The notes: generated by a model not told the origin, from the sequence alone. A stretch of DNA of 64,000 nucleotides from a virus (IMGVR_UViG_3300032324_000909:64001-128000), one strand, 5' to 3'; counted from the stretch's first letter, positions 1 to 64,000 are shown. Made by a program: numbers and translations.

Positions 1-1
1 C

Positions 2-391
2 AAATCAACTTGTGATGACTGCACCAATTCTGTCTGTCCTCCAGACACTTGTTTTGCTGTCTATAAGGTCGGAGGACTTGGCTTTGGCCCAATGGGAACG
101 ACCTGCATAGGTTGCGACCCTATTTTTATAGGCTACATCACAGCAGAAGAAGGTGCTGGATCTTTTGTTACTGTAGAATGCGGTCCGGTTAATCAGTATA
201 ATAGTGTTGAGGCTGCTGGAGTAAATTCAAACGGAGTTGTTGTATCTTATAAAAACGCATTTTCAAATACCATTGATATAACCTACGACGATTGTGTTAA
301 TGGAGTTTTTTCCAATGTGTTCGTGCCACCTGATATGCCTTGCCCCTACTACGATTACACCTATCCGAGCTTTACTTGCCCTCCAGAATGA
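2..391 (+). CDS. Cys-rich hypothetical protein, 5'-truncated by window edge
   Basis: Frame is open from base 2 (KSTCDDCTNSVCPPDTC...) through the 92..391 ORF; its stop overlaps the next ATG (ATGA at 388-391). Confidence 0.6.
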   Translation, partial: KSTCDDCTNSVCPPDTCFAVYKVGGLGFGPMGTTCIGCDPIFIGYITAEEGAGSFVTVECGPVNQYNSVEAAGVNSNGVVVSYKNAFSNTIDITYDDCVNGVFSNVFVPPDMPCPYYDYTYPSFTCPPE

Positions 392-795
392 CGCATTGCC
401 AATACGCATCTCAGTTAGTTGAAAGAGGCCAGATTTTTTGTTCTCTGGGTCTTTACGATGGACAACCATTGGCGAGGAATTGTAGTCGGTGTCTCTTTGA
501 AAGACACACTAATACAAATGCCATTACTTCGACAGATCACTCCCTACTCCACAAGGCTTCATTATTAGCCCACAGCATTGCGCCTTGGGCAATCAACGGA
601 TTTAAGCTGGTTGACGAAGCAACCTTGGCAAGCCGCCTAGACATTTGCAAGGGTTGCGAGTTTTGGGATCAAGCTGGATTTGCTGGCACAGGCAAGTGCA
701 AGAAGTGCGGTTGTAGCACTCAGGCAAAGCTAAGGATGGATACTAGTGTCTGTCCATTAACGCCACCAAAATGGGGGACTGTTATCCAGAAATAG
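388..795 (+). CDS. Cys-rich putative metal-binding protein (DUF6171-like C-terminus)
   Basis: ATG at 388 coupled to upstream stop; RLDICKGC...CKKCGC...K...CPL..PKW pattern. Confidence 0.6.
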   Translation: MTHCQYASQLVERGQIFCSLGLYDGQPLARNCSRCLFERHTNTNAITSTDHSLLHKASLLAHSIAPWAINGFKLVDEATLASRLDICKGCEFWDQAGFAGTGKCKKCGCSTQAKLRMDTSVCPLTPPKWGTVIQK

Positions 796-797
796 GA

Positions 798-1013
798 TTA
801 ATGCTCATACTTATCACATTTTTCACAATGTTGTATATAAGAGAGTGGGAAAATATTTCTTAAATTACATTTATATCCTGAAACATTATTCATAGAACAG
901 CAAGACTGTTTAGTAATTTTTTCACTTGTTCTGAATAAACATGTTTCAAATTTTGAAATTCCTAATTCATGCGTGGGGTTGTTGTCCTGAGCAATGCTTT
1001 CAACGTGTTTCAT
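798..1013 (-). CDS. small Cys-rich protein (paralog of 12778..12963)
   Basis: CxFR...CC...GYKC..RNIF...CEKCDKYE; start overlaps stop of 1013..1834. Confidence 0.65.
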   Translation of the reverse strand: MKHVESIAQDNNPTHELGISKFETCLFRTSEKITKQSCCSMNNVSGYKCNLRNIFPLSYIQHCEKCDKYEH

Positions 1014-1834
1014 TAAGATAATTTATTTTTACTTTTTATTCCACTAACTATAGTAAATATAGATAATGGAGGAATATCATCACAAGATGACCATGTTTCT
1101 GCGCCTTCTATACCCTTCTTTATTGCCCCATCTTTAATTTTATCGAATGATATATTATAATCATTCATTGTTTTTTGCAAAAGTGATACTGGGTCTGGGC
1201 CTGTAGATGGCTCGTATTCAGTATTCGAAACTGGGGAGTTCTTACCACCCATTTCGTCACTTCCAACAATATTAATTTTTAAGAAATTTCTAACAGCACG
1301 AACAAATGCTCTATTTTCAGCAATTGCCATTAAAAAGTTTTTTGCAAAATTATGTGTATTATCCCAATGAGCATCCGCTAGTGCAGAAAAACTGACTTTT
1401 GAATTTCTGGTTTCATAATTGCCTATCCAGTTAATCGTGCATTTTACCGCAACGTAATCCGGACGAGCCTCTATTACCTCGTATTCTACGTTTTCATAAC
1501 CACGAATTTGCGCCAGTTCTTTAATACCAGCAAGTAAAATCAGGAGCTTGTTGTCTGGAAGTGTTGATACATCTATTTCCTTTAGATTTATGTCTGGAGA
1601 ATTTTTAAAGGAATCTCTATTAGGCACTAGATGTTCAGGTTTAATCATCCCACGCCAATTAATTGTATTATCTGGATTGAATCCGTAATCTATGGAGTGT
1701 ATGAATCCATTATTATCTCTAGAAAAGCCATCTACCTTGTCTAGATAACGACTAGGTGTAGGTGCCTCTAGCTCTGCATTGAGGGAAGAATCTTTCTCTA
1801 TTGATTCTGTATTTGATAACTTTTGTCTTGCCAT
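1013..1834 (-). CDS. putative ssDNA-annealing recombinase (Rad52/Sak/Red-beta superfamily)
   Basis: LAGIKELAQIRG and ALADA...MAIAENRAFVRAVR...I..DEM motifs resemble the SSAP core; TTGACT starts 35 nt upstream of the ATG. Confidence 0.5.
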   Translation of the reverse strand: MARQKLSNTESIEKDSSLNAELEAPTPSRYLDKVDGFSRDNNGFIHSIDYGFNPDNTINWRGMIKPEHLVPNRDSFKNSPDINLKEIDVSTLPDNKLLILLAGIKELAQIRGYENVEYEVIEARPDYVAVKCTINWIGNYETRNSKVSFSALADAHWDNTHNFAKNFLMAIAENRAFVRAVRNFLKINIVGSDEMGGKNSPVSNTEYEPSTGPDPVSLLQKTMNDYNISFDKIKDGAIKKGIEGAETWSSCDDIPPLSIFTIVSGIKSKNKLS

Positions 1835-1871
1835 TTACATATTTTCTGAAAAATTTCTAAATAAGTCAAGT

Positions 1872-3050
1872 TTAATTTTCAGTATATAAGAAACAGTAAT
1901 CAACATCTTTTAAAAACTCTTTTTTATCTTTAATATCAGAGTATTTTATTGGCGCATTCGGCGCGACAATCGGTATATCGCTAAGCTGGGCACTTCTACT
2001 ATTGTAGATTTTACCATTGCTTAAAATAATTCTATTAGATTTAAATAGGGTTTCATTTTTAATTTCTAACGGTACGTTTTCAGGAGTAGAAAAATATAAA
2101 TTAATATTACAAAAGTCCATTAATTCAAATTTTCTTGTTTCTATAATATCTTCATTTGCAGAACTTTTATCTATTGTGCAGACATAATTTATGCCAAACT
2201 TCTCTAGTTTTTTTATAAAACTAATATCAACATTTTTACTAACATCGTATATTACTATTTCGATGTTTTGTTTTACATTTTCTAAATTTTCTATATTTAT
2301 GGTCTTATCAGTAACAATGACACACTTTCTTTGCGATAAATTATAAAAAGTACTAGAAAGATCACTTACGTCATCTAAATAATCAAATCTTAGATTTAAA
2401 ATGGTATCTTTAAAGAATTCTTTGTTTATAACTTGATTGGGGATACTTTCTATTATTCTATCATTATATCTAGAACCAATATAGTTCGTGGTTATATTTA
2501 TAGATTTTTTTTCAAAAAGGAGTTTTTCACATGCCTCAACCACTTCTTCTATTTTTATATTATTAACAGTTTTGGGAGACTCGTTTGGGTTAAAGCTTGG
2601 CTTGAATTTATTTGAGTATAAATTAATCTTTTTATTCGACCAGTATGGCCCAGCTATTTCTGGAGTTGTTATTCCATAAAGAGCAACTGTTGGAATGTCA
2701 AACGCGCTGGCCATGTGAACCGCGAAACTATCATTGCCCAAATGAAGTGAGGATCTTGATATTACGTATGCAGTTTGATTTATATTAGTTTTACCAGTTA
2801 AATCTAAGGCTTCGGATATTTTTCTATCTTTTTCGTCTCCTATTTGTACTACTTTATAATTGTTACTATCCAGTAATGGTTTTAAAAATTTAACAACTTC
2901 TTCAAAAAAATCATAACATTTGCCGGGCATTCCGCTACTATTTTGAATAGTTATATATTTTTCCGCATCTATTGGAAAATATTTTTTAAGTATATATGGC
3001 TTTCCTATCTTACTTGCTGTAGATAGGGCGTATGTTTCTAGTAGGTGCAA
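1872..3050 (-). CDS. GT9 (heptosyltransferase-like) C-terminal domain plus extension
   Basis: DLTGKTNINQ...LHLGNDSFAVHMASAFDIPTVALYG; TTG start preceded by GGAGG. Confidence 0.75.
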   Translation of the reverse strand: MHLLETYALSTASKIGKPYILKKYFPIDAEKYITIQNSSGMPGKCYDFFEEVVKFLKPLLDSNNYKVVQIGDEKDRKISEALDLTGKTNINQTAYVISRSSLHLGNDSFAVHMASAFDIPTVALYGITTPEIAGPYWSNKKINLYSNKFKPSFNPNESPKTVNNIKIEEVVEACEKLLFEKKSINITTNYIGSRYNDRIIESIPNQVINKEFFKDTILNLRFDYLDDVSDLSSTFYNLSQRKCVIVTDKTINIENLENVKQNIEIVIYDVSKNVDISFIKKLEKFGINYVCTIDKSSANEDIIETRKFELMDFCNINLYFSTPENVPLEIKNETLFKSNRIILSNGKIYNSRSAQLSDIPIVAPNAPIKYSDIKDKKEFLKDVDYCFLYTEN

Positions 3051-3075
3051 AATAATTCCTCCATTTTTATTGATA

Positions 3076-5007
3076 TTAATTATGTATATCTAAATCAATT
3101 TTATCAATACCATTGTGTGTATAATCTAACAATCTTTGGGTTGAAAAATATGGATGGTAAACAATATCACAATAACCATTGTCTTCTCCTCTGCCCTCCA
3201 TTGCTAGTGCGGAGTCCATTATTTCATGGTATGGTATCCACTTATCAATAAATGGGTTACCATCTATAATGTCTCTATATTCTGGCTTTGTTGCTATATA
3301 GATTTTATAAGTATCTTGAGGGTATCTTTTTCTCAAGGATTCGAATAGCGCCGTAACAAGGAAAACGTCTCCCAAGCTTTCTGGCTGAACTAGAAGAACT
3401 CTTTTAAGTCCTTCATCTTTATCAAAAATATCAGATAACTGAATGGGTTTATTTTTAATTTCTTCGTTAATGGCTACATTTCTAAAGTATTTTTCTATAT
3501 CATTCCTTTGTGCGCCAATTGATAATTGCTTTTCCCAATGTATTAGACCTTCGTCATTATTTTCAATAGATTCCCTACCTAGAATTTTGCAGTAAAGTTG
3601 TTTTATCCATTCTCTATTCTCTTCAATATGAATAATTTCAGCTTGAGGATTTGATTTAGTTTTCGAACCTTCGAAGTCAAAATCTTTTTCTTCTAGTGTT
3701 TTTAAGCTATCAATAAAATTTTCTATTTTTTCTCCATTAACGTCTATAGAGTAATTTTCCAGCGCCCACTCTCTTGAGAGTTTTTCAAGACCACGCTTCT
3801 TGTCTTTATTCATGTCATATATTTTTTTGAAAACTTGTGACATGTTTGAAGCGGATGGTTGGGATTTTAAAAACTGTGTACCATGTTCAGTATAAAAACT
3901 AAACTTGTATCCTATTGAACCCTTGTTTAATTCTATGATATCTTCCCCAAACGAGTAAGCGCAAGTAGCTATTATTTTTTCTGTTAACGCTGCTTCTACA
4001 CATGGCAACTCACAAGCTCCGGAAGTGGCTGGGTGCGAGTAAAAGCTAAAAATATTATATATTTCATTTAGCTGTTCATCAGTTATACCAAAGCCGGAAT
4101 TAGATGTTATTAGTGTTTTTTCTTTTGTTTTGGGATTTTCAATGTCTTGTCCAGTATATGGCAATATGAAATATTCTTTTGTTCTTTTGCAAATATATGT
4201 ACACAAGATTTCTTTTTTATCTACGCCGTATTGCTCACATAGTCTGTGTATATCCCAACCTTCCCCATAGTGAGTATGGGTGTATAAAAATGTATTTTTA
4301 ACCTCTGGATTAAGTCTTTTAAATTGCGCGTAAGCTTCAATTTGAGTATTAATTAGTTTTCTTAATTGATTCCTAAATACAAAACCAATAATAAATGAGT
4401 CCTCTGGTAGACCATGCTTTAGTAGAGTTTCTTTTATTTTACTTTCCGGTAACTTATAAAAGTTATCTGTATTAACTAGCGGATATTGATTTTTTACATG
4501 TGAATGATTGTATTTATGAAATACTTTTGTAGCAAAGTTACTCCATGTCCAATAATGCTTTATTTTTTTACTTTTTTCTACAGTATCCGGAAGTAGGGGG
4601 AGTGAATCAAAAGTATTCCAGCATACCGTGGGTATTGTGTTAAAGAAATTTTTCTCTACCACAAAATGCGATCCCCAAGTATCATTTACTGAAAAAATTA
4701 CGTCTGGTTTAAATTCTTTAACTATATTTTCTATTTCCATGTCACCATAAGCAGCCATCCTGCCTAGGTTTGGATCTTTTTGTATTTGATTAATTTTTGC
4801 CGGATCGCTTGGGAGTACTCCAACTGTTTTCCAAGGAAATCTATCATTATGTGGGCCATCTTTTGGTAAGCCCTGTGCGGCATTACATATTTCGTATTTT
4901 TTGGTTTTGTATAAATACTTTAATAATAATTTAGTATTTTTACCGAATCCAGTAAACGCTCCGGCATAATCGCTAAGGAATAGAACCCTCTTCTTTCTAT
5001 TTGTCAT
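3076..5007 (-). CDS. GT4-like glycosyltransferase fused to a GT9 N-terminal domain
   Basis: TGFG N-motif, RNQLRK, GACELPCVEA (GT-B); C-terminus KRVLLVQPESLGDVFLVTALFESLRKRYP is a GT9 N-domain signature. Confidence 0.75.
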   Translation of the reverse strand: MTNRKKRVLFLSDYAGAFTGFGKNTKLLLKYLYKTKKYEICNAAQGLPKDGPHNDRFPWKTVGVLPSDPAKINQIQKDPNLGRMAAYGDMEIENIVKEFKPDVIFSVNDTWGSHFVVEKNFFNTIPTVCWNTFDSLPLLPDTVEKSKKIKHYWTWSNFATKVFHKYNHSHVKNQYPLVNTDNFYKLPESKIKETLLKHGLPEDSFIIGFVFRNQLRKLINTQIEAYAQFKRLNPEVKNTFLYTHTHYGEGWDIHRLCEQYGVDKKEILCTYICKRTKEYFILPYTGQDIENPKTKEKTLITSNSGFGITDEQLNEIYNIFSFYSHPATSGACELPCVEAALTEKIIATCAYSFGEDIIELNKGSIGYKFSFYTEHGTQFLKSQPSASNMSQVFKKIYDMNKDKKRGLEKLSREWALENYSIDVNGEKIENFIDSLKTLEEKDFDFEGSKTKSNPQAEIIHIEENREWIKQLYCKILGRESIENNDEGLIHWEKQLSIGAQRNDIEKYFRNVAINEEIKNKPIQLSDIFDKDEGLKRVLLVQPESLGDVFLVTALFESLRKRYPQDTYKIYIATKPEYRDIIDGNPFIDKWIPYHEIMDSALAMEGRGEDNGYCDIVYHPYFSTQRLLDYTHNGIDKIDLDIHN

Positions 5008-5008
5008 A

Positions 5009-5452
5009 TCAGGAATATAGATTTTGCAGTGATGCTTTAATATACTCTCTTAATTTGATTGACTCTACAAGATTAAAAGCTATTCCTACTCCATCTATTT
5101 TTAATACGTGACCAATAAAAGCCCCATCTTTGATATATGGCTCGAAGAATATTGGGGTGGTCTTATCTCCATTTTTATGTACTGTTGAGAATTTTTTTTC
5201 AGAATTTGACTCTAAAACATATAGAATATTACAAAGCTCTAAATCATTTAGTTTTATTTTCTTATGTTTTTCTGCGATATTTACATTCTCCTTGAATGAC
5301 CCTGTCTTTGAAGAGTCGTTCCATGAGTGCTGCTTTAATAGGTTTACATAAAACCCATTTTTCTTCTGGTCATCTATTGCAGTTACGTTCTCAAAAGTTG
5401 CACAAGTGCCATTTCCAGATTTCTGTGGTTTATAAAACTCTATTCTTTTCAT
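5009..5452 (-). CDS. hypothetical protein, possibly PC4/Whirly-like ssDNA-binding
   Basis: Intact ORF in operon; repeated beta-beta-beta-helix pattern (FYK...KIKLNDLEL; IAFNLVES); fold call is tentative. Confidence 0.4.
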   Translation of the reverse strand: MKRIEFYKPQKSGNGTCATFENVTAIDDQKKNGFYVNLLKQHSWNDSSKTGSFKENVNIAEKHKKIKLNDLELCNILYVLESNSEKKFSTVHKNGDKTTPIFFEPYIKDGAFIGHVLKIDGVGIAFNLVESIKLREYIKASLQNLYS

Positions 5453-5471
5453 TAAAAGATGATAATAGGAA

Positions 5472-5870
5472 TTAGTGAATTTTTAAAAAATAATTTAACA
5501 CGCTATCTGTAGCCCTAATTAAAACAAAGGCAAAACCAATAAAAAGTAAACTAGATCCAGATAACAGTACTGAAAAAATAGAAAGCCACATGCCTAAACA
5601 CAACTGACATGAAAAAATCTTTAATATAAAGACTATTGTGAAATTTTTTGAAAACTGTTTCTTTTCAGATAAATACTCTATATAAGAAGAGTAGTTCATC
5701 TCGTTCACTGGCCGATTAAAATATTCTTGTATCAGTAACCATGAATAAATCTTCTTTGGACAGAGTGGTTTAAATAGTTTAACGTAGAAAGGGAAAAAGT
5801 CAGTATTAAACCATAAATGTGATATAGAAGAAAATAAAATACAGAGTAAGATTAAAATTAATATTGACAT
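5472..5870 (-). CDS. membrane protein with CxxC motif (DUF1360-like)
   Basis: Hydrophobic segments; FSCQLCLGMW motif. Confidence 0.55.
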   Translation of the reverse strand: MSILILILLCILFSSISHLWFNTDFFPFYVKLFKPLCPKKIYSWLLIQEYFNRPVNEMNYSSYIEYLSEKKQFSKNFTIVFILKIFSCQLCLGMWLSIFSVLLSGSSLLFIGFAFVLIRATDSVLNYFLKIH

Positions 5871-5908
5871 AGGTATAAAAAAATATACATATAGGTATAT
5901 ATTCGTTG

Positions 5909-5985
5909 ATTGTATGTTCGCAAGCTCACATACAATATTTACTCACGTTGTTCGTAAATGTTTATTACTCACTCCGTTCGTAATA
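5909..5985. repeat. three tandem hairpins with conserved TCRC-N2/3-GYTC loops
   Basis: ATTGTATGT-TCGCAAGCTC-ACATACAAT; ATTTAC-TCACGTTGTTC-GTAAAT; TATTAC-TCACTCCGTTC-GTAATA, in the divergent intergenic gap. Confidence 0.8.
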
Positions 5986-6067
5986 TAATTATTATTATAT
6001 TTAATATTTAAAAAATCTAATTAAATTGACTTTAAGTATAAAAAGGTTTATAACTAATCTAGTTTAA

Positions 6068-6652
6068 ATGAAAACTACAAAATCTAAAAAAATAGTCGAT
6101 GATAATTATCTAGTTAAACAGATAAAGTTAAAATCATGTAACGATAGTCTAATTGAGCTTATATCTAGGCATAGTGGCATATGCTTCTCAATTGGAAAAA
6201 AAATCTTAAATGCGTCTACTGTCCAGTTTAATGAGCTTAGTGATAATAAAGATTGGATAATATACTCTTCAGCTCTATCGTTTAAGCCAGATATGGGATC
6301 TAAATTTTCTACATGGTTAGCAAATAATGTTAAATATTTCTGTCTGAACTTAAAAAATAAAATATCAAAATATGTAAACTCCGAAGAAGATTTAATTGAA
6401 TTTCTCTTAAATAAGAATAACTGCGAAACAAGAGATTCAAATAAAGTAGAAGCTATCAATACTATTATAGATCTTTTAGACAAGATTGAAGATAAAAATA
6501 TTAAAGATGCTATCTATTACAGGTATTTATCAAATAAAAATAAAATTTTGAATTATGCAGAAGTTGCTAAGATTCTTAACGTTACGCCTCAAACAGCCCT
6601 GAATTGGCACAACAAATTCATAGATCTAGCGAAAAAAAAATTGACATCGTGA
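6068..6652 (+). CDS. phage RNA polymerase sigma factor (sigma70 family, regions 2 and 4)
   Basis: FKPDMGSKFSTWL (region 2) and NYAEVAKILNVTPQTALNW (region 4 HTH). Confidence 0.8.
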   Translation: MKTTKSKKIVDDNYLVKQIKLKSCNDSLIELISRHSGICFSIGKKILNASTVQFNELSDNKDWIIYSSALSFKPDMGSKFSTWLANNVKYFCLNLKNKISKYVNSEEDLIEFLLNKNNCETRDSNKVEAINTIIDLLDKIEDKNIKDAIYYRYLSNKNKILNYAEVAKILNVTPQTALNWHNKFIDLAKKKLTS

Positions 6653-6669
6653 AACATTAATATTATAAT
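6641..6669 (+). promoter_or_regulatory. consensus sigma70 promoter
   Basis: TTGACA-17 nt-TATAAT, 10 nt before ATG 6680. Confidence 0.8.
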
Positions 6670-6679
6670 TTGAATTGTT

Positions 6680-6952
6680 ATGGAAAATACAAACACATCA
6701 AACAAGCCGAAGCTAGAAGAAGCTGGAGCACTATGGAAGCGCGTTAGTAAGAGTGGTACCACCTACCTAAACGGTAGCGTAAAGACCAAGGACGGTCAGG
6801 AAATCAAGTTGCTTATTTTTAGCAACTCTAATAAGCCAGAGGGTTCTAACCAGCCTGATTATAGGGTTTATTTTGATAACCCAGTCGGCACAAGCAACTC
6901 CGCACCTGTTAAGCAGGCTAAGCCAGAGAAGTCAGACGAGATTCCTTTCTAA
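6680..6952 (+). CDS. DUF736-like ssDNA-binding protein with SSB-type acidic tail
   Basis: GALWKR...YLNGS...QPDYRV core; C-terminus DEIPF like bacterial SSB. Confidence 0.7.
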   Translation: MENTNTSNKPKLEEAGALWKRVSKSGTTYLNGSVKTKDGQEIKLLIFSNSNKPEGSNQPDYRVYFDNPVGTSNSAPVKQAKPEKSDEIPF

Positions 6953-6956
6953 TCTT

Positions 6957-8045
6957 GTGAAGATAGCCCTACACCTACCTCTTAATTCGACATCTCTAGG
7001 GCAAGTAAGTCTTTCCATCCTGCGAGAAATATATTCTCGTGGGATGGAAGTCTGCCTATTTCCGATTGGAGAGATAGACTTATCTACTCAAAAACACGAT
7101 TCTAACTTTTTCGAGTGGATACAAAAAAGTGTTCTTTCTTCTAATAAAAAGCATAATAGAAATGTTCCAGTATTCAAACTGTGGCACATATCTGGTAGCT
7201 TAGAAAGTTTTTCAGACAAACAAGTTCTTCTTAGTTTTTACGAACTAGATTCCCCAACCGAGACAGAAATAAACATTGTAAAAAATAATTCCAATGTTTT
7301 ACTATCCAGTAATTACTCTGTAGATATATTTTTTTGGGCTGGATGTGAAAATGTTAAATTTATTCCATTAGCTTTTGACGATACCCATTTTAACTTAACA
7401 GAAAAAGAACAAAATAATGATATAATTCAATTTGGAATGTTTGGAAAATTAGAGCCAAGCAGAAAACGTCACTTGAAAATCCTAACCTCTTGGGTGAGAA
7501 AGTATGGTAACAAACAGGGGTATATGTTAAATTGCAACATATTTAATAGGTTTTTAGACCCCAACACGCAATCTCAGCTGATCATGCAAGCACTGAATGG
7601 ACAAAAATATTGGAATATAAATTTTATTCCATATATTGGCCCAAATGAAACTTATAATAAATTCATTAATAATAATGACATAGCAATTGCCATGAGTGGC
7701 GGCGAAGGTTGGGGACTGCCAGAGTTTCAGAGCGTGGCCCTAGGCAAGCACTGCGTAGGTTTAAATGCCCATGCCTATAAAGACTGGATGACAGATAAAA
7801 ATACAGTTCTAATAAATCCATCTGGAAAAATCCCAGTATATGACAATATGTTCTTTAAAGAGGGCATGGATATTAATCAAGGAAATATCTTCGACTGGAA
7901 TGAAGACGACTTTATCAATGGACTAGAAGAAGTTGAGAAAAGGTTTAGAAATAACCCTGTAAATACCGATGGTCTAGAACTTCAAAATAAATTTACCTAT
8001 AAAAAAATGGTAGATTCAATACTAGAAATAATGAAATCACTATGA
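6957..8045 (+). CDS. glycosyltransferase family 4 (GT-B)
   Basis: GKLEPSRK, SGGEGWGLPEF motif; GTG start at 6957 just after upstream stop. Confidence 0.75.
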   Translation: MKIALHLPLNSTSLGQVSLSILREIYSRGMEVCLFPIGEIDLSTQKHDSNFFEWIQKSVLSSNKKHNRNVPVFKLWHISGSLESFSDKQVLLSFYELDSPTETEINIVKNNSNVLLSSNYSVDIFFWAGCENVKFIPLAFDDTHFNLTEKEQNNDIIQFGMFGKLEPSRKRHLKILTSWVRKYGNKQGYMLNCNIFNRFLDPNTQSQLIMQALNGQKYWNINFIPYIGPNETYNKFINNNDIAIAMSGGEGWGLPEFQSVALGKHCVGLNAHAYKDWMTDKNTVLINPSGKIPVYDNMFFKEGMDINQGNIFDWNEDDFINGLEEVEKRFRNNPVNTDGLELQNKFTYKKMVDSILEIMKSL

Positions 8046-8215
8046 CAACTGAAAATACTGACAATTCAAATAATAAAGATATAGAATTAATAAAATCTGC
8101 ATCAGAATCTTTACAACAGATAGTGTTTAAAGATGGGACATCTTATTTTAGAATGCCAAATGGTCAACTGGTAAGATCTTCCAAACGTGCGTATATAATT
8201 AGAAAAGAAAAGTAA
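8042..8215 (+). CDS. 57-aa hypothetical protein (not in ORF track)
   Basis: ATGA-coupled start; MTTENTDNSNNKDIELIK...YFRMPNGQLVR...; fills the gap. Confidence 0.5.
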   Translation: MTTENTDNSNNKDIELIKSASESLQQIVFKDGTSYFRMPNGQLVRSSKRAYIIRKEK

Positions 8216-8219
8216 AATT

Positions 8220-8537
8220 GTGGCAAATTACGTTTTTGAACATCCCAAAACTGGACAAACTATAGAATTATCATTCGGAATGAATGATAAGAAGTTTTAT
8301 ATAGATGAGAATGGTACGGAGTGGAATCGTGTTTATTTTCCAACATTATTTGCCTTTGACACTAAAATAGACCCACATGACTCCAAGGCTTTTGTTAAAA
8401 AAACAGATAAGGGTGGCACATTGGGAGATATTATGGATTTGTCTAAAGAAATGAGTGAAAGAAGGGGTGGTAAAAAAAACGACCCAGTAAAGAAAGAATT
8501 CTCTAAAGATTGGAAAAAACGCAGAAAGATGCAATAG
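8220..8537 (+). CDS. FmdB-like small regulatory-type protein (Cys-less variant)
   Basis: MANYVFEHPKTG...WNRVY pattern resembles phage FmdB-like proteins. Confidence 0.45.
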   Translation: MANYVFEHPKTGQTIELSFGMNDKKFYIDENGTEWNRVYFPTLFAFDTKIDPHDSKAFVKKTDKGGTLGDIMDLSKEMSERRGGKKNDPVKKEFSKDWKKRRKMQ

Positions 8538-8642
8538 TACAATCAAATTTTTTAAATATTACCCCAAAATTTTAAGTTTTTCATTTTTTATTTTCAATGC
8601 TGTCCAATATATTGTAATATTACTACAACACTATAGTATAAT

Positions 8643-9614
8643 ATGATATTTCAAGAACAGATTTCCAGAAAACCAAACTTATACCCTTGGGTAGATAGTT
8701 TTATCGAGTCAATGCATAATGGGTTTTGGACAGATAAAGAATTCTCTTTTAAATCAGATATACAGCAATTTAAGGTAAATCTCTCTGAGCAAGAGAGGGA
8801 AATTATTATTCGCACCCTATCGGCCATTGGGCAGATAGAAGTAGCTGTAAAGACCTTTTGGGCAAAATTAGGGGAAAATCTCCCACACCCATCGCTTCAA
8901 GATCTTGGCTATGTAATGGCCAATGTGGAGGTTATTCATAATAACGCATATGAAAGGCTGATTTCTGTATTGGGACTGGAAGAGATCTTTGAACAGAACC
9001 TTAAATTAGAGTGGATACAAGGCCGTGTAAAATACCTAAGAAAATATACCCATAGATTCTATAAGGATAGCAAGAAACAGTATTTATATGCTTTAATTCT
9101 TTTTACTCTTTTTGTGGAAAATGTATCCCTGTTTTCCCAGTTTTACGTAATTAACTGGTTTGCGCGCTTCAAAAATGTGCTAAAAGACACTGATCAGCAG
9201 GTAAAGTATACCCGTAATGAAGAAAATATTCATGCACTAGTTGGTATTAAATTAATTAATACTATTCGTCAGGAATATCCAGAGTTATTCGACTCTGAAT
9301 TAGAGGAAAAAATTAATAAGGAAGCATTACAGGCATTCGAGTCAGAGTCTAAAATTGTAGACTGGATGGTAAACGGAATTAAAGAAGAGGGGCTTAATGC
9401 AGATATTTTAAAGGAATTTATTAAAAATAGAATTAATGAATCTCTCTTACAAATTGGTTTTAAAAAAGCCTTTGATGTTGACATGGAATTGATAAAAAAA
9501 ACCAAATGGTTTGAAGAGGAGCTTTTGGGGAATAATATGACTGATTTTTTTCACAGTAGACCAGTAGAGTATTCAAAGAAAAATCAATCTTTTGACGAAG
9601 ATGACTTGTTTTAA
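8643..9614 (+). CDS. nrdB: ribonucleotide reductase beta subunit (class Id-like)
   Basis: QIEVAVK, EVIHNNAY, ENVSLFSQF, EENIH metal-ligand motifs; DFF..RPVEYS tail. Confidence 0.95.
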   Translation: MIFQEQISRKPNLYPWVDSFIESMHNGFWTDKEFSFKSDIQQFKVNLSEQEREIIIRTLSAIGQIEVAVKTFWAKLGENLPHPSLQDLGYVMANVEVIHNNAYERLISVLGLEEIFEQNLKLEWIQGRVKYLRKYTHRFYKDSKKQYLYALILFTLFVENVSLFSQFYVINWFARFKNVLKDTDQQVKYTRNEENIHALVGIKLINTIRQEYPELFDSELEEKINKEALQAFESESKIVDWMVNGIKEEGLNADILKEFIKNRINESLLQIGFKKAFDVDMELIKKTKWFEEELLGNNMTDFFHSRPVEYSKKNQSFDEDDLF

Positions 9615-9640
9615 TTGATAAAAAAGTATATCATATACAA

Positions 9641-11302
9641 ATGAGCATTGAAATTAACGGCGATATTTACTGGCTAAATAAAGATTCTAGAAAATTCCTA
9701 CAAAGAGGATACCTTTTAGAAGGCGAGACTCCAGAGCAGAGAATCTCTGATATTTCCAAATCAGCAGAAAAAATTCTCGGTCAAAAAGGATTTGCTAAAA
9801 AATTTGAAAATTACATGCATCGTGGATTTTATTCACTTGCGTCCCCTATTTGGTCAAACTTTGGTCGCAAGCGCGGACTCCCTATATCGTGTTTTGGTTC
9901 TTACGTTCCTGATACAATGGAGGGTATTTTAGAAAAGATTGCCGAAGTAGGAATGATGACAAAAAACGGTGGTGGAACTTCCGCTTATTTTGGCGCTCTT
10001 CGTGGAAGAGGTCTACCAATTTCATCTGGTGGAGAATCTACTGGTTCTGTTCATTTTATGGAAATGTTTGACAAACTGATGAATGTAGTTTCTCAGGGCA
10101 ATGTCCGTCGTGGATCCTTTGCAGCCTATCTTCCAGTTGACCATATTGATATTGAAGAATTTCTAAAGATTCGTTCCGAGGGAAATAGTATTCAAGATCT
10201 TTCTATTGGTGTAACGGTTTCTGACGAATGGATGAAGTCCATGATAGATGGAGACAAGGAAAAGCGTAGAATTTGGGGATTAGTTCTAAAAAAACGTTTT
10301 GAATCTGGATATCCTTATATCTTTTTTACTGACAATGTAAATAATCAGGCACCACAAGTTTACAAGGATAAAAAACTAAATATTAGTCACTCAAATCTTT
10401 GCAGTGAAATTATGTTACCAGATTCCGAAGAAGAGTCGTTTGTTTGCGACCTTTCATCAATGAACCTTGAGCGTTGGGAAGAGTGGAAGGATACTGATGC
10501 AATCGAAACCATGATCTATTTCTTGGATGCTGTTATGTCAGAATTCATCAATAAAACAGAAGGAATCAAGTTCATGGATGCACCTCGTAACTTTGCAATT
10601 AATCATCGCGCACTAGGTCTTGGCGTTCTTGGTTGGCATTCCCTCCTTCAATCTAAGATGGTCGGATTTGAGTCAATGGAAGCAAAGCTTCTTAATTCAA
10701 CTATCTGGAAAACAATTCGCGAGAGAGCGGACAAAGCCAGCTCCGAGCTTGCTGGAATATTTGGTGAACCAGAACTTCTCAAGGGATACGGTCGTAGAAA
10801 CACAACAACTCTTGCGGTTGCCCCAACTACTTCAAGCTCCTTTATTCTTGGTCAAGTATCTCCAAGTATTGAGCCTCTTGAATCTAACTACTTTGTTAAG
10901 GATCTGGCAAAAGGCAAATTTACCTATAAGAATCCTTATCTTAAGAATCTTCTCAAGTCCAAGGATAAGAATGATGAGGAAACTTGGAAGTCCATTCTAA
11001 TTCATGGAGGATCTGTTCAGCATCTCGATTTCCTTACCCAAGAAGAAAAGGATGTATTCAAAACATTTGCCGAAACATCTCAAAGAGAGATTGTCATTCA
11101 GGCCTCTTCTCGCCAGAAGTTCATCGACCAAGGGCAGAGTTTAAATTTAATGATTCCTGCTGGAACTCCACCAAAAGCAGTTAATGAGCTTATTATCTTT
11201 GCATGGGAAAACGGAATTAAAAGCCTTTATTATCAGCGCTCTAGCAATCCCGCAAAAGAATTAGCTCGCTCTATAATGACGTGCAAATCTTGCGAAGCAT
11301 AA
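9641..11302 (+). CDS. nrdA: ribonucleotide reductase alpha subunit, short, no ATP cone
   Basis: PISCF, QGNVRRG, SNLCSE, APTTSSS, SLYY, C-terminal CKSC. Confidence 0.95.
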   Translation: MSIEINGDIYWLNKDSRKFLQRGYLLEGETPEQRISDISKSAEKILGQKGFAKKFENYMHRGFYSLASPIWSNFGRKRGLPISCFGSYVPDTMEGILEKIAEVGMMTKNGGGTSAYFGALRGRGLPISSGGESTGSVHFMEMFDKLMNVVSQGNVRRGSFAAYLPVDHIDIEEFLKIRSEGNSIQDLSIGVTVSDEWMKSMIDGDKEKRRIWGLVLKKRFESGYPYIFFTDNVNNQAPQVYKDKKLNISHSNLCSEIMLPDSEEESFVCDLSSMNLERWEEWKDTDAIETMIYFLDAVMSEFINKTEGIKFMDAPRNFAINHRALGLGVLGWHSLLQSKMVGFESMEAKLLNSTIWKTIRERADKASSELAGIFGEPELLKGYGRRNTTTLAVAPTTSSSFILGQVSPSIEPLESNYFVKDLAKGKFTYKNPYLKNLLKSKDKNDEETWKSILIHGGSVQHLDFLTQEEKDVFKTFAETSQREIVIQASSRQKFIDQGQSLNLMIPAGTPPKAVNELIIFAWENGIKSLYYQRSSNPAKELARSIMTCKSCEA

Positions 11303-11309
11303 CAGTACA

Positions 11310-11684
11310 ATGGAAGAAAACAATAGTGAAATTGAGGATATTTCCGAATTAATAGAAAAAAAACTTCTAGATAACCTGCAATGGTCTATGTTATTATTTG
11401 TTTTTAAACAAATTTGTGAACAAATTAATAGCCAAAACGACTTTGATAGCAAGGTAAAAATACAGAATATTTTCTTTAAAGAATGGAAGAAGTTTGCTAT
11501 AGAAAATATAATTAAACAAGATTTAAACGTAATTAATAACGTACTAAATTCTCCAGTTAATATATTTTATTCCATTTTACAGAATAAGGGAGAAGAAGCG
11601 TCAACAACAGAAGATTACCAAGAAATATATAACAATATTATAAAAAAAATTGAAAAGCATTTTAACGAAAATATTGATAAATAA
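11310..11684 (+). CDS. hypothetical protein
   Basis: Intact 124-aa ORF in operon. Confidence 0.6.
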   Translation: MEENNSEIEDISELIEKKLLDNLQWSMLLFVFKQICEQINSQNDFDSKVKIQNIFFKEWKKFAIENIIKQDLNVINNVLNSPVNIFYSILQNKGEEASTTEDYQEIYNNIIKKIEKHFNENIDK

Positions 11685-11723
11685 ATTTATTTGAATTACA
11701 ATAGGTATTAATCTATAATAAAC

Positions 11724-12767
11724 ATGGTTAAAAAAATTATAGTAACAGGAATAACTGGTCAAGATGGTAGTTATATGGTTGATTATCTACTTGAAAATAC
11801 TGATCACCATATTTTTGGAATGGTTAGAAGAAGTAGCAATTTAAATACTGTTAACATATCACACTTACTTAATAACCCAAGATTAACTATTATTACGGGA
11901 GATTTATCTGACAGTCAATCAATAGATTCCATTATTAAAGAAATTAATCCAGATTATTTTATTAATCTAGCAGCACAAAGCTTTGTTGGTAGTAGTTGGC
12001 AAATTCCAGAACAAACATTCGATGTTGGCGCTGTCGGGATTATTAGGTGTTTAGAGGCAATTCGCAAACACGCACCAAATTGCAGGTTTTATAATGCAGG
12101 CTCTAGCGAAGAACTTGGTAATGTTGATTACTCGCCACAAGATGAAAACCATCCGTTAAAACCTAGAAGTCCGTATGGCGCAGCTAAAGCTGCCGCTAGG
12201 CATATTGTAAAAGTATATCGTGAGAGTTATAATTTATATGCAATTCAGGGGTTATTATATAATCACGAATCAGAACGTCGTGGTGTAGAATTTGTTACTA
12301 GAAAAATCACAAAGGGAGTCGCCAGAATTAAAAATGCTATTAATAACAATATTCCATTTGCCCCGTTAGAATTAGGCAATATTGACGCAAAGCGTGACTG
12401 GAGTCATGCGCTTGATTTTGTAGATGGTATTTGGAAAATGTTAAACCAAGAACAGCCCAAGGAACATCTACTTTCTTCTGGAGAAACACATACAGTAAGA
12501 GAGTTTATTGAATTAGCTTTTGAAAACGCTAAAATCCAAGGAAATTGGAAAGGTGATGGCATAGATGAACAATTTATTGATAAGGATGGGTCTATTTTAA
12601 TTAAAATTAATTCAGAGTTTTATCGTCCAGCGGAAGTTGATTTACTTTGGGGCGATTCATCAACGGCAAGAATTGAACTAGCATGGGTTCCAAAAATTTC
12701 CTTCAAAGAACTTATAAAAAGAATGGTTGAAAGGGATTTAGTTATTGAAAATAGTGTAAATATGTAA
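11724..12767 (+). CDS. gmd: GDP-mannose 4,6-dehydratase
   Basis: TGITGQDGSY, NLAAQSFV, PRSPYGAAK, NHESERRG, RDWSHA, YRPAEVD. Confidence 0.95.
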   Translation: MVKKIIVTGITGQDGSYMVDYLLENTDHHIFGMVRRSSNLNTVNISHLLNNPRLTIITGDLSDSQSIDSIIKEINPDYFINLAAQSFVGSSWQIPEQTFDVGAVGIIRCLEAIRKHAPNCRFYNAGSSEELGNVDYSPQDENHPLKPRSPYGAAKAAARHIVKVYRESYNLYAIQGLLYNHESERRGVEFVTRKITKGVARIKNAINNNIPFAPLELGNIDAKRDWSHALDFVDGIWKMLNQEQPKEHLLSSGETHTVREFIELAFENAKIQGNWKGDGIDEQFIDKDGSILIKINSEFYRPAEVDLLWGDSSTARIELAWVPKISFKELIKRMVERDLVIENSVNM

Positions 12768-12777
12768 CATAATCCTT

Positions 12778-12963
12778 ATGAATGGAGAAGAAAAACTTAG
12801 CACTTGTAAATTCCGCTCACAAGATGAGCAGGAAAGACTTATTACTAGATGTGCCTGTAGAGGGGGAAACTATACAGACAAAGGATTCTTCTGCGAAAAG
12901 AGGGAAATTTTCAAAATCCAAAAAGAAACCTGCGAAGGCTGTTCGGAATACGAGTCTAAATAA
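12778..12963 (+). CDS. small Cys-rich protein (paralog of 798..1013)
   Basis: CKFR...CAC...GFFC..REIF...CEGCSEYE; GTGTAA motif at 12754. Confidence 0.6.
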   Translation: MNGEEKLSTCKFRSQDEQERLITRCACRGGNYTDKGFFCEKREIFKIQKETCEGCSEYESK

Positions 12964-13300
12964 AAGAGATTTTGTTTTAAAGTTTACTAAACCAGACGCG
13001 AGTATAGTCTGGCCAAGAGAGATGAAGATAGTAAATTCTCTCCTAAAGATTTTTCCAAATGATTTATTCTGGAATTCTTTAACATTAAGATTTCAGTTAA
13101 ATAGTCTTTGCTGGTTCCTTTCCGACGAAGGAAGGAAAATGTTAAATACTGAATACAAAAAATTCATTTTTGAACCTGAAAAACCACAGAATTTTGTTCT
13201 GGAAAATAATAATATTGAGTTTCAGGGAAAAATAGGTGAAACTGTACAAGCACCTATGACAGTGCGAGAATTTTTAAATTTATGGCAAAAGAAGAAGTAA
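12782..13300 (+). CDS. hypothetical protein (start uncertain: 12782, 12824 or 12851)
   Basis: Long ORF abutting recA; overlaps the Cys-rich ORF. Confidence 0.55.
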   Translation: MEKKNLALVNSAHKMSRKDLLLDVPVEGETIQTKDSSAKRGKFSKSKKKPAKAVRNTSLNKRDFVLKFTKPDASIVWPREMKIVNSLLKIFPNDLFWNSLTLRFQLNSLCWFLSDEGRKMLNTEYKKFIFEPEKPQNFVLENNNIEFQGKIGETVQAPMTVREFLNLWQKKK

Positions 13301-14382
13301 AATCAAACTCAAGTCAATCCGTATTAGCATCCTTTCTAAAGAGCACGAAGGGCGAACACTATAACTTTGAAGACGAAAAAATTTTTAACGTATCTACAGG
13401 CTCACTCCTCTTGGATTCAGAGATGGGAGGATCGTTAGAAGTTCCAGCAATTTTACGTTTTACTGGCGTAAGTGGTGGTGGAAAAACCAGTTCCGCTCTT
13501 CTTATTATGAAGAATTTCCTAGATACGGTACCAAAGGGTAAGGGTTTTCTAGTTAAAGCAGAAGGAAGGCTTAACTCTAATGTAAAAAATGTATCTGGAG
13601 TTAAGTTTGTAGACAAGGCCGAAGATTGGGTTGATGGAACTTGCTTCGTATTGCGTACTAATATTTATGAAAATGTTGCAAGTATTATCTTGGAATTAAT
13701 TAAGAATAATCCAGACGAATCTAGATATTATTTTTTAATTGATAGCATGGATGCGCTTATCGCTAAAAACGATGCCGCCAAGGGCTTTGAAGATAGTCAA
13801 AAAGTCGCCGCTGGAGCAGTTATTAGTTCGCATTTTCTAAAAATGATCATGTTGCCACTATCAACTTTTGGACATGTTTGCGCGCTAATCTCACAGGTGC
13901 GTTCTAATGTTCAAATTAATCCGTACGCTAAAACAGACCCAAAACTTACAAATAGTTCTGGTGGCAATGCTCTACAGCATTATGCTGATTGGATTTTCGA
14001 GTTCCAACCTAGATATAAAGCAGACCAGATAGTTGAAGATGGAAAAATTATTGGCCATTGGGCAAAAATTCTTCTCCGAAAGACCACAAACGAGAAGGAA
14101 GGAACTGAAATATTGTACCCAATTCGCCATGGTAGAACTGGTGGAAATAGTATTTGGATAGAATATGAAGTATCCGATATGTTAATTCAATGGGGCTTTG
14201 CAAAAAAGGCTGGTGCTTGGATCAATCTTGATTCTAAATTAATAGACGAAGTCTCAAAAGAGACTGGGCAAGCAGTACCAAGTACAATTCAAGGAATGGA
14301 AAAGTTAAGAACTTTCTTGGAAGAAAATAAAGAAATTTGTCTTTACTTATTCAATAAGTTCAAGGGCGCACTAGCAAAATAA
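13282..14382 (+). CDS. recA: RecA/UvsX-like recombinase
   Basis: STGSLLLD, Walker A GVSGGGKTS, LIDSMDAL, SQVR, SGGNALQH. Confidence 0.85.
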   Translation: MAKEEVKSNSSQSVLASFLKSTKGEHYNFEDEKIFNVSTGSLLLDSEMGGSLEVPAILRFTGVSGGGKTSSALLIMKNFLDTVPKGKGFLVKAEGRLNSNVKNVSGVKFVDKAEDWVDGTCFVLRTNIYENVASIILELIKNNPDESRYYFLIDSMDALIAKNDAAKGFEDSQKVAAGAVISSHFLKMIMLPLSTFGHVCALISQVRSNVQINPYAKTDPKLTNSSGGNALQHYADWIFEFQPRYKADQIVEDGKIIGHWAKILLRKTTNEKEGTEILYPIRHGRTGGNSIWIEYEVSDMLIQWGFAKKAGAWINLDSKLIDEVSKETGQAVPSTIQGMEKLRTFLEENKEICLYLFNKFKGALAK

Positions 14383-15326
14383 TGTCCCAAGAAACGGTAT
14401 CTATTCGTTTAGAAGGCGGCATCGGTGATCATCTATTAGCCAATAGGTTCATCGGTGCTATAAAAGAAAAGCACCCTAATGCTCAATTAAATTTCTATTC
14501 AGATACTGAAAATAACGACAAACAGATAAATTTGCTTAAGTATGCTTGGCCAAGTATTTATACAAATAATAATTGCAAAGTAATTGAAAGTAGAAAAAGT
14601 AAAGATTTTAAAGTAAAAAGTCAGTTTGGAGAAGAGGTTTATAACTGCCATCTAGATAATCTACCAGATCAATATATTAAACTATTTAACGACTCAGATT
14701 ACTTCTATAATCTATGTATAGACAACCTTGACTGGCTAAATTATAGTTTTGATTGGAAACGATATTTTTATTTCTTTCCAAGACCAGAGATAAATAATCA
14801 GTTGTCTGATATTAAAGATAGTTATATTCTTACACATCTTTACCCAAGGCCCAACTCTGATCATAATGTTGAACAGTGGTATGTTATAGCACTGCTTAAA
14901 AAGCTATTAGCGTCTGGTAAGCAGGTTGTTTCGGTGTGCCAAACCGAATATATGGATTTTTATAAAGAAATCTCAGATCTTCAATATCCAAACTTTACTT
15001 TGACAGACTGCTCACTAGAAGATTTTTTTGCATTAAGCGAGGCATGTTCCGCCTTTATTGGCGTAGACTCTGGATTGAGATATTTCCCACTACACTATGG
15101 AAAACCTACCTATGTATTTTCAAAATATTGCAAAGAACCCCTTCAGGCATGGCCATCCCATGTGCTTCGATGGCTAGTGTTCGAAAAGTATGTTTTTCCA
15201 ATGCATTATGACATCAATACGGTTTGCAATGTACTGATTAACTCTACTTCCCATCCAGCATGTAGCCTATTCCCAAACCTTGGAGATAAAATAGAAAATA
15301 GCATTATACAAAGATTTTATAAATAA
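14382..15326 (+). CDS. GT9-like glycosyltransferase
   Basis: GGIGDHLL...KEKHPNA; FIGVDSG..Y.....GKPT. Confidence 0.75.
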   Translation: MSQETVSIRLEGGIGDHLLANRFIGAIKEKHPNAQLNFYSDTENNDKQINLLKYAWPSIYTNNNCKVIESRKSKDFKVKSQFGEEVYNCHLDNLPDQYIKLFNDSDYFYNLCIDNLDWLNYSFDWKRYFYFFPRPEINNQLSDIKDSYILTHLYPRPNSDHNVEQWYVIALLKKLLASGKQVVSVCQTEYMDFYKEISDLQYPNFTLTDCSLEDFFALSEACSAFIGVDSGLRYFPLHYGKPTYVFSKYCKEPLQAWPSHVLRWLVFEKYVFPMHYDINTVCNVLINSTSHPACSLFPNLGDKIENSIIQRFYK

Positions 15327-15338
15327 ATTAGAAAAAAT

Positions 15339-16145
15339 ATGATCATAGACTGTTTTACATTTTTTAATGAATTAGATATATTAGAAATAAGGTTAGAAGA
15401 ACTTTACAATACGGTTGATTATTTTGTTTTAGTAGAGGCATCGAAAACACAAAGCCTTTTACCTAAAAAATATTATTTTGAAGAAAATAAGGAAAGATAT
15501 AAAAAATATCTAGATAAAATTATTCATGTAAAAGTAGATGACTGTCCAGACAATTCTTCTGATTTATGGACTATGGAGAATTTTCAAAGAAATGCTATAG
15601 TTAGAGGTATAAATCAAATATCTAATATATCAGATAATGATGTAATATTAATATCAGATTTAGATGAAATTCCAAATCACAAAATTTTAAAGCAAATTGA
15701 TTCCATAGAAGAAGAAGCTTTTTCGTTTGAAATGTTATTTTGTGCATATTATTTGAACCTAATAGCCGCACACAGACAGTGGATTGGAACAGTTGCTTGT
15801 AAATATAAAATTTTTAAAAACCTTATTCCACAGCACCTTAGGAATGTCAAAGACCAATTACCTTGCATACGCAATGCTGGTTGGCACTTTAGCTGGATGG
15901 GTGGTTATGAAAAAATTTATGAAAAATCCCTATCCTGTATAGAACCATTTAATAAGAAAGAATTACCCTCAAAAGAAGAATTTAAAAAGCATTTTGAAAA
16001 CTTTGCGATAAATGATAACAAGTTTTTTATTCATTTGGAAAATTTATCTAAAAAAGAAACAGAATTTAAAAAAATACAGATAAATGAAATATTTCCTATC
16101 TTTGTAATCGAAAATCAAACCAAATTATCTGAATTCATAATATGA
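15339..16145 (+). CDS. GT17-family (beta-1,4-GlcNAc transferase-like) glycosyltransferase
   Basis: DCFTFFNELDILEIRLEEL..VDYFVLVE, ENFQRN, SDLDEIP, GWHFSW. Confidence 0.85.
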   Translation: MIIDCFTFFNELDILEIRLEELYNTVDYFVLVEASKTQSLLPKKYYFEENKERYKKYLDKIIHVKVDDCPDNSSDLWTMENFQRNAIVRGINQISNISDNDVILISDLDEIPNHKILKQIDSIEEEAFSFEMLFCAYYLNLIAAHRQWIGTVACKYKIFKNLIPQHLRNVKDQLPCIRNAGWHFSWMGGYEKIYEKSLSCIEPFNKKELPSKEEFKKHFENFAINDNKFFIHLENLSKKETEFKKIQINEIFPIFVIENQTKLSEFII

Positions 16146-16173
16146 ACCAAGAGATAATAAGCTTAACATTAAT

Positions 16174-17025
16174 ATGAAAATATGGGGAACAAGATTTAGT
16201 CTAATAGGTGATATCGTAATGTCCTTGCCAATTTTAGAACATTTAAAAGATATTTACAGTACATATTATTGTTATTTTAGTATAGCGCAAAAATGCAAGC
16301 AATCTTTACCTATATTTATTAATCAACCCCTCATCAATGAAATAAAAATAAGTGATTTACCAGAAGAACTGGGAGACTTAGATAATGCCATTATATCTAA
16401 ATGTGATATAGTATTAAATGTAAAGCCACAACACCCAAACGAACAAGATTGGTATAACTATAGATCCTGCGTAGAAGAAACCGCATTAATGGCCGGATTT
16501 GACCCCTACAAATTTACAGGCAAGGTTCCAAAATTATTACAATACTGGCCAGACGACCATAAAATAAACACAAGCTCAAAAAATATAGTTATATGGCCAT
16601 TTGCTGGTTATGGCCAAGGCATTGCCAGAAGCCCGTCGCTAGAATGGTGGAAAAAATGTTTAGAAATATTGATAAACGATTTTGGCTATAAAATTATTCA
16701 CGCCGGGGTAGATTCCGAACCAGATATTATAAACCATCAAAACTATAAAAGAATTACTCAAATGTCATTTTTCGATCAGATTAAAGAATCTCTAAAAGCA
16801 GACCTCGCCATAGGTACAGACTCTGGATCCATGTGGGTTATAGGAGCATACTCTAAAATTCCACAAATTAATTTAATTACTAACTGGTTACCAAATCACC
16901 ATACAAACTTATTATCATTAGCGCCAACTGGAGATAAGACAATAAATCTTTTTGCACAAGATGGGTGTGATAATATCTCTATAAATGATTTAATTAATAA
17001 AATAAATGAAAATATTTGCATATAA
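16174..17025 (+). CDS. GT9-like glycosyltransferase
   Basis: LIGDIVMSLP; IGTDSGSMW. Confidence 0.7.
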   Translation: MKIWGTRFSLIGDIVMSLPILEHLKDIYSTYYCYFSIAQKCKQSLPIFINQPLINEIKISDLPEELGDLDNAIISKCDIVLNVKPQHPNEQDWYNYRSCVEETALMAGFDPYKFTGKVPKLLQYWPDDHKINTSSKNIVIWPFAGYGQGIARSPSLEWWKKCLEILINDFGYKIIHAGVDSEPDIINHQNYKRITQMSFFDQIKESLKADLAIGTDSGSMWVIGAYSKIPQINLITNWLPNHHTNLLSLAPTGDKTINLFAQDGCDNISINDLINKINENICI

Positions 17026-18028
17026 TGATAAACTAAACGTACCAACAGAGTTCGGCTCTTTTACGGTCGTTGCCAGAAAATTAAACGAGCAATTTAAAAA
17101 AATTAATGTATTAGGTAATATAGAAGATCCCGAAACCTTTGTTATTTATCCAGAAGTTTTCGATACAGCGCAAAGATGGCAGAGACAAATTCCATTATTA
17201 GCATGTGAATATAGTTTAATGCCACAAATTGTATTACAAAAATTAAATTCATATAATCCAAAAGTACTTGCTATTAGCGATTTTGCTAAAAATAATATAA
17301 TTAACTCTGGATATACTAACGTAGAGACAGTCCTATTGGGAAGCGATCCAATTCTATGGCGACCCATGGATATAAAAAAATTTGACACATTTACATACCT
17401 AACCGTAAACAGTAGCAATGAAAGAAGTGGATTTGAAAAGCTTATTCCAGCATTTATAGAGTTTAGTAAAGATAAAAATGTAAACCTAATAATCAAGGAT
17501 GGTAACAATCCAGAATTTAAAGAATATATAAAGTCACTGAATAATCCCAAAATTATCTATATGGACACGATAATGTCACAAGAAGAACTTTGCGAATTAT
17601 ATAATAAATCACACTTGTTTATTTACGCCAATAATACCACATCATTTGGCATGAATATCTTGGACTCCGTACTGTGTGGCATTCCCGTTATAGCAACATT
17701 CGGATCAGCCGTAAAAGAGTTTTTACCAGAATGGACACAACCATATAAAATTAAAACCGAAATCAAACATTTAAACTCTCAGTCTATTAAAAACTGGACA
17801 GATATTGGAATTAGATGTTTTCCCGAAACATTTCTTAATCTTTTTGCAGGAGACATTTATGGAGAAAGGGTAATACAGGAAGATATTCTTAATGCTCTGG
17901 ATTTTTCTTTTATAAATTATGATATGTATACTATAATATCCAAACAGCATAGAGAGTTTATTTTGGCCAACTATACTTGGGAAATATGCGCTAAAAATAT
18001 TATTCAAAAGCTACAAAATCATGATTAA
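17006..18028 (+). CDS. glycosyltransferase family 4
   Basis: AISDFAK, ERSG, LYN, SFGMNILDS..CGIPVIAT, YTWE. Confidence 0.75.
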   Translation: MKIFAYNDKLNVPTEFGSFTVVARKLNEQFKKINVLGNIEDPETFVIYPEVFDTAQRWQRQIPLLACEYSLMPQIVLQKLNSYNPKVLAISDFAKNNIINSGYTNVETVLLGSDPILWRPMDIKKFDTFTYLTVNSSNERSGFEKLIPAFIEFSKDKNVNLIIKDGNNPEFKEYIKSLNNPKIIYMDTIMSQEELCELYNKSHLFIYANNTTSFGMNILDSVLCGIPVIATFGSAVKEFLPEWTQPYKIKTEIKHLNSQSIKNWTDIGIRCFPETFLNLFAGDIYGERVIQEDILNALDFSFINYDMYTIISKQHREFILANYTWEICAKNIIQKLQNHD

Positions 18029-18365
18029 TTTACAAGTAGACGAGGCATACGCATTTGATTACCTAACTATTTTAGAGGTAAAAAAAGACTTGTTTCCAGA
18101 TAGTCCTAAAATAATAGGATATGAAAACTGTTATAAGTTTTTATCAGATCAACTCCATAATTTTAATGATATAGTTAATTCAAAAGAATACCGCAGTTTA
18201 TACGAATCAAATAAAATTACCTTTGACTTAGTAGATAAAGCTAGAAATAATTTAAACGTAACAGCAAAAGAAGTAGATGATGCAAACATGGATAGATTTT
18301 ATTGTAAACAAGCGCTACAGAAAGCTTTTTTTTCTACGGCTTTAGTTGAATCCAAAATAGTATAA
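18021..18365 (+). CDS. DUF6165-like protein
   Basis: VDEAYAFDYLTILEVK...N...FD......N..R..K pattern, often beside GT clusters. Confidence 0.45.
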   Translation: MINLQVDEAYAFDYLTILEVKKDLFPDSPKIIGYENCYKFLSDQLHNFNDIVNSKEYRSLYESNKITFDLVDKARNNLNVTAKEVDDANMDRFYCKQALQKAFFSTALVESKIV

Positions 18366-18367
18366 AT

Positions 18368-19024
18368 ATGAATATTGAAGAACACTGTTATAACAATTTC
18401 GTTAAAAATGGAGACATTGCCTATGATATTGGGGCACATATTGGTTCAGTGTCTAATCGACTTATTAGTATTGGGGCGAGCAAGGTATTAGCGTTTGAGC
18501 CATGCGAAGCAAATTTTATTGATCTAAAAAACAATACAAAAGGAAACAATGTTGAATGCTATAACATAGCTTTTCACGATAGAGAATATACATGTAAAAC
18601 AAAATTTAGAGACTGCAGACAGGGTGTCCCATTAGACATGGAGCAAGAAATTAAGTATGTTAAATTTGATAATTTTATTCTATCCAATAATTTAGATTTA
18701 CCACAATTTGTTAAAATAGACATAGAAGGTATGGAAAGTCTTATATATAAGAATATGGAGTTTTTGTTTACAAGTAGTCGTCCAGTAATTTTTACAGAGT
18801 TTCATGTACCAGAAATAGGAAATACAGCACAAGATTACGAAGATAATCCCCACTGGAGGAGGCCAGAGCAAGGAGGGTATAACTTTAATAATCTTCGAGA
18901 CAACAATTATTCCTTTATAGACAAAACACTAAAATTAACAACGGATGGAGAATATAATCCCACAGCAGGACACTTTGGAAGAATTTTCATTCCAAACGAA
19001 AAGATATCTATCTATATAAATTAA
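18368..19024 (+). CDS. FkbM-family SAM methyltransferase
   Basis: DIGAHIG, AFEP, FVKIDIEGME. Confidence 0.9.
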   Translation: MNIEEHCYNNFVKNGDIAYDIGAHIGSVSNRLISIGASKVLAFEPCEANFIDLKNNTKGNNVECYNIAFHDREYTCKTKFRDCRQGVPLDMEQEIKYVKFDNFILSNNLDLPQFVKIDIEGMESLIYKNMEFLFTSSRPVIFTEFHVPEIGNTAQDYEDNPHWRRPEQGGYNFNNLRDNNYSFIDKTLKLTTDGEYNPTAGHFGRIFIPNEKISIYIN

Positions 19025-19028
19025 AAAC

Positions 19029-20195
19029 ATGAAATGGCTTCTGAACATTAATAACTTTTCTTTTTTAGAAAAACTCAAGATTTGTCTTTTTCTTTTAAAT
19101 CCTGAAAATCGATGGACGCAAGACAAGCAAGTTAAATCTTTTGAGAAAAAGTTTGCCGAGTTTGTGGGATGTAAATATGCCGTGTACGTTTCAAGCGGTT
19201 CCACTGCAAACATTCTAATTGCACAATATCATAAGAGCATACAAAAGAATAAAAATAAGAATATAGTAGTATTACCATCTACTACATGGCAAACATCTTG
19301 CGCACCTTGGATACAAGCTGGATTTGATCCACACTTTATAGATATTTCCTTAGAGGACTTTAGCATAGATAAAGAGAAACTAACAAATTTTGTAAAAAAC
19401 AATAAAAGTAAAATTGCCTGCATTTTCCCAACTTCCCTAATCGGCTACGTTCCAGACATGGAATACTACAAAGAATTACAAAATAAATATAAAGTTTCGA
19501 TAGCATTTGATAATTGCGAAAACACTCTTGGCAAATTCAACGGCAAAAATGTATCTTCATTCTTTACTTCATCTACTTCTACATATTTCGGTCACCAATT
19601 GCAATCTATTGAAGGTGGGTTCATATTTACAAACTCTGAAGATGAGTACAATTATTTCTTAATGGCCAGAAACCACGGCATGACAAGAAGTCTTACCGTA
19701 TATGGTATTGATAATTCCAAATTTGTTAACAATAAAGTAGATTCACTTTTCGATTTTAACATGCTGGGGTATAATTTTAGAAATACGGATCTAAATGCAT
19801 TTATTGGTCAAATAGATCTTGCTAAAGCATCGTTTTATACAGAAAAAAGAAAATCACTTTACTCCCTATATAAACTGAACAACGAAAAATTCTTTCTTCC
19901 AGAAATTTCAGAAGACAAAGAAAACGTCCCCTTTTGTTTGCCAGTAATAGTAAAAAATTCAAATAAAGAATTATTTAAAAAAGCACTAGAATTATGTAAA
20001 GAACAGGGCATAGAGTATAGGCCAATTATTTCTGGATACCTAGGCTACCAAACATGCTATAAAAAATATTTCAAATCTTCAAAACAGTATCCAAACTCTG
20101 TTGATATACACAACTATGGATTTTATATTGGACTACATTCTGGCGTAAAAGAAAAACAGATAATTAATCTTGTAAAAGAATTAAATAATTTGTAA
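19029..20195 (+). CDS. DegT/DnrJ-fold PLP enzyme, ColD-like 3-dehydratase
   Basis: VSSGSTAN, DNCE, YFGHQLQSIEGG (His in place of Schiff-base Lys), RNHG, GYNFR. Confidence 0.8.
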   Translation: MKWLLNINNFSFLEKLKICLFLLNPENRWTQDKQVKSFEKKFAEFVGCKYAVYVSSGSTANILIAQYHKSIQKNKNKNIVVLPSTTWQTSCAPWIQAGFDPHFIDISLEDFSIDKEKLTNFVKNNKSKIACIFPTSLIGYVPDMEYYKELQNKYKVSIAFDNCENTLGKFNGKNVSSFFTSSTSTYFGHQLQSIEGGFIFTNSEDEYNYFLMARNHGMTRSLTVYGIDNSKFVNNKVDSLFDFNMLGYNFRNTDLNAFIGQIDLAKASFYTEKRKSLYSLYKLNNEKFFLPEISEDKENVPFCLPVIVKNSNKELFKKALELCKEQGIEYRPIISGYLGYQTCYKKYFKSSKQYPNSVDIHNYGFYIGLHSGVKEKQIINLVKELNNL

Positions 20196-20206
20196 ACTTA
20201 TTTTAA

Positions 20207-20623
20207 GTGAAATTTAAGAACTTATATGGTAAATATGTAAATAAAAACATAACCCCATATTTAGCAGAATGGAATAAGCCCTGTAGAAGTAAGGCCCAAA
20301 CCAATGTTAAAAAATTCTTTGAACTGTATTGGAACACTCACATAGTGTGCGAGGAATTTCCAGTTTTAGGCAGTAGAATGAAATGTGACCTCTTAAACCT
20401 AACCAAGAAAATTGCCGTAGAAACCCACGGACAACAGCACGATAAATTCGTACCCTTCTTCCATAAGAACCGTACGGCATTTAAAAAATCATTTAAAAGA
20501 GATCTGCAAAAGTACAACTGGCTTGAAGAAAATGGATTTAAGGTTATAGAGATATTTGACCACGAAATCAAAGACCTCACAGTAGAATGGTTTAAGGAAA
20601 AGTTTGATATAGAAATAATTTAA
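20207..20623 (+). CDS. Vsr/DUF559-like PD-(D/E)XK endonuclease
   Basis: EEFP...CD.....IAVETHGQQH...RD..K. Confidence 0.7.
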   Translation: MKFKNLYGKYVNKNITPYLAEWNKPCRSKAQTNVKKFFELYWNTHIVCEEFPVLGSRMKCDLLNLTKKIAVETHGQQHDKFVPFFHKNRTAFKKSFKRDLQKYNWLEENGFKVIEIFDHEIKDLTVEWFKEKFDIEII

Positions 20624-20657
20624 TTTACTTCTCGATAAAGATATCATATCTTTAGAT

Positions 20658-21266
20658 ATGAGTATTTTTTATATAGGCATTGGAGGGGTCGCTAGATCCG
20701 GAAAAGATAGTTTCGCCAATAATCTTTTAGAAATTTTAAAACAAAATAATTTTAAAGTAATTAAAAGCTCTTTGGCCGAACCGTTAAAGCATGATTGTAA
20801 GGAGTTTATATCATCCAAACTTAATCTTGACGTTTGGACTGACAAGACAGAAGAAAAGGCTATTTTTAGAGAAATGCTAGTTTGGTATGGTAAAGTAAAA
20901 AGACAGCAATCAGAAGGAAAGTATTGGACTAACCTTCTCACTAAAAAGGTAGAAATAGAGTCTCCAGAAATTTGCATAGTTCCAGATGTTAGATACCTAC
21001 AATATCCAGAAGACGAAGTTTTTTGGCTTAAAGAAAAAATGAAAGGTATTCTAATCCATATAGAAAGAAAGGACATTAATGGCGATATTGTTCCACCAGC
21101 AAATATGGACGAATCAATTAATGATAAATTAATTAAAGATAGCGCAGATTACTCTGTAGTTTGGCCAACATATGCTCCGGAAGATCTTTCTGATCTTGCA
21201 AATGATGTAAAAAAGGTTTACCATGAATTTATAGAACAAAAAATATATGCAGCAAAAAATTCGTAG
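20658..21266 (+). CDS. deoxynucleoside monophosphate kinase
   Basis: GIGGVARSGKDS P-loop, LAEPLK, VPDVRY...E. Confidence 0.75.
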   Translation: MSIFYIGIGGVARSGKDSFANNLLEILKQNNFKVIKSSLAEPLKHDCKEFISSKLNLDVWTDKTEEKAIFREMLVWYGKVKRQQSEGKYWTNLLTKKVEIESPEICIVPDVRYLQYPEDEVFWLKEKMKGILIHIERKDINGDIVPPANMDESINDKLIKDSADYSVVWPTYAPEDLSDLANDVKKVYHEFIEQKIYAAKNS

Positions 21267-22734
21267 CGTTAACGTAGAAAAACATGTACTTGCGGGATTC
21301 ATAAAACATCCAAAAGTATATCATGACGTTTCTCATTTTATCAATGAGCAAGACTTTACGAATGGGCACAAGACTATTTTTAATGTCATAAAAAACCAAA
21401 TAATGCATAACCATCCTTTGGATGCAGTTATTCTTTCGGAGAAGATAAAGAATTTAGGGATTACATTTAATAAACAGGATTTTAATGTTTTTGATTACAT
21501 CGAGGGCTTAACTTTCATCAAGATAAGCGAAAAATCTCTTCTTGAGGCCTGTAAAGAACTGAAAACAGTTACTATTCGCAGGGAACTATTTGACACCTGT
21601 TCCCAAATTCAAGACTCAATGTTGAACTCTGGAGATCAAAATCCAGATCAAATTATTAGTCTTGCCGATAAGATGTATAATGACAAGATTAGCGCGTATG
21701 ATTTAGATGTAAAACCAGAGGATTTGTTTGCCAATATAGAACAATTAATTGAAGAGAGGGCCAATGCGCCAGTTGCGGAACTTGGTTATATGACACCATA
21801 TAAACATTTTAATCAAATGTATGGTGGACTGAGGCCCGGTGAATTATATGCTTGGGTATCTAGGCCAAAGCATGGTAAAAGTACTATTCTTAATGATATA
21901 GCAACTAAATCTACTATTATCAATCCTAATATGCGAGCACTTATCCTTGATACGGAAATGCAAACTAACGTAATGAAATTTCGTATCGCTAGTAGCATAA
22001 CAGGTATTCCGATGTGGTATTTGGAAACTGGTAACTTTAAAAATAATAAAGAATTATTGGCCAGATGGAATAGCAAGAAAACAGAACTCTCGCTAATTCA
22101 AGGCAGGGTTAATCATATGCAGGTAGCTGGAAAACCAGTTCAAGAAATTGAATCTATTATTCAGAGATGGTATTTAAGTGAAGTTGGTCGTGGTAATCCA
22201 GCTATGGTTGTTTACGATTACATCAAGCTTACTGGCGAAACTGGCGATAAAAATAAACAGGAATATCAGTTAATTGGCGACAAGGTTGACTCGCTGAAGA
22301 ATCTTTCTGTTAGATTGAATATACCACTATTAACAGCATGTCAGCTAAATAGAAGTGCGGAAAATGGCGCTGATGATAGTTCAGCAATCTCGCAGAGTGA
22401 TCGTCTACAGTGGTTTGCAGCATACGTCGGTATCTTTAGAAGAAAGACTCTAGAGGAACAGGCTGAAGATGGAATTCAATATGGAACACATAAGATGATC
22501 GAACTTGCAGCCAGATATCAAGGTAAAAATGCTCATGGGCATAATGATTTAATTAAAGTTAAAGATGGCAATCAATTCAAATATAAAAAGAACTTTATTT
22601 CGTTTAATGTAAATAATTTCGATGTTCAGGAAAAGGGAACGTTGCAGGATATTGTTGACTCAAAATCTGGCGTAAAGGTTGATATATTTGATAGAGATTA
22701 CAAGGAAGAACAAGATGGCGAAGAGTTGCTATGA
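21247..22734 (+). CDS. dnaB: replicative DNA helicase
   Basis: RPKHGKS, DTEM, YDYIKL, QLNR; N-terminal DnaB domain. Confidence 0.9.
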   Translation: MQQKIRSVNVEKHVLAGFIKHPKVYHDVSHFINEQDFTNGHKTIFNVIKNQIMHNHPLDAVILSEKIKNLGITFNKQDFNVFDYIEGLTFIKISEKSLLEACKELKTVTIRRELFDTCSQIQDSMLNSGDQNPDQIISLADKMYNDKISAYDLDVKPEDLFANIEQLIEERANAPVAELGYMTPYKHFNQMYGGLRPGELYAWVSRPKHGKSTILNDIATKSTIINPNMRALILDTEMQTNVMKFRIASSITGIPMWYLETGNFKNNKELLARWNSKKTELSLIQGRVNHMQVAGKPVQEIESIIQRWYLSEVGRGNPAMVVYDYIKLTGETGDKNKQEYQLIGDKVDSLKNLSVRLNIPLLTACQLNRSAENGADDSSAISQSDRLQWFAAYVGIFRRKTLEEQAEDGIQYGTHKMIELAARYQGKNAHGHNDLIKVKDGNQFKYKKNFISFNVNNFDVQEKGTLQDIVDSKSGVKVDIFDRDYKEEQDGEELL

Positions 22735-23633
22735 ACCTAATAGATATATTGCGCAGTGCTGGTTGTCAGCCTAGAAACCATGGTACATATTTAACATGTA
22801 CTGCGAAATATCGTGGTGGCGATGACCCAACTTCTGTTGCCGTTTATTTACAAACAAATACTGTTCATGATTTCGTTACTAGCAAAACAATGTCACTTGA
22901 GGATTTTTTGAAGAAGACGTTAAATTTAAAATCTTACGAACAAGTAGAAAAAATAATAAATGGAACAAAAGAGTATTACTCATCCTGTTTCGCATCAATA
23001 GATGATCAAGACCCATTCAATAAAACGGTAAAATACTATTCTAACGATGATATTTTATCCCTCAAGGATGATCATTCTTACTGGAATGGTAGAGGAATAA
23101 AAAATGATACCTTAAAAGTATTCCAGAGTGGAGTATGTGGTAGTGGTAAAATGCAAAATAGGTATGTTTTTCCAATTTTTAATTCTAGAAAAAAAATAGA
23201 AGGATTCTCGGGAAGAGATGTATCTGGAAGTTCAAAAATCAAGTGGAAACATATTGGCAAAAAGAACGACTGGGCATATCCATTAGTTTTTAGTTATAAA
23301 TATATAAACGATAAAAATGAAATTATATTAGTTGAAAGCATAGGAGACATGTTGTCATTGTGGCAATCTGGAATCAAAAATATAGGGATAACATTTGGAA
23401 CTGATATAGGCAATGGTTTAATAAAAGCAATATTGCGCTTAGACCCAAAAAGTATTATTATTGCAACTAATAATGATGCAAACCAAGCCGGACAGAAAGC
23501 AGCGAAAGGAATCAAGGAAAAACTTACTGAATTTTTTGACGAAAATCAAATCAAAATCGCGCACCCTATCAAGAATGATTTCGGTGAACAGAATGATCAG
23601 GAAAACATTAGCTGGTACAACAATTTAAAATAA
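22731..23633 (+). CDS. DNA primase (Toprim, DnaG-like)
   Basis: RYVFPI...GFSGR, LVESIGD, NND..GQKAA. Confidence 0.85.
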   Translation: MNLIDILRSAGCQPRNHGTYLTCTAKYRGGDDPTSVAVYLQTNTVHDFVTSKTMSLEDFLKKTLNLKSYEQVEKIINGTKEYYSSCFASIDDQDPFNKTVKYYSNDDILSLKDDHSYWNGRGIKNDTLKVFQSGVCGSGKMQNRYVFPIFNSRKKIEGFSGRDVSGSSKIKWKHIGKKNDWAYPLVFSYKYINDKNEIILVESIGDMLSLWQSGIKNIGITFGTDIGNGLIKAILRLDPKSIIIATNNDANQAGQKAAKGIKEKLTEFFDENQIKIAHPIKNDFGEQNDQENISWYNNLK

Positions 23634-23634
23634 T

Positions 23635-24120
23635 ATGAACTGGACAGAATACTACATACGCCATCAATATTTGGCATCTCAGAAAAGCAAAGACCCTAGC
23701 ACTAAAATTGGTGCCGTACTAGTTCGTGATAATAATATCATATCAATTGGATATAACGGCTTCCCAAGAGGAGTAAAAGATACCGAGGAGAGACTAAATA
23801 ACAGAGAAGATAAATATTTTTATATTACCCACGCAGAACATAACTCTATTCTTTCGGCGGCTAGAAATGGAATTGCCACCAAGGGTTCTGCGCTTTATAC
23901 TTCTGGAATGCCATGTAATGAATGTGCCAAAGCAATCATTCAGGCCGGAATAAACACTGTGGTACTGCACGAGCAATATCCAACACTGTCACATGGAAAG
24001 TGGTCAAAATCAGTATCAAAAGCCGAAGAAATGTTTGCCGAGGCGGGAGTTACAATATTATTGTTAAATAAAGAACTAGGAATTAAGTGCCTAATCAACG
24101 GAGAAGAAGTTGCCGTATGA
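23635..24120 (+). CDS. dCMP deaminase
   Basis: SKDPSTKIGAV, GYNGFPRG, HAE, PCNEC. Confidence 0.92.
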   Translation: MNWTEYYIRHQYLASQKSKDPSTKIGAVLVRDNNIISIGYNGFPRGVKDTEERLNNREDKYFYITHAEHNSILSAARNGIATKGSALYTSGMPCNECAKAIIQAGINTVVLHEQYPTLSHGKWSKSVSKAEEMFAEAGVTILLLNKELGIKCLINGEEVAV

Positions 24121-25118
24121 GCGAAGAACTAGTTAGGCTTTCTGCAAGTAGAATTAAAACCCTTCAGTCATGTACTTGGAGTTATTATTCGAATTATGTA
24201 TTAAAATTGCCACAAACAAATAACTCTGGTGCAATGAGGGGTACTATTGCGCACTTAATATTTGAAATCCTCTCAAACCCAAGGCATCACAAGTATGTAA
24301 AAAAAATAATAAAAAAAGAAACATGCAAGGCCGTTCCCTCTGTTTGGAATCTTATATTCAAGACCGCAAGAAAAATTGGACTAGATTTAGATGAAATGGT
24401 AAAGCCCCTTAAGAAGGAGCCAGAAGTTACGAATCTAAAATGTATAGATCAAATGATTTTAGTTGGTTTAAAGTTTGATTTTATCAATATAGATGGATTT
24501 ATAGGTAGTGAGTGGGCTTTTGATATTACAAACGAAAGTCCAAAATATAGAATTGTAGGATTTGTTGATAGACTTTTAAAAGACAAGGATGGAAAATTAA
24601 TAGTAAGAGATTATAAAAGCAGTAAAAAAACATTTGATACCGCAGAACTTGAAAGTAATCTGCAATCAATGATGTATTCCCTAGCCCTTAAGAAAAAATA
24701 TCCAAATCAATATAAGGAAATTATTGCGAAATTTCTTTTCTTGAGATACCCAAATGATCCAGAAAAATCTTCTCCAGCTTTTTCAGATAACGAACTTGAT
24801 GGGTTTGAGCATTATCTAGAATATACTTCTAATTTATTACAATCATTTAACGAACAATCTGCAAAATCCAATTTTGCAAAAAACGAGTTCAGTAAAAAGT
24901 GGATGTGTAAAACAAAATCTGGATGGAAGTGTCCATATCTTGAAGCAATGAATTATAAAGTTTTACTTGATAAAGATAAAAAAATAATTAAATCAGTATT
25001 TGCCTCGGAAGATATTAACGCAGAAGACATTAAGGAAGGTTTTACTGTCGAGGAAAGGAGATACGAAGGGTGTCCGGCTTGGGAAGTGAAAAAACAAAAA
25101 GATGCATTTGACTTCTAA
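24117..25118 (+). CDS. PD-(D/E)XK exonuclease (RecB/AddB-like)
   Basis: LSASRI, GTIAH, GFVDRL...DYKS, Q..MY, C-terminal Cys residues; ATGA-coupled start 24117. Confidence 0.8.
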   Translation: MSEELVRLSASRIKTLQSCTWSYYSNYVLKLPQTNNSGAMRGTIAHLIFEILSNPRHHKYVKKIIKKETCKAVPSVWNLIFKTARKIGLDLDEMVKPLKKEPEVTNLKCIDQMILVGLKFDFINIDGFIGSEWAFDITNESPKYRIVGFVDRLLKDKDGKLIVRDYKSSKKTFDTAELESNLQSMMYSLALKKKYPNQYKEIIAKFLFLRYPNDPEKSSPAFSDNELDGFEHYLEYTSNLLQSFNEQSAKSNFAKNEFSKKWMCKTKSGWKCPYLEAMNYKVLLDKDKKIIKSVFASEDINAEDIKEGFTVEERRYEGCPAWEVKKQKDAFDF

Positions 25119-25142
25119 TAAAAATATTGATAATATAGAAAT

Positions 25143-25706
25143 ATGGAATATATCTGCGTAAACCAAATTAACGAGCACGGCCTTAGAAAGTTTCGTCAAG
25201 AGTTCTGGAACCTAGACAGGAATACCGATCAACCTATAATACCAATAGTTATTGATTGTTATGGTGGTGAAGTTTATTCTGTTCTTGGAATGGTTAGTAT
25301 CATAAAGAGCACTGAAAAGCAAGTATGCACAATAGTAGACTCAAAAGCAATGAGCGCCGCCGCAATCCTGCTGAGCTGTGGAACAAAGGGGCTTAGATTC
25401 GCAAGTGAATATGCGCACATCATGGTTCACGAAGTTCTCACTGGCACTGGCCAAACAAAAGTTAGCGATGTGAATATTGATACAAACCATGCTCTCGCAC
25501 TTAATAAACAGTTATTTTCCATTCTAGATAAAAATTGCGGAAAGGCTAGTGGCTTCTTTTACAGGGCTGTAGAAAGTAATAAAAATAGTAATTTATATCT
25601 AAACGCGAAACAGGCTAAAAAGTATGGTATCGTTGATCATATTGATAGTCCTAGATTAAATATTTCCAGAGAATACTCCATATCTACACTAATTAATCAA
25701 GGTTAA
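25143..25706 (+). CDS. clpP: ClpP-family protease
   Basis: YGGEV, KAMSAAAILL (catalytic Ser), IMVHE, A..A..YGIVD. Confidence 0.8.
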   Translation: MEYICVNQINEHGLRKFRQEFWNLDRNTDQPIIPIVIDCYGGEVYSVLGMVSIIKSTEKQVCTIVDSKAMSAAAILLSCGTKGLRFASEYAHIMVHEVLTGTGQTKVSDVNIDTNHALALNKQLFSILDKNCGKASGFFYRAVESNKNSNLYLNAKQAKKYGIVDHIDSPRLNISREYSISTLINQG

Positions 25707-26452
25707 TGATACCAATATTTAGATCAAATTATTCTCTAACGTCCATACTAACCCTTGATAAGGGTACGGATATTAGCGATAGGAAATTGAATCGAGCAGA
25801 TTCAGTATTTGATATCTGTAAAGATAACGATATTAAAGATGTTTTTATTGCAGACAATAATTTAAGCGGCATGGTTGAAGCGTATGAAAACGCATCTAAT
25901 GCTGGTCTAAATCTACGTTATGGCCTTAGAGTAAGCGTATGTAATAATATAGAAGATAAAACAGATGCCTCTACTCAAACAGAAGGCAAGTTGATTATTT
26001 TCGCTAAAAGCAATAGCTTTACCGATCTAGTTAAACTTCATAATATCTCAACTACTATTGGTAATTTTAATGGTAAGCCACGGTTAGATTATAATATCTT
26101 AAAAAAGAATTGGACTAAAAATTTATTAATGCTAATTCCATTTTACGATTCATTTATATTCAATAATTTATTACATGGTCACTATTGTATTCCGGACATA
26201 GATTTTACAAGCCCATATATTTCAATAGAAAATAACAATTTACCATTTGACAGCATTGTAAAAAAACAGATACAATCAAGTATAAAGTATGACCAGATAG
26301 AAAGTAAGACTATCTATTATAATAATAAATCAGATTTTAATGCTTATATGACTTATAGATGTATTTTAAATAGATCAAACTTTCAGAAGCCGGAACTATC
26401 CCACTTTGGAAGCAATGAATTCTGTATGGAGGCAATGAACAATGCAAGATAA
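25706..26452 (+). CDS. stand-alone degenerate PHP domain of DNA polymerase III alpha
   Basis: FRSNYS...IADNNLSG.VEAY...GL...G...LIIFAK...KPRLD follows the DnaE N-terminus but lacks the HxH metal ligands. Confidence 0.8.
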   Translation: MIPIFRSNYSLTSILTLDKGTDISDRKLNRADSVFDICKDNDIKDVFIADNNLSGMVEAYENASNAGLNLRYGLRVSVCNNIEDKTDASTQTEGKLIIFAKSNSFTDLVKLHNISTTIGNFNGKPRLDYNILKKNWTKNLLMLIPFYDSFIFNNLLHGHYCIPDIDFTSPYISIENNNLPFDSIVKKQIQSSIKYDQIESKTIYYNNKSDFNAYMTYRCILNRSNFQKPELSHFGSNEFCMEAMNNAR

Positions 26453-27074
26453 TCTTTTACGCTTTCAGAAAAAACAGAAATATTTAATTTTCGACACTGA
26501 AACCGAAAGTTTAAACTTGGCAAATTCAAGGCCTTGGCAATTAAGCTGGTCAATTGCAGAAGGTAATAAAATTATAAAAAATGAAGATAGATTTATTTAT
26601 TGGGATGATTTAAAGATGTCTGATGGTGCCGCCAAAATAACACGCTTTGATAGGGCGGCTTGGGCAAAAAAGTCAGAAGATCCTAAAAAGGTTGTTACTG
26701 ATTTTGATAAATATCTTTATAATAAAGACTATATAATTATTGGCGCAAACCTACTTGGTTTCGATGTTTATCAACACAATAACTTAAGAAAGGCGGCGGG
26801 ATTAGAGACTGATTATTCTTATGTAGATAGAATTCTTGATGTACAATCAATGCAAAAGGGTATATACTTAGGGCTTAAATCAATACCCGAAGACCGTAGT
26901 GGTTGGAATTTTCAAATGCAAAACTTTAGACAAAGAGGATTAAAGACATCTGTCAAACATCTTTGTAGCGTATATGAAATACCATACGATGAAAATCGTG
27001 CGCATGATGCTATTTATGATAATGAATTAGTATTTTCTATTTTCAAAAAACAAATTTTTTCAATCGAAGTATGA
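26442..27074 (+). CDS. dnaQ: DEDDh 3'-5' exonuclease (DnaQ/epsilon-like)
   Basis: FDTETE, N..GFD, AHDAIYD. Confidence 0.85.
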   Translation: MQDNLLRFQKKQKYLIFDTETESLNLANSRPWQLSWSIAEGNKIIKNEDRFIYWDDLKMSDGAAKITRFDRAAWAKKSEDPKKVVTDFDKYLYNKDYIIIGANLLGFDVYQHNNLRKAAGLETDYSYVDRILDVQSMQKGIYLGLKSIPEDRSGWNFQMQNFRQRGLKTSVKHLCSVYEIPYDENRAHDAIYDNELVFSIFKKQIFSIEV

Positions 27075-29608
27075 ACAATAAATTTCTTAAAGAATTCAGT
27101 CAAATAAAAATAGATAACATCAACTTGGTTCGCTTGCCAAGCATTGATCTTACGGATAGTGAGAAAAACATTATTGCGAAACCTGTAAATAATAATGATG
27201 AATTTTTACAACAGTTAATTAACCAAGGCTGGATCTCTTTTAGAGATAAGGTAAATAAAGATTTATGGCCTAAATATATCGAGAGACTTCAAGAAGAATT
27301 CGTAATTGTTCAGGATCTAGGATTTGTGGATTATTTTCTGTTAGTTTGGAGGGTAATTAACAAAGCACGACAAATGGGCGCATTCATTGATTGGGGTCGT
27401 GGTAGTGCGGCTGGTAGTTTAATATTCTTTTTGATTGGGGTAACAGGGGTTGACCCAATAGATAAAAAACTATTTTTTACACGATTTATTTCGAGAGTAA
27501 GAGCAAAGAAGGAAATTATTGATGGTGTGACATATATACAGGGAGATCTTGCTCCAGACGTTGATATTAACTTGGGTGGCGTTAGGGAAGAGATAATTGA
27601 ATGGCTAAAATCTTGCTATCCGAACAAGGTTGCTAAAATTGCAGCACTTTCAACTTTTTCTGGTAAAATTCTAGTAAAAGATGTTTTTAAAATAATAAAT
27701 GAAGCTACAGAAGAAATGGCTTCTGACCTATCCGACACCATTGGCAAAACCTTTGGAGTAGTTGAGGATATTGAGGACTCTTACAAGAATAGCGAAAAGT
27801 TTAAAGAATGGGCGGACTCGTACCCCGAGTCTTATAGAGTGGCCCTTAAGTTAAGAGATCTAATTCGTGGTAAATCAACACATGCTAGTGGATATTTCAT
27901 ATCTTATTCATCATTAAACGAATTTATTCCAGTAGAATTAAATAAAGAAGGTGAGATAAGTATTTCTTACGAAATGAACACTGCCGCAAAATTTGGCATT
28001 AAGCTTGATCTTCTTGGTCTAACAAGTAATGAAATTATTAAAGATATTTTCGAAAATATTCCAGAATCAATTGAAGATATCGAGCTTGATACAAATATTG
28101 ATGTTTATAAACATTTACAAAGCGATAATTTAAAACCCTACGGCCTTTATCAAATCAGTGCTGATTGCGCGTATAGAGTATGTCAAAAAATCAAACCAGC
28201 AAATATTCAGGAACTTAGCGATGTAAACGCTATAGCTCGACCTGGCGCGCTAGCATATGAAGATAAATATGTCTGTATGTCAGGTGAGCCGCCACACGAG
28301 AAATTGAGGGAGGTTTTTGCGGAAAGTAGAAATCTTCCGCTTTATCAAGAACAACTTATTCAAAGTCTGGTGGCCGTTGGGTTTTCAGCAGATGAGGGGG
28401 AAATCATTAGACGAGTTATTGGCAAAAAGAAGCGTGATGAGATGCCCAAATGGAAGGATAGAGTATTTGAAACTTGTGAAAAGAATGGATTCGGTGAGCA
28501 AGTAGCAGAGGCTATTTGGAAGGTTTGTAGCGATTCGGCGGACTATTCATTCAATAAGTCACATTCAATGGCAACAGCTTACCTTGGCGCGCTTACCGTC
28601 TATCTTAAGTATAAATATCCATTACAATTCTTTACAGCATGTCTAAATGCTAGCCAGCGTCTTCCAGACCCAATGGAGGAAATTAGAAAAATGCAGCAAG
28701 AACTTCCCCATTTTGGAATTAAGTTGCTACCCCCACACTTATTAAAGTCTGACATGAAATTTAAAATAGATGGAAATAATATTCGTTATGGACTAAGCGC
28801 AATTAAGGGGGTTTCAGATAGCGCGATGGAAAAATTAATCAAATTCCGTGGCGAATATGATAGCAAGATCGACTGTTTTGTTGCCGCAAAACAGGCAGGT
28901 TTAAATATTGGAGTGCTTTCCTCTTTGATACAGGCTGGTTCTTTAGATGATTTAGAAACGAAAAGAACTAGGCTAGTTCTTGAGGCACAAACCTATAATT
29001 TACTAACTGATAGAGAGAAGCGTTTAGTTAAAGATGTACATGACGACACGGATAATAAGGATATCTTGCTAATCATTAAGCTATTGAATGACAAAGCTCA
29101 GATTAAGGATAGTCGTTTTGAAACTATAAAAAGTAAATATAATACCTATAAGGATATCTATATGCTAAATAGTAGAAACGAAGACGTAACAAATTATTTC
29201 TACGAAAGAAATTGCCTTGGTTTTAGCTATAGCCAAAACCTAACAAGACTATTTAAAAAGAAAAATAATGAATTCAATACCATAGAGTATATTAAACAAA
29301 ATAGAAAGGAAAATGACAAAGTTTTAGCGGTTGGGCAAGTGCTTGAGTGCAAGCAGTCCAAATCCAAGAATGGTAATAAATTCTATAAAGCGGTAGTCGC
29401 AGATGACACGGGAACAATTACTTGTTTATTATTTGATGGAAAGCAGGGGTTATTAGATGAATGTAAGTATGATAATGGAGGTAGTTTTCCAGAGGAAGGC
29501 GATATAGTAGCTATTAAGGGTAGATTAAAGGGCAGTGATGCAATCTTTGCTGACAAGATCATCAAGCAAGACTGCAAGATATACAAGAATATGCGTGATT
29601 TAAAATAA
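27071..29608 (+). CDS. dnaE: DNA polymerase III alpha catalytic core (no PHP)
   Basis: GRGSAAGSL, PDVDI, HASG, KLDLLGL, YQEQ, YSFNKSH, YGLSAIKGV, C-terminal OB fold. Confidence 0.95.
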   Translation: MNNKFLKEFSQIKIDNINLVRLPSIDLTDSEKNIIAKPVNNNDEFLQQLINQGWISFRDKVNKDLWPKYIERLQEEFVIVQDLGFVDYFLLVWRVINKARQMGAFIDWGRGSAAGSLIFFLIGVTGVDPIDKKLFFTRFISRVRAKKEIIDGVTYIQGDLAPDVDINLGGVREEIIEWLKSCYPNKVAKIAALSTFSGKILVKDVFKIINEATEEMASDLSDTIGKTFGVVEDIEDSYKNSEKFKEWADSYPESYRVALKLRDLIRGKSTHASGYFISYSSLNEFIPVELNKEGEISISYEMNTAAKFGIKLDLLGLTSNEIIKDIFENIPESIEDIELDTNIDVYKHLQSDNLKPYGLYQISADCAYRVCQKIKPANIQELSDVNAIARPGALAYEDKYVCMSGEPPHEKLREVFAESRNLPLYQEQLIQSLVAVGFSADEGEIIRRVIGKKKRDEMPKWKDRVFETCEKNGFGEQVAEAIWKVCSDSADYSFNKSHSMATAYLGALTVYLKYKYPLQFFTACLNASQRLPDPMEEIRKMQQELPHFGIKLLPPHLLKSDMKFKIDGNNIRYGLSAIKGVSDSAMEKLIKFRGEYDSKIDCFVAAKQAGLNIGVLSSLIQAGSLDDLETKRTRLVLEAQTYNLLTDREKRLVKDVHDDTDNKDILLIIKLLNDKAQIKDSRFETIKSKYNTYKDIYMLNSRNEDVTNYFYERNCLGFSYSQNLTRLFKKKNNEFNTIEYIKQNRKENDKVLAVGQVLECKQSKSKNGNKFYKAVVADDTGTITCLLFDGKQGLLDECKYDNGGSFPEEGDIVAIKGRLKGSDAIFADKIIKQDCKIYKNMRDLK

Positions 29609-29656
29609 ATATTGATTTTTATTAATTAAAAGTGTAATAATATATACCATAATTCT

Positions 29657-30958
29657 ATGCCACTTCCTAGCCCCAAAAAACAAGAAAAGCGTTCTGAGTT
29701 CGTATCACGTTGTATTGGCGACGACCAAACAGCTAAAGACTTTCCAGACCAAAAGCAAAGAATTGCTATCTGCTATACGCAGTGGGACAGTGCAAAAAAA
29801 GAAGCAACCGCAGTAGTAGGCAGTGGTGATAATGAAGTTTTATTTTCCGCCCAAAAAACTTATGGGGGCAAAAAGCGTAGTGAATTAAAAAATAGTGATT
29901 TCCTATATCCAAACGAAAGAAGTTTCCCCATCGTAACACCAGCTGATGTTAAGGATGCTGTTAGTAGTTTTGGAAGTAGTAAGGGGAAGGATTACAATGA
30001 TTTTAAGCGTAGACTAGTAAAAAAGGTAAGATCAAGAGGTGCTGACTTTGTAAAAGCACTTCCCCAGTCAATTAAGGATGAGTATAAAATCAAAGCCTCT
30101 GAAGATACCATTGAAGACTATCAAGCTGAATTTCTCGGTATGTCGCTATCTTCATTGAAATCAATTAAAGCTAGGATTGACTCTATTTTCATGGCATTGG
30201 AAGCTGACGAGAACGCCAAATATAACTTAACAGAGCCTTGGCTACAGGGGAAAATAGCCATTATTGATGACAATCTTAAGGATGTTGCTGATTACATACT
30301 ATTTACAGACGAATCCGACGAAGATGAAACTGAATCGGAAACAGAAAACGAGGACACCATGTACACCATGGACACCATGGAGACAGAAGATATAGAGGAA
30401 ACAGAAAATGAATCCGGCGAAGAAACCGAGAACGAAACTGAAGAATATATGACCGCAGAAGATCTTACGGTTGATAATCTTTATATTCCAGAAGAGAGCG
30501 AATATGTAAGTAATGAAGAAATTGCCCTTAATGAGGCGGATACGTTTCAATACGACATCGCAAAAGAAAGACCCGGTCTTTGGGAGAATATAAGACGCAA
30601 GAAAAAAAGAGAGGGGAAAAATTATAAACCAGCCAAGGTTGGAGATAAAGACCGTCCCTCGCCAGAGGCTTGGGAAAAAGCTCAAGGCGCTGAATACCAA
30701 GGCAGTAAAGTTACATTAAATAGGCCATTCAGAACTCCAAATGGCCCCAAAAAATTTGCGGTGTATACTAAAAATGAAAGTGGTAATGTTGTTATTGTAA
30801 GATTCGGTGACCCAAATATGGAAATTAAGCGCGACATACCACAGCGCAGAGAAAACTTTAGATCAAGACATAATTGTGACAATCCGGGTCCAAAATGGAA
30901 AGCAAGATACTGGTCATGCCAGTGGTCTTGGTCGCCTAGTAAGAAGGTTGGCGCTTAA
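29657..30958 (+). CDS. multi-module phage protein, putative virion/head-associated
   Basis: Modules MPLP..FVSRC..QRIAICY, RSFPI, acidic tract, PGLWENI, AEYQG..VTLNRP..RFGDPNM..RHNC..ARYWSC; GTGTAA at 29632. Confidence 0.6.
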   Translation: MPLPSPKKQEKRSEFVSRCIGDDQTAKDFPDQKQRIAICYTQWDSAKKEATAVVGSGDNEVLFSAQKTYGGKKRSELKNSDFLYPNERSFPIVTPADVKDAVSSFGSSKGKDYNDFKRRLVKKVRSRGADFVKALPQSIKDEYKIKASEDTIEDYQAEFLGMSLSSLKSIKARIDSIFMALEADENAKYNLTEPWLQGKIAIIDDNLKDVADYILFTDESDEDETESETENEDTMYTMDTMETEDIEETENESGEETENETEEYMTAEDLTVDNLYIPEESEYVSNEEIALNEADTFQYDIAKERPGLWENIRRKKKREGKNYKPAKVGDKDRPSPEAWEKAQGAEYQGSKVTLNRPFRTPNGPKKFAVYTKNESGNVVIVRFGDPNMEIKRDIPQRRENFRSRHNCDNPGPKWKARYWSCQWSWSPSKKVGA

Positions 30959-30998
30959 TTTAATTGACATTAAATAAATATTAACTTATAATGCAATA

Positions 30999-31295
30999 AT
31001 GAACGCATTATGGACAATTGAAGGTTGTGACTGGCAAGAACAGTTAACGGCACCTAAGGATTCTAACCCTATGGAATTAGCCACGCTAGTTATAGAAACT
31101 TTAATAAAAAAAAGCAATAGCGCCCTAGACATTCCGTCACCACCTAATTTGGGTATGGTAATTATGGTTTCAAATGACAAAATGTCCTCTGTAGACGAGA
31201 CATATGTTTGCTATACCCCATCAGTTTTGGCAAATGCTGGTTATTATACCGAAGCAGACAATCTACAAAAAAAGATTGACGGAATGTTAAAATGA
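30999..31295 (+). CDS. hypothetical protein
   Basis: TTGACA-17-TATAAT-6-ATG. Confidence 0.65.
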   Translation: MNALWTIEGCDWQEQLTAPKDSNPMELATLVIETLIKKSNSALDIPSPPNLGMVIMVSNDKMSSVDETYVCYTPSVLANAGYYTEADNLQKKIDGMLK

Positions 31296-31310
31296 TACTA
31301 TCTTCATTAC

Positions 31311-31562
31311 ATGAAGACAATATTATTAGCAATCCTATTAGGAACGAGTTCAGCTTTTTGTTCTGATATCAAACCTCCAGAGTATAGGCAAGTAACAATA
31401 ATTGGACTTGGCTCAACATCATTTAATGCATGTAATGATGCAAATACCAGAATGTACAATAGTAAAAAAAGATTTACAGATCAGTGCAGGGTGGACCTAA
31501 GACCATTGCCCAATGGTGGATATATTTCTATAATAACCAGAACTGAAAAAATCATACATTAA
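31311..31562 (+). CDS. small exported protein
   Basis: Signal peptide MKTILLAILLGTSSAFC; TTGACG 35 nt upstream. Confidence 0.6.
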   Translation: MKTILLAILLGTSSAFCSDIKPPEYRQVTIIGLGSTSFNACNDANTRMYNSKKRFTDQCRVDLRPLPNGGYISIITRTEKIIH

Positions 31563-31563
31563 A

Positions 31564-32820
31564 ATGTCAAAAGCATTAGATTTCCAAGAATATCAAAAAA
31601 TTTTAAATTCTTTGGTAAATTATCATGCAATATTTTACCAATTCTGGAGATTAATAAAGCCATGTTTTTCAGAAGAAATCGACACAGCGTGTGTTAGCTT
31701 TAATAACGATGGCAAATGTGTGGAATTTTTAATTAACGAAGATTTCTGGAAATCTATTTCAGAAAGAAAAAAGCAATTTGTTATTTGTCATGAGTGTATG
31801 CATGTAATTAACTCTCACGGCAAACGCGGGAAGAAAAAACTAGCGCAAAATATTGAACAAGCTAATTGCGCGATGGATATAGTAGTAAATGAGTCACTTG
31901 TAAAGTATTTTGGCTTTAATAAAATAGAAATAGATCCGAAAAATGAATATGTTTGGTTTAATTCTATATTTAAAAATAAACCAGAAATTTTAAGGGAAAA
32001 TAGTTTTGAATACTATTTAAATAAAATTATAGAAGAAAACATAGAGGTTCCACAAAACTCACAATCTTACGTGAACAATCACTCGGGACTAGATATTCCA
32101 GAAGATTTCGCACAAAAAATAATAAACTCACTTTCTGACGAGGAAGCAGATATTTTAAAAAATATTGCACAAAGAAGTGAGCAGAATAGCAAAAACGAAA
32201 ATAATAGCGATAAGATAGCTGGATCGCAAAGTGGCAATTTAATAAAAAAACTAGAAAAGAAACCAATAAAACAAAAATCCAAATGGGAAACAATTATTAA
32301 ACGGTTTGAAAAAAGTTTTGGAAAAGAAGAAACAACCGACTCTTATTGGGCGTTAAGAGATAGAAGGATGTACAATATCATATCTGATATTTGCCTGCCA
32401 TCTGAAATTGAGTTTAGTATAAGAAAAACAAATAAAGACAAAATCAAGACTTATTTTTTTATGGACACAAGTGGCTCATGTCAAGGACTAGCACAACGCT
32501 TCTTTGATGCAGCTAACAGTATTAATAAAGATAAATTCGATGTTGAGTATTATTGTTTTGATACGCAAGTATACAAAGTCAACATGAAAGATAAAAAATT
32601 ATTTGGCTTTGGTGGCACGAGCTTTAGGTGTATTAGTGATTTTGTATATAAGCAAAAGAACGCAAATCCTTATGTTTGGGTTTTGACTGATGGTTATGGA
32701 GACTATCCTCCTATACCTGATAAAGAACAAGAAAAATGGAGCTGGTTTTTAACCAAGGATAATTGCCAAAGATACATTCCGAGAGGGTGCAAAACATACC
32801 TTTTAGAAAATTTTGAGTAG
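31564..32820 (+). CDS. metallopeptidase-VWA protein (DUF2201-like)
   Basis: HECMH, N.AMD..VN, DTSGS MIDAS, GGTSF, LTDG. Confidence 0.85.
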   Translation: MSKALDFQEYQKILNSLVNYHAIFYQFWRLIKPCFSEEIDTACVSFNNDGKCVEFLINEDFWKSISERKKQFVICHECMHVINSHGKRGKKKLAQNIEQANCAMDIVVNESLVKYFGFNKIEIDPKNEYVWFNSIFKNKPEILRENSFEYYLNKIIEENIEVPQNSQSYVNNHSGLDIPEDFAQKIINSLSDEEADILKNIAQRSEQNSKNENNSDKIAGSQSGNLIKKLEKKPIKQKSKWETIIKRFEKSFGKEETTDSYWALRDRRMYNIISDICLPSEIEFSIRKTNKDKIKTYFFMDTSGSCQGLAQRFFDAANSINKDKFDVEYYCFDTQVYKVNMKDKKLFGFGGTSFRCISDFVYKQKNANPYVWVLTDGYGDYPPIPDKEQEKWSWFLTKDNCQRYIPRGCKTYLLENFE

Positions 32821-32852
32821 ACATTTATACAAAAATGAAATAATATACCTTT

Positions 32853-33890
32853 ATGCTAAACTCGCAAGAATTAGAAAACAAACTTCGAATTTATTTAAAA
32901 TTAAATAAAAATGTAATGCTAGAGGGCAAGCACGGAGTTGGTAAAACAGCATTGATTCAAAAAATCTTTAATGAAGAATTTGGCGAGAATAACTGGATAT
33001 ATTTCTCTTCTAGTACCCTAGACCCATGGACAGATTTAATTGGTGTACCCAAAGAATCGAAAATAAATAATGAACCTTGTTTGGATTTTATATTGCCGAA
33101 ACAAATGATCAATACTAATTTAAAAGCAATGTTCTTCGATGAGTATAACAGAAGCCACAAGAAAGTCAGAAATGCTACCATGGAACTAATACAGTTTAAA
33201 AGCATTAATGGTAGAAAATTTCCTAATCTAAAAGTAGTATGGGCGGCAATTAATCCCTCAGATGACGAGGATGAAACATACGATGTGGAAAATCTAGATT
33301 CGGCACAAATTGACCGCTTTCAAATTAAAATCAAAGTTCCCTATGTTCCTGATTTCGATTATTTTAATAATAAATTCGGAACCAAAATTGCCCATGGAGC
33401 AATTGAGTGGTGGGATGGATTACCAAAAGACGCTCAAAAACTAGTGTCACCAAGGCGTTTAGACTATGCGCTTGAAGTTTTTAATGAAGGTGGCGATATA
33501 TACGACGTTTTAGACGAAAAAACTAATCCTACAAAACTATTAGTTACATTGCAAGTTGGCAGTTTGGAAAGTAAGATTAAACAACTATTTGAAGAAAAAA
33601 ATGGCAAAGAAACACGGGAGTTTTTTACAAATGAAAACAATTTCCAAGGATCCCTGCCAATAATTAAAAGAAACAAAGAATATTTAAAATTCTTTTTGCC
33701 GCTAATTAATAACGAACGACTTACAGCAGTATTTTTCTCTGACGAGAAATCTCAGAAATATATTCTAGAAAACTCACAAATGTTCAAAGACGCGCTAGAA
33801 GAAATATCTAAACTAAAGGCAATTGATCCAATGATACTATCAAAAATCAATCAGTCGTTAAAAAAAATTGGTAATGTTGTATACTTTTAA
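32853..33890 (+). CDS. MoxR-like AAA+ ATPase
   Basis: GKHGVGKT, FFDEYNR, AAINP, LDSAQIDRF, SPRR. Confidence 0.85.
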   Translation: MLNSQELENKLRIYLKLNKNVMLEGKHGVGKTALIQKIFNEEFGENNWIYFSSSTLDPWTDLIGVPKESKINNEPCLDFILPKQMINTNLKAMFFDEYNRSHKKVRNATMELIQFKSINGRKFPNLKVVWAAINPSDDEDETYDVENLDSAQIDRFQIKIKVPYVPDFDYFNNKFGTKIAHGAIEWWDGLPKDAQKLVSPRRLDYALEVFNEGGDIYDVLDEKTNPTKLLVTLQVGSLESKIKQLFEEKNGKETREFFTNENNFQGSLPIIKRNKEYLKFFLPLINNERLTAVFFSDEKSQKYILENSQMFKDALEEISKLKAIDPMILSKINQSLKKIGNVVYF

Positions 33891-34099
33891 AAATTAAGCA
33901 TACTCCTAAGAAATGACCATGCGGCTAACCCAGCCAAGCCATATGAGCCTATCATAGCGGCACCTATTGTGGCCCCAAAAATCATACATAAAACAGTGAG
34001 CAATAGGGCAATTATACTTAGAATGAGCAGTAAGTCAAAAACTGTACAAATTGCCCTTAACTTCCTTCTTTTGTTAACTGTAGTGCTCCTTTGTTTCAT
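33887..34099 (-). CDS. small two-TM membrane protein (holin-like candidate)
   Basis: Basic N-terminus plus two hydrophobic helices. Confidence 0.45.
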   Translation of the reverse strand: MKQRSTTVNKRRKLRAICTVFDLLLILSIIALLLTVLCMIFGATIGAAMIGSYGLAGLAAWSFLRSMLNF

Positions 34100-34106
34100 T
34101 TTGTTT

Positions 34107-34433
34107 TTAATTTTTTGACTGTTCCATTAATCGCAATAAAACTGCGGATGTTTTTTCAAGATCTCTGATTCTCGAATCAATTGATTGTAACTGAGATGTT
34201 TGAGTGGCATCTATTTGATTTTTAATTTCTAATTGTGCCAAAATTAACTCAATTTTTTTAACCCTATCATCCATGCGCTCAAACTGTATTCTACTTGTAT
34301 AATTTTGCTGTAAATACAAATTTGCCGCCATAAAAGCAAGAACGGAAACTTTCCAGATATTATCTACAGATAAGATGTTATCTAACTTTGGTTTTTTTAT
34401 AAAATCGTTAACTTGCTCTTTGCTAATTGACAT
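34107..34433 (-). CDS. membrane-anchored coiled-coil protein
   Basis: Short hydrophobic segment then heptad repeats; likely ATG at 34433. Confidence 0.5.
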   Translation of the reverse strand: MSISKEQVNDFIKKPKLDNILSVDNIWKVSVLAFMAANLYLQQNYTSRIQFERMDDRVKKIELILAQLEIKNQIDATQTSQLQSIDSRIRDLEKTSAVLLRLMEQSKN

Positions 34434-34530
34434 ATACTTATTTACATTCAAATAAATTTATTTTACATTAAATTGTATATTTCATGTAAAAATTATTGAA
34501 TATATCTTATATATTGTATATATAACCGTA

Positions 34531-35325
34531 TTACTGTTCTTCCCAGTACCCGTTTTCATCTATGCTCCAATTTATTGCCTCCTCACTATCTGGTCTTTGG
34601 CGATAAAAATAACCTATAGAACCTTCTTGAAGGTATGTGTAGTTACATAATTCATGGCACAATAAAATTAATTTAAAATTAACAGACAAAGTAGCTGCAA
34701 CAGCTGCCTCTTGGTTAGCATAATTACTCCAACTACCAAGCACATTACCATACTTGTCCAAAGCTATAAGATCACCATATAATACAAGTTCTGTACTATC
34801 GCGCGCAAATCTAACCCATTTTACTATAAACCAATCGTCTAACCATTTTTGTACACGACGTTTCGCCTCAAAAGAATGCCAGTACTGCCCAAAATCACGA
34901 ACATTTTTAACCCAATCAAAATTATTTATTAATAATTCATTTTCACTCGCCCAAGGACATTTATCACTCGAAGCTACGGGACCAAGACTAGCAAAAGAAT
35001 TAAATGGGGGTGAGTCCGGTGGCCACCCCGCAATAACTTGTGTGGCCGGAGTTAATACTACCTTAAATTTTTCTTCTGCAGTTATGGATATACTAGGACC
35101 TGATCTCTGCTGTTGTTGAATAACTAACGGCCTTTGAGTAACTGCAACCCCCACAACATCAGGAGCTAACGTAATATCAAAATCCCATCTTAATGGGATT
35201 TGTAAATTCAATTTACGTTCTTGAAAACTATTAGATCTACTATATCCGCCATTCTCTATAGGGTCAAAAGTTCCATCTGGAAGGATTTGCCCTTGATTAG
35301 GAGGTGGGGATGGTATCCAGTTCAT
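34531..35325 (-). CDS. hypothetical, putative late/virion protein
   Basis: ATG 35325 preceded by GTGTAA motif (35338-35333). Confidence 0.55.
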   Translation of the reverse strand: MNWIPSPPPNQGQILPDGTFDPIENGGYSRSNSFQERKLNLQIPLRWDFDITLAPDVVGVAVTQRPLVIQQQQRSGPSISITAEEKFKVVLTPATQVIAGWPPDSPPFNSFASLGPVASSDKCPWASENELLINNFDWVKNVRDFGQYWHSFEAKRRVQKWLDDWFIVKWVRFARDSTELVLYGDLIALDKYGNVLGSWSNYANQEAAVAATLSVNFKLILLCHELCNYTYLQEGSIGYFYRQRPDSEEAINWSIDENGYWEEQ

Positions 35326-35389
35326 ATATATATTACACAATTAATAAAAATTATATTGATTATTTATTAAAATTTATTTATATATAGAT

Positions 35390-35926
35390 ATGCATTACCA
35401 AGAAAAAGTAAAAGAGTTCATGAACGTATTTGGTCAAGAATGCCCCAGCATACCAACAATACCTTCTACAGATATTAGAATTTTAAGAATAAAGTTACTT
35501 TTAGAGGAGGTTTTGGAACTTGCCGAAGCAAGTAGTATTCGAATACTCGATACATTTAATACCCCCCTAGATACCAGCTCAATTAAAACAAATAAAATCA
35601 AATTCAAAGAAATTCAAAACATTCCAGTATCCCTAGTTGGGATAGCGGATGCGGTTGCGGATATTTCCTACGTTAATTACGGCGCGGCGAATGCCTATGG
35701 AATAGATATTGCGCCAGTTGAGGAAGAGGTTCATAATTCAAACATGACCAAACTGTTTACGGAAGAAGAGGTAATGCAATTAAATCCAGATCTTTATACA
35801 GTAAAGCCCGTTGAGTTTTCGGGAAGGTCATTTCTTGTCAAAGCAAGGGATGGGAAAGTTCAAAAAAGCCCATCCTATACACCAGCAAACGTTGGTAAAT
35901 ATATTGATCAACAAAAAAATACGTAA
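35390..35926 (+). CDS. MazG-like/PRA-PH NTP pyrophosphohydrolase (DR2231 dUTPase-like)
   Basis: EEVLEL, DAVADISYV, EVHNSNMTK, DGKVQK. Confidence 0.85.
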   Translation: MHYQEKVKEFMNVFGQECPSIPTIPSTDIRILRIKLLLEEVLELAEASSIRILDTFNTPLDTSSIKTNKIKFKEIQNIPVSLVGIADAVADISYVNYGAANAYGIDIAPVEEEVHNSNMTKLFTEEEVMQLNPDLYTVKPVEFSGRSFLVKARDGKVQKSPSYTPANVGKYIDQQKNT

Positions 35927-35985
35927 TCACATATTTTCTCTTTATAAAATAGTTTTTTTAAATTAACTAATATAGGTTTGCAATT

Positions 35986-36474
35986 TTAAAATTGCTCAAT
36001 TGAAACAGTAATTGGTGGGGCAACTTTTAATATACGCAAACTAGGGCAGGTTGTATATTCGACAGGAATCTGAAGAACTATAGGTAAATTAAGTGCAAAT
36101 ACTCTTGCTTGCCCCTCAGTATTAATTGATGGCACTCTCTCAGGGTATCTCTTATAAAAAGCTTTAACCACTATTTCGGTATTGTTTTTATAAAATTCAT
36201 ATAAACCACCAATAATTGACATTTGCTCCTCTGTTGGCGAAGTCATTGTTAATAAACTATTATAATAATCAACGGCCCCTCTTTCTATTGATGATGGTGT
36301 TATAGAATATTGTCCGAATCTGACAGCCAAAGGGTTGGTATAGTCTGCCCCACCAGTAAAATTTTCTGTCCTTAATGAGAATACTGATTGCGCGTTAGAC
36401 GCGAGATTACGCGCTCCAATAAATTCTGCGTAAAAATTTCTTCTTGCCCTTATGTTAACAGCGGCTTGTGGCAT
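35986..36474 (-). CDS. hypothetical, putative virion protein
   Basis: Last gene of minus-strand operon. Confidence 0.55.
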   Translation of the reverse strand: MPQAAVNIRARRNFYAEFIGARNLASNAQSVFSLRTENFTGGADYTNPLAVRFGQYSITPSSIERGAVDYYNSLLTMTSPTEEQMSIIGGLYEFYKNNTEIVVKAFYKRYPERVPSINTEGQARVFALNLPIVLQIPVEYTTCPSLRILKVAPPITVSIEQF

Positions 36475-36485
36475 AACAAATTTGC

Positions 36486-37616
36486 CTAGCTATCCTCACC
36501 AGTAGTTAATGATGATGGAGTGGTATTAATTAGCTGCCTGTAAGTATTTTGTACAGAATATTTCTGTTCCTCTATATCTTTAATAGCATTCAAATAGGCA
36601 GTAGACTGTGCAAATCTATCGGTTCTAGCAATACCATTGCCAATGCCACTATAAGAATTTAAAAATAAATTATTTAATACTAAATCAAGTTCCCCACTTA
36701 AAGATACGGACAGCCCCTCAAAAGAACTTCCGCTAGAAAATAAATTTTGAATACCAGTATTATATATAGAAAGATCTAGCATTTTACTGGAAAAACCCCC
36801 AGTGCTTAATATAAAAATAGAGTAAGGAACTCCCGATGGTATTGTGCCATCCCAAGTAACTCCGGAATTTACATTTCCAAGAGTATTACCATAAAGATTA
36901 AAAAAGTTAGTTCCTGTCAAATTTCCAGACTGTTTTAAATAATCATTAAAACCACTTAAAAATCCTCCCGATAAATACGGGTTGGCAACCAAACCACTTG
37001 CTATACATCCGGTTTTATTTACGCTAGTTACGCCAGAATAAAAACTACCAGTAGCATATGAACCAGTAGTATATAAACCACTAAAAGCCCTGCCAGTAAT
37101 CAAATCATGGTCAGATACGAATACTATTTTTTTATCTGCCTCACTACCAGTTGTAACACACAATAAACCATCAATTACACTATCACATTTACCATAATAA
37201 TTATTAGGATAAATACGTGCGCTAAAATCTAATGCGCCATATTCTATAGAATGCCCAGTCACTAGTCTCACTGGGTTAAAAGTAAGATTTTCATTATCCG
37301 TATCTCCCAATTTTAAACCCAATGGGATCAAAAATTTCTGATATTCTCCATATTGAGTATCTTCAATACTAATTTCTGATGTATAAAATATATTAGAATC
37401 TTGAGATAAAACAGTACAATCGAATTTATTTGTACCCTTTTCTACTAGAATACCTGCCGTAAATACAGACGAATCATCAGATATAATTGGTCTAACTGAG
37501 GTTTTAGAAACACTAGCTTTATTAGCGCCAGTTGCGAATAAGTTAGTGCCTTTCAGTACCGAAATTTCTAATGAATTTCCTAATTTTTTGTAAATTTCTT
37601 CTGTATTTAGCGACAT
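36486..37616 (-). CDS. Ser/Gly/Thr-rich putative virion (tail) protein
   Basis: Dense SG/TG dipeptides, beta-rich composition. Confidence 0.55.
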   Translation of the reverse strand: MSLNTEEIYKKLGNSLEISVLKGTNLFATGANKASVSKTSVRPIISDDSSVFTAGILVEKGTNKFDCTVLSQDSNIFYTSEISIEDTQYGEYQKFLIPLGLKLGDTDNENLTFNPVRLVTGHSIEYGALDFSARIYPNNYYGKCDSVIDGLLCVTTGSEADKKIVFVSDHDLITGRAFSGLYTTGSYATGSFYSGVTSVNKTGCIASGLVANPYLSGGFLSGFNDYLKQSGNLTGTNFFNLYGNTLGNVNSGVTWDGTIPSGVPYSIFILSTGGFSSKMLDLSIYNTGIQNLFSSGSSFEGLSVSLSGELDLVLNNLFLNSYSGIGNGIARTDRFAQSTAYLNAIKDIEEQKYSVQNTYRQLINTTPSSLTTGEDS

Positions 37617-37618
37617 AA

Positions 37619-38245
37619 TTATATTAGTGTTAGTGTTTTATTGCCAGTATTTAAACTAAAACAGTTACCATAAACACAAATTCTATGCCCACTTGCTGGA
37701 GTTACGGGTATATTTACAGTTTTTAAACTAGATGCATATGTATATAAGTTAATATTATTTCCGGAGCAATCAATTACCCCTATTAAACTATTTAGGCCAG
37801 CGCCACTAATAGTAACGAACTCAGAAAAATAGCCAGATGGAGTATCACTTGATTTAGCCCCAGTATAAGGAGAACCATTAAATTCAATAGAATAGGGTAA
37901 GTAATTACTCCCAAGCTTCTTTAAATCTTGTTTAGAAAAAATTAAATCTTTATAAATATTATTCCCACTAACAGCAATTATATTACCACTTGGTAATGTA
38001 CCACTATAGGTACTTACGCTGTCATATAACGCTACCTTTGAAGTATTAAAAATATCATTAAATGATTTATATGTAACTGCCACTTGAGGTGGGCGCGTTA
38101 AGTCGTCAGAACGAGAAATCGAAAGTGTTCCACCAAGCGAATAATCACTACTTCCCGAGTAGGAAATCGGGGAAATATTAGATAAATTTTTTAAAGAGCT
38201 AGAAACCTGAGCCTGTCCCAACTTTTTATTTTCAACAACATTCAT
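37619..38245 (-). CDS. Ser/Gly-rich putative virion protein
   Basis: SG-rich; GTGTAA motif at 38261-38256. Confidence 0.55.
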   Translation of the reverse strand: MNVVENKKLGQAQVSSSLKNLSNISPISYSGSSDYSLGGTLSISRSDDLTRPPQVAVTYKSFNDIFNTSKVALYDSVSTYSGTLPSGNIIAVSGNNIYKDLIFSKQDLKKLGSNYLPYSIEFNGSPYTGAKSSDTPSGYFSEFVTISGAGLNSLIGVIDCSGNNINLYTYASSLKTVNIPVTPASGHRICVYGNCFSLNTGNKTLTLI

Positions 38246-38307
38246 TACAGATTATTTACACTATTTTTATAAATCGTATCACTTATTAGCTATGATTTAA
38301 TAGCGAC

Positions 38308-38757
38308 ATGAGCAGCGAATACAATGAACAGCTAGAACTATTAGACAACTTAGTTGTTAATATTTTATTTTGTGCTGCGCCAAAATCAACCCTAGTTCTC
38401 ACCAGAAATAAGAAGATTATAAAAAATGCATTTTATAATATATTTGGTTTATATATAAAAAATACAAATCAATACGCGGTTTTTCTTAAAATATTTGACA
38501 TTTCAAAGAAAAAGTATACCAATAATCAATATATAAGCATGAAATATAATGATACTTATATCTTTAATACAAAAGAAGAAGTTTTCGCATATTTAACAAA
38601 TTTTATGCTAGACACGAAAGAACATCAAAGATTCTTAAACGAAGAAATTATAAATAATAGTAACGATTTATCTGGTACCAAAGCGGTATTTATAATGAAT
38701 GAGTGGCAAAAAATTATAACAGACCACTTTAATTCAAAACACTTAAAAAATAAGTAG
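38308..38757 (+). CDS. hypothetical protein
   Basis: Intact 149-aa ORF. Confidence 0.55.
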   Translation: MSSEYNEQLELLDNLVVNILFCAAPKSTLVLTRNKKIIKNAFYNIFGLYIKNTNQYAVFLKIFDISKKKYTNNQYISMKYNDTYIFNTKEEVFAYLTNFMLDTKEHQRFLNEEIINNSNDLSGTKAVFIMNEWQKIITDHFNSKHLKNK

Positions 38758-38758
38758 T

Positions 38759-39103
38759 TTAATTCTGTAGACTTGCGTAACCCCAAATATTATTACCTGT
38801 TTCATTACAGTATAATCTAATATGACTAACAGGCGAGTCCATAAAAGCGGGCGCGGCATAGCCTGACGCAACCTGACTAAATTCATATATGTCAATGCCC
38901 TCATAGATGCCACCAGTCTGAAAAACAGCTGATCCAGATAATGCTGTTTTACACTGTACTCCAACTGTTACAGTACCGGATTTATTGCCGTAAACTGCAA
39001 GCATGATATTTCTAGCCACCGCAACGTTTGCCCATTCCCCAGTAAAGGGAGTGGCCTGTCCTGTAGCTAAACTCGCTGTTCCAATGAATGAATATGCTGG
39101 CAT
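38759..39103 (-). CDS. putative virion protein (beta-rich)
   Basis: ATG 39103 preceded by GTGTAA (39117-39112); Ala/Gly/Thr-rich. Confidence 0.55.
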   Translation of the reverse strand: MPAYSFIGTASLATGQATPFTGEWANVAVARNIMLAVYGNKSGTVTVGVQCKTALSGSAVFQTGGIYEGIDIYEFSQVASGYAAPAFMDSPVSHIRLYCNETGNNIWGYASLQN

Positions 39104-39156
39104 AAACAATATTACACGCTATTTTGGAATTTGACAGCAGTTTATCTATAATTAAT

Positions 39157-39285
39157 ATGGACGAAATTAACAAAATTTTTGTGCAGATAGCTTCATATAG
39201 AGATCCGGAGCTACTACCAACCATAAAAGACTGTCTCGACAAGGCAAAATATCCAGAAAATCTTACTTTTGGTATATTGGTGTAA
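39157..39285 (+). pseudogene. 42-codon N-terminal remnant of a GT60/PF11397-like GlcNAc transferase
   Basis: MDEINKIFVQIASYRDPELLPTIKDCLDKAKYPENLTFGILV*; IFVxIASYRD is the family N-terminal motif. Confidence 0.75.
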
Positions 39286-39310
39286 TATAAAATATTTCGA
39301 ATAGATAGTA

Positions 39311-39730
39311 ATGAAAAAGATAACTGCACAAAAAATACTTAGAAATATATGTGCAGACTATTCAGTAAAAATACGTTTTCAACAAAAATTAAAAAACTAC
39401 ACCGGATCCATTGTTGATGGGCTATGTTCGCCATGCCCCCAAAAACGAGTTATTTATATTAATAAAAGTTTCTCAAATAATAGAATGGCTTCCGCCATGT
39501 TTCATGAACTTGGACATATATACTGTATGGATCATGGCATTTGGAAAAAATTTCATGAAGAAGTAGTGTCGCCACAAATAGCATTTAAAGTAGAAAACTG
39601 GATAGAATGGTGGGCAAAAAAAGAATGGGACGCAAGAAAAATGAGAAAAATATTTGGACACTATAGCTTTTCTTATTCTAAATCTAGAGAGAGAGAAATA
39701 CTAGAATGGATAAAAAAACATTACAGTTAA
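39311..39730 (+). CDS. ImmA/IrrE-like zinc metallopeptidase domain protein
   Basis: IYIN.....R....FHELGH...E. Confidence 0.6.
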   Translation: MKKITAQKILRNICADYSVKIRFQQKLKNYTGSIVDGLCSPCPQKRVIYINKSFSNNRMASAMFHELGHIYCMDHGIWKKFHEEVVSPQIAFKVENWIEWWAKKEWDARKMRKIFGHYSFSYSKSREREILEWIKKHYS

Positions 39731-39775
39731 AATTATATTGACTTTTGTTAAAACATATTCTATATTACTAGAATA

Positions 39776-40672
39776 ATGAGTAAAATTATTGCCATAGGAG
39801 ACTTGCATAATCATTGGGCTCAAGCTCAATCGATTATTGACAAGTATATTGATACACACAAGATTGTTCTATGTGGTGACTATTGGGATGATTGGAATGA
39901 TACTGCTATTGATGCAGAACAAACAGCCCGATGGGTTAAACAATGTTTAGCTAATCCAAACATTATTATGCTCATGGGCAATCATGACATAAATTATGCC
40001 CATTTTAACCTAAGGCCCGGTTCCAGTCTTGGCAATCAGATCTATAATTGCTCAGGATACACCCCAGCCAAGGACGATGCTATCAATCGCATTATGACTA
40101 ATGATGATTGGGACAAGATAAAGCTTGCCCACAAAGAAAATGGTTTTTGGTTCTCTCATGCTGGGTTCCATCCTTTCTGGTTCTCTAGCCCTCCTTATGG
40201 AATGGATGATGAGATTATTGAGATAAAGCTCAAGAAGATTCAGAAGGCTATCGAGGATAGAGAGTTTAGTAATGAGCTTGGTGCTGCTGGAAGGTGTAGA
40301 GGTGGCATTCATCGAGTTGGTGGATTGCTTTGGAGGGATCAAATAAGGGAATCCTATACTGGTTCTTATTGGAATGATGAGTCTGGTATTAAGCAAGTAA
40401 GTGGTCATACCCCCATGCGAAATGGAATCGATGTTGAAGAGACTTCAAACAAAGGTCTTTGTATTGATATTGATTGTGGACTATCTCAGGCGCTTGAAAT
40501 CCTAGAAGATGGTACATATAATATTATTGACACTGGACTTGAGAACTTTTACAGAGCATCAGAAAGAAAGTTCGTTGAACAAGAAAAGAAGAATAAGGAA
40601 GAACAGAAGAAGAAATATCTCTATAACCTTGGAGCATATGATGACATCTATAACAAACTAAACAAATCGTGA
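39776..40672 (+). CDS. calcineurin-like metallophosphoesterase
   Basis: GDLH, GDYWD, GNHD, SHAG, GHT. Confidence 0.85.
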   Translation: MSKIIAIGDLHNHWAQAQSIIDKYIDTHKIVLCGDYWDDWNDTAIDAEQTARWVKQCLANPNIIMLMGNHDINYAHFNLRPGSSLGNQIYNCSGYTPAKDDAINRIMTNDDWDKIKLAHKENGFWFSHAGFHPFWFSSPPYGMDDEIIEIKLKKIQKAIEDREFSNELGAAGRCRGGIHRVGGLLWRDQIRESYTGSYWNDESGIKQVSGHTPMRNGIDVEETSNKGLCIDIDCGLSQALEILEDGTYNIIDTGLENFYRASERKFVEQEKKNKEEQKKKYLYNLGAYDDIYNKLNKS

Positions 40673-40866
40673 AAACTATTAGAATGGAAGTAGAATTAAC
40701 TTATGATAATTATATTATGCATGAGAATAATTCGGATGAGATTAAATGGTTCTACAAAGACATTTTAGAAAAGAAAGTATGTGAAGATGGATCTCCTAAT
40801 TTAATTTTACATTCTAATGAAATAGGTGATGAGGTTGGTCTTATTAAAGTATTAAAAATTTTATGA
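40669..40866 (+). CDS. hypothetical protein
   Basis: GTGA/ATGA coupling on both sides. Confidence 0.55.
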   Translation: MKTIRMEVELTYDNYIMHENNSDEIKWFYKDILEKKVCEDGSPNLILHSNEIGDEVGLIKVLKIL

Positions 40867-41222
40867 AGAAGATACTAAAACCAAAACAGATCGAGGAAGC
40901 AATTTACTTCTCAGACTTTACAGGAGAACCTTTTGATGCTAGGTTCAGACATCCTCCTGTAGAGCTTAAAATGAATTTTAATTACGGATCAAAGTATGAT
41001 GGGTCTGAAATTAATTTGCACTTATCTGATAAAGATATGGAGCCTATTTTAGATCTTATTCAATCTAAGCTAAATCCAGATTTCAAGAAGAGTTTGCAAC
41101 AAGATATTACAGAAAATACTCTAGAATTTGATAACGCCGTGGATTCAAAAGACCCAATAATGTGTGATTATTATATCTCATGCTATAATCTCTTTAAAAA
41201 GCTTTTAGGTAATGGTGAATAA
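40863..41222 (+). CDS. hypothetical protein
   Basis: Intact coupled ORF. Confidence 0.6.
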   Translation: MKKILKPKQIEEAIYFSDFTGEPFDARFRHPPVELKMNFNYGSKYDGSEINLHLSDKDMEPILDLIQSKLNPDFKKSLQQDITENTLEFDNAVDSKDPIMCDYYISCYNLFKKLLGNGE

Positions 41223-41259
41223 GCTTGACTAATCATTTAAGGTTCTCTATTATAAGCAG

Positions 41260-41682
41260 ATGAACAGGCCAGTTATAGCATTTGACTTCGACTATACTTT
41301 AGCCATTGAAGAAGTGTCTGGAGGATGGATTGCTGTAGGTACAGGTGTTCTAAAGCCTATTCAAAAGATTATTGATATGGTTCTAGAGAAGGATAGAGAG
41401 GGGTTTGATATACATGTGGTTACCTATAGAAAAAAAGAAGATATCCCAGAGGTAGAAGAGTTTGTAAAGAAGCACAACCTACCTATTAAGGGTATTCATA
41501 GTACATCAGGAAAATCTAAGATTCCTATTCTAAAGAAGCTCAATTGTACTTTGATGGTTGATGATCAGGTAGAAGTCTGTACAGCCTGTATCATGAATGA
41601 TATTCCCTGTTTGCTTGTTGATCATGGATTCTCTGGAACAAATAATGTTGTAGCAGATAGAATTGACAAAATTAAAGTTTAG
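41260..41682 (+). CDS. HAD-superfamily phosphatase
   Basis: FDFDYTL, VVTYR, K, VDD. Confidence 0.75.
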   Translation: MNRPVIAFDFDYTLAIEEVSGGWIAVGTGVLKPIQKIIDMVLEKDREGFDIHVVTYRKKEDIPEVEEFVKKHNLPIKGIHSTSGKSKIPILKKLNCTLMVDDQVEVCTACIMNDIPCLLVDHGFSGTNNVVADRIDKIKV

Positions 41683-41720
41683 GCTTGAAGTGTTCTAAAA
41701 ATTCCTATAGTATAAAAACA

Positions 41721-42404
41721 ATGACCACAAAAGCACAAGCTAGAAAGAATCTTAAGAAGGCTGTTAAAGCCTATAAAGAGAAAGTTCGCCAACCTGTTAC
41801 TGTTGAGCTTCAGGAAGAGCATATCCCAACTGTTCTGAAGGCATTGGAAGTGTATCAGCGCTTAAAACTTGGTCAGGTTAATATTGCCCTCGATGAAGCA
41901 TTTGGCTATTCATTGGCCTATGAAGACAAACAAGAGATTCATAATTGTGCTAGGAAGTATTTGTTCAAAGATACAGATTTAGAGAACAATCCTAATGTAT
42001 CCTATGGCATCTATAACCAAGAGAAGGTTGGTGATGCAACTATGGCCTATGAGATTTATAAGGTTCTAGGGAGGTACAAAGCTTTTAAGGACAATGATGG
42101 GTGGGCAGATTATACCAGAAGGTTTGATAAGCCTCATTCTCATACTGGAGTTCCTTTGCCTGTAGTTCAAGGAGCTATTGAGCATAAGAACTTTAAGATC
42201 CCTAAGAAGCTTTGGAAGAAAATTGCTAATGCTATTGAGAATAAGGACACAGCTGATTGGAGTGATATCTGGAAGAGTATTGACAAAGCTATGCCTAAGT
42301 TGCCAAGAGGTGAGAAGTCAGAGATCTTTGGTGGAGACTTTATCAGTGATGGGTATTATGTAAAGGTTCATAGTCCAATTAAGCCTAAAGAGGAGGAGAA
42401 GTAA
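41721..42404 (+). CDS. hypothetical protein
   Basis: Start reassigned to ATG 41721 after TTGAAG-17-TAGTAT. Confidence 0.65.
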   Translation: MTTKAQARKNLKKAVKAYKEKVRQPVTVELQEEHIPTVLKALEVYQRLKLGQVNIALDEAFGYSLAYEDKQEIHNCARKYLFKDTDLENNPNVSYGIYNQEKVGDATMAYEIYKVLGRYKAFKDNDGWADYTRRFDKPHSHTGVPLPVVQGAIEHKNFKIPKKLWKKIANAIENKDTADWSDIWKSIDKAMPKLPRGEKSEIFGGDFISDGYYVKVHSPIKPKEEEK

Positions 42405-42405
42405 T

Positions 42406-42753
42406 ATGATTGAACCAGTAATTGACATTGATGGATATCCAACTGAAGAGACTGTAGAGTTTCTTGAACATTGGCAGAACTTTAAAGATGCTAAAGAAGC
42501 AATGGACTTTGCTTTGAAGGCATTAAAGAAGCTGTGCTATGCAACAGTGAAGCAAGAAAACAATTATATCTATATTGCAACTGGTGGGTGGAGTGGCTGT
42601 GAAGATATTATTAGAGCAATGAAGAAGAATTTTTATTGTAGTAATTTGCTTATTGCTTCATTATCTGGTGGTGGTTATTATTATGCTGACCCTTTTATTG
42701 ATAATCTCAAGACTTATGACTTTAAAGTAACAGTAGCCTATAAGATTGACTGA
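42406..42753 (+). CDS. conserved-type phage hypothetical protein (TGGWSG motif)
   Basis: DGYPT and ATGGWSGCEDII motifs; TAATATG junction. Confidence 0.65.
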   Translation: MIEPVIDIDGYPTEETVEFLEHWQNFKDAKEAMDFALKALKKLCYATVKQENNYIYIATGGWSGCEDIIRAMKKNFYCSNLLIASLSGGGYYYADPFIDNLKTYDFKVTVAYKID

Positions 42754-42757
42754 TAAT

Positions 42758-42985
42758 ATGAATGACTCTATAGAACTAAAGAAAGATGAATGGTTGATGC
42801 CTAGAGTTTCAACTTATAATGTATATGATTTTCAAGCTATACAAAGAGCACCAGTGACTAAGAGATGGTATCAATTTTGGATACCAAAAGAGATGTTCAT
42901 TTACACAACTGTTGAGAAAAGAAAGAAGACAATTAAATTGCCTATAGTAAGGACTGATAGTGCCAACCTTGATGCATCCTTTTAA
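42758..42985 (+). CDS. hypothetical protein
   Basis: ATG 42758 after TGATAAT. Confidence 0.55.
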   Translation: MNDSIELKKDEWLMPRVSTYNVYDFQAIQRAPVTKRWYQFWIPKEMFIYTTVEKRKKTIKLPIVRTDSANLDASF

Positions 42986-42986
42986 T

Positions 42987-43541
42987 ATGAATGAATTTTT
43001 TAACTCTGAACCTTATATAGATAAAATCTATAACTGTACTTGTAGAGATTGTGGAAAGGAATTTACTATAAATGCTCAATGTCATCCTAAGACTGGTTTT
43101 CCTGTATCTTTTATTTCAAAGTATTGTGAAGAGTGTAATATGAAGCTAAGAGATGCTTTTAATACTACAATACCTATTAATGTCTCAATTACTAATACTA
43201 AAGTACCTCAAAAGAATGTAGAAGGTCTAGAAAATACAATTGAGACTTTGGCAACTAGTATTGTCAATGTTAAAGATGAGTTTGGAGCATTTAAGAAGCA
43301 TATTGAGCATGATATTGAACACAATAAAAATGTAGTAGAAGACAAGCTCTATAGTCACAATAAGAGAATTGATGATAATAAGCTCAACCTAGATGTAATC
43401 AAATCTACTCAAAATATGATCAATGAGAGACACTTTAATCATATTAAGAAATTAACAAGAGAATCTATGATTATGTTCTTTATGGTCATTCTGCTTTTTG
43501 TATTTGACTTAGCTACAATTTGGTGTTATATTAGGAAATAA
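42987..43541 (+). CDS. Zn-finger + coiled-coil + C-terminal TM protein
   Basis: CRDC...CEEC; C-terminal hydrophobic helix; ATG 42987. Confidence 0.6.
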   Translation: MNEFFNSEPYIDKIYNCTCRDCGKEFTINAQCHPKTGFPVSFISKYCEECNMKLRDAFNTTIPINVSITNTKVPQKNVEGLENTIETLATSIVNVKDEFGAFKKHIEHDIEHNKNVVEDKLYSHNKRIDDNKLNLDVIKSTQNMINERHFNHIKKLTRESMIMFFMVILLFVFDLATIWCYIRK

Positions 43542-43542
43542 T

Positions 43543-43827
43543 ATGATGACTCCTTATAAACCCAAACCATCACCAGAAGTTGTTGCTGCATCAAAGAGAT
43601 CAGCTATTAGAGAAGCTCTTTTAGAACTTTTAATTCAAGAGAAGAAAGCAGAGATTACTATTAGTTGTGGACTCAGAGCTTTGGATCAAATTCTCTTTAT
43701 GCCAGAACATATGAGAACTATGGGTGAAACATTTCTAGAAATTGCTGGATGTGTAATTCAAGTAGAAAGAGATTTTGAATTAGAACCTTGGAAAATTGTT
43801 TATAATGGAGATGTAATTTTTAATTGA
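43543..43827 (+). CDS. hypothetical protein
   Basis: TAATATG-coupled ORF. Confidence 0.6.
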   Translation: MMTPYKPKPSPEVVAASKRSAIREALLELLIQEKKAEITISCGLRALDQILFMPEHMRTMGETFLEIAGCVIQVERDFELEPWKIVYNGDVIFN

Positions 43828-43828
43828 T

Positions 43829-44296
43829 ATGAACAAAGAAGAACCCTGTAAAGAAATAATGTTACACAATACAACAGATGCTCAAGTATGGACTGATGAG
43901 TTCATTAAGACATTTAGAAAGTTATATCCTCTTATAGGAGATGCTTATATAGCTCTATCACATTTTGATGACTTTAGAGATTGGGTCTTTGGTTGGTTCT
44001 GTAATGCTATTCAAACTGCAATTGTTTTGACTAATGCTCAAAGAGATAAGAGATATGTTTATATTCTTCAGAGTAATAGTGGAGCAATTGTAAATGTTTG
44101 GAATAATGGTTTTGAACCATCTGAAGATGAGTTAGATGAAGCATATGCAGTACATCTTGGAAGACATGCTCTCTGTGATGGTAAGAAGCATAGTGCAGCA
44201 ACTAACTGCACTCTTTATAGATGGAACAAATATGAAGGACTTGAGCATTGGAATGGAAAGGCTGTAGCTCAAACCATATACAACTGGGTAGAATAA
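43829..44296 (+). CDS. hypothetical protein
   Basis: TGATATG-coupled; DAQVW..EF...GWF.NA motif. Confidence 0.6.
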   Translation: MNKEEPCKEIMLHNTTDAQVWTDEFIKTFRKLYPLIGDAYIALSHFDDFRDWVFGWFCNAIQTAIVLTNAQRDKRYVYILQSNSGAIVNVWNNGFEPSEDELDEAYAVHLGRHALCDGKKHSAATNCTLYRWNKYEGLEHWNGKAVAQTIYNWVE

Positions 44297-44297
44297 T

Positions 44298-44732
44298 ATG
44301 AATGCAGAAGAATATTTAAAAAATAGAATTAGGGAACTTCAAATTGAAGTTGAAAAGCTCAGTAAAGAGAATAAACAACTAAAAGGCTTTAGAACTAATG
44401 CTGACAACTATCTTTGTGAATTAGCTGAGTCAGATTTTACAGAGAAGTATTGGGACAATAGAAAATCTAAGAACAATGAGTGGTTTGATTATAACAGAGC
44501 AAAAGCCAGAATCATTGAAGGTATGCTCTATGAAGAAATTGCTAGAGAATTAGGATCACTTACTAAATGCTGGGCTGGTGATAATAATGGTATGGTAGCT
44601 GGTACAATGAGTGATAAGAAGAACTGTAGATGTAGAGCTTGTATTGCTTTAAACAAATTAAATTACTTGACTCATAGAAAAGAAAAGCCAGAATGGATGT
44701 CAGATTATAACTGGAATATGACTAGAGATTAA
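44298..44732 (+). CDS. hypothetical coiled-coil protein with CRCxxC
   Basis: TAATATG-coupled ORF. Confidence 0.6.
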   Translation: MNAEEYLKNRIRELQIEVEKLSKENKQLKGFRTNADNYLCELAESDFTEKYWDNRKSKNNEWFDYNRAKARIIEGMLYEEIARELGSLTKCWAGDNNGMVAGTMSDKKNCRCRACIALNKLNYLTHRKEKPEWMSDYNWNMTRD

Positions 44733-44733
44733 T

Positions 44734-45150
44734 ATGAACAGAGAAATTAGAAAACTAACTAAAAAGATTGATGAGCTTCAAAAGCAAATCAATTACCAGA
44801 ATGAATGTATTATGGATCAGTCTATGATTATTCAAAAGTTAACTGAGAAGCTTGTAGTCATTCCAACCTATCCATCTACTCCAAGTATTGATCCTCATTT
44901 TGGAGTAGATATTCCTTATGTTCCATCTACTCCAAGTATTGATCCTCATTTTGGAGTAGATATTCCTTATGTTCCATGTAAAGGACCAGATTGTGAAAAC
45001 AGAACAACAACTCCTGTAACACATACATCCTATGATGGCACAAAGACTACTTTGCCAGTCACATTACCAGAAAAATGGCAGATGCCTAAAGCAGGATCAG
45101 TAACGGAAGGGTCTTCAGGATCTATGAGATACAATCAAACTTCTTTTTAA
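44734..45150 (+). CDS. hypothetical protein with internal 17-aa duplication
   Basis: PSTPSIDPHFGVDIPYV x2. Confidence 0.6.
   Translation: MNREIRKLTKKIDELQKQINYQNECIMDQSMIIQKLTEKLVVIPTYPSTPSIDPHFGVDIPYVPSTPSIDPHFGVDIPYVPCKGPDCENRTTTPVTHTSYDGTKTTLPVTLPEKWQMPKAGSVTEGSSGSMRYNQTSF
44871..44977. repeat. perfect 51-bp tandem duplication containing an 11-bp inverted repeat
   Basis: 44871-44921 equals 44922-44972; ATCTACTCCAA...TTGGAGTAGAT in each unit. Confidence 0.9.
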
Positions 45151-45151
45151 T

Positions 45152-45409
45152 ATGCATAAGAAAGATTACAAGATTGGGTCGTTTAAATTTCTTCAAGCAG
45201 GGAGTCATTTTGACTATGCTCAAGTATCTAACAAGAAAGGAGAAGTTATCTCAATATTTTTAGATCCAAGAGATGATACTTGGTATTTACTTCATGATTC
45301 GAACACAAAATTTAATGTTGTGAACTTGAATAGGTTTGTTGAAGAGCCATTCTATAGATATAAGAAGGATCAAAGAGCAAAAGAGGCTCTACAGGAGTTT
45401 AATTCTTGA
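45152..45409 (+). CDS. hypothetical protein
   Basis: TAATATG-coupled ORF. Confidence 0.55.
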   Translation: MHKKDYKIGSFKFLQAGSHFDYAQVSNKKGEVISIFLDPRDDTWYLLHDSNTKFNVVNLNRFVEEPFYRYKKDQRAKEALQEFNS

Positions 45410-45440
45410 CATCTCCTCCTAAAGAATATAGAATAAGATT
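45406..45440 (+). promoter_or_regulatory. sigma70 promoter, leaderless geometry
   Basis: TTGACA-17-TAGAAT-6-ATG. Confidence 0.8.
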
Positions 45441-45635
45441 ATGAATGAATACAGTATCCGTAACGCAGAACAGTTTTTAGAAGATCTAAACAATGCAACT
45501 ATTGAAAAGTTATATTTTGAAACAAAAAATAAAGATTATTATGAAACACCAGATTGGTTGCAAGAAAGATATAATCAAGCCATGCAAAATCTTGGTAGGT
45601 GGTTGGTAAAAAACGACCTTGACATCTCCTCCTAG
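45441..45635 (+). CDS. hypothetical protein
   Basis: Own promoter. Confidence 0.6.
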   Translation: MNEYSIRNAEQFLEDLNNATIEKLYFETKNKDYYETPDWLQERYNQAMQNLGRWLVKNDLDISS

Positions 45636-45653
45636 AGCATGTGGAATAAAAGC

Positions 45654-45809
45654 ATGAAAGAAAAGAAAGTCAAATTCCTTTTAGGACAAGGTTGTATTAT
45701 CATCGAAACAACCGAAGATACAACCGTTTTGCGGGACAAACACGGCAATACCGTAAAGGTTGACCAATTCGGTAAAGTTCTATGGTATCCAGTTGACAAA
45801 CCGCACTAA
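45654..45809 (+). CDS. 51-aa hypothetical protein (not in ORF track)
   Basis: MKEKKVKFLLGQGCIIIETTED...; TTGACA at 45619, 35 nt upstream. Confidence 0.55.
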   Translation: MKEKKVKFLLGQGCIIIETTEDTTVLRDKHGNTVKVDQFGKVLWYPVDKPH

Positions 45810-45827
45810 TTCATTTAGAATAAGACT
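45793..45827 (+). promoter_or_regulatory. sigma70 promoter, leaderless geometry
   Basis: TTGACA-17-TAGAAT-6-ATG. Confidence 0.8.
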
Positions 45828-46037
45828 ATGCAAATAGAAATTAATGATGAACATTTAGATTTGGCATTTGCTAAGTCATTGGCTGAGACTATTGAGATTC
45901 TTTCAAATAATACTAAAAATCTCAAAAAGATAAAGAATCCAAGGCCTTATATTCTTGAAGACATTGATGAGAATGAAAAAGATATCGAAGCATTGAAGAG
46001 AACCTACAAATACTATACAGGAGAAAAATATGAGTGA
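45828..46037 (+). CDS. hypothetical protein
   Basis: Own promoter. Confidence 0.6.
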   Translation: MQIEINDEHLDLAFAKSLAETIEILSNNTKNLKKIKNPRPYILEDIDENEKDIEALKRTYKYYTGEKYE

Positions 46038-46347
46038 CCTTAAAGAAGATCTAGAAGATGATAGGCCAAAATATAAAATAGTCTATGATGAGATGTCCTG
46101 TTATAATTGGGAGTTTAGTATCAATGGTGTCTGGAGAAGTGGGGAGGTAGATGAGGGCGTTAAGCAACCCGAAGAAGATGACGAACTTCTTGATTATCTT
46201 TTATTAAAACTTAAAAAAGAAATTAAAAGAGGTACTTGTGATTTTAAAAGTTTAGTGGAATGTTTTCAGTATGATGATTATGAATCAGATAAAGGCTACT
46301 GTGAGACTTGCGGTCATCATGGAGGAACAACAACTTGGAATATATGA
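46030..46347 (+). CDS. hypothetical acidic protein with C-terminal CETCG
   Basis: Coupled ORF. Confidence 0.6.
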   Translation: MSDLKEDLEDDRPKYKIVYDEMSCYNWEFSINGVWRSGEVDEGVKQPEEDDELLDYLLLKLKKEIKRGTCDFKSLVECFQYDDYESDKGYCETCGHHGGTTTWNI

Positions 46348-46523
46348 ACGACGAACAAACGCCCCATGTATTAGTAGAAGGCGAATGGGTTCCTGTATCT
46401 AAAACAGAATTCGTTGGCATCTCTGAAGATTTATTTGGTCAAGATGTATACGAGTTTAAATATCTTGACAAGTGTTACTCTTCTCATGTAATATTAAAAT
46501 ATGAAAGTAAAACAACTAATTGA
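46344..46523 (+). CDS. hypothetical protein (resembles 51489..51656)
   Basis: ATGA-coupled start 46344; V.VE..W.P.S...FK..DK...S.V shared pattern. Confidence 0.55.
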   Translation: MNDEQTPHVLVEGEWVPVSKTEFVGISEDLFGQDVYEFKYLDKCYSSHVILKYESKTTN

Positions 46524-46719
46524 AATGCTACAGCAGTTTGATCCCGAGATGCTTGTTATGGTACAAGGCTATGAGGGAGGAATTGATGCTCCAGAAAAGC
46601 TTTATCAGACTGCTATTAGACTAAATGTCCATGAAGAGTGGTATTATGGAAAGCATGAAGTTCATCATGTAACTGACACAGAGAAAGCAGATTGTGAAGC
46701 TGTTATAATTCCTAGGTAA
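46501..46719 (+). CDS. phage hypothetical protein (MKVKQLIEML...GYEGG type)
   Basis: TTGACA-18-TAATAT-6-ATG. Confidence 0.65.
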   Translation: MKVKQLIEMLQQFDPEMLVMVQGYEGGIDAPEKLYQTAIRLNVHEEWYYGKHEVHHVTDTEKADCEAVIIPR

Positions 46720-46762
46720 TTTTCTTGCCCAGCTATAAAAATCTCTATATACTTTAAAGATT

Positions 46763-47440
46763 ATGAAAGATTTATTTTACAAGTCTGTTAAAATTTCCAG
46801 TACAGATTATGACGTTCTGTTTTGGGGCTGTATGCACTATGGACATGATCCCAAGTGGGATGTCCCTATCTGGAAGACAAGGGGTTATAATAGTTCCAGA
46901 GAGCATGACGAGGGACTAATAGAGAATTGGAATAAAAAGGCAAATAAAAACACTATAGGGTTTCTTCTCGGTGATACAATTTTTGGGTATGATGCAGACG
47001 AGCGACTACTAGAGCTTTTTCGAAGACTAGAGTATAAGACCCTGTATGTACTGCCCGGCAATCATCAGGCTGGCTATAAGCAGATTTTAGACAGGTGCGA
47101 GAACAATACTTTCTACATGAGCAATATTTGGGATCATAATGATAAAAGGGAAATTATATTTGTCCCTAACTATCTAGAGACGTTTGTGAATGGTCAGCCT
47201 ATTGTTCTAAGTCATTTTCCTATACTGTCTTGGAATGGAGCAGGCAAGGGGGCATACCATCTTTTCGCGCACGTTCACGGTAATCTCAATAGATCAGAAC
47301 TTGGAAGGATGTATCTAAAGACAGGATTGAACTATGAAGTTTCTGTTGAGAATTGCCCTAGTCCTATTACATTTGGTGAACTGAGGGCCGAGATGATAAA
47401 GAGAACACAAAGTTGTCCAGATCATCATAATGACACTTGA
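46763..47440 (+). CDS. calcineurin-like metallophosphoesterase
   Basis: CMHYGH, NWN, LGD, GNH, SHFP, HVH. Confidence 0.75.
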   Translation: MKDLFYKSVKISSTDYDVLFWGCMHYGHDPKWDVPIWKTRGYNSSREHDEGLIENWNKKANKNTIGFLLGDTIFGYDADERLLELFRRLEYKTLYVLPGNHQAGYKQILDRCENNTFYMSNIWDHNDKREIIFVPNYLETFVNGQPIVLSHFPILSWNGAGKGAYHLFAHVHGNLNRSELGRMYLKTGLNYEVSVENCPSPITFGELRAEMIKRTQSCPDHHNDT

Positions 47441-47472
47441 CATTTTATCCTAAATCAATTATTATCAAAATA

Positions 47473-47829
47473 ATGAAATACCAAATCCGTAAATGTGAAG
47501 AGATTACAATCTGGCAAGCTACCGAGGTCGTAGACATTGATCCAGAGATGTTCAAAAATCTTGAAGAAAATCCCTACACTGGTAATACCGAAGAACAATT
47601 CCTTAATTATATTTCAGGTTTTATCGACTCTTGTCGCTGGGATGGATTTCCTTTTGATCTAGATAGCGATGTTGCCGATCAGCTTGACAAACTTGTGGAA
47701 AACGTAAGATGGACAGAATATGCGAATTCTGTTCATAAGGGGGAAAACTCTTGGATGGAAATCGGACAGGTAAATGATGAATACAAAAATACAGGCGGCT
47801 TTGAGTCTAGATTTAATACAATTCAATAA
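47473..47829 (+). CDS. hypothetical protein
   Basis: Start reassigned to ATG 47473 after TTGACA-17-TATTAT. Confidence 0.6.
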   Translation: MKYQIRKCEEITIWQATEVVDIDPEMFKNLEENPYTGNTEEQFLNYISGFIDSCRWDGFPFDLDSDVADQLDKLVENVRWTEYANSVHKGENSWMEIGQVNDEYKNTGGFESRFNTIQ

Positions 47830-47843
47830 ATAATACACCAGCA

Positions 47844-48398
47844 ATGCAGACCAAATGTTATCTTGATATGGACGGTTTGCTTGCTAATCTATTTGATTTT
47901 ATTTCTAATAAAATTATTAATAAAAATTATATTGACGCAACAGATTCAGAAAAACTGAAAATTAAAAGCGTTTGGGTTGATAAGGATTTGTTTTATCAAA
48001 AACTAGGTACGCCAAAAAGTTTATTTGCCAATCTTGAACCATATAGTACTAATGACACTTTAATAAATAAAGTAATTGAAAAATTTGGCGGTTTTTACAT
48101 TTGCTCCCACCCATCTAAAATGTCAGTAGACCAATGTATAGAAGGAAAATTAGAATGGATAGATAAACACATTGTTCCAAAATATTCCCAACACTTCAAG
48201 GGCGCAGTTTTTCCAGATAAAAAATCAAAATACGCCTTAAATAACGACGGCTCTAAAAATGTTTTAATAGATGACTTTCAACCATATATAGATAGCTGGA
48301 CAGAGACCGGTGGCATTGCTATTAAATTGCAAAGCGCGCTATTTGATAACGAAAGCATATCTTCATATCTTGAAAAAGAATTTAAAAAAATTAATTGA
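47844..48398 (+). CDS. HAD 5'(3')-deoxyribonucleotidase-like protein
   Basis: YLDMDGLLANL, GK..W, LIDD...W...GG. Confidence 0.75.
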   Translation: MQTKCYLDMDGLLANLFDFISNKIINKNYIDATDSEKLKIKSVWVDKDLFYQKLGTPKSLFANLEPYSTNDTLINKVIEKFGGFYICSHPSKMSVDQCIEGKLEWIDKHIVPKYSQHFKGAVFPDKKSKYALNNDGSKNVLIDDFQPYIDSWTETGGIAIKLQSALFDNESISSYLEKEFKKIN

Positions 48399-48429
48399 CA
48401 TAAATATAAAAATAAACAATAATAAAAAT

Positions 48430-49062
48430 ATGGGCATGTTCGACACAATTCTTATTAAGCGCAAGCTTCCACTAAACAAAGAACTCAAAAAGGCTTTTCC
48501 TGATACCGATTGGTCTAAAGAGGGCTTTCAAACAAAGGATATAGAAAACACCATGACCACTTACACCATTAAGGGTACTGGACTTTACTTTGATAAAGTT
48601 GATGGAGAGATGGTTAGAACCATGACAGAGGAAGACGAAAAGAAGGCCCGAAAGAGCAAGAGGTGGGTATGGCCCTATGAATTTGTTGAGTCTGGCCGAG
48701 AGACCGTAAAAGTACCATATCATGGCACTATTAATTTTTATCATTATAAAGATGATGCAGATGGTAATACTTGGGATATCGAATTTGATGCCGTTTTTAA
48801 TACTGGGAAACTTACCAATATTAAACTAGCAAAAGGAGAAATCTCAAGTACGGCAGAAGAGAATGCCGCAAGAGAAAAGCATTGGAAAGACCAACTCGCC
48901 GCACATGAGGCGCATCCTTGGACGCGGACTAAAAGGGCTCTAAATAAAATTACTTTTGGTTATTGGACAATTTTCTGGAGTAGAGTTGTTTCAAAAGGTC
49001 TCTACTGGATTGCACAAAAAATTCAAAAGCTTCAAATTTGGGTTATTAGAAATATTGCATAA
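48430..49062 (+). CDS. phage hypothetical protein (MGMFD...FQTKD type)
   Basis: Start at ATG 48430, 35 nt after TTGACA. Confidence 0.65.
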   Translation: MGMFDTILIKRKLPLNKELKKAFPDTDWSKEGFQTKDIENTMTTYTIKGTGLYFDKVDGEMVRTMTEEDEKKARKSKRWVWPYEFVESGRETVKVPYHGTINFYHYKDDADGNTWDIEFDAVFNTGKLTNIKLAKGEISSTAEENAAREKHWKDQLAAHEAHPWTRTKRALNKITFGYWTIFWSRVVSKGLYWIAQKIQKLQIWVIRNIA

Positions 49063-49063
49063 T

Positions 49064-49168
49064 ATGAATAAAAATAACAACCCATTTTGGCCCTATTTAA
49101 TTAGCGCTGTATTTGGGTTAATTATTTGGTACGGACTTTTTACCTTAATAAAGTACTTCTTTTTTTAA
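49064..49168 (+). CDS. 34-aa membrane peptide
   Basis: MNKNNNPFWPYLISAVFGLIIWYGLFTLIKYFFF; TAATATG junction. Confidence 0.45.
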   Translation: MNKNNNPFWPYLISAVFGLIIWYGLFTLIKYFFF

Positions 49169-49169
49169 A

Positions 49170-49778
49170 ATGTCACACTATTGCCTAAACGCTTCTACTC
49201 CTCAACACCTGTACGGATATGTCGCCGCAGACATACTGCATGGGCTGGATGGACGCAAAGGCCTAGAGCCATGCGTGATAATCGGGGTCACTAGCATTCC
49301 ATCTAGAGCATTGCACTTCTCCATACTATGCGAATCAGGCGCACAATGGGCGAGGATACCATTGCACAAGTTATACCACGAAGAGCCAGAGAACGGCGTA
49401 GAACCCCACCCAATCACACACCTGCAAATGTGGGATTGCCATGGCTGGGATTTCGCAGTGTGCAGATACGAGTATTTGCGCGAGATGTCATGCCATTACC
49501 TTGACCGAGATGGCAACAGGGTTCCGGCCAGCTATTGGTTCACCTTGGATCATACCGATAATGGATTCAGTCAGTATCCATCAGAGCATAAATGCTATCA
49601 TCTCCTGCTACTGGCAGATGGGTCAGGCCAGATAGCCGCACAGCCTAACAACCGAATCGTCTGGCACGACGACTCTTTTGTGAAAGATGGATCAATTCCC
49701 AAGTATAAGGTTATGCCGCCGGTAACTTGGCATTCAGAAATTGGACGCAACGCACAGGACACCGCGTTTACTCAATAA
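49170..49778 (+). CDS. conserved-type phage hypothetical protein, GC-rich
   Basis: LQMWDC, SEHKC, AQPNNR motifs. Confidence 0.7.
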   Translation: MSHYCLNASTPQHLYGYVAADILHGLDGRKGLEPCVIIGVTSIPSRALHFSILCESGAQWARIPLHKLYHEEPENGVEPHPITHLQMWDCHGWDFAVCRYEYLREMSCHYLDRDGNRVPASYWFTLDHTDNGFSQYPSEHKCYHLLLLADGSGQIAAQPNNRIVWHDDSFVKDGSIPKYKVMPPVTWHSEIGRNAQDTAFTQ

Positions 49779-49782
49779 TAAA

Positions 49783-49980
49783 ATGAAAAGAATTCGGGCT
49801 ACTATTAGTGACGGTATTGATGAAGACTGTAACCTGCTATTTGATAATGTTGATATATTGAATGCACAAAGGGCCTATATAAATGGTAATAGCATAAATA
49901 TAATTCCAAGAAATGGCGGAGACGAAATAACGATTGAATTTAATAAAGAAATTTTATATTTAGATGGTTTAGAAATATGA
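49783..49980 (+). CDS. hypothetical protein
   Basis: ATG 49783, coupled to next ORF. Confidence 0.5.
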   Translation: MKRIRATISDGIDEDCNLLFDNVDILNAQRAYINGNSINIIPRNGGDEITIEFNKEILYLDGLEI

Positions 49981-50174
49981 CAACTAAAAAATACCTCTAT
50001 AATAAAGATAGATCAGAGAATGCAATTAATTTTCTTAGTGAAGTTATACAACTTTCTAAAAAATACAATTTATCACTTACCCATGAAGATTTCCATGGTG
50101 GTTTTGAAATTAGATCATATGATGAAGCTTTTTCAGACTGGTTAAAACAAGCTGCTGAAGTAAATTATGAATAA
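49977..50174 (+). CDS. hypothetical protein (HEDxHGGF motif)
   Basis: Coupled ORF. Confidence 0.6.
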   Translation: MTTKKYLYNKDRSENAINFLSEVIQLSKKYNLSLTHEDFHGGFEIRSYDEAFSDWLKQAAEVNYE

Positions 50175-50451
50175 AATTAGATTTAATGATAAACTATATG
50201 TAGATACCCCTCGACCCCTAACAAAAAAAACAAGGAAATTTTTCAGGAACGCGATATCGGCTAAAAAACATTTTTGTTATAATTTTTTCAAGAATAAGTT
50301 TAGTATTGGTCTTTGGGATATTCCGGATACAAAATATCAAAAGTATCCGAAGCTTACCTTCGCAAACTTTAAATCATATATAAAAATAGGATTTCTTTGG
50401 AAAAAGTATTTACTTGAAATTGTTTGGAACAAGTGGAACTATACTTTTTAG
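50167..50451 (+). CDS. hypothetical basic protein
   Basis: Overlapping coupled ORF. Confidence 0.5.
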   Translation: MNKIRFNDKLYVDTPRPLTKKTRKFFRNAISAKKHFCYNFFKNKFSIGLWDIPDTKYQKYPKLTFANFKSYIKIGFLWKKYLLEIVWNKWNYTF

Positions 50452-50504
50452 AGAGATGGATTTATTTTATTGACATTTTAGTACAATAAATATATCATCA
50501 TAAA

Positions 50505-51131
50505 ATGAAGAACATTTTCCTTATTGCAGATCTCCACTTTGGGGACGAGGATATGTGTAGTTTAATAAAAGAAGATGGGCACCCCTTACGCCCATTTAAG
50601 AGTATAGAAGAGCATGATACTACATTGATTGAGAACTGGAACAAAGTTGTCAATGATGGTGACAAAGTCTATGTTCTTGGTGATGTTGCACAAAATAAAA
50701 AAGATCTAGAGAAGTTCACTGAGCTGCATGGTAAGAAGATTCTCATTAAGGGAAACCATGATATCTATCAGATGAAAGAGTATGCGAAGTATTTCAAAGA
50801 CATTCGTGGCACTCATCGTTTAGAAAACGGTATTCTCATGAGTCATATCCCAATTCATCCTAGCTCCTTTGGTAAGGCTCATAAGGTGAATGTGCATGGT
50901 CACATCCATGATAAAGTTGTAAAGATAAATGAACCTGATGTAATTTTAGACAGATCTGTTACATACAATATTAAACCAGATCCAAGATACTTCTGTGTTT
51001 CTTGTGAACATATAAACTATACCCCAATGGAGCTTGGTGCTATTGAGATAGAAGTTTTTGGATTTGATTCTCGTGCAAAAGCTTTGGATGAACTTGCGGC
51101 ACAAGCCCAAGAGCTTAATATGGGATATTAA
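50505..51131 (+). CDS. calcineurin-like metallophosphoesterase
   Basis: ADLHFG, NWN, LGD, GNHD, SHIP, HGHIH. Confidence 0.85.
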   Translation: MKNIFLIADLHFGDEDMCSLIKEDGHPLRPFKSIEEHDTTLIENWNKVVNDGDKVYVLGDVAQNKKDLEKFTELHGKKILIKGNHDIYQMKEYAKYFKDIRGTHRLENGILMSHIPIHPSSFGKAHKVNVHGHIHDKVVKINEPDVILDRSVTYNIKPDPRYFCVSCEHINYTPMELGAIEIEVFGFDSRAKALDELAAQAQELNMGY

Positions 51132-51132
51132 T

Positions 51133-51492
51133 ATGAACAATCATAATAAAATTATTGAATTAAATAAGATTTGGTATAACACTATTTGTGGCGATTACCA
51201 TAAGGATCGTGATTGTCATTTTTATATTATTACAGATTATCAGTATGGTGAAAAAGTTGTTTATACAGTCCAACATGCTGGTTACATCAACCATGATTAC
51301 GAAGATACAGATTGGGGGACTATAGAAGAAGCTGAAGTAGAACTTATTAAAGTTATATCTAAATCTATCATCAATGAAATTGATTGGTATTTGGAACATT
51401 ATGGAGATCCAGATTGGGATCAGCATCCGAGATACGACAAGGATGACTTGGAAGAGATTATAACTAGGGTAATGCTTATAACAAGTAAATGA
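51133..51492 (+). CDS. hypothetical protein (HKDRDCH motif)
   Basis: ATG 51133 at TAATATG junction. Confidence 0.6.
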   Translation: MNNHNKIIELNKIWYNTICGDYHKDRDCHFYIITDYQYGEKVVYTVQHAGYINHDYEDTDWGTIEEAEVELIKVISKSIINEIDWYLEHYGDPDWDQHPRYDKDDLEEIITRVMLITSK

Positions 51493-51656
51493 ATAGTGTA
51501 AAGATAGCATCAGTTTGGGTAGAAGATATTCAGCAATGGATTCCCTTGTCGCAGATTACCGTTATACAAAGATATACCCATGAAGGCAAAAACTGCATCC
51601 AGTTTAAGCACGAAGATAAAATACTTGAGAGTTATGTAGAGTATAAAGAGGTGTAA
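51489..51656 (+). CDS. 55-aa hypothetical protein (not in ORF track)
   Basis: MNSVKIASVWVEDIQQWIPLSQ...; ATGA-coupled. Confidence 0.5.
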   Translation: MNSVKIASVWVEDIQQWIPLSQITVIQRYTHEGKNCIQFKHEDKILESYVEYKEV

Positions 51657-51664
51657 ATAATAAT

Positions 51665-52486
51665 ATGAATAAATATACACTGCCCGAATCTGTTAACCTT
51701 GAAGAGATGAAGGCCTCTTTCAAGCAACATGGTTATGCTGTAGCAAGAGGCCTCTTTTCTGAAGCTGAAGTAGAAGAAATTAAAAATACCTTTGATCGAA
51801 TTGCAAAGAATGGTACTATTGAAGATTATTTTTATCCTGTCTCTAAAGATGAATCAAACGGAGATCCTTTAAAAGAATTTCCGAGAGTGATGCAGCCACA
51901 TCGTTTTGACTCAGTATCACGCAAAAATCTTGTCCATCCAGCTGTTCTTTTTTGCTTGAAAGAGCTTGTGCAAGAAGATGTACTTGCTGCTCAAAGTATG
52001 TTTTACTACAAGCCACCGGGCTCTAGAGGACAAGCAATGCATCAAGATAATTTTTATCTTTTAGTTGAACCACAAACATGTGTTGCGGCGTGGACTGCTA
52101 TCGATGATGCAGATCCAGAAAATGGTGGAATGTATCTAGTAGCAGATACGGCAGAAGAGGAAATTATATGCCCTAAAGAAGCCAATGCAACCGAGTCATT
52201 CACAACACATCTTGTACCAACCCCAAAAGGGAAAAAGGCTGTTCCTTGTATTATGAAATCAGGTGATACATTATTCTTTAATGGTAGTTCAATTCATGGC
52301 TCAGGACCAAATAGATCCAAAGATAGATTTCGTAGATCCTTTATCTGCCATTATGTTCCAAAATCCACCCAGCGCATTAGCAAGCATTATCTACCCCTGA
52401 TAACACCTGAAGGGGAAGATATTGTGATCGATGCTAATAATAGTGGTGGGCCCTGTGGTAGTACATGGGAGGGTGGACAGCATTAA
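51665..52486 (+). CDS. PhyH-family 2OG-Fe(II) dioxygenase
   Basis: QSMFYYKPPG, HQD, WTAIDDA..ENG, HGS.PNRS..FRR. Confidence 0.88.
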   Translation: MNKYTLPESVNLEEMKASFKQHGYAVARGLFSEAEVEEIKNTFDRIAKNGTIEDYFYPVSKDESNGDPLKEFPRVMQPHRFDSVSRKNLVHPAVLFCLKELVQEDVLAAQSMFYYKPPGSRGQAMHQDNFYLLVEPQTCVAAWTAIDDADPENGGMYLVADTAEEEIICPKEANATESFTTHLVPTPKGKKAVPCIMKSGDTLFFNGSSIHGSGPNRSKDRFRRSFICHYVPKSTQRISKHYLPLITPEGEDIVIDANNSGGPCGSTWEGGQH

Positions 52487-52690
52487 ATGCAACATAATGA
52501 TATTCATGTTATTGGTCATGTAACAGTGGGTCTATTAGCATTTGGAATGCTGATGTTCTTTTGGATGATATCAAAAGGAGTTAAGAAGGTAAAGAAGAAA
52601 GGCGAAAAAGGAACCAAAAGACTTAGAAAGTTTAATCTTTGGCTAAAGAAATTTGAAGAGTTCAAGAGGAGTTGGCACTATGAGATATAA
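52487..52690 (+). CDS. small single-TM protein
   Basis: Hydrophobic helix followed by basic tail. Confidence 0.5.
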   Translation: MQHNDIHVIGHVTVGLLAFGMLMFFWMISKGVKKVKKKGEKGTKRLRKFNLWLKKFEEFKRSWHYEI

Positions 52691-52952
52691 AAATATAATT
52701 ATATTATGTATATTACTGGCGACAAACACGTATGCATACGAAAAGCCAGAATTTAAATTAATTGACTATATTGGCGCTTACCATGATAGTAGAGACGTTA
52801 TATAGGATATTAATAGGTTACAATCCAAGTACCATCTTAAAGTATCCAAGAAAAAAGACTGCCAATTAGGTGGTATTATCAGTAGGGATTTTAAGTTTCA
52901 TGGGGGTAATCAACCCATTGTTGCCCAAACTGCACTAATGTTTGCATTTTAA
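52680..52952 (+). pseudogene. exported protein interrupted by one in-frame TAG
   Basis: Signal peptide MRYKNIIILCILLATNTYA, TAG at 52803-52805, same frame continues 48 codons to ...ALMFAF*. Confidence 0.55.
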
Positions 52953-52989
52953 TATTGACATAGCTATCATATATCAGTAACATATTTAT

Positions 52990-53811
52990 ATGTACAACTG
53001 GTTTAACTACTCACGGATTAAGAGGCAACTTGAGAACCAATTAGAGGAAAACGCAAGGCTAAGGGGGGAAAATAAGACCCTAGAAGATATTCTCAAGGCC
53101 ATCCAAGAAGATGGAACTACAGAACACAATAATGCAATAAATCTTAGAGAGTCAGTAGCACATTTAAGAGAAGAGGCAGAGAAGTTTTATAATGAAAATG
53201 TACAGCTTACCAAGGAAGTTAGAGATCTCAGGCATCTAAAGACTGAGAACGTTGAGTTGATTGAGAGGCTTCGGAAGGAAGGAAATAGTTATGGCATAAC
53301 CTTTAATGAGGCTAAGACCCAAATTATTCAGAATGATTATAAGAAGTGCGCCCAACAGAGGGATGAGTATAAGCATCAACTCAATGCTGCTAATAAAGAG
53401 ATTGAAGCATTAAAATTAATGCATGGGGAAAGAGAAAAGAAATTAAAAACATATAATAAGAGTTTACAATCTCAGATCACAAGTCTTAAAGAAGACAATG
53501 AATCTCAAAAGCATCCTATGTATCCGCTTCATTGGGGTGGATATGATAAAAACATTATTGATCTTGTCGAGTCCGAATTGAATAACCAAGACCACGTAGA
53601 AGGCGAGTGGATGTCCACATGGTGTTATAAATGTCAACATATAAAAGAACAATGCAAGTGTGATAAATATTTAAATATACAAGATTTGCCGAAGACATTT
53701 CCTAACGAGTTTCAAGAGCCAACGTGGGAAGAGGCGGCAAGCGATTTAGCTTTAAAATTAGTAAAGCTAGAAAAGAAAATACAAGACTTGACACGTCTTC
53801 CAAAAAAGTAA
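52990..53811 (+). CDS. coiled-coil hypothetical protein
   Basis: Heptad repeats; CxxC..CxC; promoter 35 nt upstream. Confidence 0.65.
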   Translation: MYNWFNYSRIKRQLENQLEENARLRGENKTLEDILKAIQEDGTTEHNNAINLRESVAHLREEAEKFYNENVQLTKEVRDLRHLKTENVELIERLRKEGNSYGITFNEAKTQIIQNDYKKCAQQRDEYKHQLNAANKEIEALKLMHGEREKKLKTYNKSLQSQITSLKEDNESQKHPMYPLHWGGYDKNIIDLVESELNNQDHVEGEWMSTWCYKCQHIKEQCKCDKYLNIQDLPKTFPNEFQEPTWEEAASDLALKLVKLEKKIQDLTRLPKK

Positions 53812-53824
53812 TATTATACATAAT

Positions 53825-54073
53825 ATGCCAACAGGAACATTAACTTTTAATTTGCCAGAAGAGCAATCAGACTTCAAGCTTGCATCCAATGCCACTAGCT
53901 GGTATTTGGTTGCTTGGGACATAGATCAATACCTAAGAGACAAGATCAAGTATCCAGAAGACACTGGAGACAATAAAGGAAAGTCCGATGAGTATTATGA
54001 AGCACTCGAAGAAGCTAGAAAAGAGTTTTGGGAGATCATGACACAAAGAGGTCTGGACTTTGATAATTGGTAA
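53825..54073 (+). CDS. phage hypothetical protein (L.FNLPEE type)
   Basis: TTGACA at 53788. Confidence 0.65.
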   Translation: MPTGTLTFNLPEEQSDFKLASNATSWYLVAWDIDQYLRDKIKYPEDTGDNKGKSDEYYEALEEARKEFWEIMTQRGLDFDNW

Positions 54074-54079
54074 TAATAT

Positions 54080-54286
54080 ATGAAACCTGAATGGGAATTT
54101 AGAAATGATAGTGAGGGTAATCTTGATGAGATTACCGCAGAAGATGTTCAGTTCTTTCATCTAGAAAGAATGGATAATGGTCATTGGTGGCTAGGCGTAA
54201 CTCTTCAGGATGGTTCTAGGATTACAGCCAATCTCATCTCTGATTTTAATAAAAGAATTAATTGTGTAGCATATAAAGAGGATTGA
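54080..54286 (+). CDS. hypothetical protein (HLERMD..WW motif)
   Basis: Intact ORF. Confidence 0.6.
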   Translation: MKPEWEFRNDSEGNLDEITAEDVQFFHLERMDNGHWWLGVTLQDGSRITANLISDFNKRINCVAYKED

Positions 54287-54317
54287 CACATCTTCCTAAA
54301 GAATATAGAATAAGATT
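54283..54317 (+). promoter_or_regulatory. sigma70 promoter, near-copy of 45406..45440
   Basis: TTGACA-17-TAGAAT-AAGATT-ATG. Confidence 0.8.
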
Positions 54318-54668
54318 ATGACAAAAGAACTCTTTGAAGAAATTATCTTAAAGCTTCAGCTAATGCATGAAAAGGGTCGAAAGACTTATGATCTTGGTAT
54401 TGACCTGATGGAGTATACTGAACCATATGAAAGGGTTATTGATGTCCTTTTGAAGTCTCATTTTAATAACGAACAAATTGGATGGATTGATTGGTATCTT
54501 TATGAAAGACCATCTCTATTAAAGAATGGAAAGCCTAACAAAGCTTATAAGGCAGTTGGTAAGAAGAAGGTAGAAATCTGTCACACTATTGATTCTCTTT
54601 GGGAGACCATTCAGGAATATACACCTCAAGCTGAATGGGACAAAAGATGGCCGGGGAGGGAAAAATAG
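54318..54668 (+). CDS. hypothetical protein
   Basis: Own promoter; WIDWYLYE motif. Confidence 0.65.
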   Translation: MTKELFEEIILKLQLMHEKGRKTYDLGIDLMEYTEPYERVIDVLLKSHFNNEQIGWIDWYLYERPSLLKNGKPNKAYKAVGKKKVEICHTIDSLWETIQEYTPQAEWDKRWPGREK

Positions 54669-54671
54669 AAT

Positions 54672-55049
54672 ATGAAAAAAATTATCTTTGCTTTAATTTT
54701 GTTAACAGGTTGTGAAAGCACACCTAAAAATCCTAATGCATGGATGGAATTTGAACAGAATGCTTGTCTTCCAACAGCGATTTCATTTAGAGAGGGATTA
54801 AGAAAATATAATGTATGGTCAGAAGTTATCACTATGAGTTATATAGACTATAATAGAAAACAAAAACTTTCCGGTCATGCGATAGTTGCTTATCTATACC
54901 CGCCTTCAAAAAATCAGCTTTGGACTTATGACTCAAAAGGTAGTTACAGGACTAGGGCGTATATTACCGATCCTGTTAGTATATCTCAACAGGCTATGGA
55001 TAATAGGGGTGAAAGCGTAAAAATAATTAAAGCACAATTTGAAAAATAA
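54672..55049 (+). CDS. lipoprotein with putative papain/transglutaminase-like Cys-His-Asp motif
   Basis: Lipobox LTGC; NACLP, GHA, YDS. Confidence 0.55.
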   Translation: MKKIIFALILLTGCESTPKNPNAWMEFEQNACLPTAISFREGLRKYNVWSEVITMSYIDYNRKQKLSGHAIVAYLYPPSKNQLWTYDSKGSYRTRAYITDPVSISQQAMDNRGESVKIIKAQFEK

Positions 55050-55114
55050 GTACTTATTATGGTGAATTAACAGTTGACAAAGCGGTTGAAATCATTTACA
55101 ATTCCTTAACAATT

Positions 55115-55510
55115 ATGATAAAGAAAGCATTACAACCAACTAATGATGCCTATATCCAGTTTACCGAAGAAGAACTTCAGGAAATTGGGGCGAGCGCAGG
55201 AACTAAATTTAGTGTTAAGTTTCACGACAATGGCTCAATTGAGCTTCGTCCTTATAAGAAAATAGAAATTGATATTGAAGATTGGCCTAGAGAAATTCTT
55301 GAAATGCTAATAACCGATTCATGTGAACAAGATATTTCTGTTAATGATATTATTGGGAATCTTCTTAGAGAATCGTTGGACAAATATCCAACAGATGAAT
55401 ATCTAGAGCAAGCTAAGAAAGATTTAGTTTTGGAAATGGACTATTTGTATAAAGCAAACATAGATCCAGATTCTACCAATACCGATACGAGCGTTACCAG
55501 TGAACGATAA
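55115..55510 (+). CDS. AbrB/MazE-like DNA-binding protein
   Basis: YIQF.EE.L..IG...G.KF......GSIELRP. Confidence 0.5.
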   Translation: MIKKALQPTNDAYIQFTEEELQEIGASAGTKFSVKFHDNGSIELRPYKKIEIDIEDWPREILEMLITDSCEQDISVNDIIGNLLRESLDKYPTDEYLEQAKKDLVLEMDYLYKANIDPDSTNTDTSVTSER

Positions 55511-56090
55511 ACTTAGAAACGAAACAGTTCTAGTTTTAAATAGGAACTGGCAAGCAATTCATGTTAAGAATGCTATAGAAGCAATTTCTATGATGTATAC
55601 TAACAATGCCACTGGTCTTGATATTCGCGGCGAAGATAACATGGTTCCATTAAAATGGGAGGATTGGATTAAGTTAAATGTTTCAGAAGAAACGGATAAT
55701 TATATACAAACAATTAAAGGTAAAATTAAAATACCGAAAGTAATTGTTTTATGTCACTATAATCTAGTGCCTAGAAAGCGGCCCAAATTTTCTGCAAAAG
55801 CTATATGGGAAAGGGACAACGGTATGTGCCAGTACACGGGAAAAAAACTTTTTCCAATAGACGCTAATATAGATCATGTAATTCCTCGCTCGCGAGGAGG
55901 AAAAACCAACTGGTCAAATTGTGTTCTTACGCATAAAGATATTAATTCAAAAAAAGCGGACAGAACTCCAGAAGAGGCTGGTTTAAAATTAATTAAAAAG
56001 CCACAAGATCCCAAAGAGTTACCGTCTACTTTTTATATTAAAAATAAACATAATGTAAAAGAGTGGGAAATGTTCTTAAATTGGAATTGA
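55500..56090 (+). CDS. HNH endonuclease
   Basis: VLVLN, RD..CQYTG, IDHVIPRSRGG..W.N.V.....N..K. Confidence 0.88.
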   Translation: MNDKLRNETVLVLNRNWQAIHVKNAIEAISMMYTNNATGLDIRGEDNMVPLKWEDWIKLNVSEETDNYIQTIKGKIKIPKVIVLCHYNLVPRKRPKFSAKAIWERDNGMCQYTGKKLFPIDANIDHVIPRSRGGKTNWSNCVLTHKDINSKKADRTPEEAGLKLIKKPQDPKELPSTFYIKNKHNVKEWEMFLNWN

Positions 56091-56121
56091 CATATAGTGC
56101 ATATAGTATTATTATATATTA

Positions 56122-56856
56122 ATGGACGTAAAAATTATCAGAACCCTAGATAAGAGGCTCGCCGGGCCCACCTTCCTTAAATATATAGAAGTTTCCTCGG
56201 TTGATGAGTACTTTGCACTACCAAAGTCAGCTCGCGAACTTTACGGGCTTTATAGAAAGCCTTTTGCGCTACCTATCGACCGTGCCTCGTTGTTCGGTGA
56301 AAACACGTCGAAGGAGAAAGGGTGGAACGCATGGCGTAAAGAGATTAAACGCCTTTATCCTGTACAGTGGTTCGTTCGTGAATGGTGCTTTAGTTGGGAG
56401 AATCCAGTTTACTCGTTTTTTAAAGGACTATATTTTGATTATATGGAAAAGAAGTATGCTGTAAAGCGTTTTATCAAACCTTTTTATCCGCGCTTTCGAA
56501 AGTCAATGCCTAGACATCAATATACAGATGTTAGCGAGGCACTACGCAAGGTTAACTTTGCACTACTACTTGATTTTTGGTACGATGAAATGGTTGATGG
56601 GATTGTAGATTGGAATGACAATAATGCACATAAAGATTTCTTTAAAAAAGTTAAAGCCGCTGTTAAGTATATTGAAGTCGAGCGTCCGGCGCTAGAAAAC
56701 AAGGCCGATGCCGCGCTTACGGCTGCAACAGATAAAAAGAAAGGTACTTATGAGCAGCGTTACGCAAAGCATAACGCAATTGAGGCAAAGATCGTACAAA
56801 AAGACACCGAGCTTCTAGTGTGGATGATGCAACAGCGCGAGATGTTCTGGACTTAA
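56122..56856 (+). CDS. hypothetical protein
   Basis: Promoter 35 nt upstream; ends with R..FWT. Confidence 0.65.
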   Translation: MDVKIIRTLDKRLAGPTFLKYIEVSSVDEYFALPKSARELYGLYRKPFALPIDRASLFGENTSKEKGWNAWRKEIKRLYPVQWFVREWCFSWENPVYSFFKGLYFDYMEKKYAVKRFIKPFYPRFRKSMPRHQYTDVSEALRKVNFALLLDFWYDEMVDGIVDWNDNNAHKDFFKKVKAAVKYIEVERPALENKADAALTAATDKKKGTYEQRYAKHNAIEAKIVQKDTELLVWMMQQREMFWT

Positions 56857-56860
56857 TATT

Positions 56861-57877
56861 ATGAGTAATGTTCTATTGATAGAAAGCTGCGAGAAAAAGA
56901 CTATAGAAGAAAATTTTTCCAATACTTCCATAGTACATGTAAGGAACTCACTAATTTTAAAGAAAGAACTTGGTTATGAATTAGTTACACACATGTCACA
57001 AATACCGAAGGCTTTGGAAAAGCAATGGGATCACATTGTTTGTTGCTACGCTTCTCCCTATATGAAATACAAGGCATATATGGATATTATCGACAATAAC
57101 CCTAATGCTAAATTGTGGTTTTTAGTAAACGATTATGACTTAGAAGATAACGTTCTATTAAGAAACGTGGTAAAGAAATACCATAAAAAGTACAATGTTA
57201 TTTGTAATACCGAAAGATCTGGATACCGTCATTGGATTTTGGGTAAAAAACTCGAAGAAAAAAAGCTAAACGATTGGATTGACGAATGGCATGTAGCAAA
57301 TTTAAATTCATTAATTTTCAATTACTCTAAACCACTAGATCAGGATGCAATAAAAAATAAAAAAGATTGTATATATTTTGGCACACCTAGAAAGCACAGG
57401 TATAAAGACATGATTGCTTTTAATGGGGTTGATAATTACTACATTTCTTCATCAATAAAAAATCAGTTAAAATATCAAAACGCGGGTATTGAGGCTAACT
57501 ACCTAGACAAGTTGGACTGGACTACTGGAAACGAAACACTTAAAAATTACAAATATTCAATCTATTTTGAAGATGTTCACACTCATGATGTGTATTCCGG
57601 ACTTGCGAATAGATTTTACGAATGCCTAATGTGTGATGTTATTTTGTTTTTTGATGCGAAATGTGTTAAAACAATAAACAAGGCAAGGGAACGTGGTTAT
57701 AAAATCAGCGATTTTCTTATTGTAAAAGACGCTAAAGAATTAAATGAAAGAATGCAAATATTAAATGATTCTAATAATCTATATGTAGAAGCACTTAATA
57801 ATCAAAGGATAAATATTGATATCGCACTTGTTGATAAGTGCGCGTGTTTAAATAAGATTAATTCTACCTTAAGCTAA
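56861..57877 (+). CDS. GT-B glycosyltransferase resembling T4 DNA beta-glucosyltransferase
   Basis: IYFGTPRKHR and ANRFYECL.CDV..FFD parallel the T4 BGT IYGGSFR and RVWE.....MLID motifs. Confidence 0.5.
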   Translation: MSNVLLIESCEKKTIEENFSNTSIVHVRNSLILKKELGYELVTHMSQIPKALEKQWDHIVCCYASPYMKYKAYMDIIDNNPNAKLWFLVNDYDLEDNVLLRNVVKKYHKKYNVICNTERSGYRHWILGKKLEEKKLNDWIDEWHVANLNSLIFNYSKPLDQDAIKNKKDCIYFGTPRKHRYKDMIAFNGVDNYYISSSIKNQLKYQNAGIEANYLDKLDWTTGNETLKNYKYSIYFEDVHTHDVYSGLANRFYECLMCDVILFFDAKCVKTINKARERGYKISDFLIVKDAKELNERMQILNDSNNLYVEALNNQRINIDIALVDKCACLNKINSTLS

Positions 57878-57881
57878 GTAA

Positions 57882-58145
57882 CTAACTATAGCAATAGGTA
57901 TACTTATTTGTTCCAGATAAAATACCGGAATAAACATTGTTACCCCACGATAATCCATTATTAATATTATTGGAACTATTTATTGTTACAGAAGCACATC
58001 CAGTAGATGTAATATTATACCAAAAATTTCCAGTTAAATTTGTAGTTAAGGGCGACCAAACAATATTGGATCCTAGATAGCCAATAGTAATAGCATTAGA
58101 ACCAACGTATAGCGCAGTTAAACTATTCTGGCCATAGTAAATCAT
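57882..58145 (-). CDS. small tail-fibre-associated protein
   Basis: LYVGSNAI..GYLGS..VW motif, downstream of fibre gene. Confidence 0.55.
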   Translation of the reverse strand: MIYYGQNSLTALYVGSNAITIGYLGSNIVWSPLTTNLTGNFWYNITSTGCASVTINSSNNINNGLSWGNNVYSGILSGTNKYTYCYS

Positions 58146-58146
58146 A

Positions 58147-60057
58147 TTAAACTACTAGATACAAAGTTCTACCATCAGGGGTTATCGCATTATATTGTGA
58201 TTGTGTTAAATACACAATAGATGACACTGTATAATTACCAGTAATTACATTACCACCATTTGAAACTCCAGTTCCACTTATTGTAGGAATAAATCCACTT
58301 GGGTTATTTGCGGAGTAGAAAGCTCCAGTTTGTGCAGTACTAACAAACTGTCCAGTTTGACTGTCTGTTACATAACTAGAAAGGTTAACGCCAGTAATAT
58401 AACCACTTGGGTTATTTCTTGGATAAAGGTTGGCTAAATCACTAGTTAAATTTGCTATCTTACTTTGTGATATGGCGGCATTATTATCTACATCACTATC
58501 GAAAATACCAGTAGCAGGAGTTTGTAGTACGCCATTTATAACCTTAACTACGCCGTTACCGGCCACAGTAGGAATTGTTGTATGAACGTGAGATGGGCGA
58601 TAACTATCAAAGTATAAAGTAATTCTTCTTTCATTACTGGTATATTTTTTACCATATATTTCTATATATAAACGCTCGGTTGCCAAAATACCAGTTTGCG
58701 GTACAGTTACATTTGCTATATATTGGGCAATGGTATCTGTCTCATAAAGATAAATATCATCCGATTCACCCAACTTGCGGTAAGTTGAGTTGGTTGGGTT
58801 ATATATATGAACAATTGTTTTAATTGATGATTGCGTCGCACTCGAACTATTTACTCTAGCCCAAATATTAAAATCCCAAAGACCAGCTGGAATCTCTGTT
58901 ACACCAGGATTACCACTAGCACTCACAAAGCCGCATATTAATTGGTTAGTATTCTGAGGATCTAAGTCGGCGCTCTGTGCTTGTCCACTTCCTTCGTAAT
59001 ATGTCGTACCTAAAAGTGAAAGTGGGAAATCGCCAGTAGTTGGCAACCCGCCGGTAGGAGCTATTCCGCTTGTGTGTGCGAAATTAAAATAATAAACCCT
59101 ACCGCCACCGCCATTACCACCCGCTGGAATACTGCCGGGAACCCAAGCGGAACCATTCCATTGTAGGGTCTGACCACCAACTGGTGTTTCATTACTAACA
59201 GGATTACCTTGGATTTTGGTTACTGTTGGGGAAAGCAAACTACCACTTAGATCCCCACCATTGTTAAAGTTAAATTGAGATACGCCAGTTATAAATCCAC
59301 TTGGGTTATTGCTAGTATAGAAAGTGCCAGTCTGTCCGGTTTTAACGTATCCTGATAAAGTTCCTGATAAAGAATTTGCAAACCCACTAACTGCAGCGTT
59401 TGCGCTAGACATTGAATACCCAATTGCCAATTGCACAACGCCTGTTAATCCTGTTGCTAATTCACTTGCCGTAGCAAATCCACTTGGGTTGTTAATCCTA
59501 TAAAATGAATTATCTACATACCCACTTAACTGATCAACATTAAAAACAGAAGCTATTTCATTCAAATTTTCAAGATTCTCACTTCTTGCGCCAATTCCGA
59601 ATACCCACTTACCAGCGGGGGAATCAAAACCCAATATTGCACCAGTATCATTTAATCCTGTTTTGCCCTCCTCAGTAACAAAAAATATACCACCATCACT
59701 AGCTGGACCATGGACCATTCCATCACCACCAGTAACATTCAGTAGTAAATAGTTAGTGCCTATGTTTATAGCATTAGTATTAACAATTGTTTCTGTTCCA
59801 GTTACTGTTAAATTATTTATAACTAAATTACCTAAAAATTGTTTATTCCCACTAATCGCCTGATTTCCAGTTGTATAAACAATATTAGGTATGCTAGTAA
59901 TAAAGCCGCTTGGGTTGCTTCTAGGATAAAAAGCTCCAGTTTGTGCAGTGCTAATAAACTGCCCAGTTTGCCCAGTTGTTATAAAACCACTGGCAGTTAA
60001 ATCAACATTTGCAGCACTTGACTGCTCTACGGTATTTATCATTTTCTGGATCACCAA
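58147..60057 (-). CDS. tail fibre-like protein with NPSG(F/Y) repeats
   Basis: Gly/Thr/Ser-rich; GNQ.ISG.K.F, LQWNGSAW; GTGTAA at 60068-60063. Confidence 0.7.
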   Translation of the reverse strand: MVIQKMINTVEQSSAANVDLTASGFITTGQTGQFISTAQTGAFYPRSNPSGFITSIPNIVYTTGNQAISGNKQFLGNLVINNLTVTGTETIVNTNAINIGTNYLLLNVTGGDGMVHGPASDGGIFFVTEEGKTGLNDTGAILGFDSPAGKWVFGIGARSENLENLNEIASVFNVDQLSGYVDNSFYRINNPSGFATASELATGLTGVVQLAIGYSMSSANAAVSGFANSLSGTLSGYVKTGQTGTFYTSNNPSGFITGVSQFNFNNGGDLSGSLLSPTVTKIQGNPVSNETPVGGQTLQWNGSAWVPGSIPAGGNGGGGRVYYFNFAHTSGIAPTGGLPTTGDFPLSLLGTTYYEGSGQAQSADLDPQNTNQLICGFVSASGNPGVTEIPAGLWDFNIWARVNSSSATQSSIKTIVHIYNPTNSTYRKLGESDDIYLYETDTIAQYIANVTVPQTGILATERLYIEIYGKKYTSNERRITLYFDSYRPSHVHTTIPTVAGNGVVKVINGVLQTPATGIFDSDVDNNAAISQSKIANLTSDLANLYPRNNPSGYITGVNLSSYVTDSQTGQFVSTAQTGAFYSANNPSGFIPTISGTGVSNGGNVITGNYTVSSIVYLTQSQYNAITPDGRTLYLVV

Positions 60058-60194
60058 AGTATTTACACCAAATCAATAACCACTCCACTATAGATGCGTG
60101 TTGTTTTTAATTTTCTAGGGTATAATAAAAAAAGAATTTAAATTACTTTGAAAAAATACTTGCTAAACTATAAAAATAGATTTACCATGTATAA

Positions 60195-60722
60195 ATGAAG
60201 AATACACAAAAAACACAGAAACTCGGATGGCTTGAGCCAGAAGATAGCTTTGAAATACCTTCATTAAAAGAGTTAATGAGAAATCTAAGGGTTATTTCTA
60301 CCAACGAGTCAAGCACTTCTGTACAAGGAGAACGCAGAGACAGCGTTACAGACGATTGGAAAAGCTTTAGGTTCCCGATTTCTAACGATGTAAATGTTGT
60401 AATAGTTGAGAAGTCTTCCAAGGAATCCACGCGCGAACCCAAACTTTCACAAAAAACAGAAAATAAAAATATGAATACAGAAAATACAGAAAACGTCTCG
60501 CCCCGCAGAAGGGGGCGCCCATCGAAACATACCAAGCCGCTAAACGAACTAGGCGGAACTTCTGGAGAGTTTACCGTAAACGATATTGTTTCCAAAAATG
60601 ACATCAAGGAATACGAAGCCCATAATTTGGTAAGAAGTGCCCTTAAGCAGGGTAAGGTTACCATTGTGAAGGAAATTTCCGGTGGCAGGGGTAAGCCCAA
60701 AAAAGTCTATCGCCTATCTTAA
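60195..60722 (+). CDS. DNA-binding protein with AT-hook and winged-helix-like C-terminus (alternative start 60471)
   Basis: RRRGRPSK; GRGKPKKVYRL. Confidence 0.55.
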   Translation: MKNTQKTQKLGWLEPEDSFEIPSLKELMRNLRVISTNESSTSVQGERRDSVTDDWKSFRFPISNDVNVVIVEKSSKESTREPKLSQKTENKNMNTENTENVSPRRRGRPSKHTKPLNELGGTSGEFTVNDIVSKNDIKEYEAHNLVRSALKQGKVTIVKEISGGRGKPKKVYRLS

Positions 60723-60737
60723 TATTACTAAATTAGT

Positions 60738-61160
60738 ATGGGTAAAAATTACGACTATACGCCAGATAACATAACTTCACTTGAAAACAATGAAGTTTTT
60801 GTTTTCGGTAGCAATCTAGCTGGTATTCATGGGGCTGGTGCCGCAAAACTAGCAAGGGAAAAATTCGGAGCAGTATTGGGCAAGGGCATTGGAATGTATG
60901 GTAATTCCTATGCCATACCAACTAAAGATTTTTCAATAGAAACGCTTGAATATTCAGATATAGAAAAACACGTTCAGGATTTCATTGCTTTTGCCAGACA
61001 AAATCCCGCTAAAACTTTTCTAGTTACTCTTATTGGATGTGGTTTGGCAGGATACGACCCTAAAGATATTGCGCCACTATTCTATTCGGTACCACTAAAC
61101 GTTATACTTCCGGAACAATTTGCAAGTGATTTATATAAAGAAAGACTAGTTGTAACTTAG
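60738..61160 (+). CDS. A1S_2505-family (macro-domain-like) phage protein
   Basis: EVFVFGSNLAGIHGAGAA, SYAIPTK, IGCGLAG. Confidence 0.8.
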   Translation: MGKNYDYTPDNITSLENNEVFVFGSNLAGIHGAGAAKLAREKFGAVLGKGIGMYGNSYAIPTKDFSIETLEYSDIEKHVQDFIAFARQNPAKTFLVTLIGCGLAGYDPKDIAPLFYSVPLNVILPEQFASDLYKERLVVT

Positions 61161-61175
61161 ATAGTAAAAATTTAA

Positions 61176-61258
61176 TGGGCAGTGGAGGAATTGGTAAACT
61201 CGGGGGTCTTTGGAACCTCTGTCGAAAGACGCTGAACGTTCAAGTCGTTCCTGCCCAG
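61176..61258 (+). tRNA. tRNA-Gln(TTG) with long variable arm
   Basis: TGGGCAG/CTGCCCA acceptor, GGGGT-CTTTGGA-ACCTC anticodon arm, GTC-GAAA-GAC V-arm, GAACG-TTCAAGT-CGTTC T-arm; no encoded CCA. Confidence 0.85.
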
Positions 61259-61298
61259 CTTTTTAAAATTCACAATATTAACTTTCGGTAGATATAAA

Positions 61299-62000
61299 AT
61301 GAAAATTAACTACAAACTCAAAGAAATTTATAATAGAATTTTTTTAGTAACGATAAAAGATCAATACGATCTCGCAATGACGTTCTGTCGTTTACAAGAG
61401 TATTACGAATCCCCATTTAAACAAGTTCGTGGTAAAACTTTTACTATGACAGAATTTCAAAGAATGTACGCCAAAAAGTTTGGTGATGGGGTATTTACAT
61501 ATCCCGTAGATTGGGCTGGATTTAACGTGCCGGGCGAAGTTGTGGACGAGTTCATGTCTGCAAATTTTGAGGATTGGGGCAACGAGTACGATTTTGTAAT
61601 AGATGAAATTCATTGGAAAATTACCGATGAACACGAGTCATACAATGATACTAATCCATATTACCTAATTGGTGCCGAACCTAAAGATAAAGATACTATT
61701 AAACATGAAATGTGTCATGCCATTTATTATTTAGACAGTCAATATCGAGAGCAAGTAAATTTAATTATATCGCAATTAAATAGATCTGTTTTTGCGCAGT
61801 TTAGATCTCATTTATTAAATATAGGATATTCAAAACAGGTAATAACTGATGAAATAAATGCATATATATGCGTAGATTCACATCAACTTACCGATAGCGC
61901 AAAAATGAACAAAAGGGAAAAGAAAAACTTCCAAAATATTCAGTCAAAACTGCAAGAATTATTCGCCACAACCATGTCAGCAAGAAAGAATAATAGATAA
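61299..62000 (+). CDS. putative zinc metallopeptidase-like protein
   Basis: HEMCH...DEINAY. Confidence 0.55.
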   Translation: MKINYKLKEIYNRIFLVTIKDQYDLAMTFCRLQEYYESPFKQVRGKTFTMTEFQRMYAKKFGDGVFTYPVDWAGFNVPGEVVDEFMSANFEDWGNEYDFVIDEIHWKITDEHESYNDTNPYYLIGAEPKDKDTIKHEMCHAIYYLDSQYREQVNLIISQLNRSVFAQFRSHLLNIGYSKQVITDEINAYICVDSHQLTDSAKMNKREKKNFQNIQSKLQELFATTMSARKNNR

Positions 62001-62067
62001 ATTATTATATGTTTAAAAATTTCTTTTTAACTACTGACCGATTACACTTCTTGGTGTATTAATTATT

Positions 62068-62277
62068 ATGGAAACTAACTTCAATAACAATATTGAAAAA
62101 TGGAGTGGTTTTTATAAAACAGAGAAGGAAGCGGAAGAGTCCCTACAAAAACAAGTTAGCATAATGTCTTTAAAAAAATTAATTGTTTCGGCTAAAAAGG
62201 AATTGATAGTTCAAAAGAAAAACCCAATGCTACTATATAAATTTACAGTTGTGACATCTGTTAAAAATTGTGATTAA
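62068..62277 (+). CDS. hypothetical protein
   Basis: GTGTAT motif at 62054. Confidence 0.5.
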   Translation: METNFNNNIEKWSGFYKTEKEAEESLQKQVSIMSLKKLIVSAKKELIVQKKNPMLLYKFTVVTSVKNCD

Positions 62278-62322
62278 TTTTTACTTGAAAATTTCGTAAA
62301 TATAGAGTATTATTATAATAGC

Positions 62323-62398
62323 GCGCGATTAGCTCAGTGGTAGTAGCGTTTCCTTTACACGGAAAATGTCGGGGGTTCAAATCCCTCATCGCGTACCA
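62323..62398 (+). tRNA. tRNA-Val(TAC)
   Basis: GCGCGAT/ATCGCGT acceptor, TTTCC-TTTACAC-GGAAA, TTCAAAT loop, ACCA end. Confidence 0.92.
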
Positions 62399-62588
62399 AT
62401 TTTAATTATGCAAGCACATATTAAAGCCACTATCAATTGCAAGAATACCGAGCAGTTTCTATTTGATTCTCTATTCTTTCTAGAAAGTAAAATAATTTGG
62501 ATTATATTAAAGAACAAATAATTAAAGTTGCTAATGTTAATTCCAATTGTGATATTCTAAATTTAGAGATACAGTATCTTTTTAATAT

Positions 62589-62661
<73 letters not shown>

Positions 62662-62676
62662 AAACCTTTAATAATT

Positions 62677-62904
62677 ATGTTTAACTTGATTAATAGAATA
62701 CTTATAACCTTTGATGTTATATACCTTATTACAATAGTTTTTTCTATTATTGCAATATTTCTCATCTACAAGGAAGACGTAGATGCTTTCGTGGAAGACC
62801 CTAAAAACACTTGGATAAATATCCTAATTGGGTATGGTGGCTTTTTATTCGTTCCGTCTCTTGTTTATTTTTTTATTAGTTTAATTTATCAATACTGCTT
62901 TTGA
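62677..62904 (+). CDS. small two-TM membrane protein
   Basis: ATG 62677 after tRNA-Ala; two hydrophobic helices. Confidence 0.5.
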   Translation: MFNLINRILITFDVIYLITIVFSIIAIFLIYKEDVDAFVEDPKNTWINILIGYGGFLFVPSLVYFFISLIYQYCF

Positions 62905-62909
62905 TCTGT

Positions 62910-63104
62910 ATGCGCGCACTTCTATTAAATAATAAAATTTTATTTTATAAATTTTTAGTTGTATTTTTCTACTATTGTGGGGATTTCTTAAGCAAGATTA
63001 ATAATGAATTTTGTTTTTATTACTACCAAAAATTCATGCATTTGTCTTTATATTTTGACGATATAGTTGGCCCATATTGGTTTTGGAAAAAAGTTAAGAA
63101 ATAA
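62910..63104 (+). CDS. hypothetical protein
   Basis: Short ORF; YY.GD...Y...M..S...D pattern. Confidence 0.4.
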   Translation: MRALLLNNKILFYKFLVVFFYYCGDFLSKINNEFCFYYYQKFMHLSLYFDDIVGPYWFWKKVKK

Positions 63105-63221
63105 TTTGACAATATACATAAATAATTTTATTATAAGTGTGTAGGCAAATTACTTTGTGTAATAAACTTATACTGGATCCTAGGATCCTTTTATGATCTT
63201 TGATAGTATAATCTAATTTAC

Positions 63222-63657
63222 GGGCGCGTACTGGTTTCGATTTAATCGTTGAAAACTGTATATGCATGTGGTAGTTGATCAGCTGGCTACCTTAAAAGCT
63301 GATCGAAAACATAAATGCAAAAGTTATTACTAATGCAGTTAATGCAGTCAAGTCAGCGATGACAAATGTTGTAGAATTCTTCTCCGAAGAAGAGTCTTAC
63401 GCGTTGGCCGCATAAACGCCAAAAGCAGATCCTACTAAGCTTTTGGAAAATATAGTAGGTTAGAGTAGTATCTACGATACTCGTAAAACAAGCGTAGGGG
63501 GTGGATGTAGACTCTTCACTATATCAGGCAGACTCTAAAAGATAGGTCGGTAAACCATAGCAGCCTCTAGTCAATCAAATGCTGAATTTACCAAAACATG
63601 TGAATGAATATATAGTAATCAATATTAAAGACAGGAGTTCGACTCTCCTCGCGTCCA
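63222..63657 (+). ncRNA. ssrA: tmRNA
   Basis: 5' GGGCGCGTACTGGTTTCGA, 3' GACAGGAGTTCGACTCTCCTCGCGTCCA with G3:U pair; tag frame 63317-63415 ending YALAA*. Confidence 0.93.
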
Positions 63658-63663
63658 GGTTAC

Positions 63664-63999
63664 TTAACTAAATTTAATTAATTCAATAAATTCACACATT
63701 TGTTCATGTGTCATAGAATTTTTAGCATAATTTATAGTTCGGCTAACGAATTGGATATTATCTTTTGAGTATGGTTTTAAAGAATCGATTCTATCGACCG
63801 ATGCCATATAATAAGGTTCTAACGAGTTTGGGTTGGAAAAAGTTGGGAGAGATAATTTAATTTTGCTATATGCGCATATTCCGTTTTGTGATTCCCATAC
63901 GTCTTTTAAATCCTGAACACTAATAAAACATTCCTTTCTGCCTTTAGTTTTTATTCTATATAACATATATTTAAATTCCCTATCTTCTTTCGGATAATT
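63664..63999 (-). CDS. HNH-type (homing) endonuclease, 5'-truncated by window edge
   Basis: Q.G.CAYS, SVDRIDS...Y...NI.......N..K; frame open to window end. Confidence 0.7.
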   Translation of the reverse strand, partial: NYPKEDREFKYMLYRIKTKGRKECFISVQDLKDVWESQNGICAYSKIKLSLPTFSNPNSLEPYYMASVDRIDSLKPYSKDNIQFVSRTINYAKNSMTHEQMCEFIELIKFS

Positions 64000-64000
64000 A

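Follow-up and report, generated by a model that had tools for sequence, protein, structure and literature searches.

Gene organization

The window considered here is a stretch of 64,000 nucleotides (positions 64001-128000 of IMGVR_UViG_3300032324_000909) from an uncultured lake phage with a genome of 140.5 kb. It contains a 3.2-kb run of small accessory genes, referred to here as the island, in which the dinucleotide CG is absent. CG depletion reaches its extreme in this island, which belongs to a CG-purged domain within a hypervariable array of small accessory genes. The features of this array are listed below, with coordinates counted from the first letter of the window and CG content given where relevant as the observed/expected ratio (o/e).

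39776..47440, plus strand: wider CG-poor domain of co-oriented small genes, per-gene o/e mostly 0-0.5
39776..40672, plus strand: 298-aa metallophosphatase with GDLHNH and GNHD motifs, NinI-like phosphatase PHROG, CG o/e 0.37
41225..41253, plus strand: sigma-70-like promoter TTGACT-17-TATTAT, predicted from sequence
41260..41682, plus strand: 140-aa HAD/PNK-phosphatase-like protein, one CG (a TCGA)
41290..41786, no strand: second CG-free stretch of 497 nt, with a TCGA-type CG (41289) on its left and a TCGC (41787) on its right
41685..41720, plus strand: conserved cassette promoter TTGAAG..TATAGTATAAAA, preceding the 227-aa gene
41721..42404, plus strand: 227-aa conserved cassette protein with no assigned function; the left edge of the island lies inside the gene (last CG at 41891)
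42406..44732, plus strand: six tightly abutting ORFan genes with 0 CG (42406-42753, 42758-42985, 42972-43541, 43543-43827, 43829-44296 and 44298-44732)
44734..45150, plus strand: 138-aa ORFan; the right edge of the island lies inside the gene (ACGG at 45104)
45152..45409, plus strand: 85-aa ORFan, the last gene ahead of the next strong promoter, two CG (TCGT and TCGA)
45406..45434, plus strand: repeated cassette promoter TTGACATCTCCTCCTA..TAGAAT, found again at 45619 and in a variant form at 54283
45639..45809, plus strand: 56-aa cassette with the same promoter type, CG-normal (8 CG, o/e 1.27) and unpurged within the array
50505..54668, plus strand: second, milder CG-poor stretch of the same gene array, per-gene o/e 0.2-0.6

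Many genes of the array carry their own predicted host-type (sigma-70-like) promoter, and the purged genes are all on one strand behind predicted promoters of this kind. Only 6 nt separate the promoter at 41225..41253 from the ATG at 41260, and the resulting mRNA would therefore be almost leaderless. The promoter at 41685..41720 is common to more than 20 loci whose upstream genes differ, and the 227-aa gene that follows it likely starts at the ATG at 41721 rather than at the TTG at 41685 given in the ORF list. The TTGACATCTCCTCCTA..TAGAAT promoter is present in three related phage records (G001-G003) in 4 to 12 copies per record with at most two mismatches, and copies of the TTGACAYCTCCTCCTA module occur both inside single genomes and across different ones. 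The promoter copies likely serve as recombination joints for cassette shuffling. The CG-normal replication genes have the same promoter type as the purged genes, so an "early promoter" alone fails to define the purged set. Terminator-like sites numbered 3 in 9.5 kb, compared with 4.3 expected by chance, and stem-loop terminators are not evident.

The six ORFans between 42406 and 44732 gave no Pfam match above the cut-off and no named PHROG, and the 138-aa ORFan holds an exact 51-nt tandem duplication (44871-44977). Phosphatases of several kinds are encoded in the array, namely the metallophosphatase, the HAD protein, other phosphoesterases and a 5'-deoxyribonucleotidase. In the relatives L025, G002 and L054, the array likewise has the metallophosphatase gene conserved at its left edge, while the 140-aa HAD/PNK-phosphatase-like gene has both CG-free and CG-normal alleles among relatives. 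A sigma-like ORF adjoins the structural genes. A terminase was not identified in the phage. The contig closes on itself with a 123-bp overlap, presumably the assembler's largest k-mer (JGI MEGAHIT settings), and the assembly is circular. The sole lead to a host is a Chthoniobacter MAG contig of 63% G+C that carries a 68%-identical gene.

CG content of the island and its flanks

A dinucleotide count over the window found 0 CG in the 3211 nt of 41892-45103. The CGs at 41891 and 45104 bound a gap of 3213 nt, which is the longest in the window and also in the whole 140,531-bp genome, where the runner-up is 505 nt. Base composition predicts 86.6 CG in the island and the window's own rate predicts 69, against none observed (P ~1e-30). 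The G+C content of the island (33.5%) is similar to that of its surroundings and its GC, CC and GG dinucleotides are at normal level, while CG o/e is 0.85 genome-wide and 0 in the island. The preliminary description of this DNA had reported the CG-free interval between 41891 and 45104, a second such stretch near 41291-41786 and common GC, CC and GG. The counts bear out all three, the second stretch being without CG between 41289 and 41787, and the "about eight genes" of that description correspond to six complete genes flanked by a portion of the 227-aa gene on one side and most of the 138-aa gene on the other.

The flanks of the island are graded, with a CG o/e of about 0.4 at 39776-41222, about 0.1 at 41260-42404, 0.1-0.3 at 44734-45409, and 0.2-0.6 at both 45.4-47.4 kb and 50.5-54.7 kb. 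They grade by CG context and not only by CG count; the residual CGs of the left flank (39.8-41.9 kb) are enriched in TCGA (7 of 21).

Codon-level analysis

Codon-aware nulls were run on the nine genes of 41721-45409. These genes contain 6 CG, compared with 103 +/- 8.6 for the same proteins under genome-wide codon usage and 38 +/- 4.6 (minimum 23) when the island's own codons are shuffled among synonymous positions. For the proteins of the core, codon-shuffled versions carry about 100 CG where 0 are found. The depletion thus stands against both the codon-shuffled expectation and the genome background, the comparison on which the preliminary description had staked its claim. CG is cleared in all three codon phases: arginine is encoded by 48 AGR and 2 CGC codons, NCG codons number 3 of 239, and C precedes a codon starting with G in 1 of 180 cases, compared with 31% elsewhere. 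Both CGC codons lie before 41893, in agreement with the earlier observation that arginine codons of the island are all AGR. The arginine content of the nine-gene set (4.0%) is unchanged. The intergenic DNA inside the blocks is also CG-free. In the island, o/e is 1.34 for TG, 1.13 for CA, 1.45 for CT and 1.20 for AG; the rise of CT and AG besides TG and CA is the pattern predicted by synonymous replacement. The CG purge is synonymous, and its target is the DNA sequence as such rather than proteins, codons or tRNA use.

Related phages

Relatives were sampled through two island genes, those for the 227-aa and a 155-aa protein, which gave 29 related loci. In 23 of these, stretches of roughly 1-7 kb contain few CGs or none, and they lie in the same swap-prone array of small promoter-bearing genes. 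The 227-aa gene search yielded 22 metagenome loci, 17 of them with a CG-poor block of at least 0.8 kb, and the longer of these loci change abruptly to CG-normal DNA; independent sampling through the 155-aa gene gave the same picture (L054 and L055). Every contig that reaches past the array has CG-normal adjoining DNA, and no block exceeds about 7 kb. In G001, G002 and G003 only the homologous small-gene array is CG-poor, with o/e of 0.8-0.9 elsewhere. The CG-poor regions contain 105 distinct ORFs with at most one CG each, and thus no single gene family accounts for the depletion. The G002 array also includes four larger CG-normal genes on the opposite strand.

The cassette content of the array varies between relatives, and the same promoter-plus-gene unit has differing upstream genes. 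Between genomes whose shared conserved genes reach only 65-75% identity, the DNA of the 227-aa gene is 86% identical. Block edges are sharp, and some lie inside genes. The CG-poor array is a trait common to a whole phage clade, and the CG depletion is neither chance, artefact nor one-off.

Allele polymorphism and sequence context

An allele test was carried out on 21 CG-poor alleles with 71-100% nucleotide identity. At synonymous C/T third positions, polymorphism was seen in 21 of 36 columns followed by A, C or T but in only 2 of 19 followed by G (Fisher p = 6e-4), showing that the purge is maintained by ongoing purifying selection among diverging alleles. The strong selection against CpG proposed in the preliminary description is therefore upheld by both the codon nulls and the allele polymorphism, and it is still acting.

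The CGs that remain in the poor zones (TCGA 28, TCGB 8, VCGA 13, VCGB 4) differ in context from those of normal DNA (TCGA 172, TCGB 332, VCGA 450, VCGB 768; p = 3.5e-14). On the coding strand, the effects of a 5' T and a 3' A are equal (TCGB 8 vs VCGA 13, p = 0.82) and they multiply. T before C is associated with an approximately 5-fold tolerance, equal on both strands, and the flank effects revealed no sense-strand specificity of the constraint. Since a T preceding C cuts the cost about 5-fold per strand, TCGA is the main surviving CG. Mutational input from TG and CA precursors would yield 13/47/40% for the three classes, and the share of VCGB among the residual CGs is 7.5% rather than the 40% expected from such input. 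The banned word is thus VCG read on duplex DNA, each 5'-VCG-3' on either strand being costly. One surviving site is residue 23 of the 227-aa protein, an arginine encoded by CGN in all 23 covering alleles and by CGA in 19 of the CG-poor ones; where the flank was read (L001 and L002) this codon is preceded by GTT, giving TCGA. Surviving CGs are not clustered at transcript 5' ends. All NCGN contexts are depleted, non-palindromic ones included, and the avoided word is not a defined 4-8-bp site.

Other words are avoided as well. The o/e of CATG climbs from 0.41 in poor zones through 0.71 in intermediate ones to 0.88 in normal DNA, and that of GGCC from 0.33 through 0.65 to 0.94; both words are thinned in step with CG and in the same places. 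Palindromic 6-mers that contain no CG stand at 0.82 in CG-free blocks vs 0.96 in control DNA. Short palindromic words are thus below both composition and codon expectation.

Comparison with known systems

In phage T5, only those EcoRI sites and CRISPR targets that lie in the first-step-transfer DNA have an effect, and this DNA has been proposed to escape T5's own nuclease through lacking the sites of that enzyme (10.1101/866236). The small, mostly dispensable genes of T5 pre-early DNA include those for the metallophosphatase A1 and a dNMP phosphatase (10.64898/2026.04.02.716235). The array resembles T5 first-step-transfer DNA in being a few-kb block of mostly small dispensable genes with strong host-type promoters, a metallophosphatase and a dNMP phosphatase. 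Its small variable ORFans behind the predicted promoters at 41225, 41685 and 45406, recognized here from sequence, are also reminiscent of first-entering DNA, as is the lack in the array, also in G001 and G002, of sites that occur elsewhere in the genome. However, a terminal position, a terminal repeat and two-step entry are not evident from the circular assembly, and avoidance is directed at a dinucleotide with a flank rule instead of a 6-bp site. The phage is also unrelated to T5, its DnaE-type polymerase being only 25% identical to actinophage enzymes. The metallophosphatase has no BLAST-level similarity to any T5-like phage record, and the likeness to the pre-early proteins A1, A2 and Dmp does not extend to homology, remaining at the level of broad families (metallophosphatase, HAD and NT5C-type phosphatases).

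A second parallel comes from Murciavirus, in which the restriction motifs recognized by the type I system Mme2I count only if they lie in the hypervariable region that is injected first (PMC12455610). There, too, motif position rather than presence is decisive, and the region is hypervariable and rich in accessory genes of anti-defence type. The Murciavirus case differs in involving one long bipartite type I motif and a known order of entry, while in the present array a 2-3-bp word is cleared over kilobases together with CATG and GGCC. The hyperplastic regions of T4-type phages carry promoter-early stem-loop (PeSL) cassettes (Arbiol et al. 2010, PMC2839356). Like these, the array consists of small ORFans split by repeated sigma-70-like promoter modules that would act as recombination joints for cassette shuffling between relatives, but no dinucleotide purge has been reported for PeSL regions and terminator stem-loops are not found here.

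Classical site avoidance in phages is genome-wide and concerns 4-6-bp sites of known enzymes; genome-wide avoidance of restriction sites (palindromes) was reportedly surveyed in phages by Rusinov and coworkers in 2018. The under-representation of short palindromes beyond compositional and codon expectation is shared with the present array, in which, however, the avoidance is restricted to some 5% of the genome and is directed mainly at CG, in all contexts but TCGA. Local CpG suppression confined to immediate-early genes of a large DNA virus is found in cytomegalovirus, where it allows the IE1 gene to evade the RNA sensor ZAP (PMC7498042). That system involves RNA-level sensing in a eukaryotic host, whereas the strand-symmetric flank rule points to duplex DNA. 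No published description of a CG-purged array was found.

Possible causes of the CG purge

Mutation pressure, by CpG methylation and deamination of 5-methylcytosine or by a context-specific cytosine deaminase, would require no selection on the word. The raised TG and CA of the island are consistent with it, and an enzyme acting per strand with a -1 base preference would give a per-strand flank rule. However, the genome replicates as a single molecule and yet only one of its regions is purged, CT and AG show as strong a rise as TG and CA, NCG is replaced by NCT as often as by NCA, CGN is replaced by AGR with arginine content unchanged, and an additive per-strand decay model underpredicts the VCGB deficit (p = 0.024 and 0.002). 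Opposite the CGs of other alleles, CG-free alleles have TG 7, CA 4, CT 5, TA 5, AA 4 and AG 3. DNA methyltransferases of four families (PF00145, PF01555, PF07669 and PF02086) were not found in four phage records (G000-G003); neither C5, N4/N6, Dam-type nor Eco57I/TaqI-type enzymes turned up, and TGT/DpdA and ThyA-like genes were likewise not found. The methylation and deamination invoked in the preliminary description are not supported: no methyltransferase of these families was found in the four records, the counterparts of CG are not specifically TG and CA, and arginine is kept through AGR. Mutation pressure is very improbable. That description had also considered import from a phage of a CpG-restricting host. 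If the cassettes had come from a wholly CG-free lineage of this kind and were slowly re-equilibrating with no present selection on CG, then cassette swapping at shared promoters, the high identity of the 227-aa gene (86% vs 65-75%) and the sharp edges, some inside genes, would be expected. Yet CG-normal DNA adjoins the block in every informative related contig, with no block above about 7 kb, and CG-creating changes are still removed among alleles in the mosaics. The residual CGs are also unlike mutational input (VCGB 7.5% vs 40%) and the flanks grade by context. Import from a globally CpG-free phage is therefore improbable, since long related contigs become CG-normal within about 7 kb and suppression continues.

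Evasion at the RNA level, of an endoribonuclease or RNA sensor (a host toxin-type or phage shut-off enzyme) that cuts or binds CG-containing early transcripts, has analogies in the CpG suppression of cytomegalovirus IE1 against ZAP and in mRNAs without ACA, the site at which the MazF RNase cleaves. A benefit to each transcript fits the mosaic and the CG-normal opposite-strand genes, needs no ordered DNA entry, and agrees with the position of all purged genes on one strand behind host-type promoters. Against it, an equal dependence on 5' T and 3' A involves complementary positions, as in a duplex and not in a single RNA strand; the words lost alongside CG are palindromes, surviving CGs are not concentrated at transcript 5' ends, and we know of no CG-specific bacterial RNase. 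RNA-level evasion seems rather unlikely. A CG-dependent block of transcription, also judged unlikely, would act gene by gene through a DNA-binding or DNA-marking factor that stops or silences CG-containing templates. Such a factor could be a host silencer, or it could be made by the phage to shut off a CG-rich host chromosome, much as T4 Alc acts on cytosine-containing DNA. Only genes expressed while the factor acts would stay CG-free, and others would be read later by means of a phage sigma-like factor, for which the ORF next to the structural genes is suggestive. The strand-symmetric flank rule implies recognition on duplex DNA, as such a block would have it, the cost per site is graded, and the gene-by-gene mosaic with CG-normal cassettes and opposite-strand genes would not need stepwise DNA entry. 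However, no such CG-reading factor is known or has been identified, the co-depletion of CATG, GGCC and 6-bp palindromes resembles avoidance of nucleases and not the effect of a single factor, the intergenic DNA of the blocks is equally CG-free, and CG-normal genes use the same promoter type.

It is proposed tentatively, as the leading explanation though somewhat short of probable, that the array, in the manner of T5 first-step-transfer DNA or T7-type leading regions, is early-exposed DNA, and that it must avoid a CG-reading nuclease. The exposure before protection that the preliminary description considered would be plausible. The CpG-directed agent suggested in the preliminary description fares well, in that the signal is read on duplex DNA and not in codons or protein; such an agent would be the simplest cause, and none has been described. 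One or several endonucleases that recognize very short words, the principal one reading CG, would be at work in the cell at a time when the array DNA must remain uncut and is probably being expressed. By then, the rest of the genome (CG o/e 0.8-0.9) would be either not yet in the cell or shielded by early-gene products. The nuclease could be the host's, and hence an undescribed CG-directed defence, or it could be an enzyme with which the phage itself degrades host DNA, as has been suggested for T5. No restriction enzyme with a 2-3-bp CG word was found in the literature searched, nor is one known to us.

The CG-normal cassettes inside the arrays (45639-45809 and the four opposite-strand genes of G002) are a counterpoint. 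They are awkward for nuclease avoidance if a single cut is lethal and fit only if each site carries a small risk. Each leftover site may pose a small, independent risk of cutting during exposure, which would give the graded, multiplicative pattern and make a few unpurged cassettes tolerable. Cassettes entering the domain by recombination would lose their CGs with time, and exchange with CG-normal alleles would leave sharp edges, some of them within genes. If avoidance of a nuclease by early-exposed DNA is the true reading, a putative CG-reading DNA enzyme would threaten this part of the phage genome only.

Loss of CG from an island of small genes

The phage genome IMGVR_UViG_3300032324_000909 (G000) contains no CG between the one at window position 41891 and the one at 45104. 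This gap of 3213 nt is the largest in G000, sixfold above the next. The island has a G+C content of 33.5%, equal to that of its surroundings, and its GC, CC and GG dinucleotides are normal, yet 86.6 CGs would be expected from base composition and 69 from the window's own rate (P about 1e-30). At the flanks of the island CG depletion is graded, not abrupt. The G000 record is 140,531 bp long with 36.3% G+C and an overall CG observed/expected ratio (o/e) of 0.85. Its ends overlap by 123 bp and so close it into a circle; we regard this overlap as a k-mer artefact of the assembler. Positions 1-22000 of the record have 42-50% G+C and a CG o/e of 1.0-1.1; the remaining genome has 30-36% G+C.

The island is made up of tightly abutting plus-strand genes that encode small proteins. 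The nine genes at 41721-45409 hold 6 CGs in total, whereas 103 +/- 8.6 would be expected if the same proteins were written in the codon usage of the genome, and shuffling the island's codons among synonymous positions still yields 38 +/- 4.6. The arginine content of these genes is unchanged (4.0%), and 48 of their 50 arginine codons are AGR; NCG codons number 3 of 239, and a codon-final C precedes G at 1 of 180 chances as opposed to 31% elsewhere. Thus, CG has been cleared from all three codon phases with the proteins left untouched. TG, CT and AG are raised in the island, as predicted by synonymous replacement. A tRNA- or codon-level cause was rejected since the clearance of CGs that straddle codon boundaries is just as complete as that of CGN and NCG codons.

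Distribution of the purge among related phages

A search with the 227-aa protein encoded at 41721-42404 retrieved three IMG/VR records (G001, G002 and G003) and 22 metagenome contigs. In G001 (218 kb) and G002 (130 kb), both covered in full, CG is depleted only in the homologous array of small genes, with a 3.8-kb gap in G001 and several gaps of 1.2-2.1 kb each (about 14 kb summed) in G002; outside the array CG o/e is 0.8-0.9. In the 42-kb fragment G003 (loci L022 and L023) CG is scarce almost throughout and not just in the cassette array, with an o/e of about 0.4 and the lowest values at the array end. Most metagenome contigs are likewise CG-poor and switch sharply to CG-normal DNA wherever the contig is long enough. 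A contiguous CG-poor block never exceeds about 7 kb.

A second, independent probe, the 155-aa island gene, showed this pattern again in L054 and L055, which are closer relatives. Its distant homologues (48-57% identity) lie in small-gene arrays of a comparable kind whose CG is ordinary (o/e about 0.7), so the purge is a trait of a clade and a genome region, not of a gene family nor of small-gene arrays generally. At loci L048-L053, such distant homologues belong to arrays of other uncultured phages that span 20 kb, comprise 50-60 small genes and abound in YopX-domain proteins.

The gene content and order of the array vary among relatives, with exchanges at shared promoters. CG-free and CG-normal alleles of one gene family both occur and recombinants between them exist, which explains why the left edge of the island lies inside a gene. 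Across the arrays, 105 distinct ORFs were counted that contain one CG or none; about 85% of them have no PHROG match, and none of the 18 PHROG families matched is named as anti-restriction. Four genes of 239-364 aa on the opposite strand lie within the CG-poor array of G002, have no Pfam match and may be later-expressed genes or selfish insertions. Their CG content is fully normal:

L004, 534-1349, opposite strand
L004, 11567-12385, opposite strand
L004, 12909-14003, opposite strand
L005, 10572-11291, opposite strand

Ongoing selection against CG

For the 227-aa gene, synonymous C/T third positions were scored across 21 CG-poor alleles with 71-100% nucleotide identity. Positions followed by A, C or T are polymorphic in 21 of 36 columns, those followed by G in only 2 of 19 (p = 6e-4); C makes up a fraction of 0.26-0.43 at the former and 0.027 at the latter. 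Changes that create a CG thus continue to be eliminated as the alleles diverge, inside otherwise CG-normal genomes. Such removal argues against a relic of import from CG-free donors, which we regard as improbable.

Ongoing removal also speaks against plain deamination, as do the bases that stand in place of CG in the CG-free alleles: CT, TA, AA and AG are found as often as TG or CA. Furthermore, neither methyltransferases (C5, N4/N6, Dam-type and Eco57I/TaqI-type) nor a TGT/DpdA or ThyA-like base-modification gene was found in the four phage records. Mutation pressure is very improbable, and it and import are the weakest readings of the purge. The failure to find the tested families likewise led to the rejection of self-modification by the phage. 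A search for a T7-type RNA polymerase was also negative, but so were its controls, which makes this negative uninformative.

Flanking bases of the surviving CGs and other depleted words

The CGs that survive in CG-poor zones were counted in coding-strand orientation after removal of duplicates, with CG-normal DNA of the same loci as the control.

Table. CGs by flanking bases (V, A/C/G; B, C/G/T).
Context; CG-poor zones; CG-normal DNA
TCGA; 28; 172
TCGB; 8; 332
VCGA; 13; 450
VCGB; 4; 768

The excess of TCGA among survivors (p = 3.5e-14) compares with an expectation from mutational input (TG and CA precursors) of 13% TCGA, 47% half-sites and 40% VCGB. Tolerance is about 5-fold higher with a 5' T and likewise with a 3' A; the two effects are equal (p = 0.82) and multiplicative. 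Zones of intermediate depletion follow the same rule more weakly. Since a 3' A corresponds to a 5' T when the opposite strand is read, the simplest statement is that VCG is costly on each strand and TCG much less so. Such symmetry is as expected of a protein that reads duplex DNA and not of an mRNA reader. The rule accounts for the arginine codon at residue 23 of the 227-aa gene, where a CG is kept in every allele covering the site: the codon is CGA in 19 CG-poor alleles and follows GTT in the alleles read, giving the tolerated TCGA. A model of additive per-strand decay underpredicts the VCGB deficit (p = 0.024 and 0.002), and a model of independent risk per site fits better. Clustering of survivors at transcript 5' ends was rejected, as 14% of CGs lie less than 200 nt from a predicted start compared with 12% of background.

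Other words are depleted as well. Across the four phage records, o/e for CATG is 0.41 in CG-poor, 0.71 in intermediate and 0.88 in normal DNA, and for GGCC it is 0.33, 0.65 and 0.94, respectively. CATG is the most under-represented 4-mer lacking CG (z = -7.4). Palindromic 6-mers without CG stand at 0.82 (control DNA, 0.96), and CTGCAG does not occur. This co-depletion is a signature of restriction avoidance limited to the CG-poor region.

Genes and promoters of the array

The island proteins have no Pfam match above cut-off and no named PHROG. The 227-aa protein, which has no match in Pfam or PHROG, hits only unnamed viral clusters in Atlas (0.84), and its AlphaFold model has a pLDDT of 53. 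In addition to many ORFans, the larger co-oriented array encodes an HAD-type phosphatase, two more phosphoesterases and a 5'-deoxyribonucleotidase. Several array genes lie behind a sigma-70-type promoter that is close to consensus and whose end is 5-8 nt upstream of the ATG. Features of the array are:

39776-40672, metallophosphatase of 298 aa, start of the larger co-oriented array
44871-44977, exact 51-nt tandem duplication (2.1 copies) in a 138-aa ORFan, duplicating the 17-aa peptide PSTPSIDPHFGVDIPYV
45406-45445, 45619-45655 and 54283-54321, promoter-to-ATG module of about 40 bp (TTGACAYCTCCTCCTA..TAGAAT..ATG)

G001, G002 and G003 each have 4 to 12 copies of the TTGACAYCTCCTCCTA module, which recurs ahead of small genes that are unrelated to one another, both in a single genome and from one phage to the next. 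The mRNAs made from this module would be nearly leaderless. The idea that the island is one operon was rejected, as the CG-free blocks of relatives cross several promoters. Relatives' contigs often end within TTGACAYCTCCTCCTA-type repeats; the ends of G001 lie in repeated promoters and not in a shared terminus. Regarding genome ends, Terminase_6N, searched for as a marker, was not found, a 643-aa ORF guessed to be a terminase had no match, and GC skew follows transcription only.

The phage is remote from cultured phages, its DnaE-type polymerase sharing 25% identity with actinophage enzymes. A nucleotide search of the phage collection with this DNA returned no match. A ferredoxin-like auxiliary gene (PHROG 3704; 49170-49778) has 50% G+C amid 35% G+C and shares 68% identity with a gene of L046, a 63% G+C contig binned as Chthoniobacter; it could be host-derived and offers a weak host lead. 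Beside the structural genes, a 230-aa ORF (G000 29270-29962) weakly resembles sigma-70 region 2 (E = 6e-6, marginally short of the cut-off) and may encode a late sigma factor of the phage.

Explanations of the purge

An explanation has to cover selection at the DNA level on both strands, the dominance of CG alongside a few palindromes, and a modest cost per site. It must also account for confinement to a swap-prone accessory array driven by host promoters and for the lack, among the families tested, of modification genes that would protect the phage. The favoured explanation, to which we give a little under an even chance, is a race between an early-acting nuclease that reads CG, of host or of phage, and its neutralisation during infection, in which every VCG left in the array would be an added risk. 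Confidence is held there by the CG-normal cassettes and the four opposite-strand genes of G002 within the arrays, and because we know of no enzyme with so short a CG word. This mosaic fits a gene-by-gene mechanism somewhat better than a nuclease race. One such mechanism, a CG-dependent block of transcription acting on the DNA gene by gene, is nevertheless unlikely in our estimate. The other, evasion of CG at the RNA level, is disfavoured by the flank symmetry and by the co-depletion of palindromes, and we consider it slightly less likely still.

To our knowledge, the sole established case of region-limited motif avoidance in phages is that of DNA exposed ahead of the rest, as in T5 and Murciavirus, and the nuclease race is favoured for this reason. 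In T5, EcoRI sites and CRISPR targets matter only in first-step-transfer DNA, and the phage's own nuclease for host DNA has been proposed to spare this DNA because its sites are missing there (10.1101/866236). Restriction of Murciavirus results only from motifs in the first-injected, hypervariable region (PMC12455610). The first-step block of T5 holds a metallophosphatase and a dNMP phosphatase amid dispensable small genes (10.64898/2026.04.02.716235), a broad parallel to the array that is functional only and not one of homology; the array's metallophosphatase shows no homology to T5 A1. The cassette architecture of the array is that of the PeSL hyperplastic regions of T4-type phages (PMC2839356), although their terminators are missing in the array.

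More tentatively, freshwater bacteria or these phages themselves might own an undescribed DNA-targeting enzyme with a word of about CG, reading VCG on each strand and blind to TCG, that acts in the first minutes of infection and forces the first-needed genes of this clade to be CG-free. If this is true, the flank rule would be the first specificity fingerprint of a CG-reading enzyme.

Significance

No description of CpG-free islands in phages was found in the literature searched. Three things are new: proof that selection is still at work, a flank rule (VCG/TCGA) that is symmetric between the strands, and the stepwise loss of CATG and GGCC alongside CG. As far as we know, a purge at the dinucleotide level with a per-strand flank rule goes beyond any cellular CpG depletion, and a VCG specificity that spares TCG belongs to no described restriction or defence system. 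The implied specificity gives a concrete pattern by which to look for a new defence system, or for a weapon that phages turn on host DNA. Genome-wide averages mask local avoidance, the overall CG o/e of G000 being unremarkable, and the scoring of motif avoidance should change accordingly. Region-limited avoidance shows which phage DNA meets host nucleases, and when. More than 100 ORFan families are flagged as candidate first-acting genes, with probable functions in takeover or anti-defence, and CG-free windows with TCGA-biased survivors could be used, without culture, to annotate the early or leading regions of uncultured phages.
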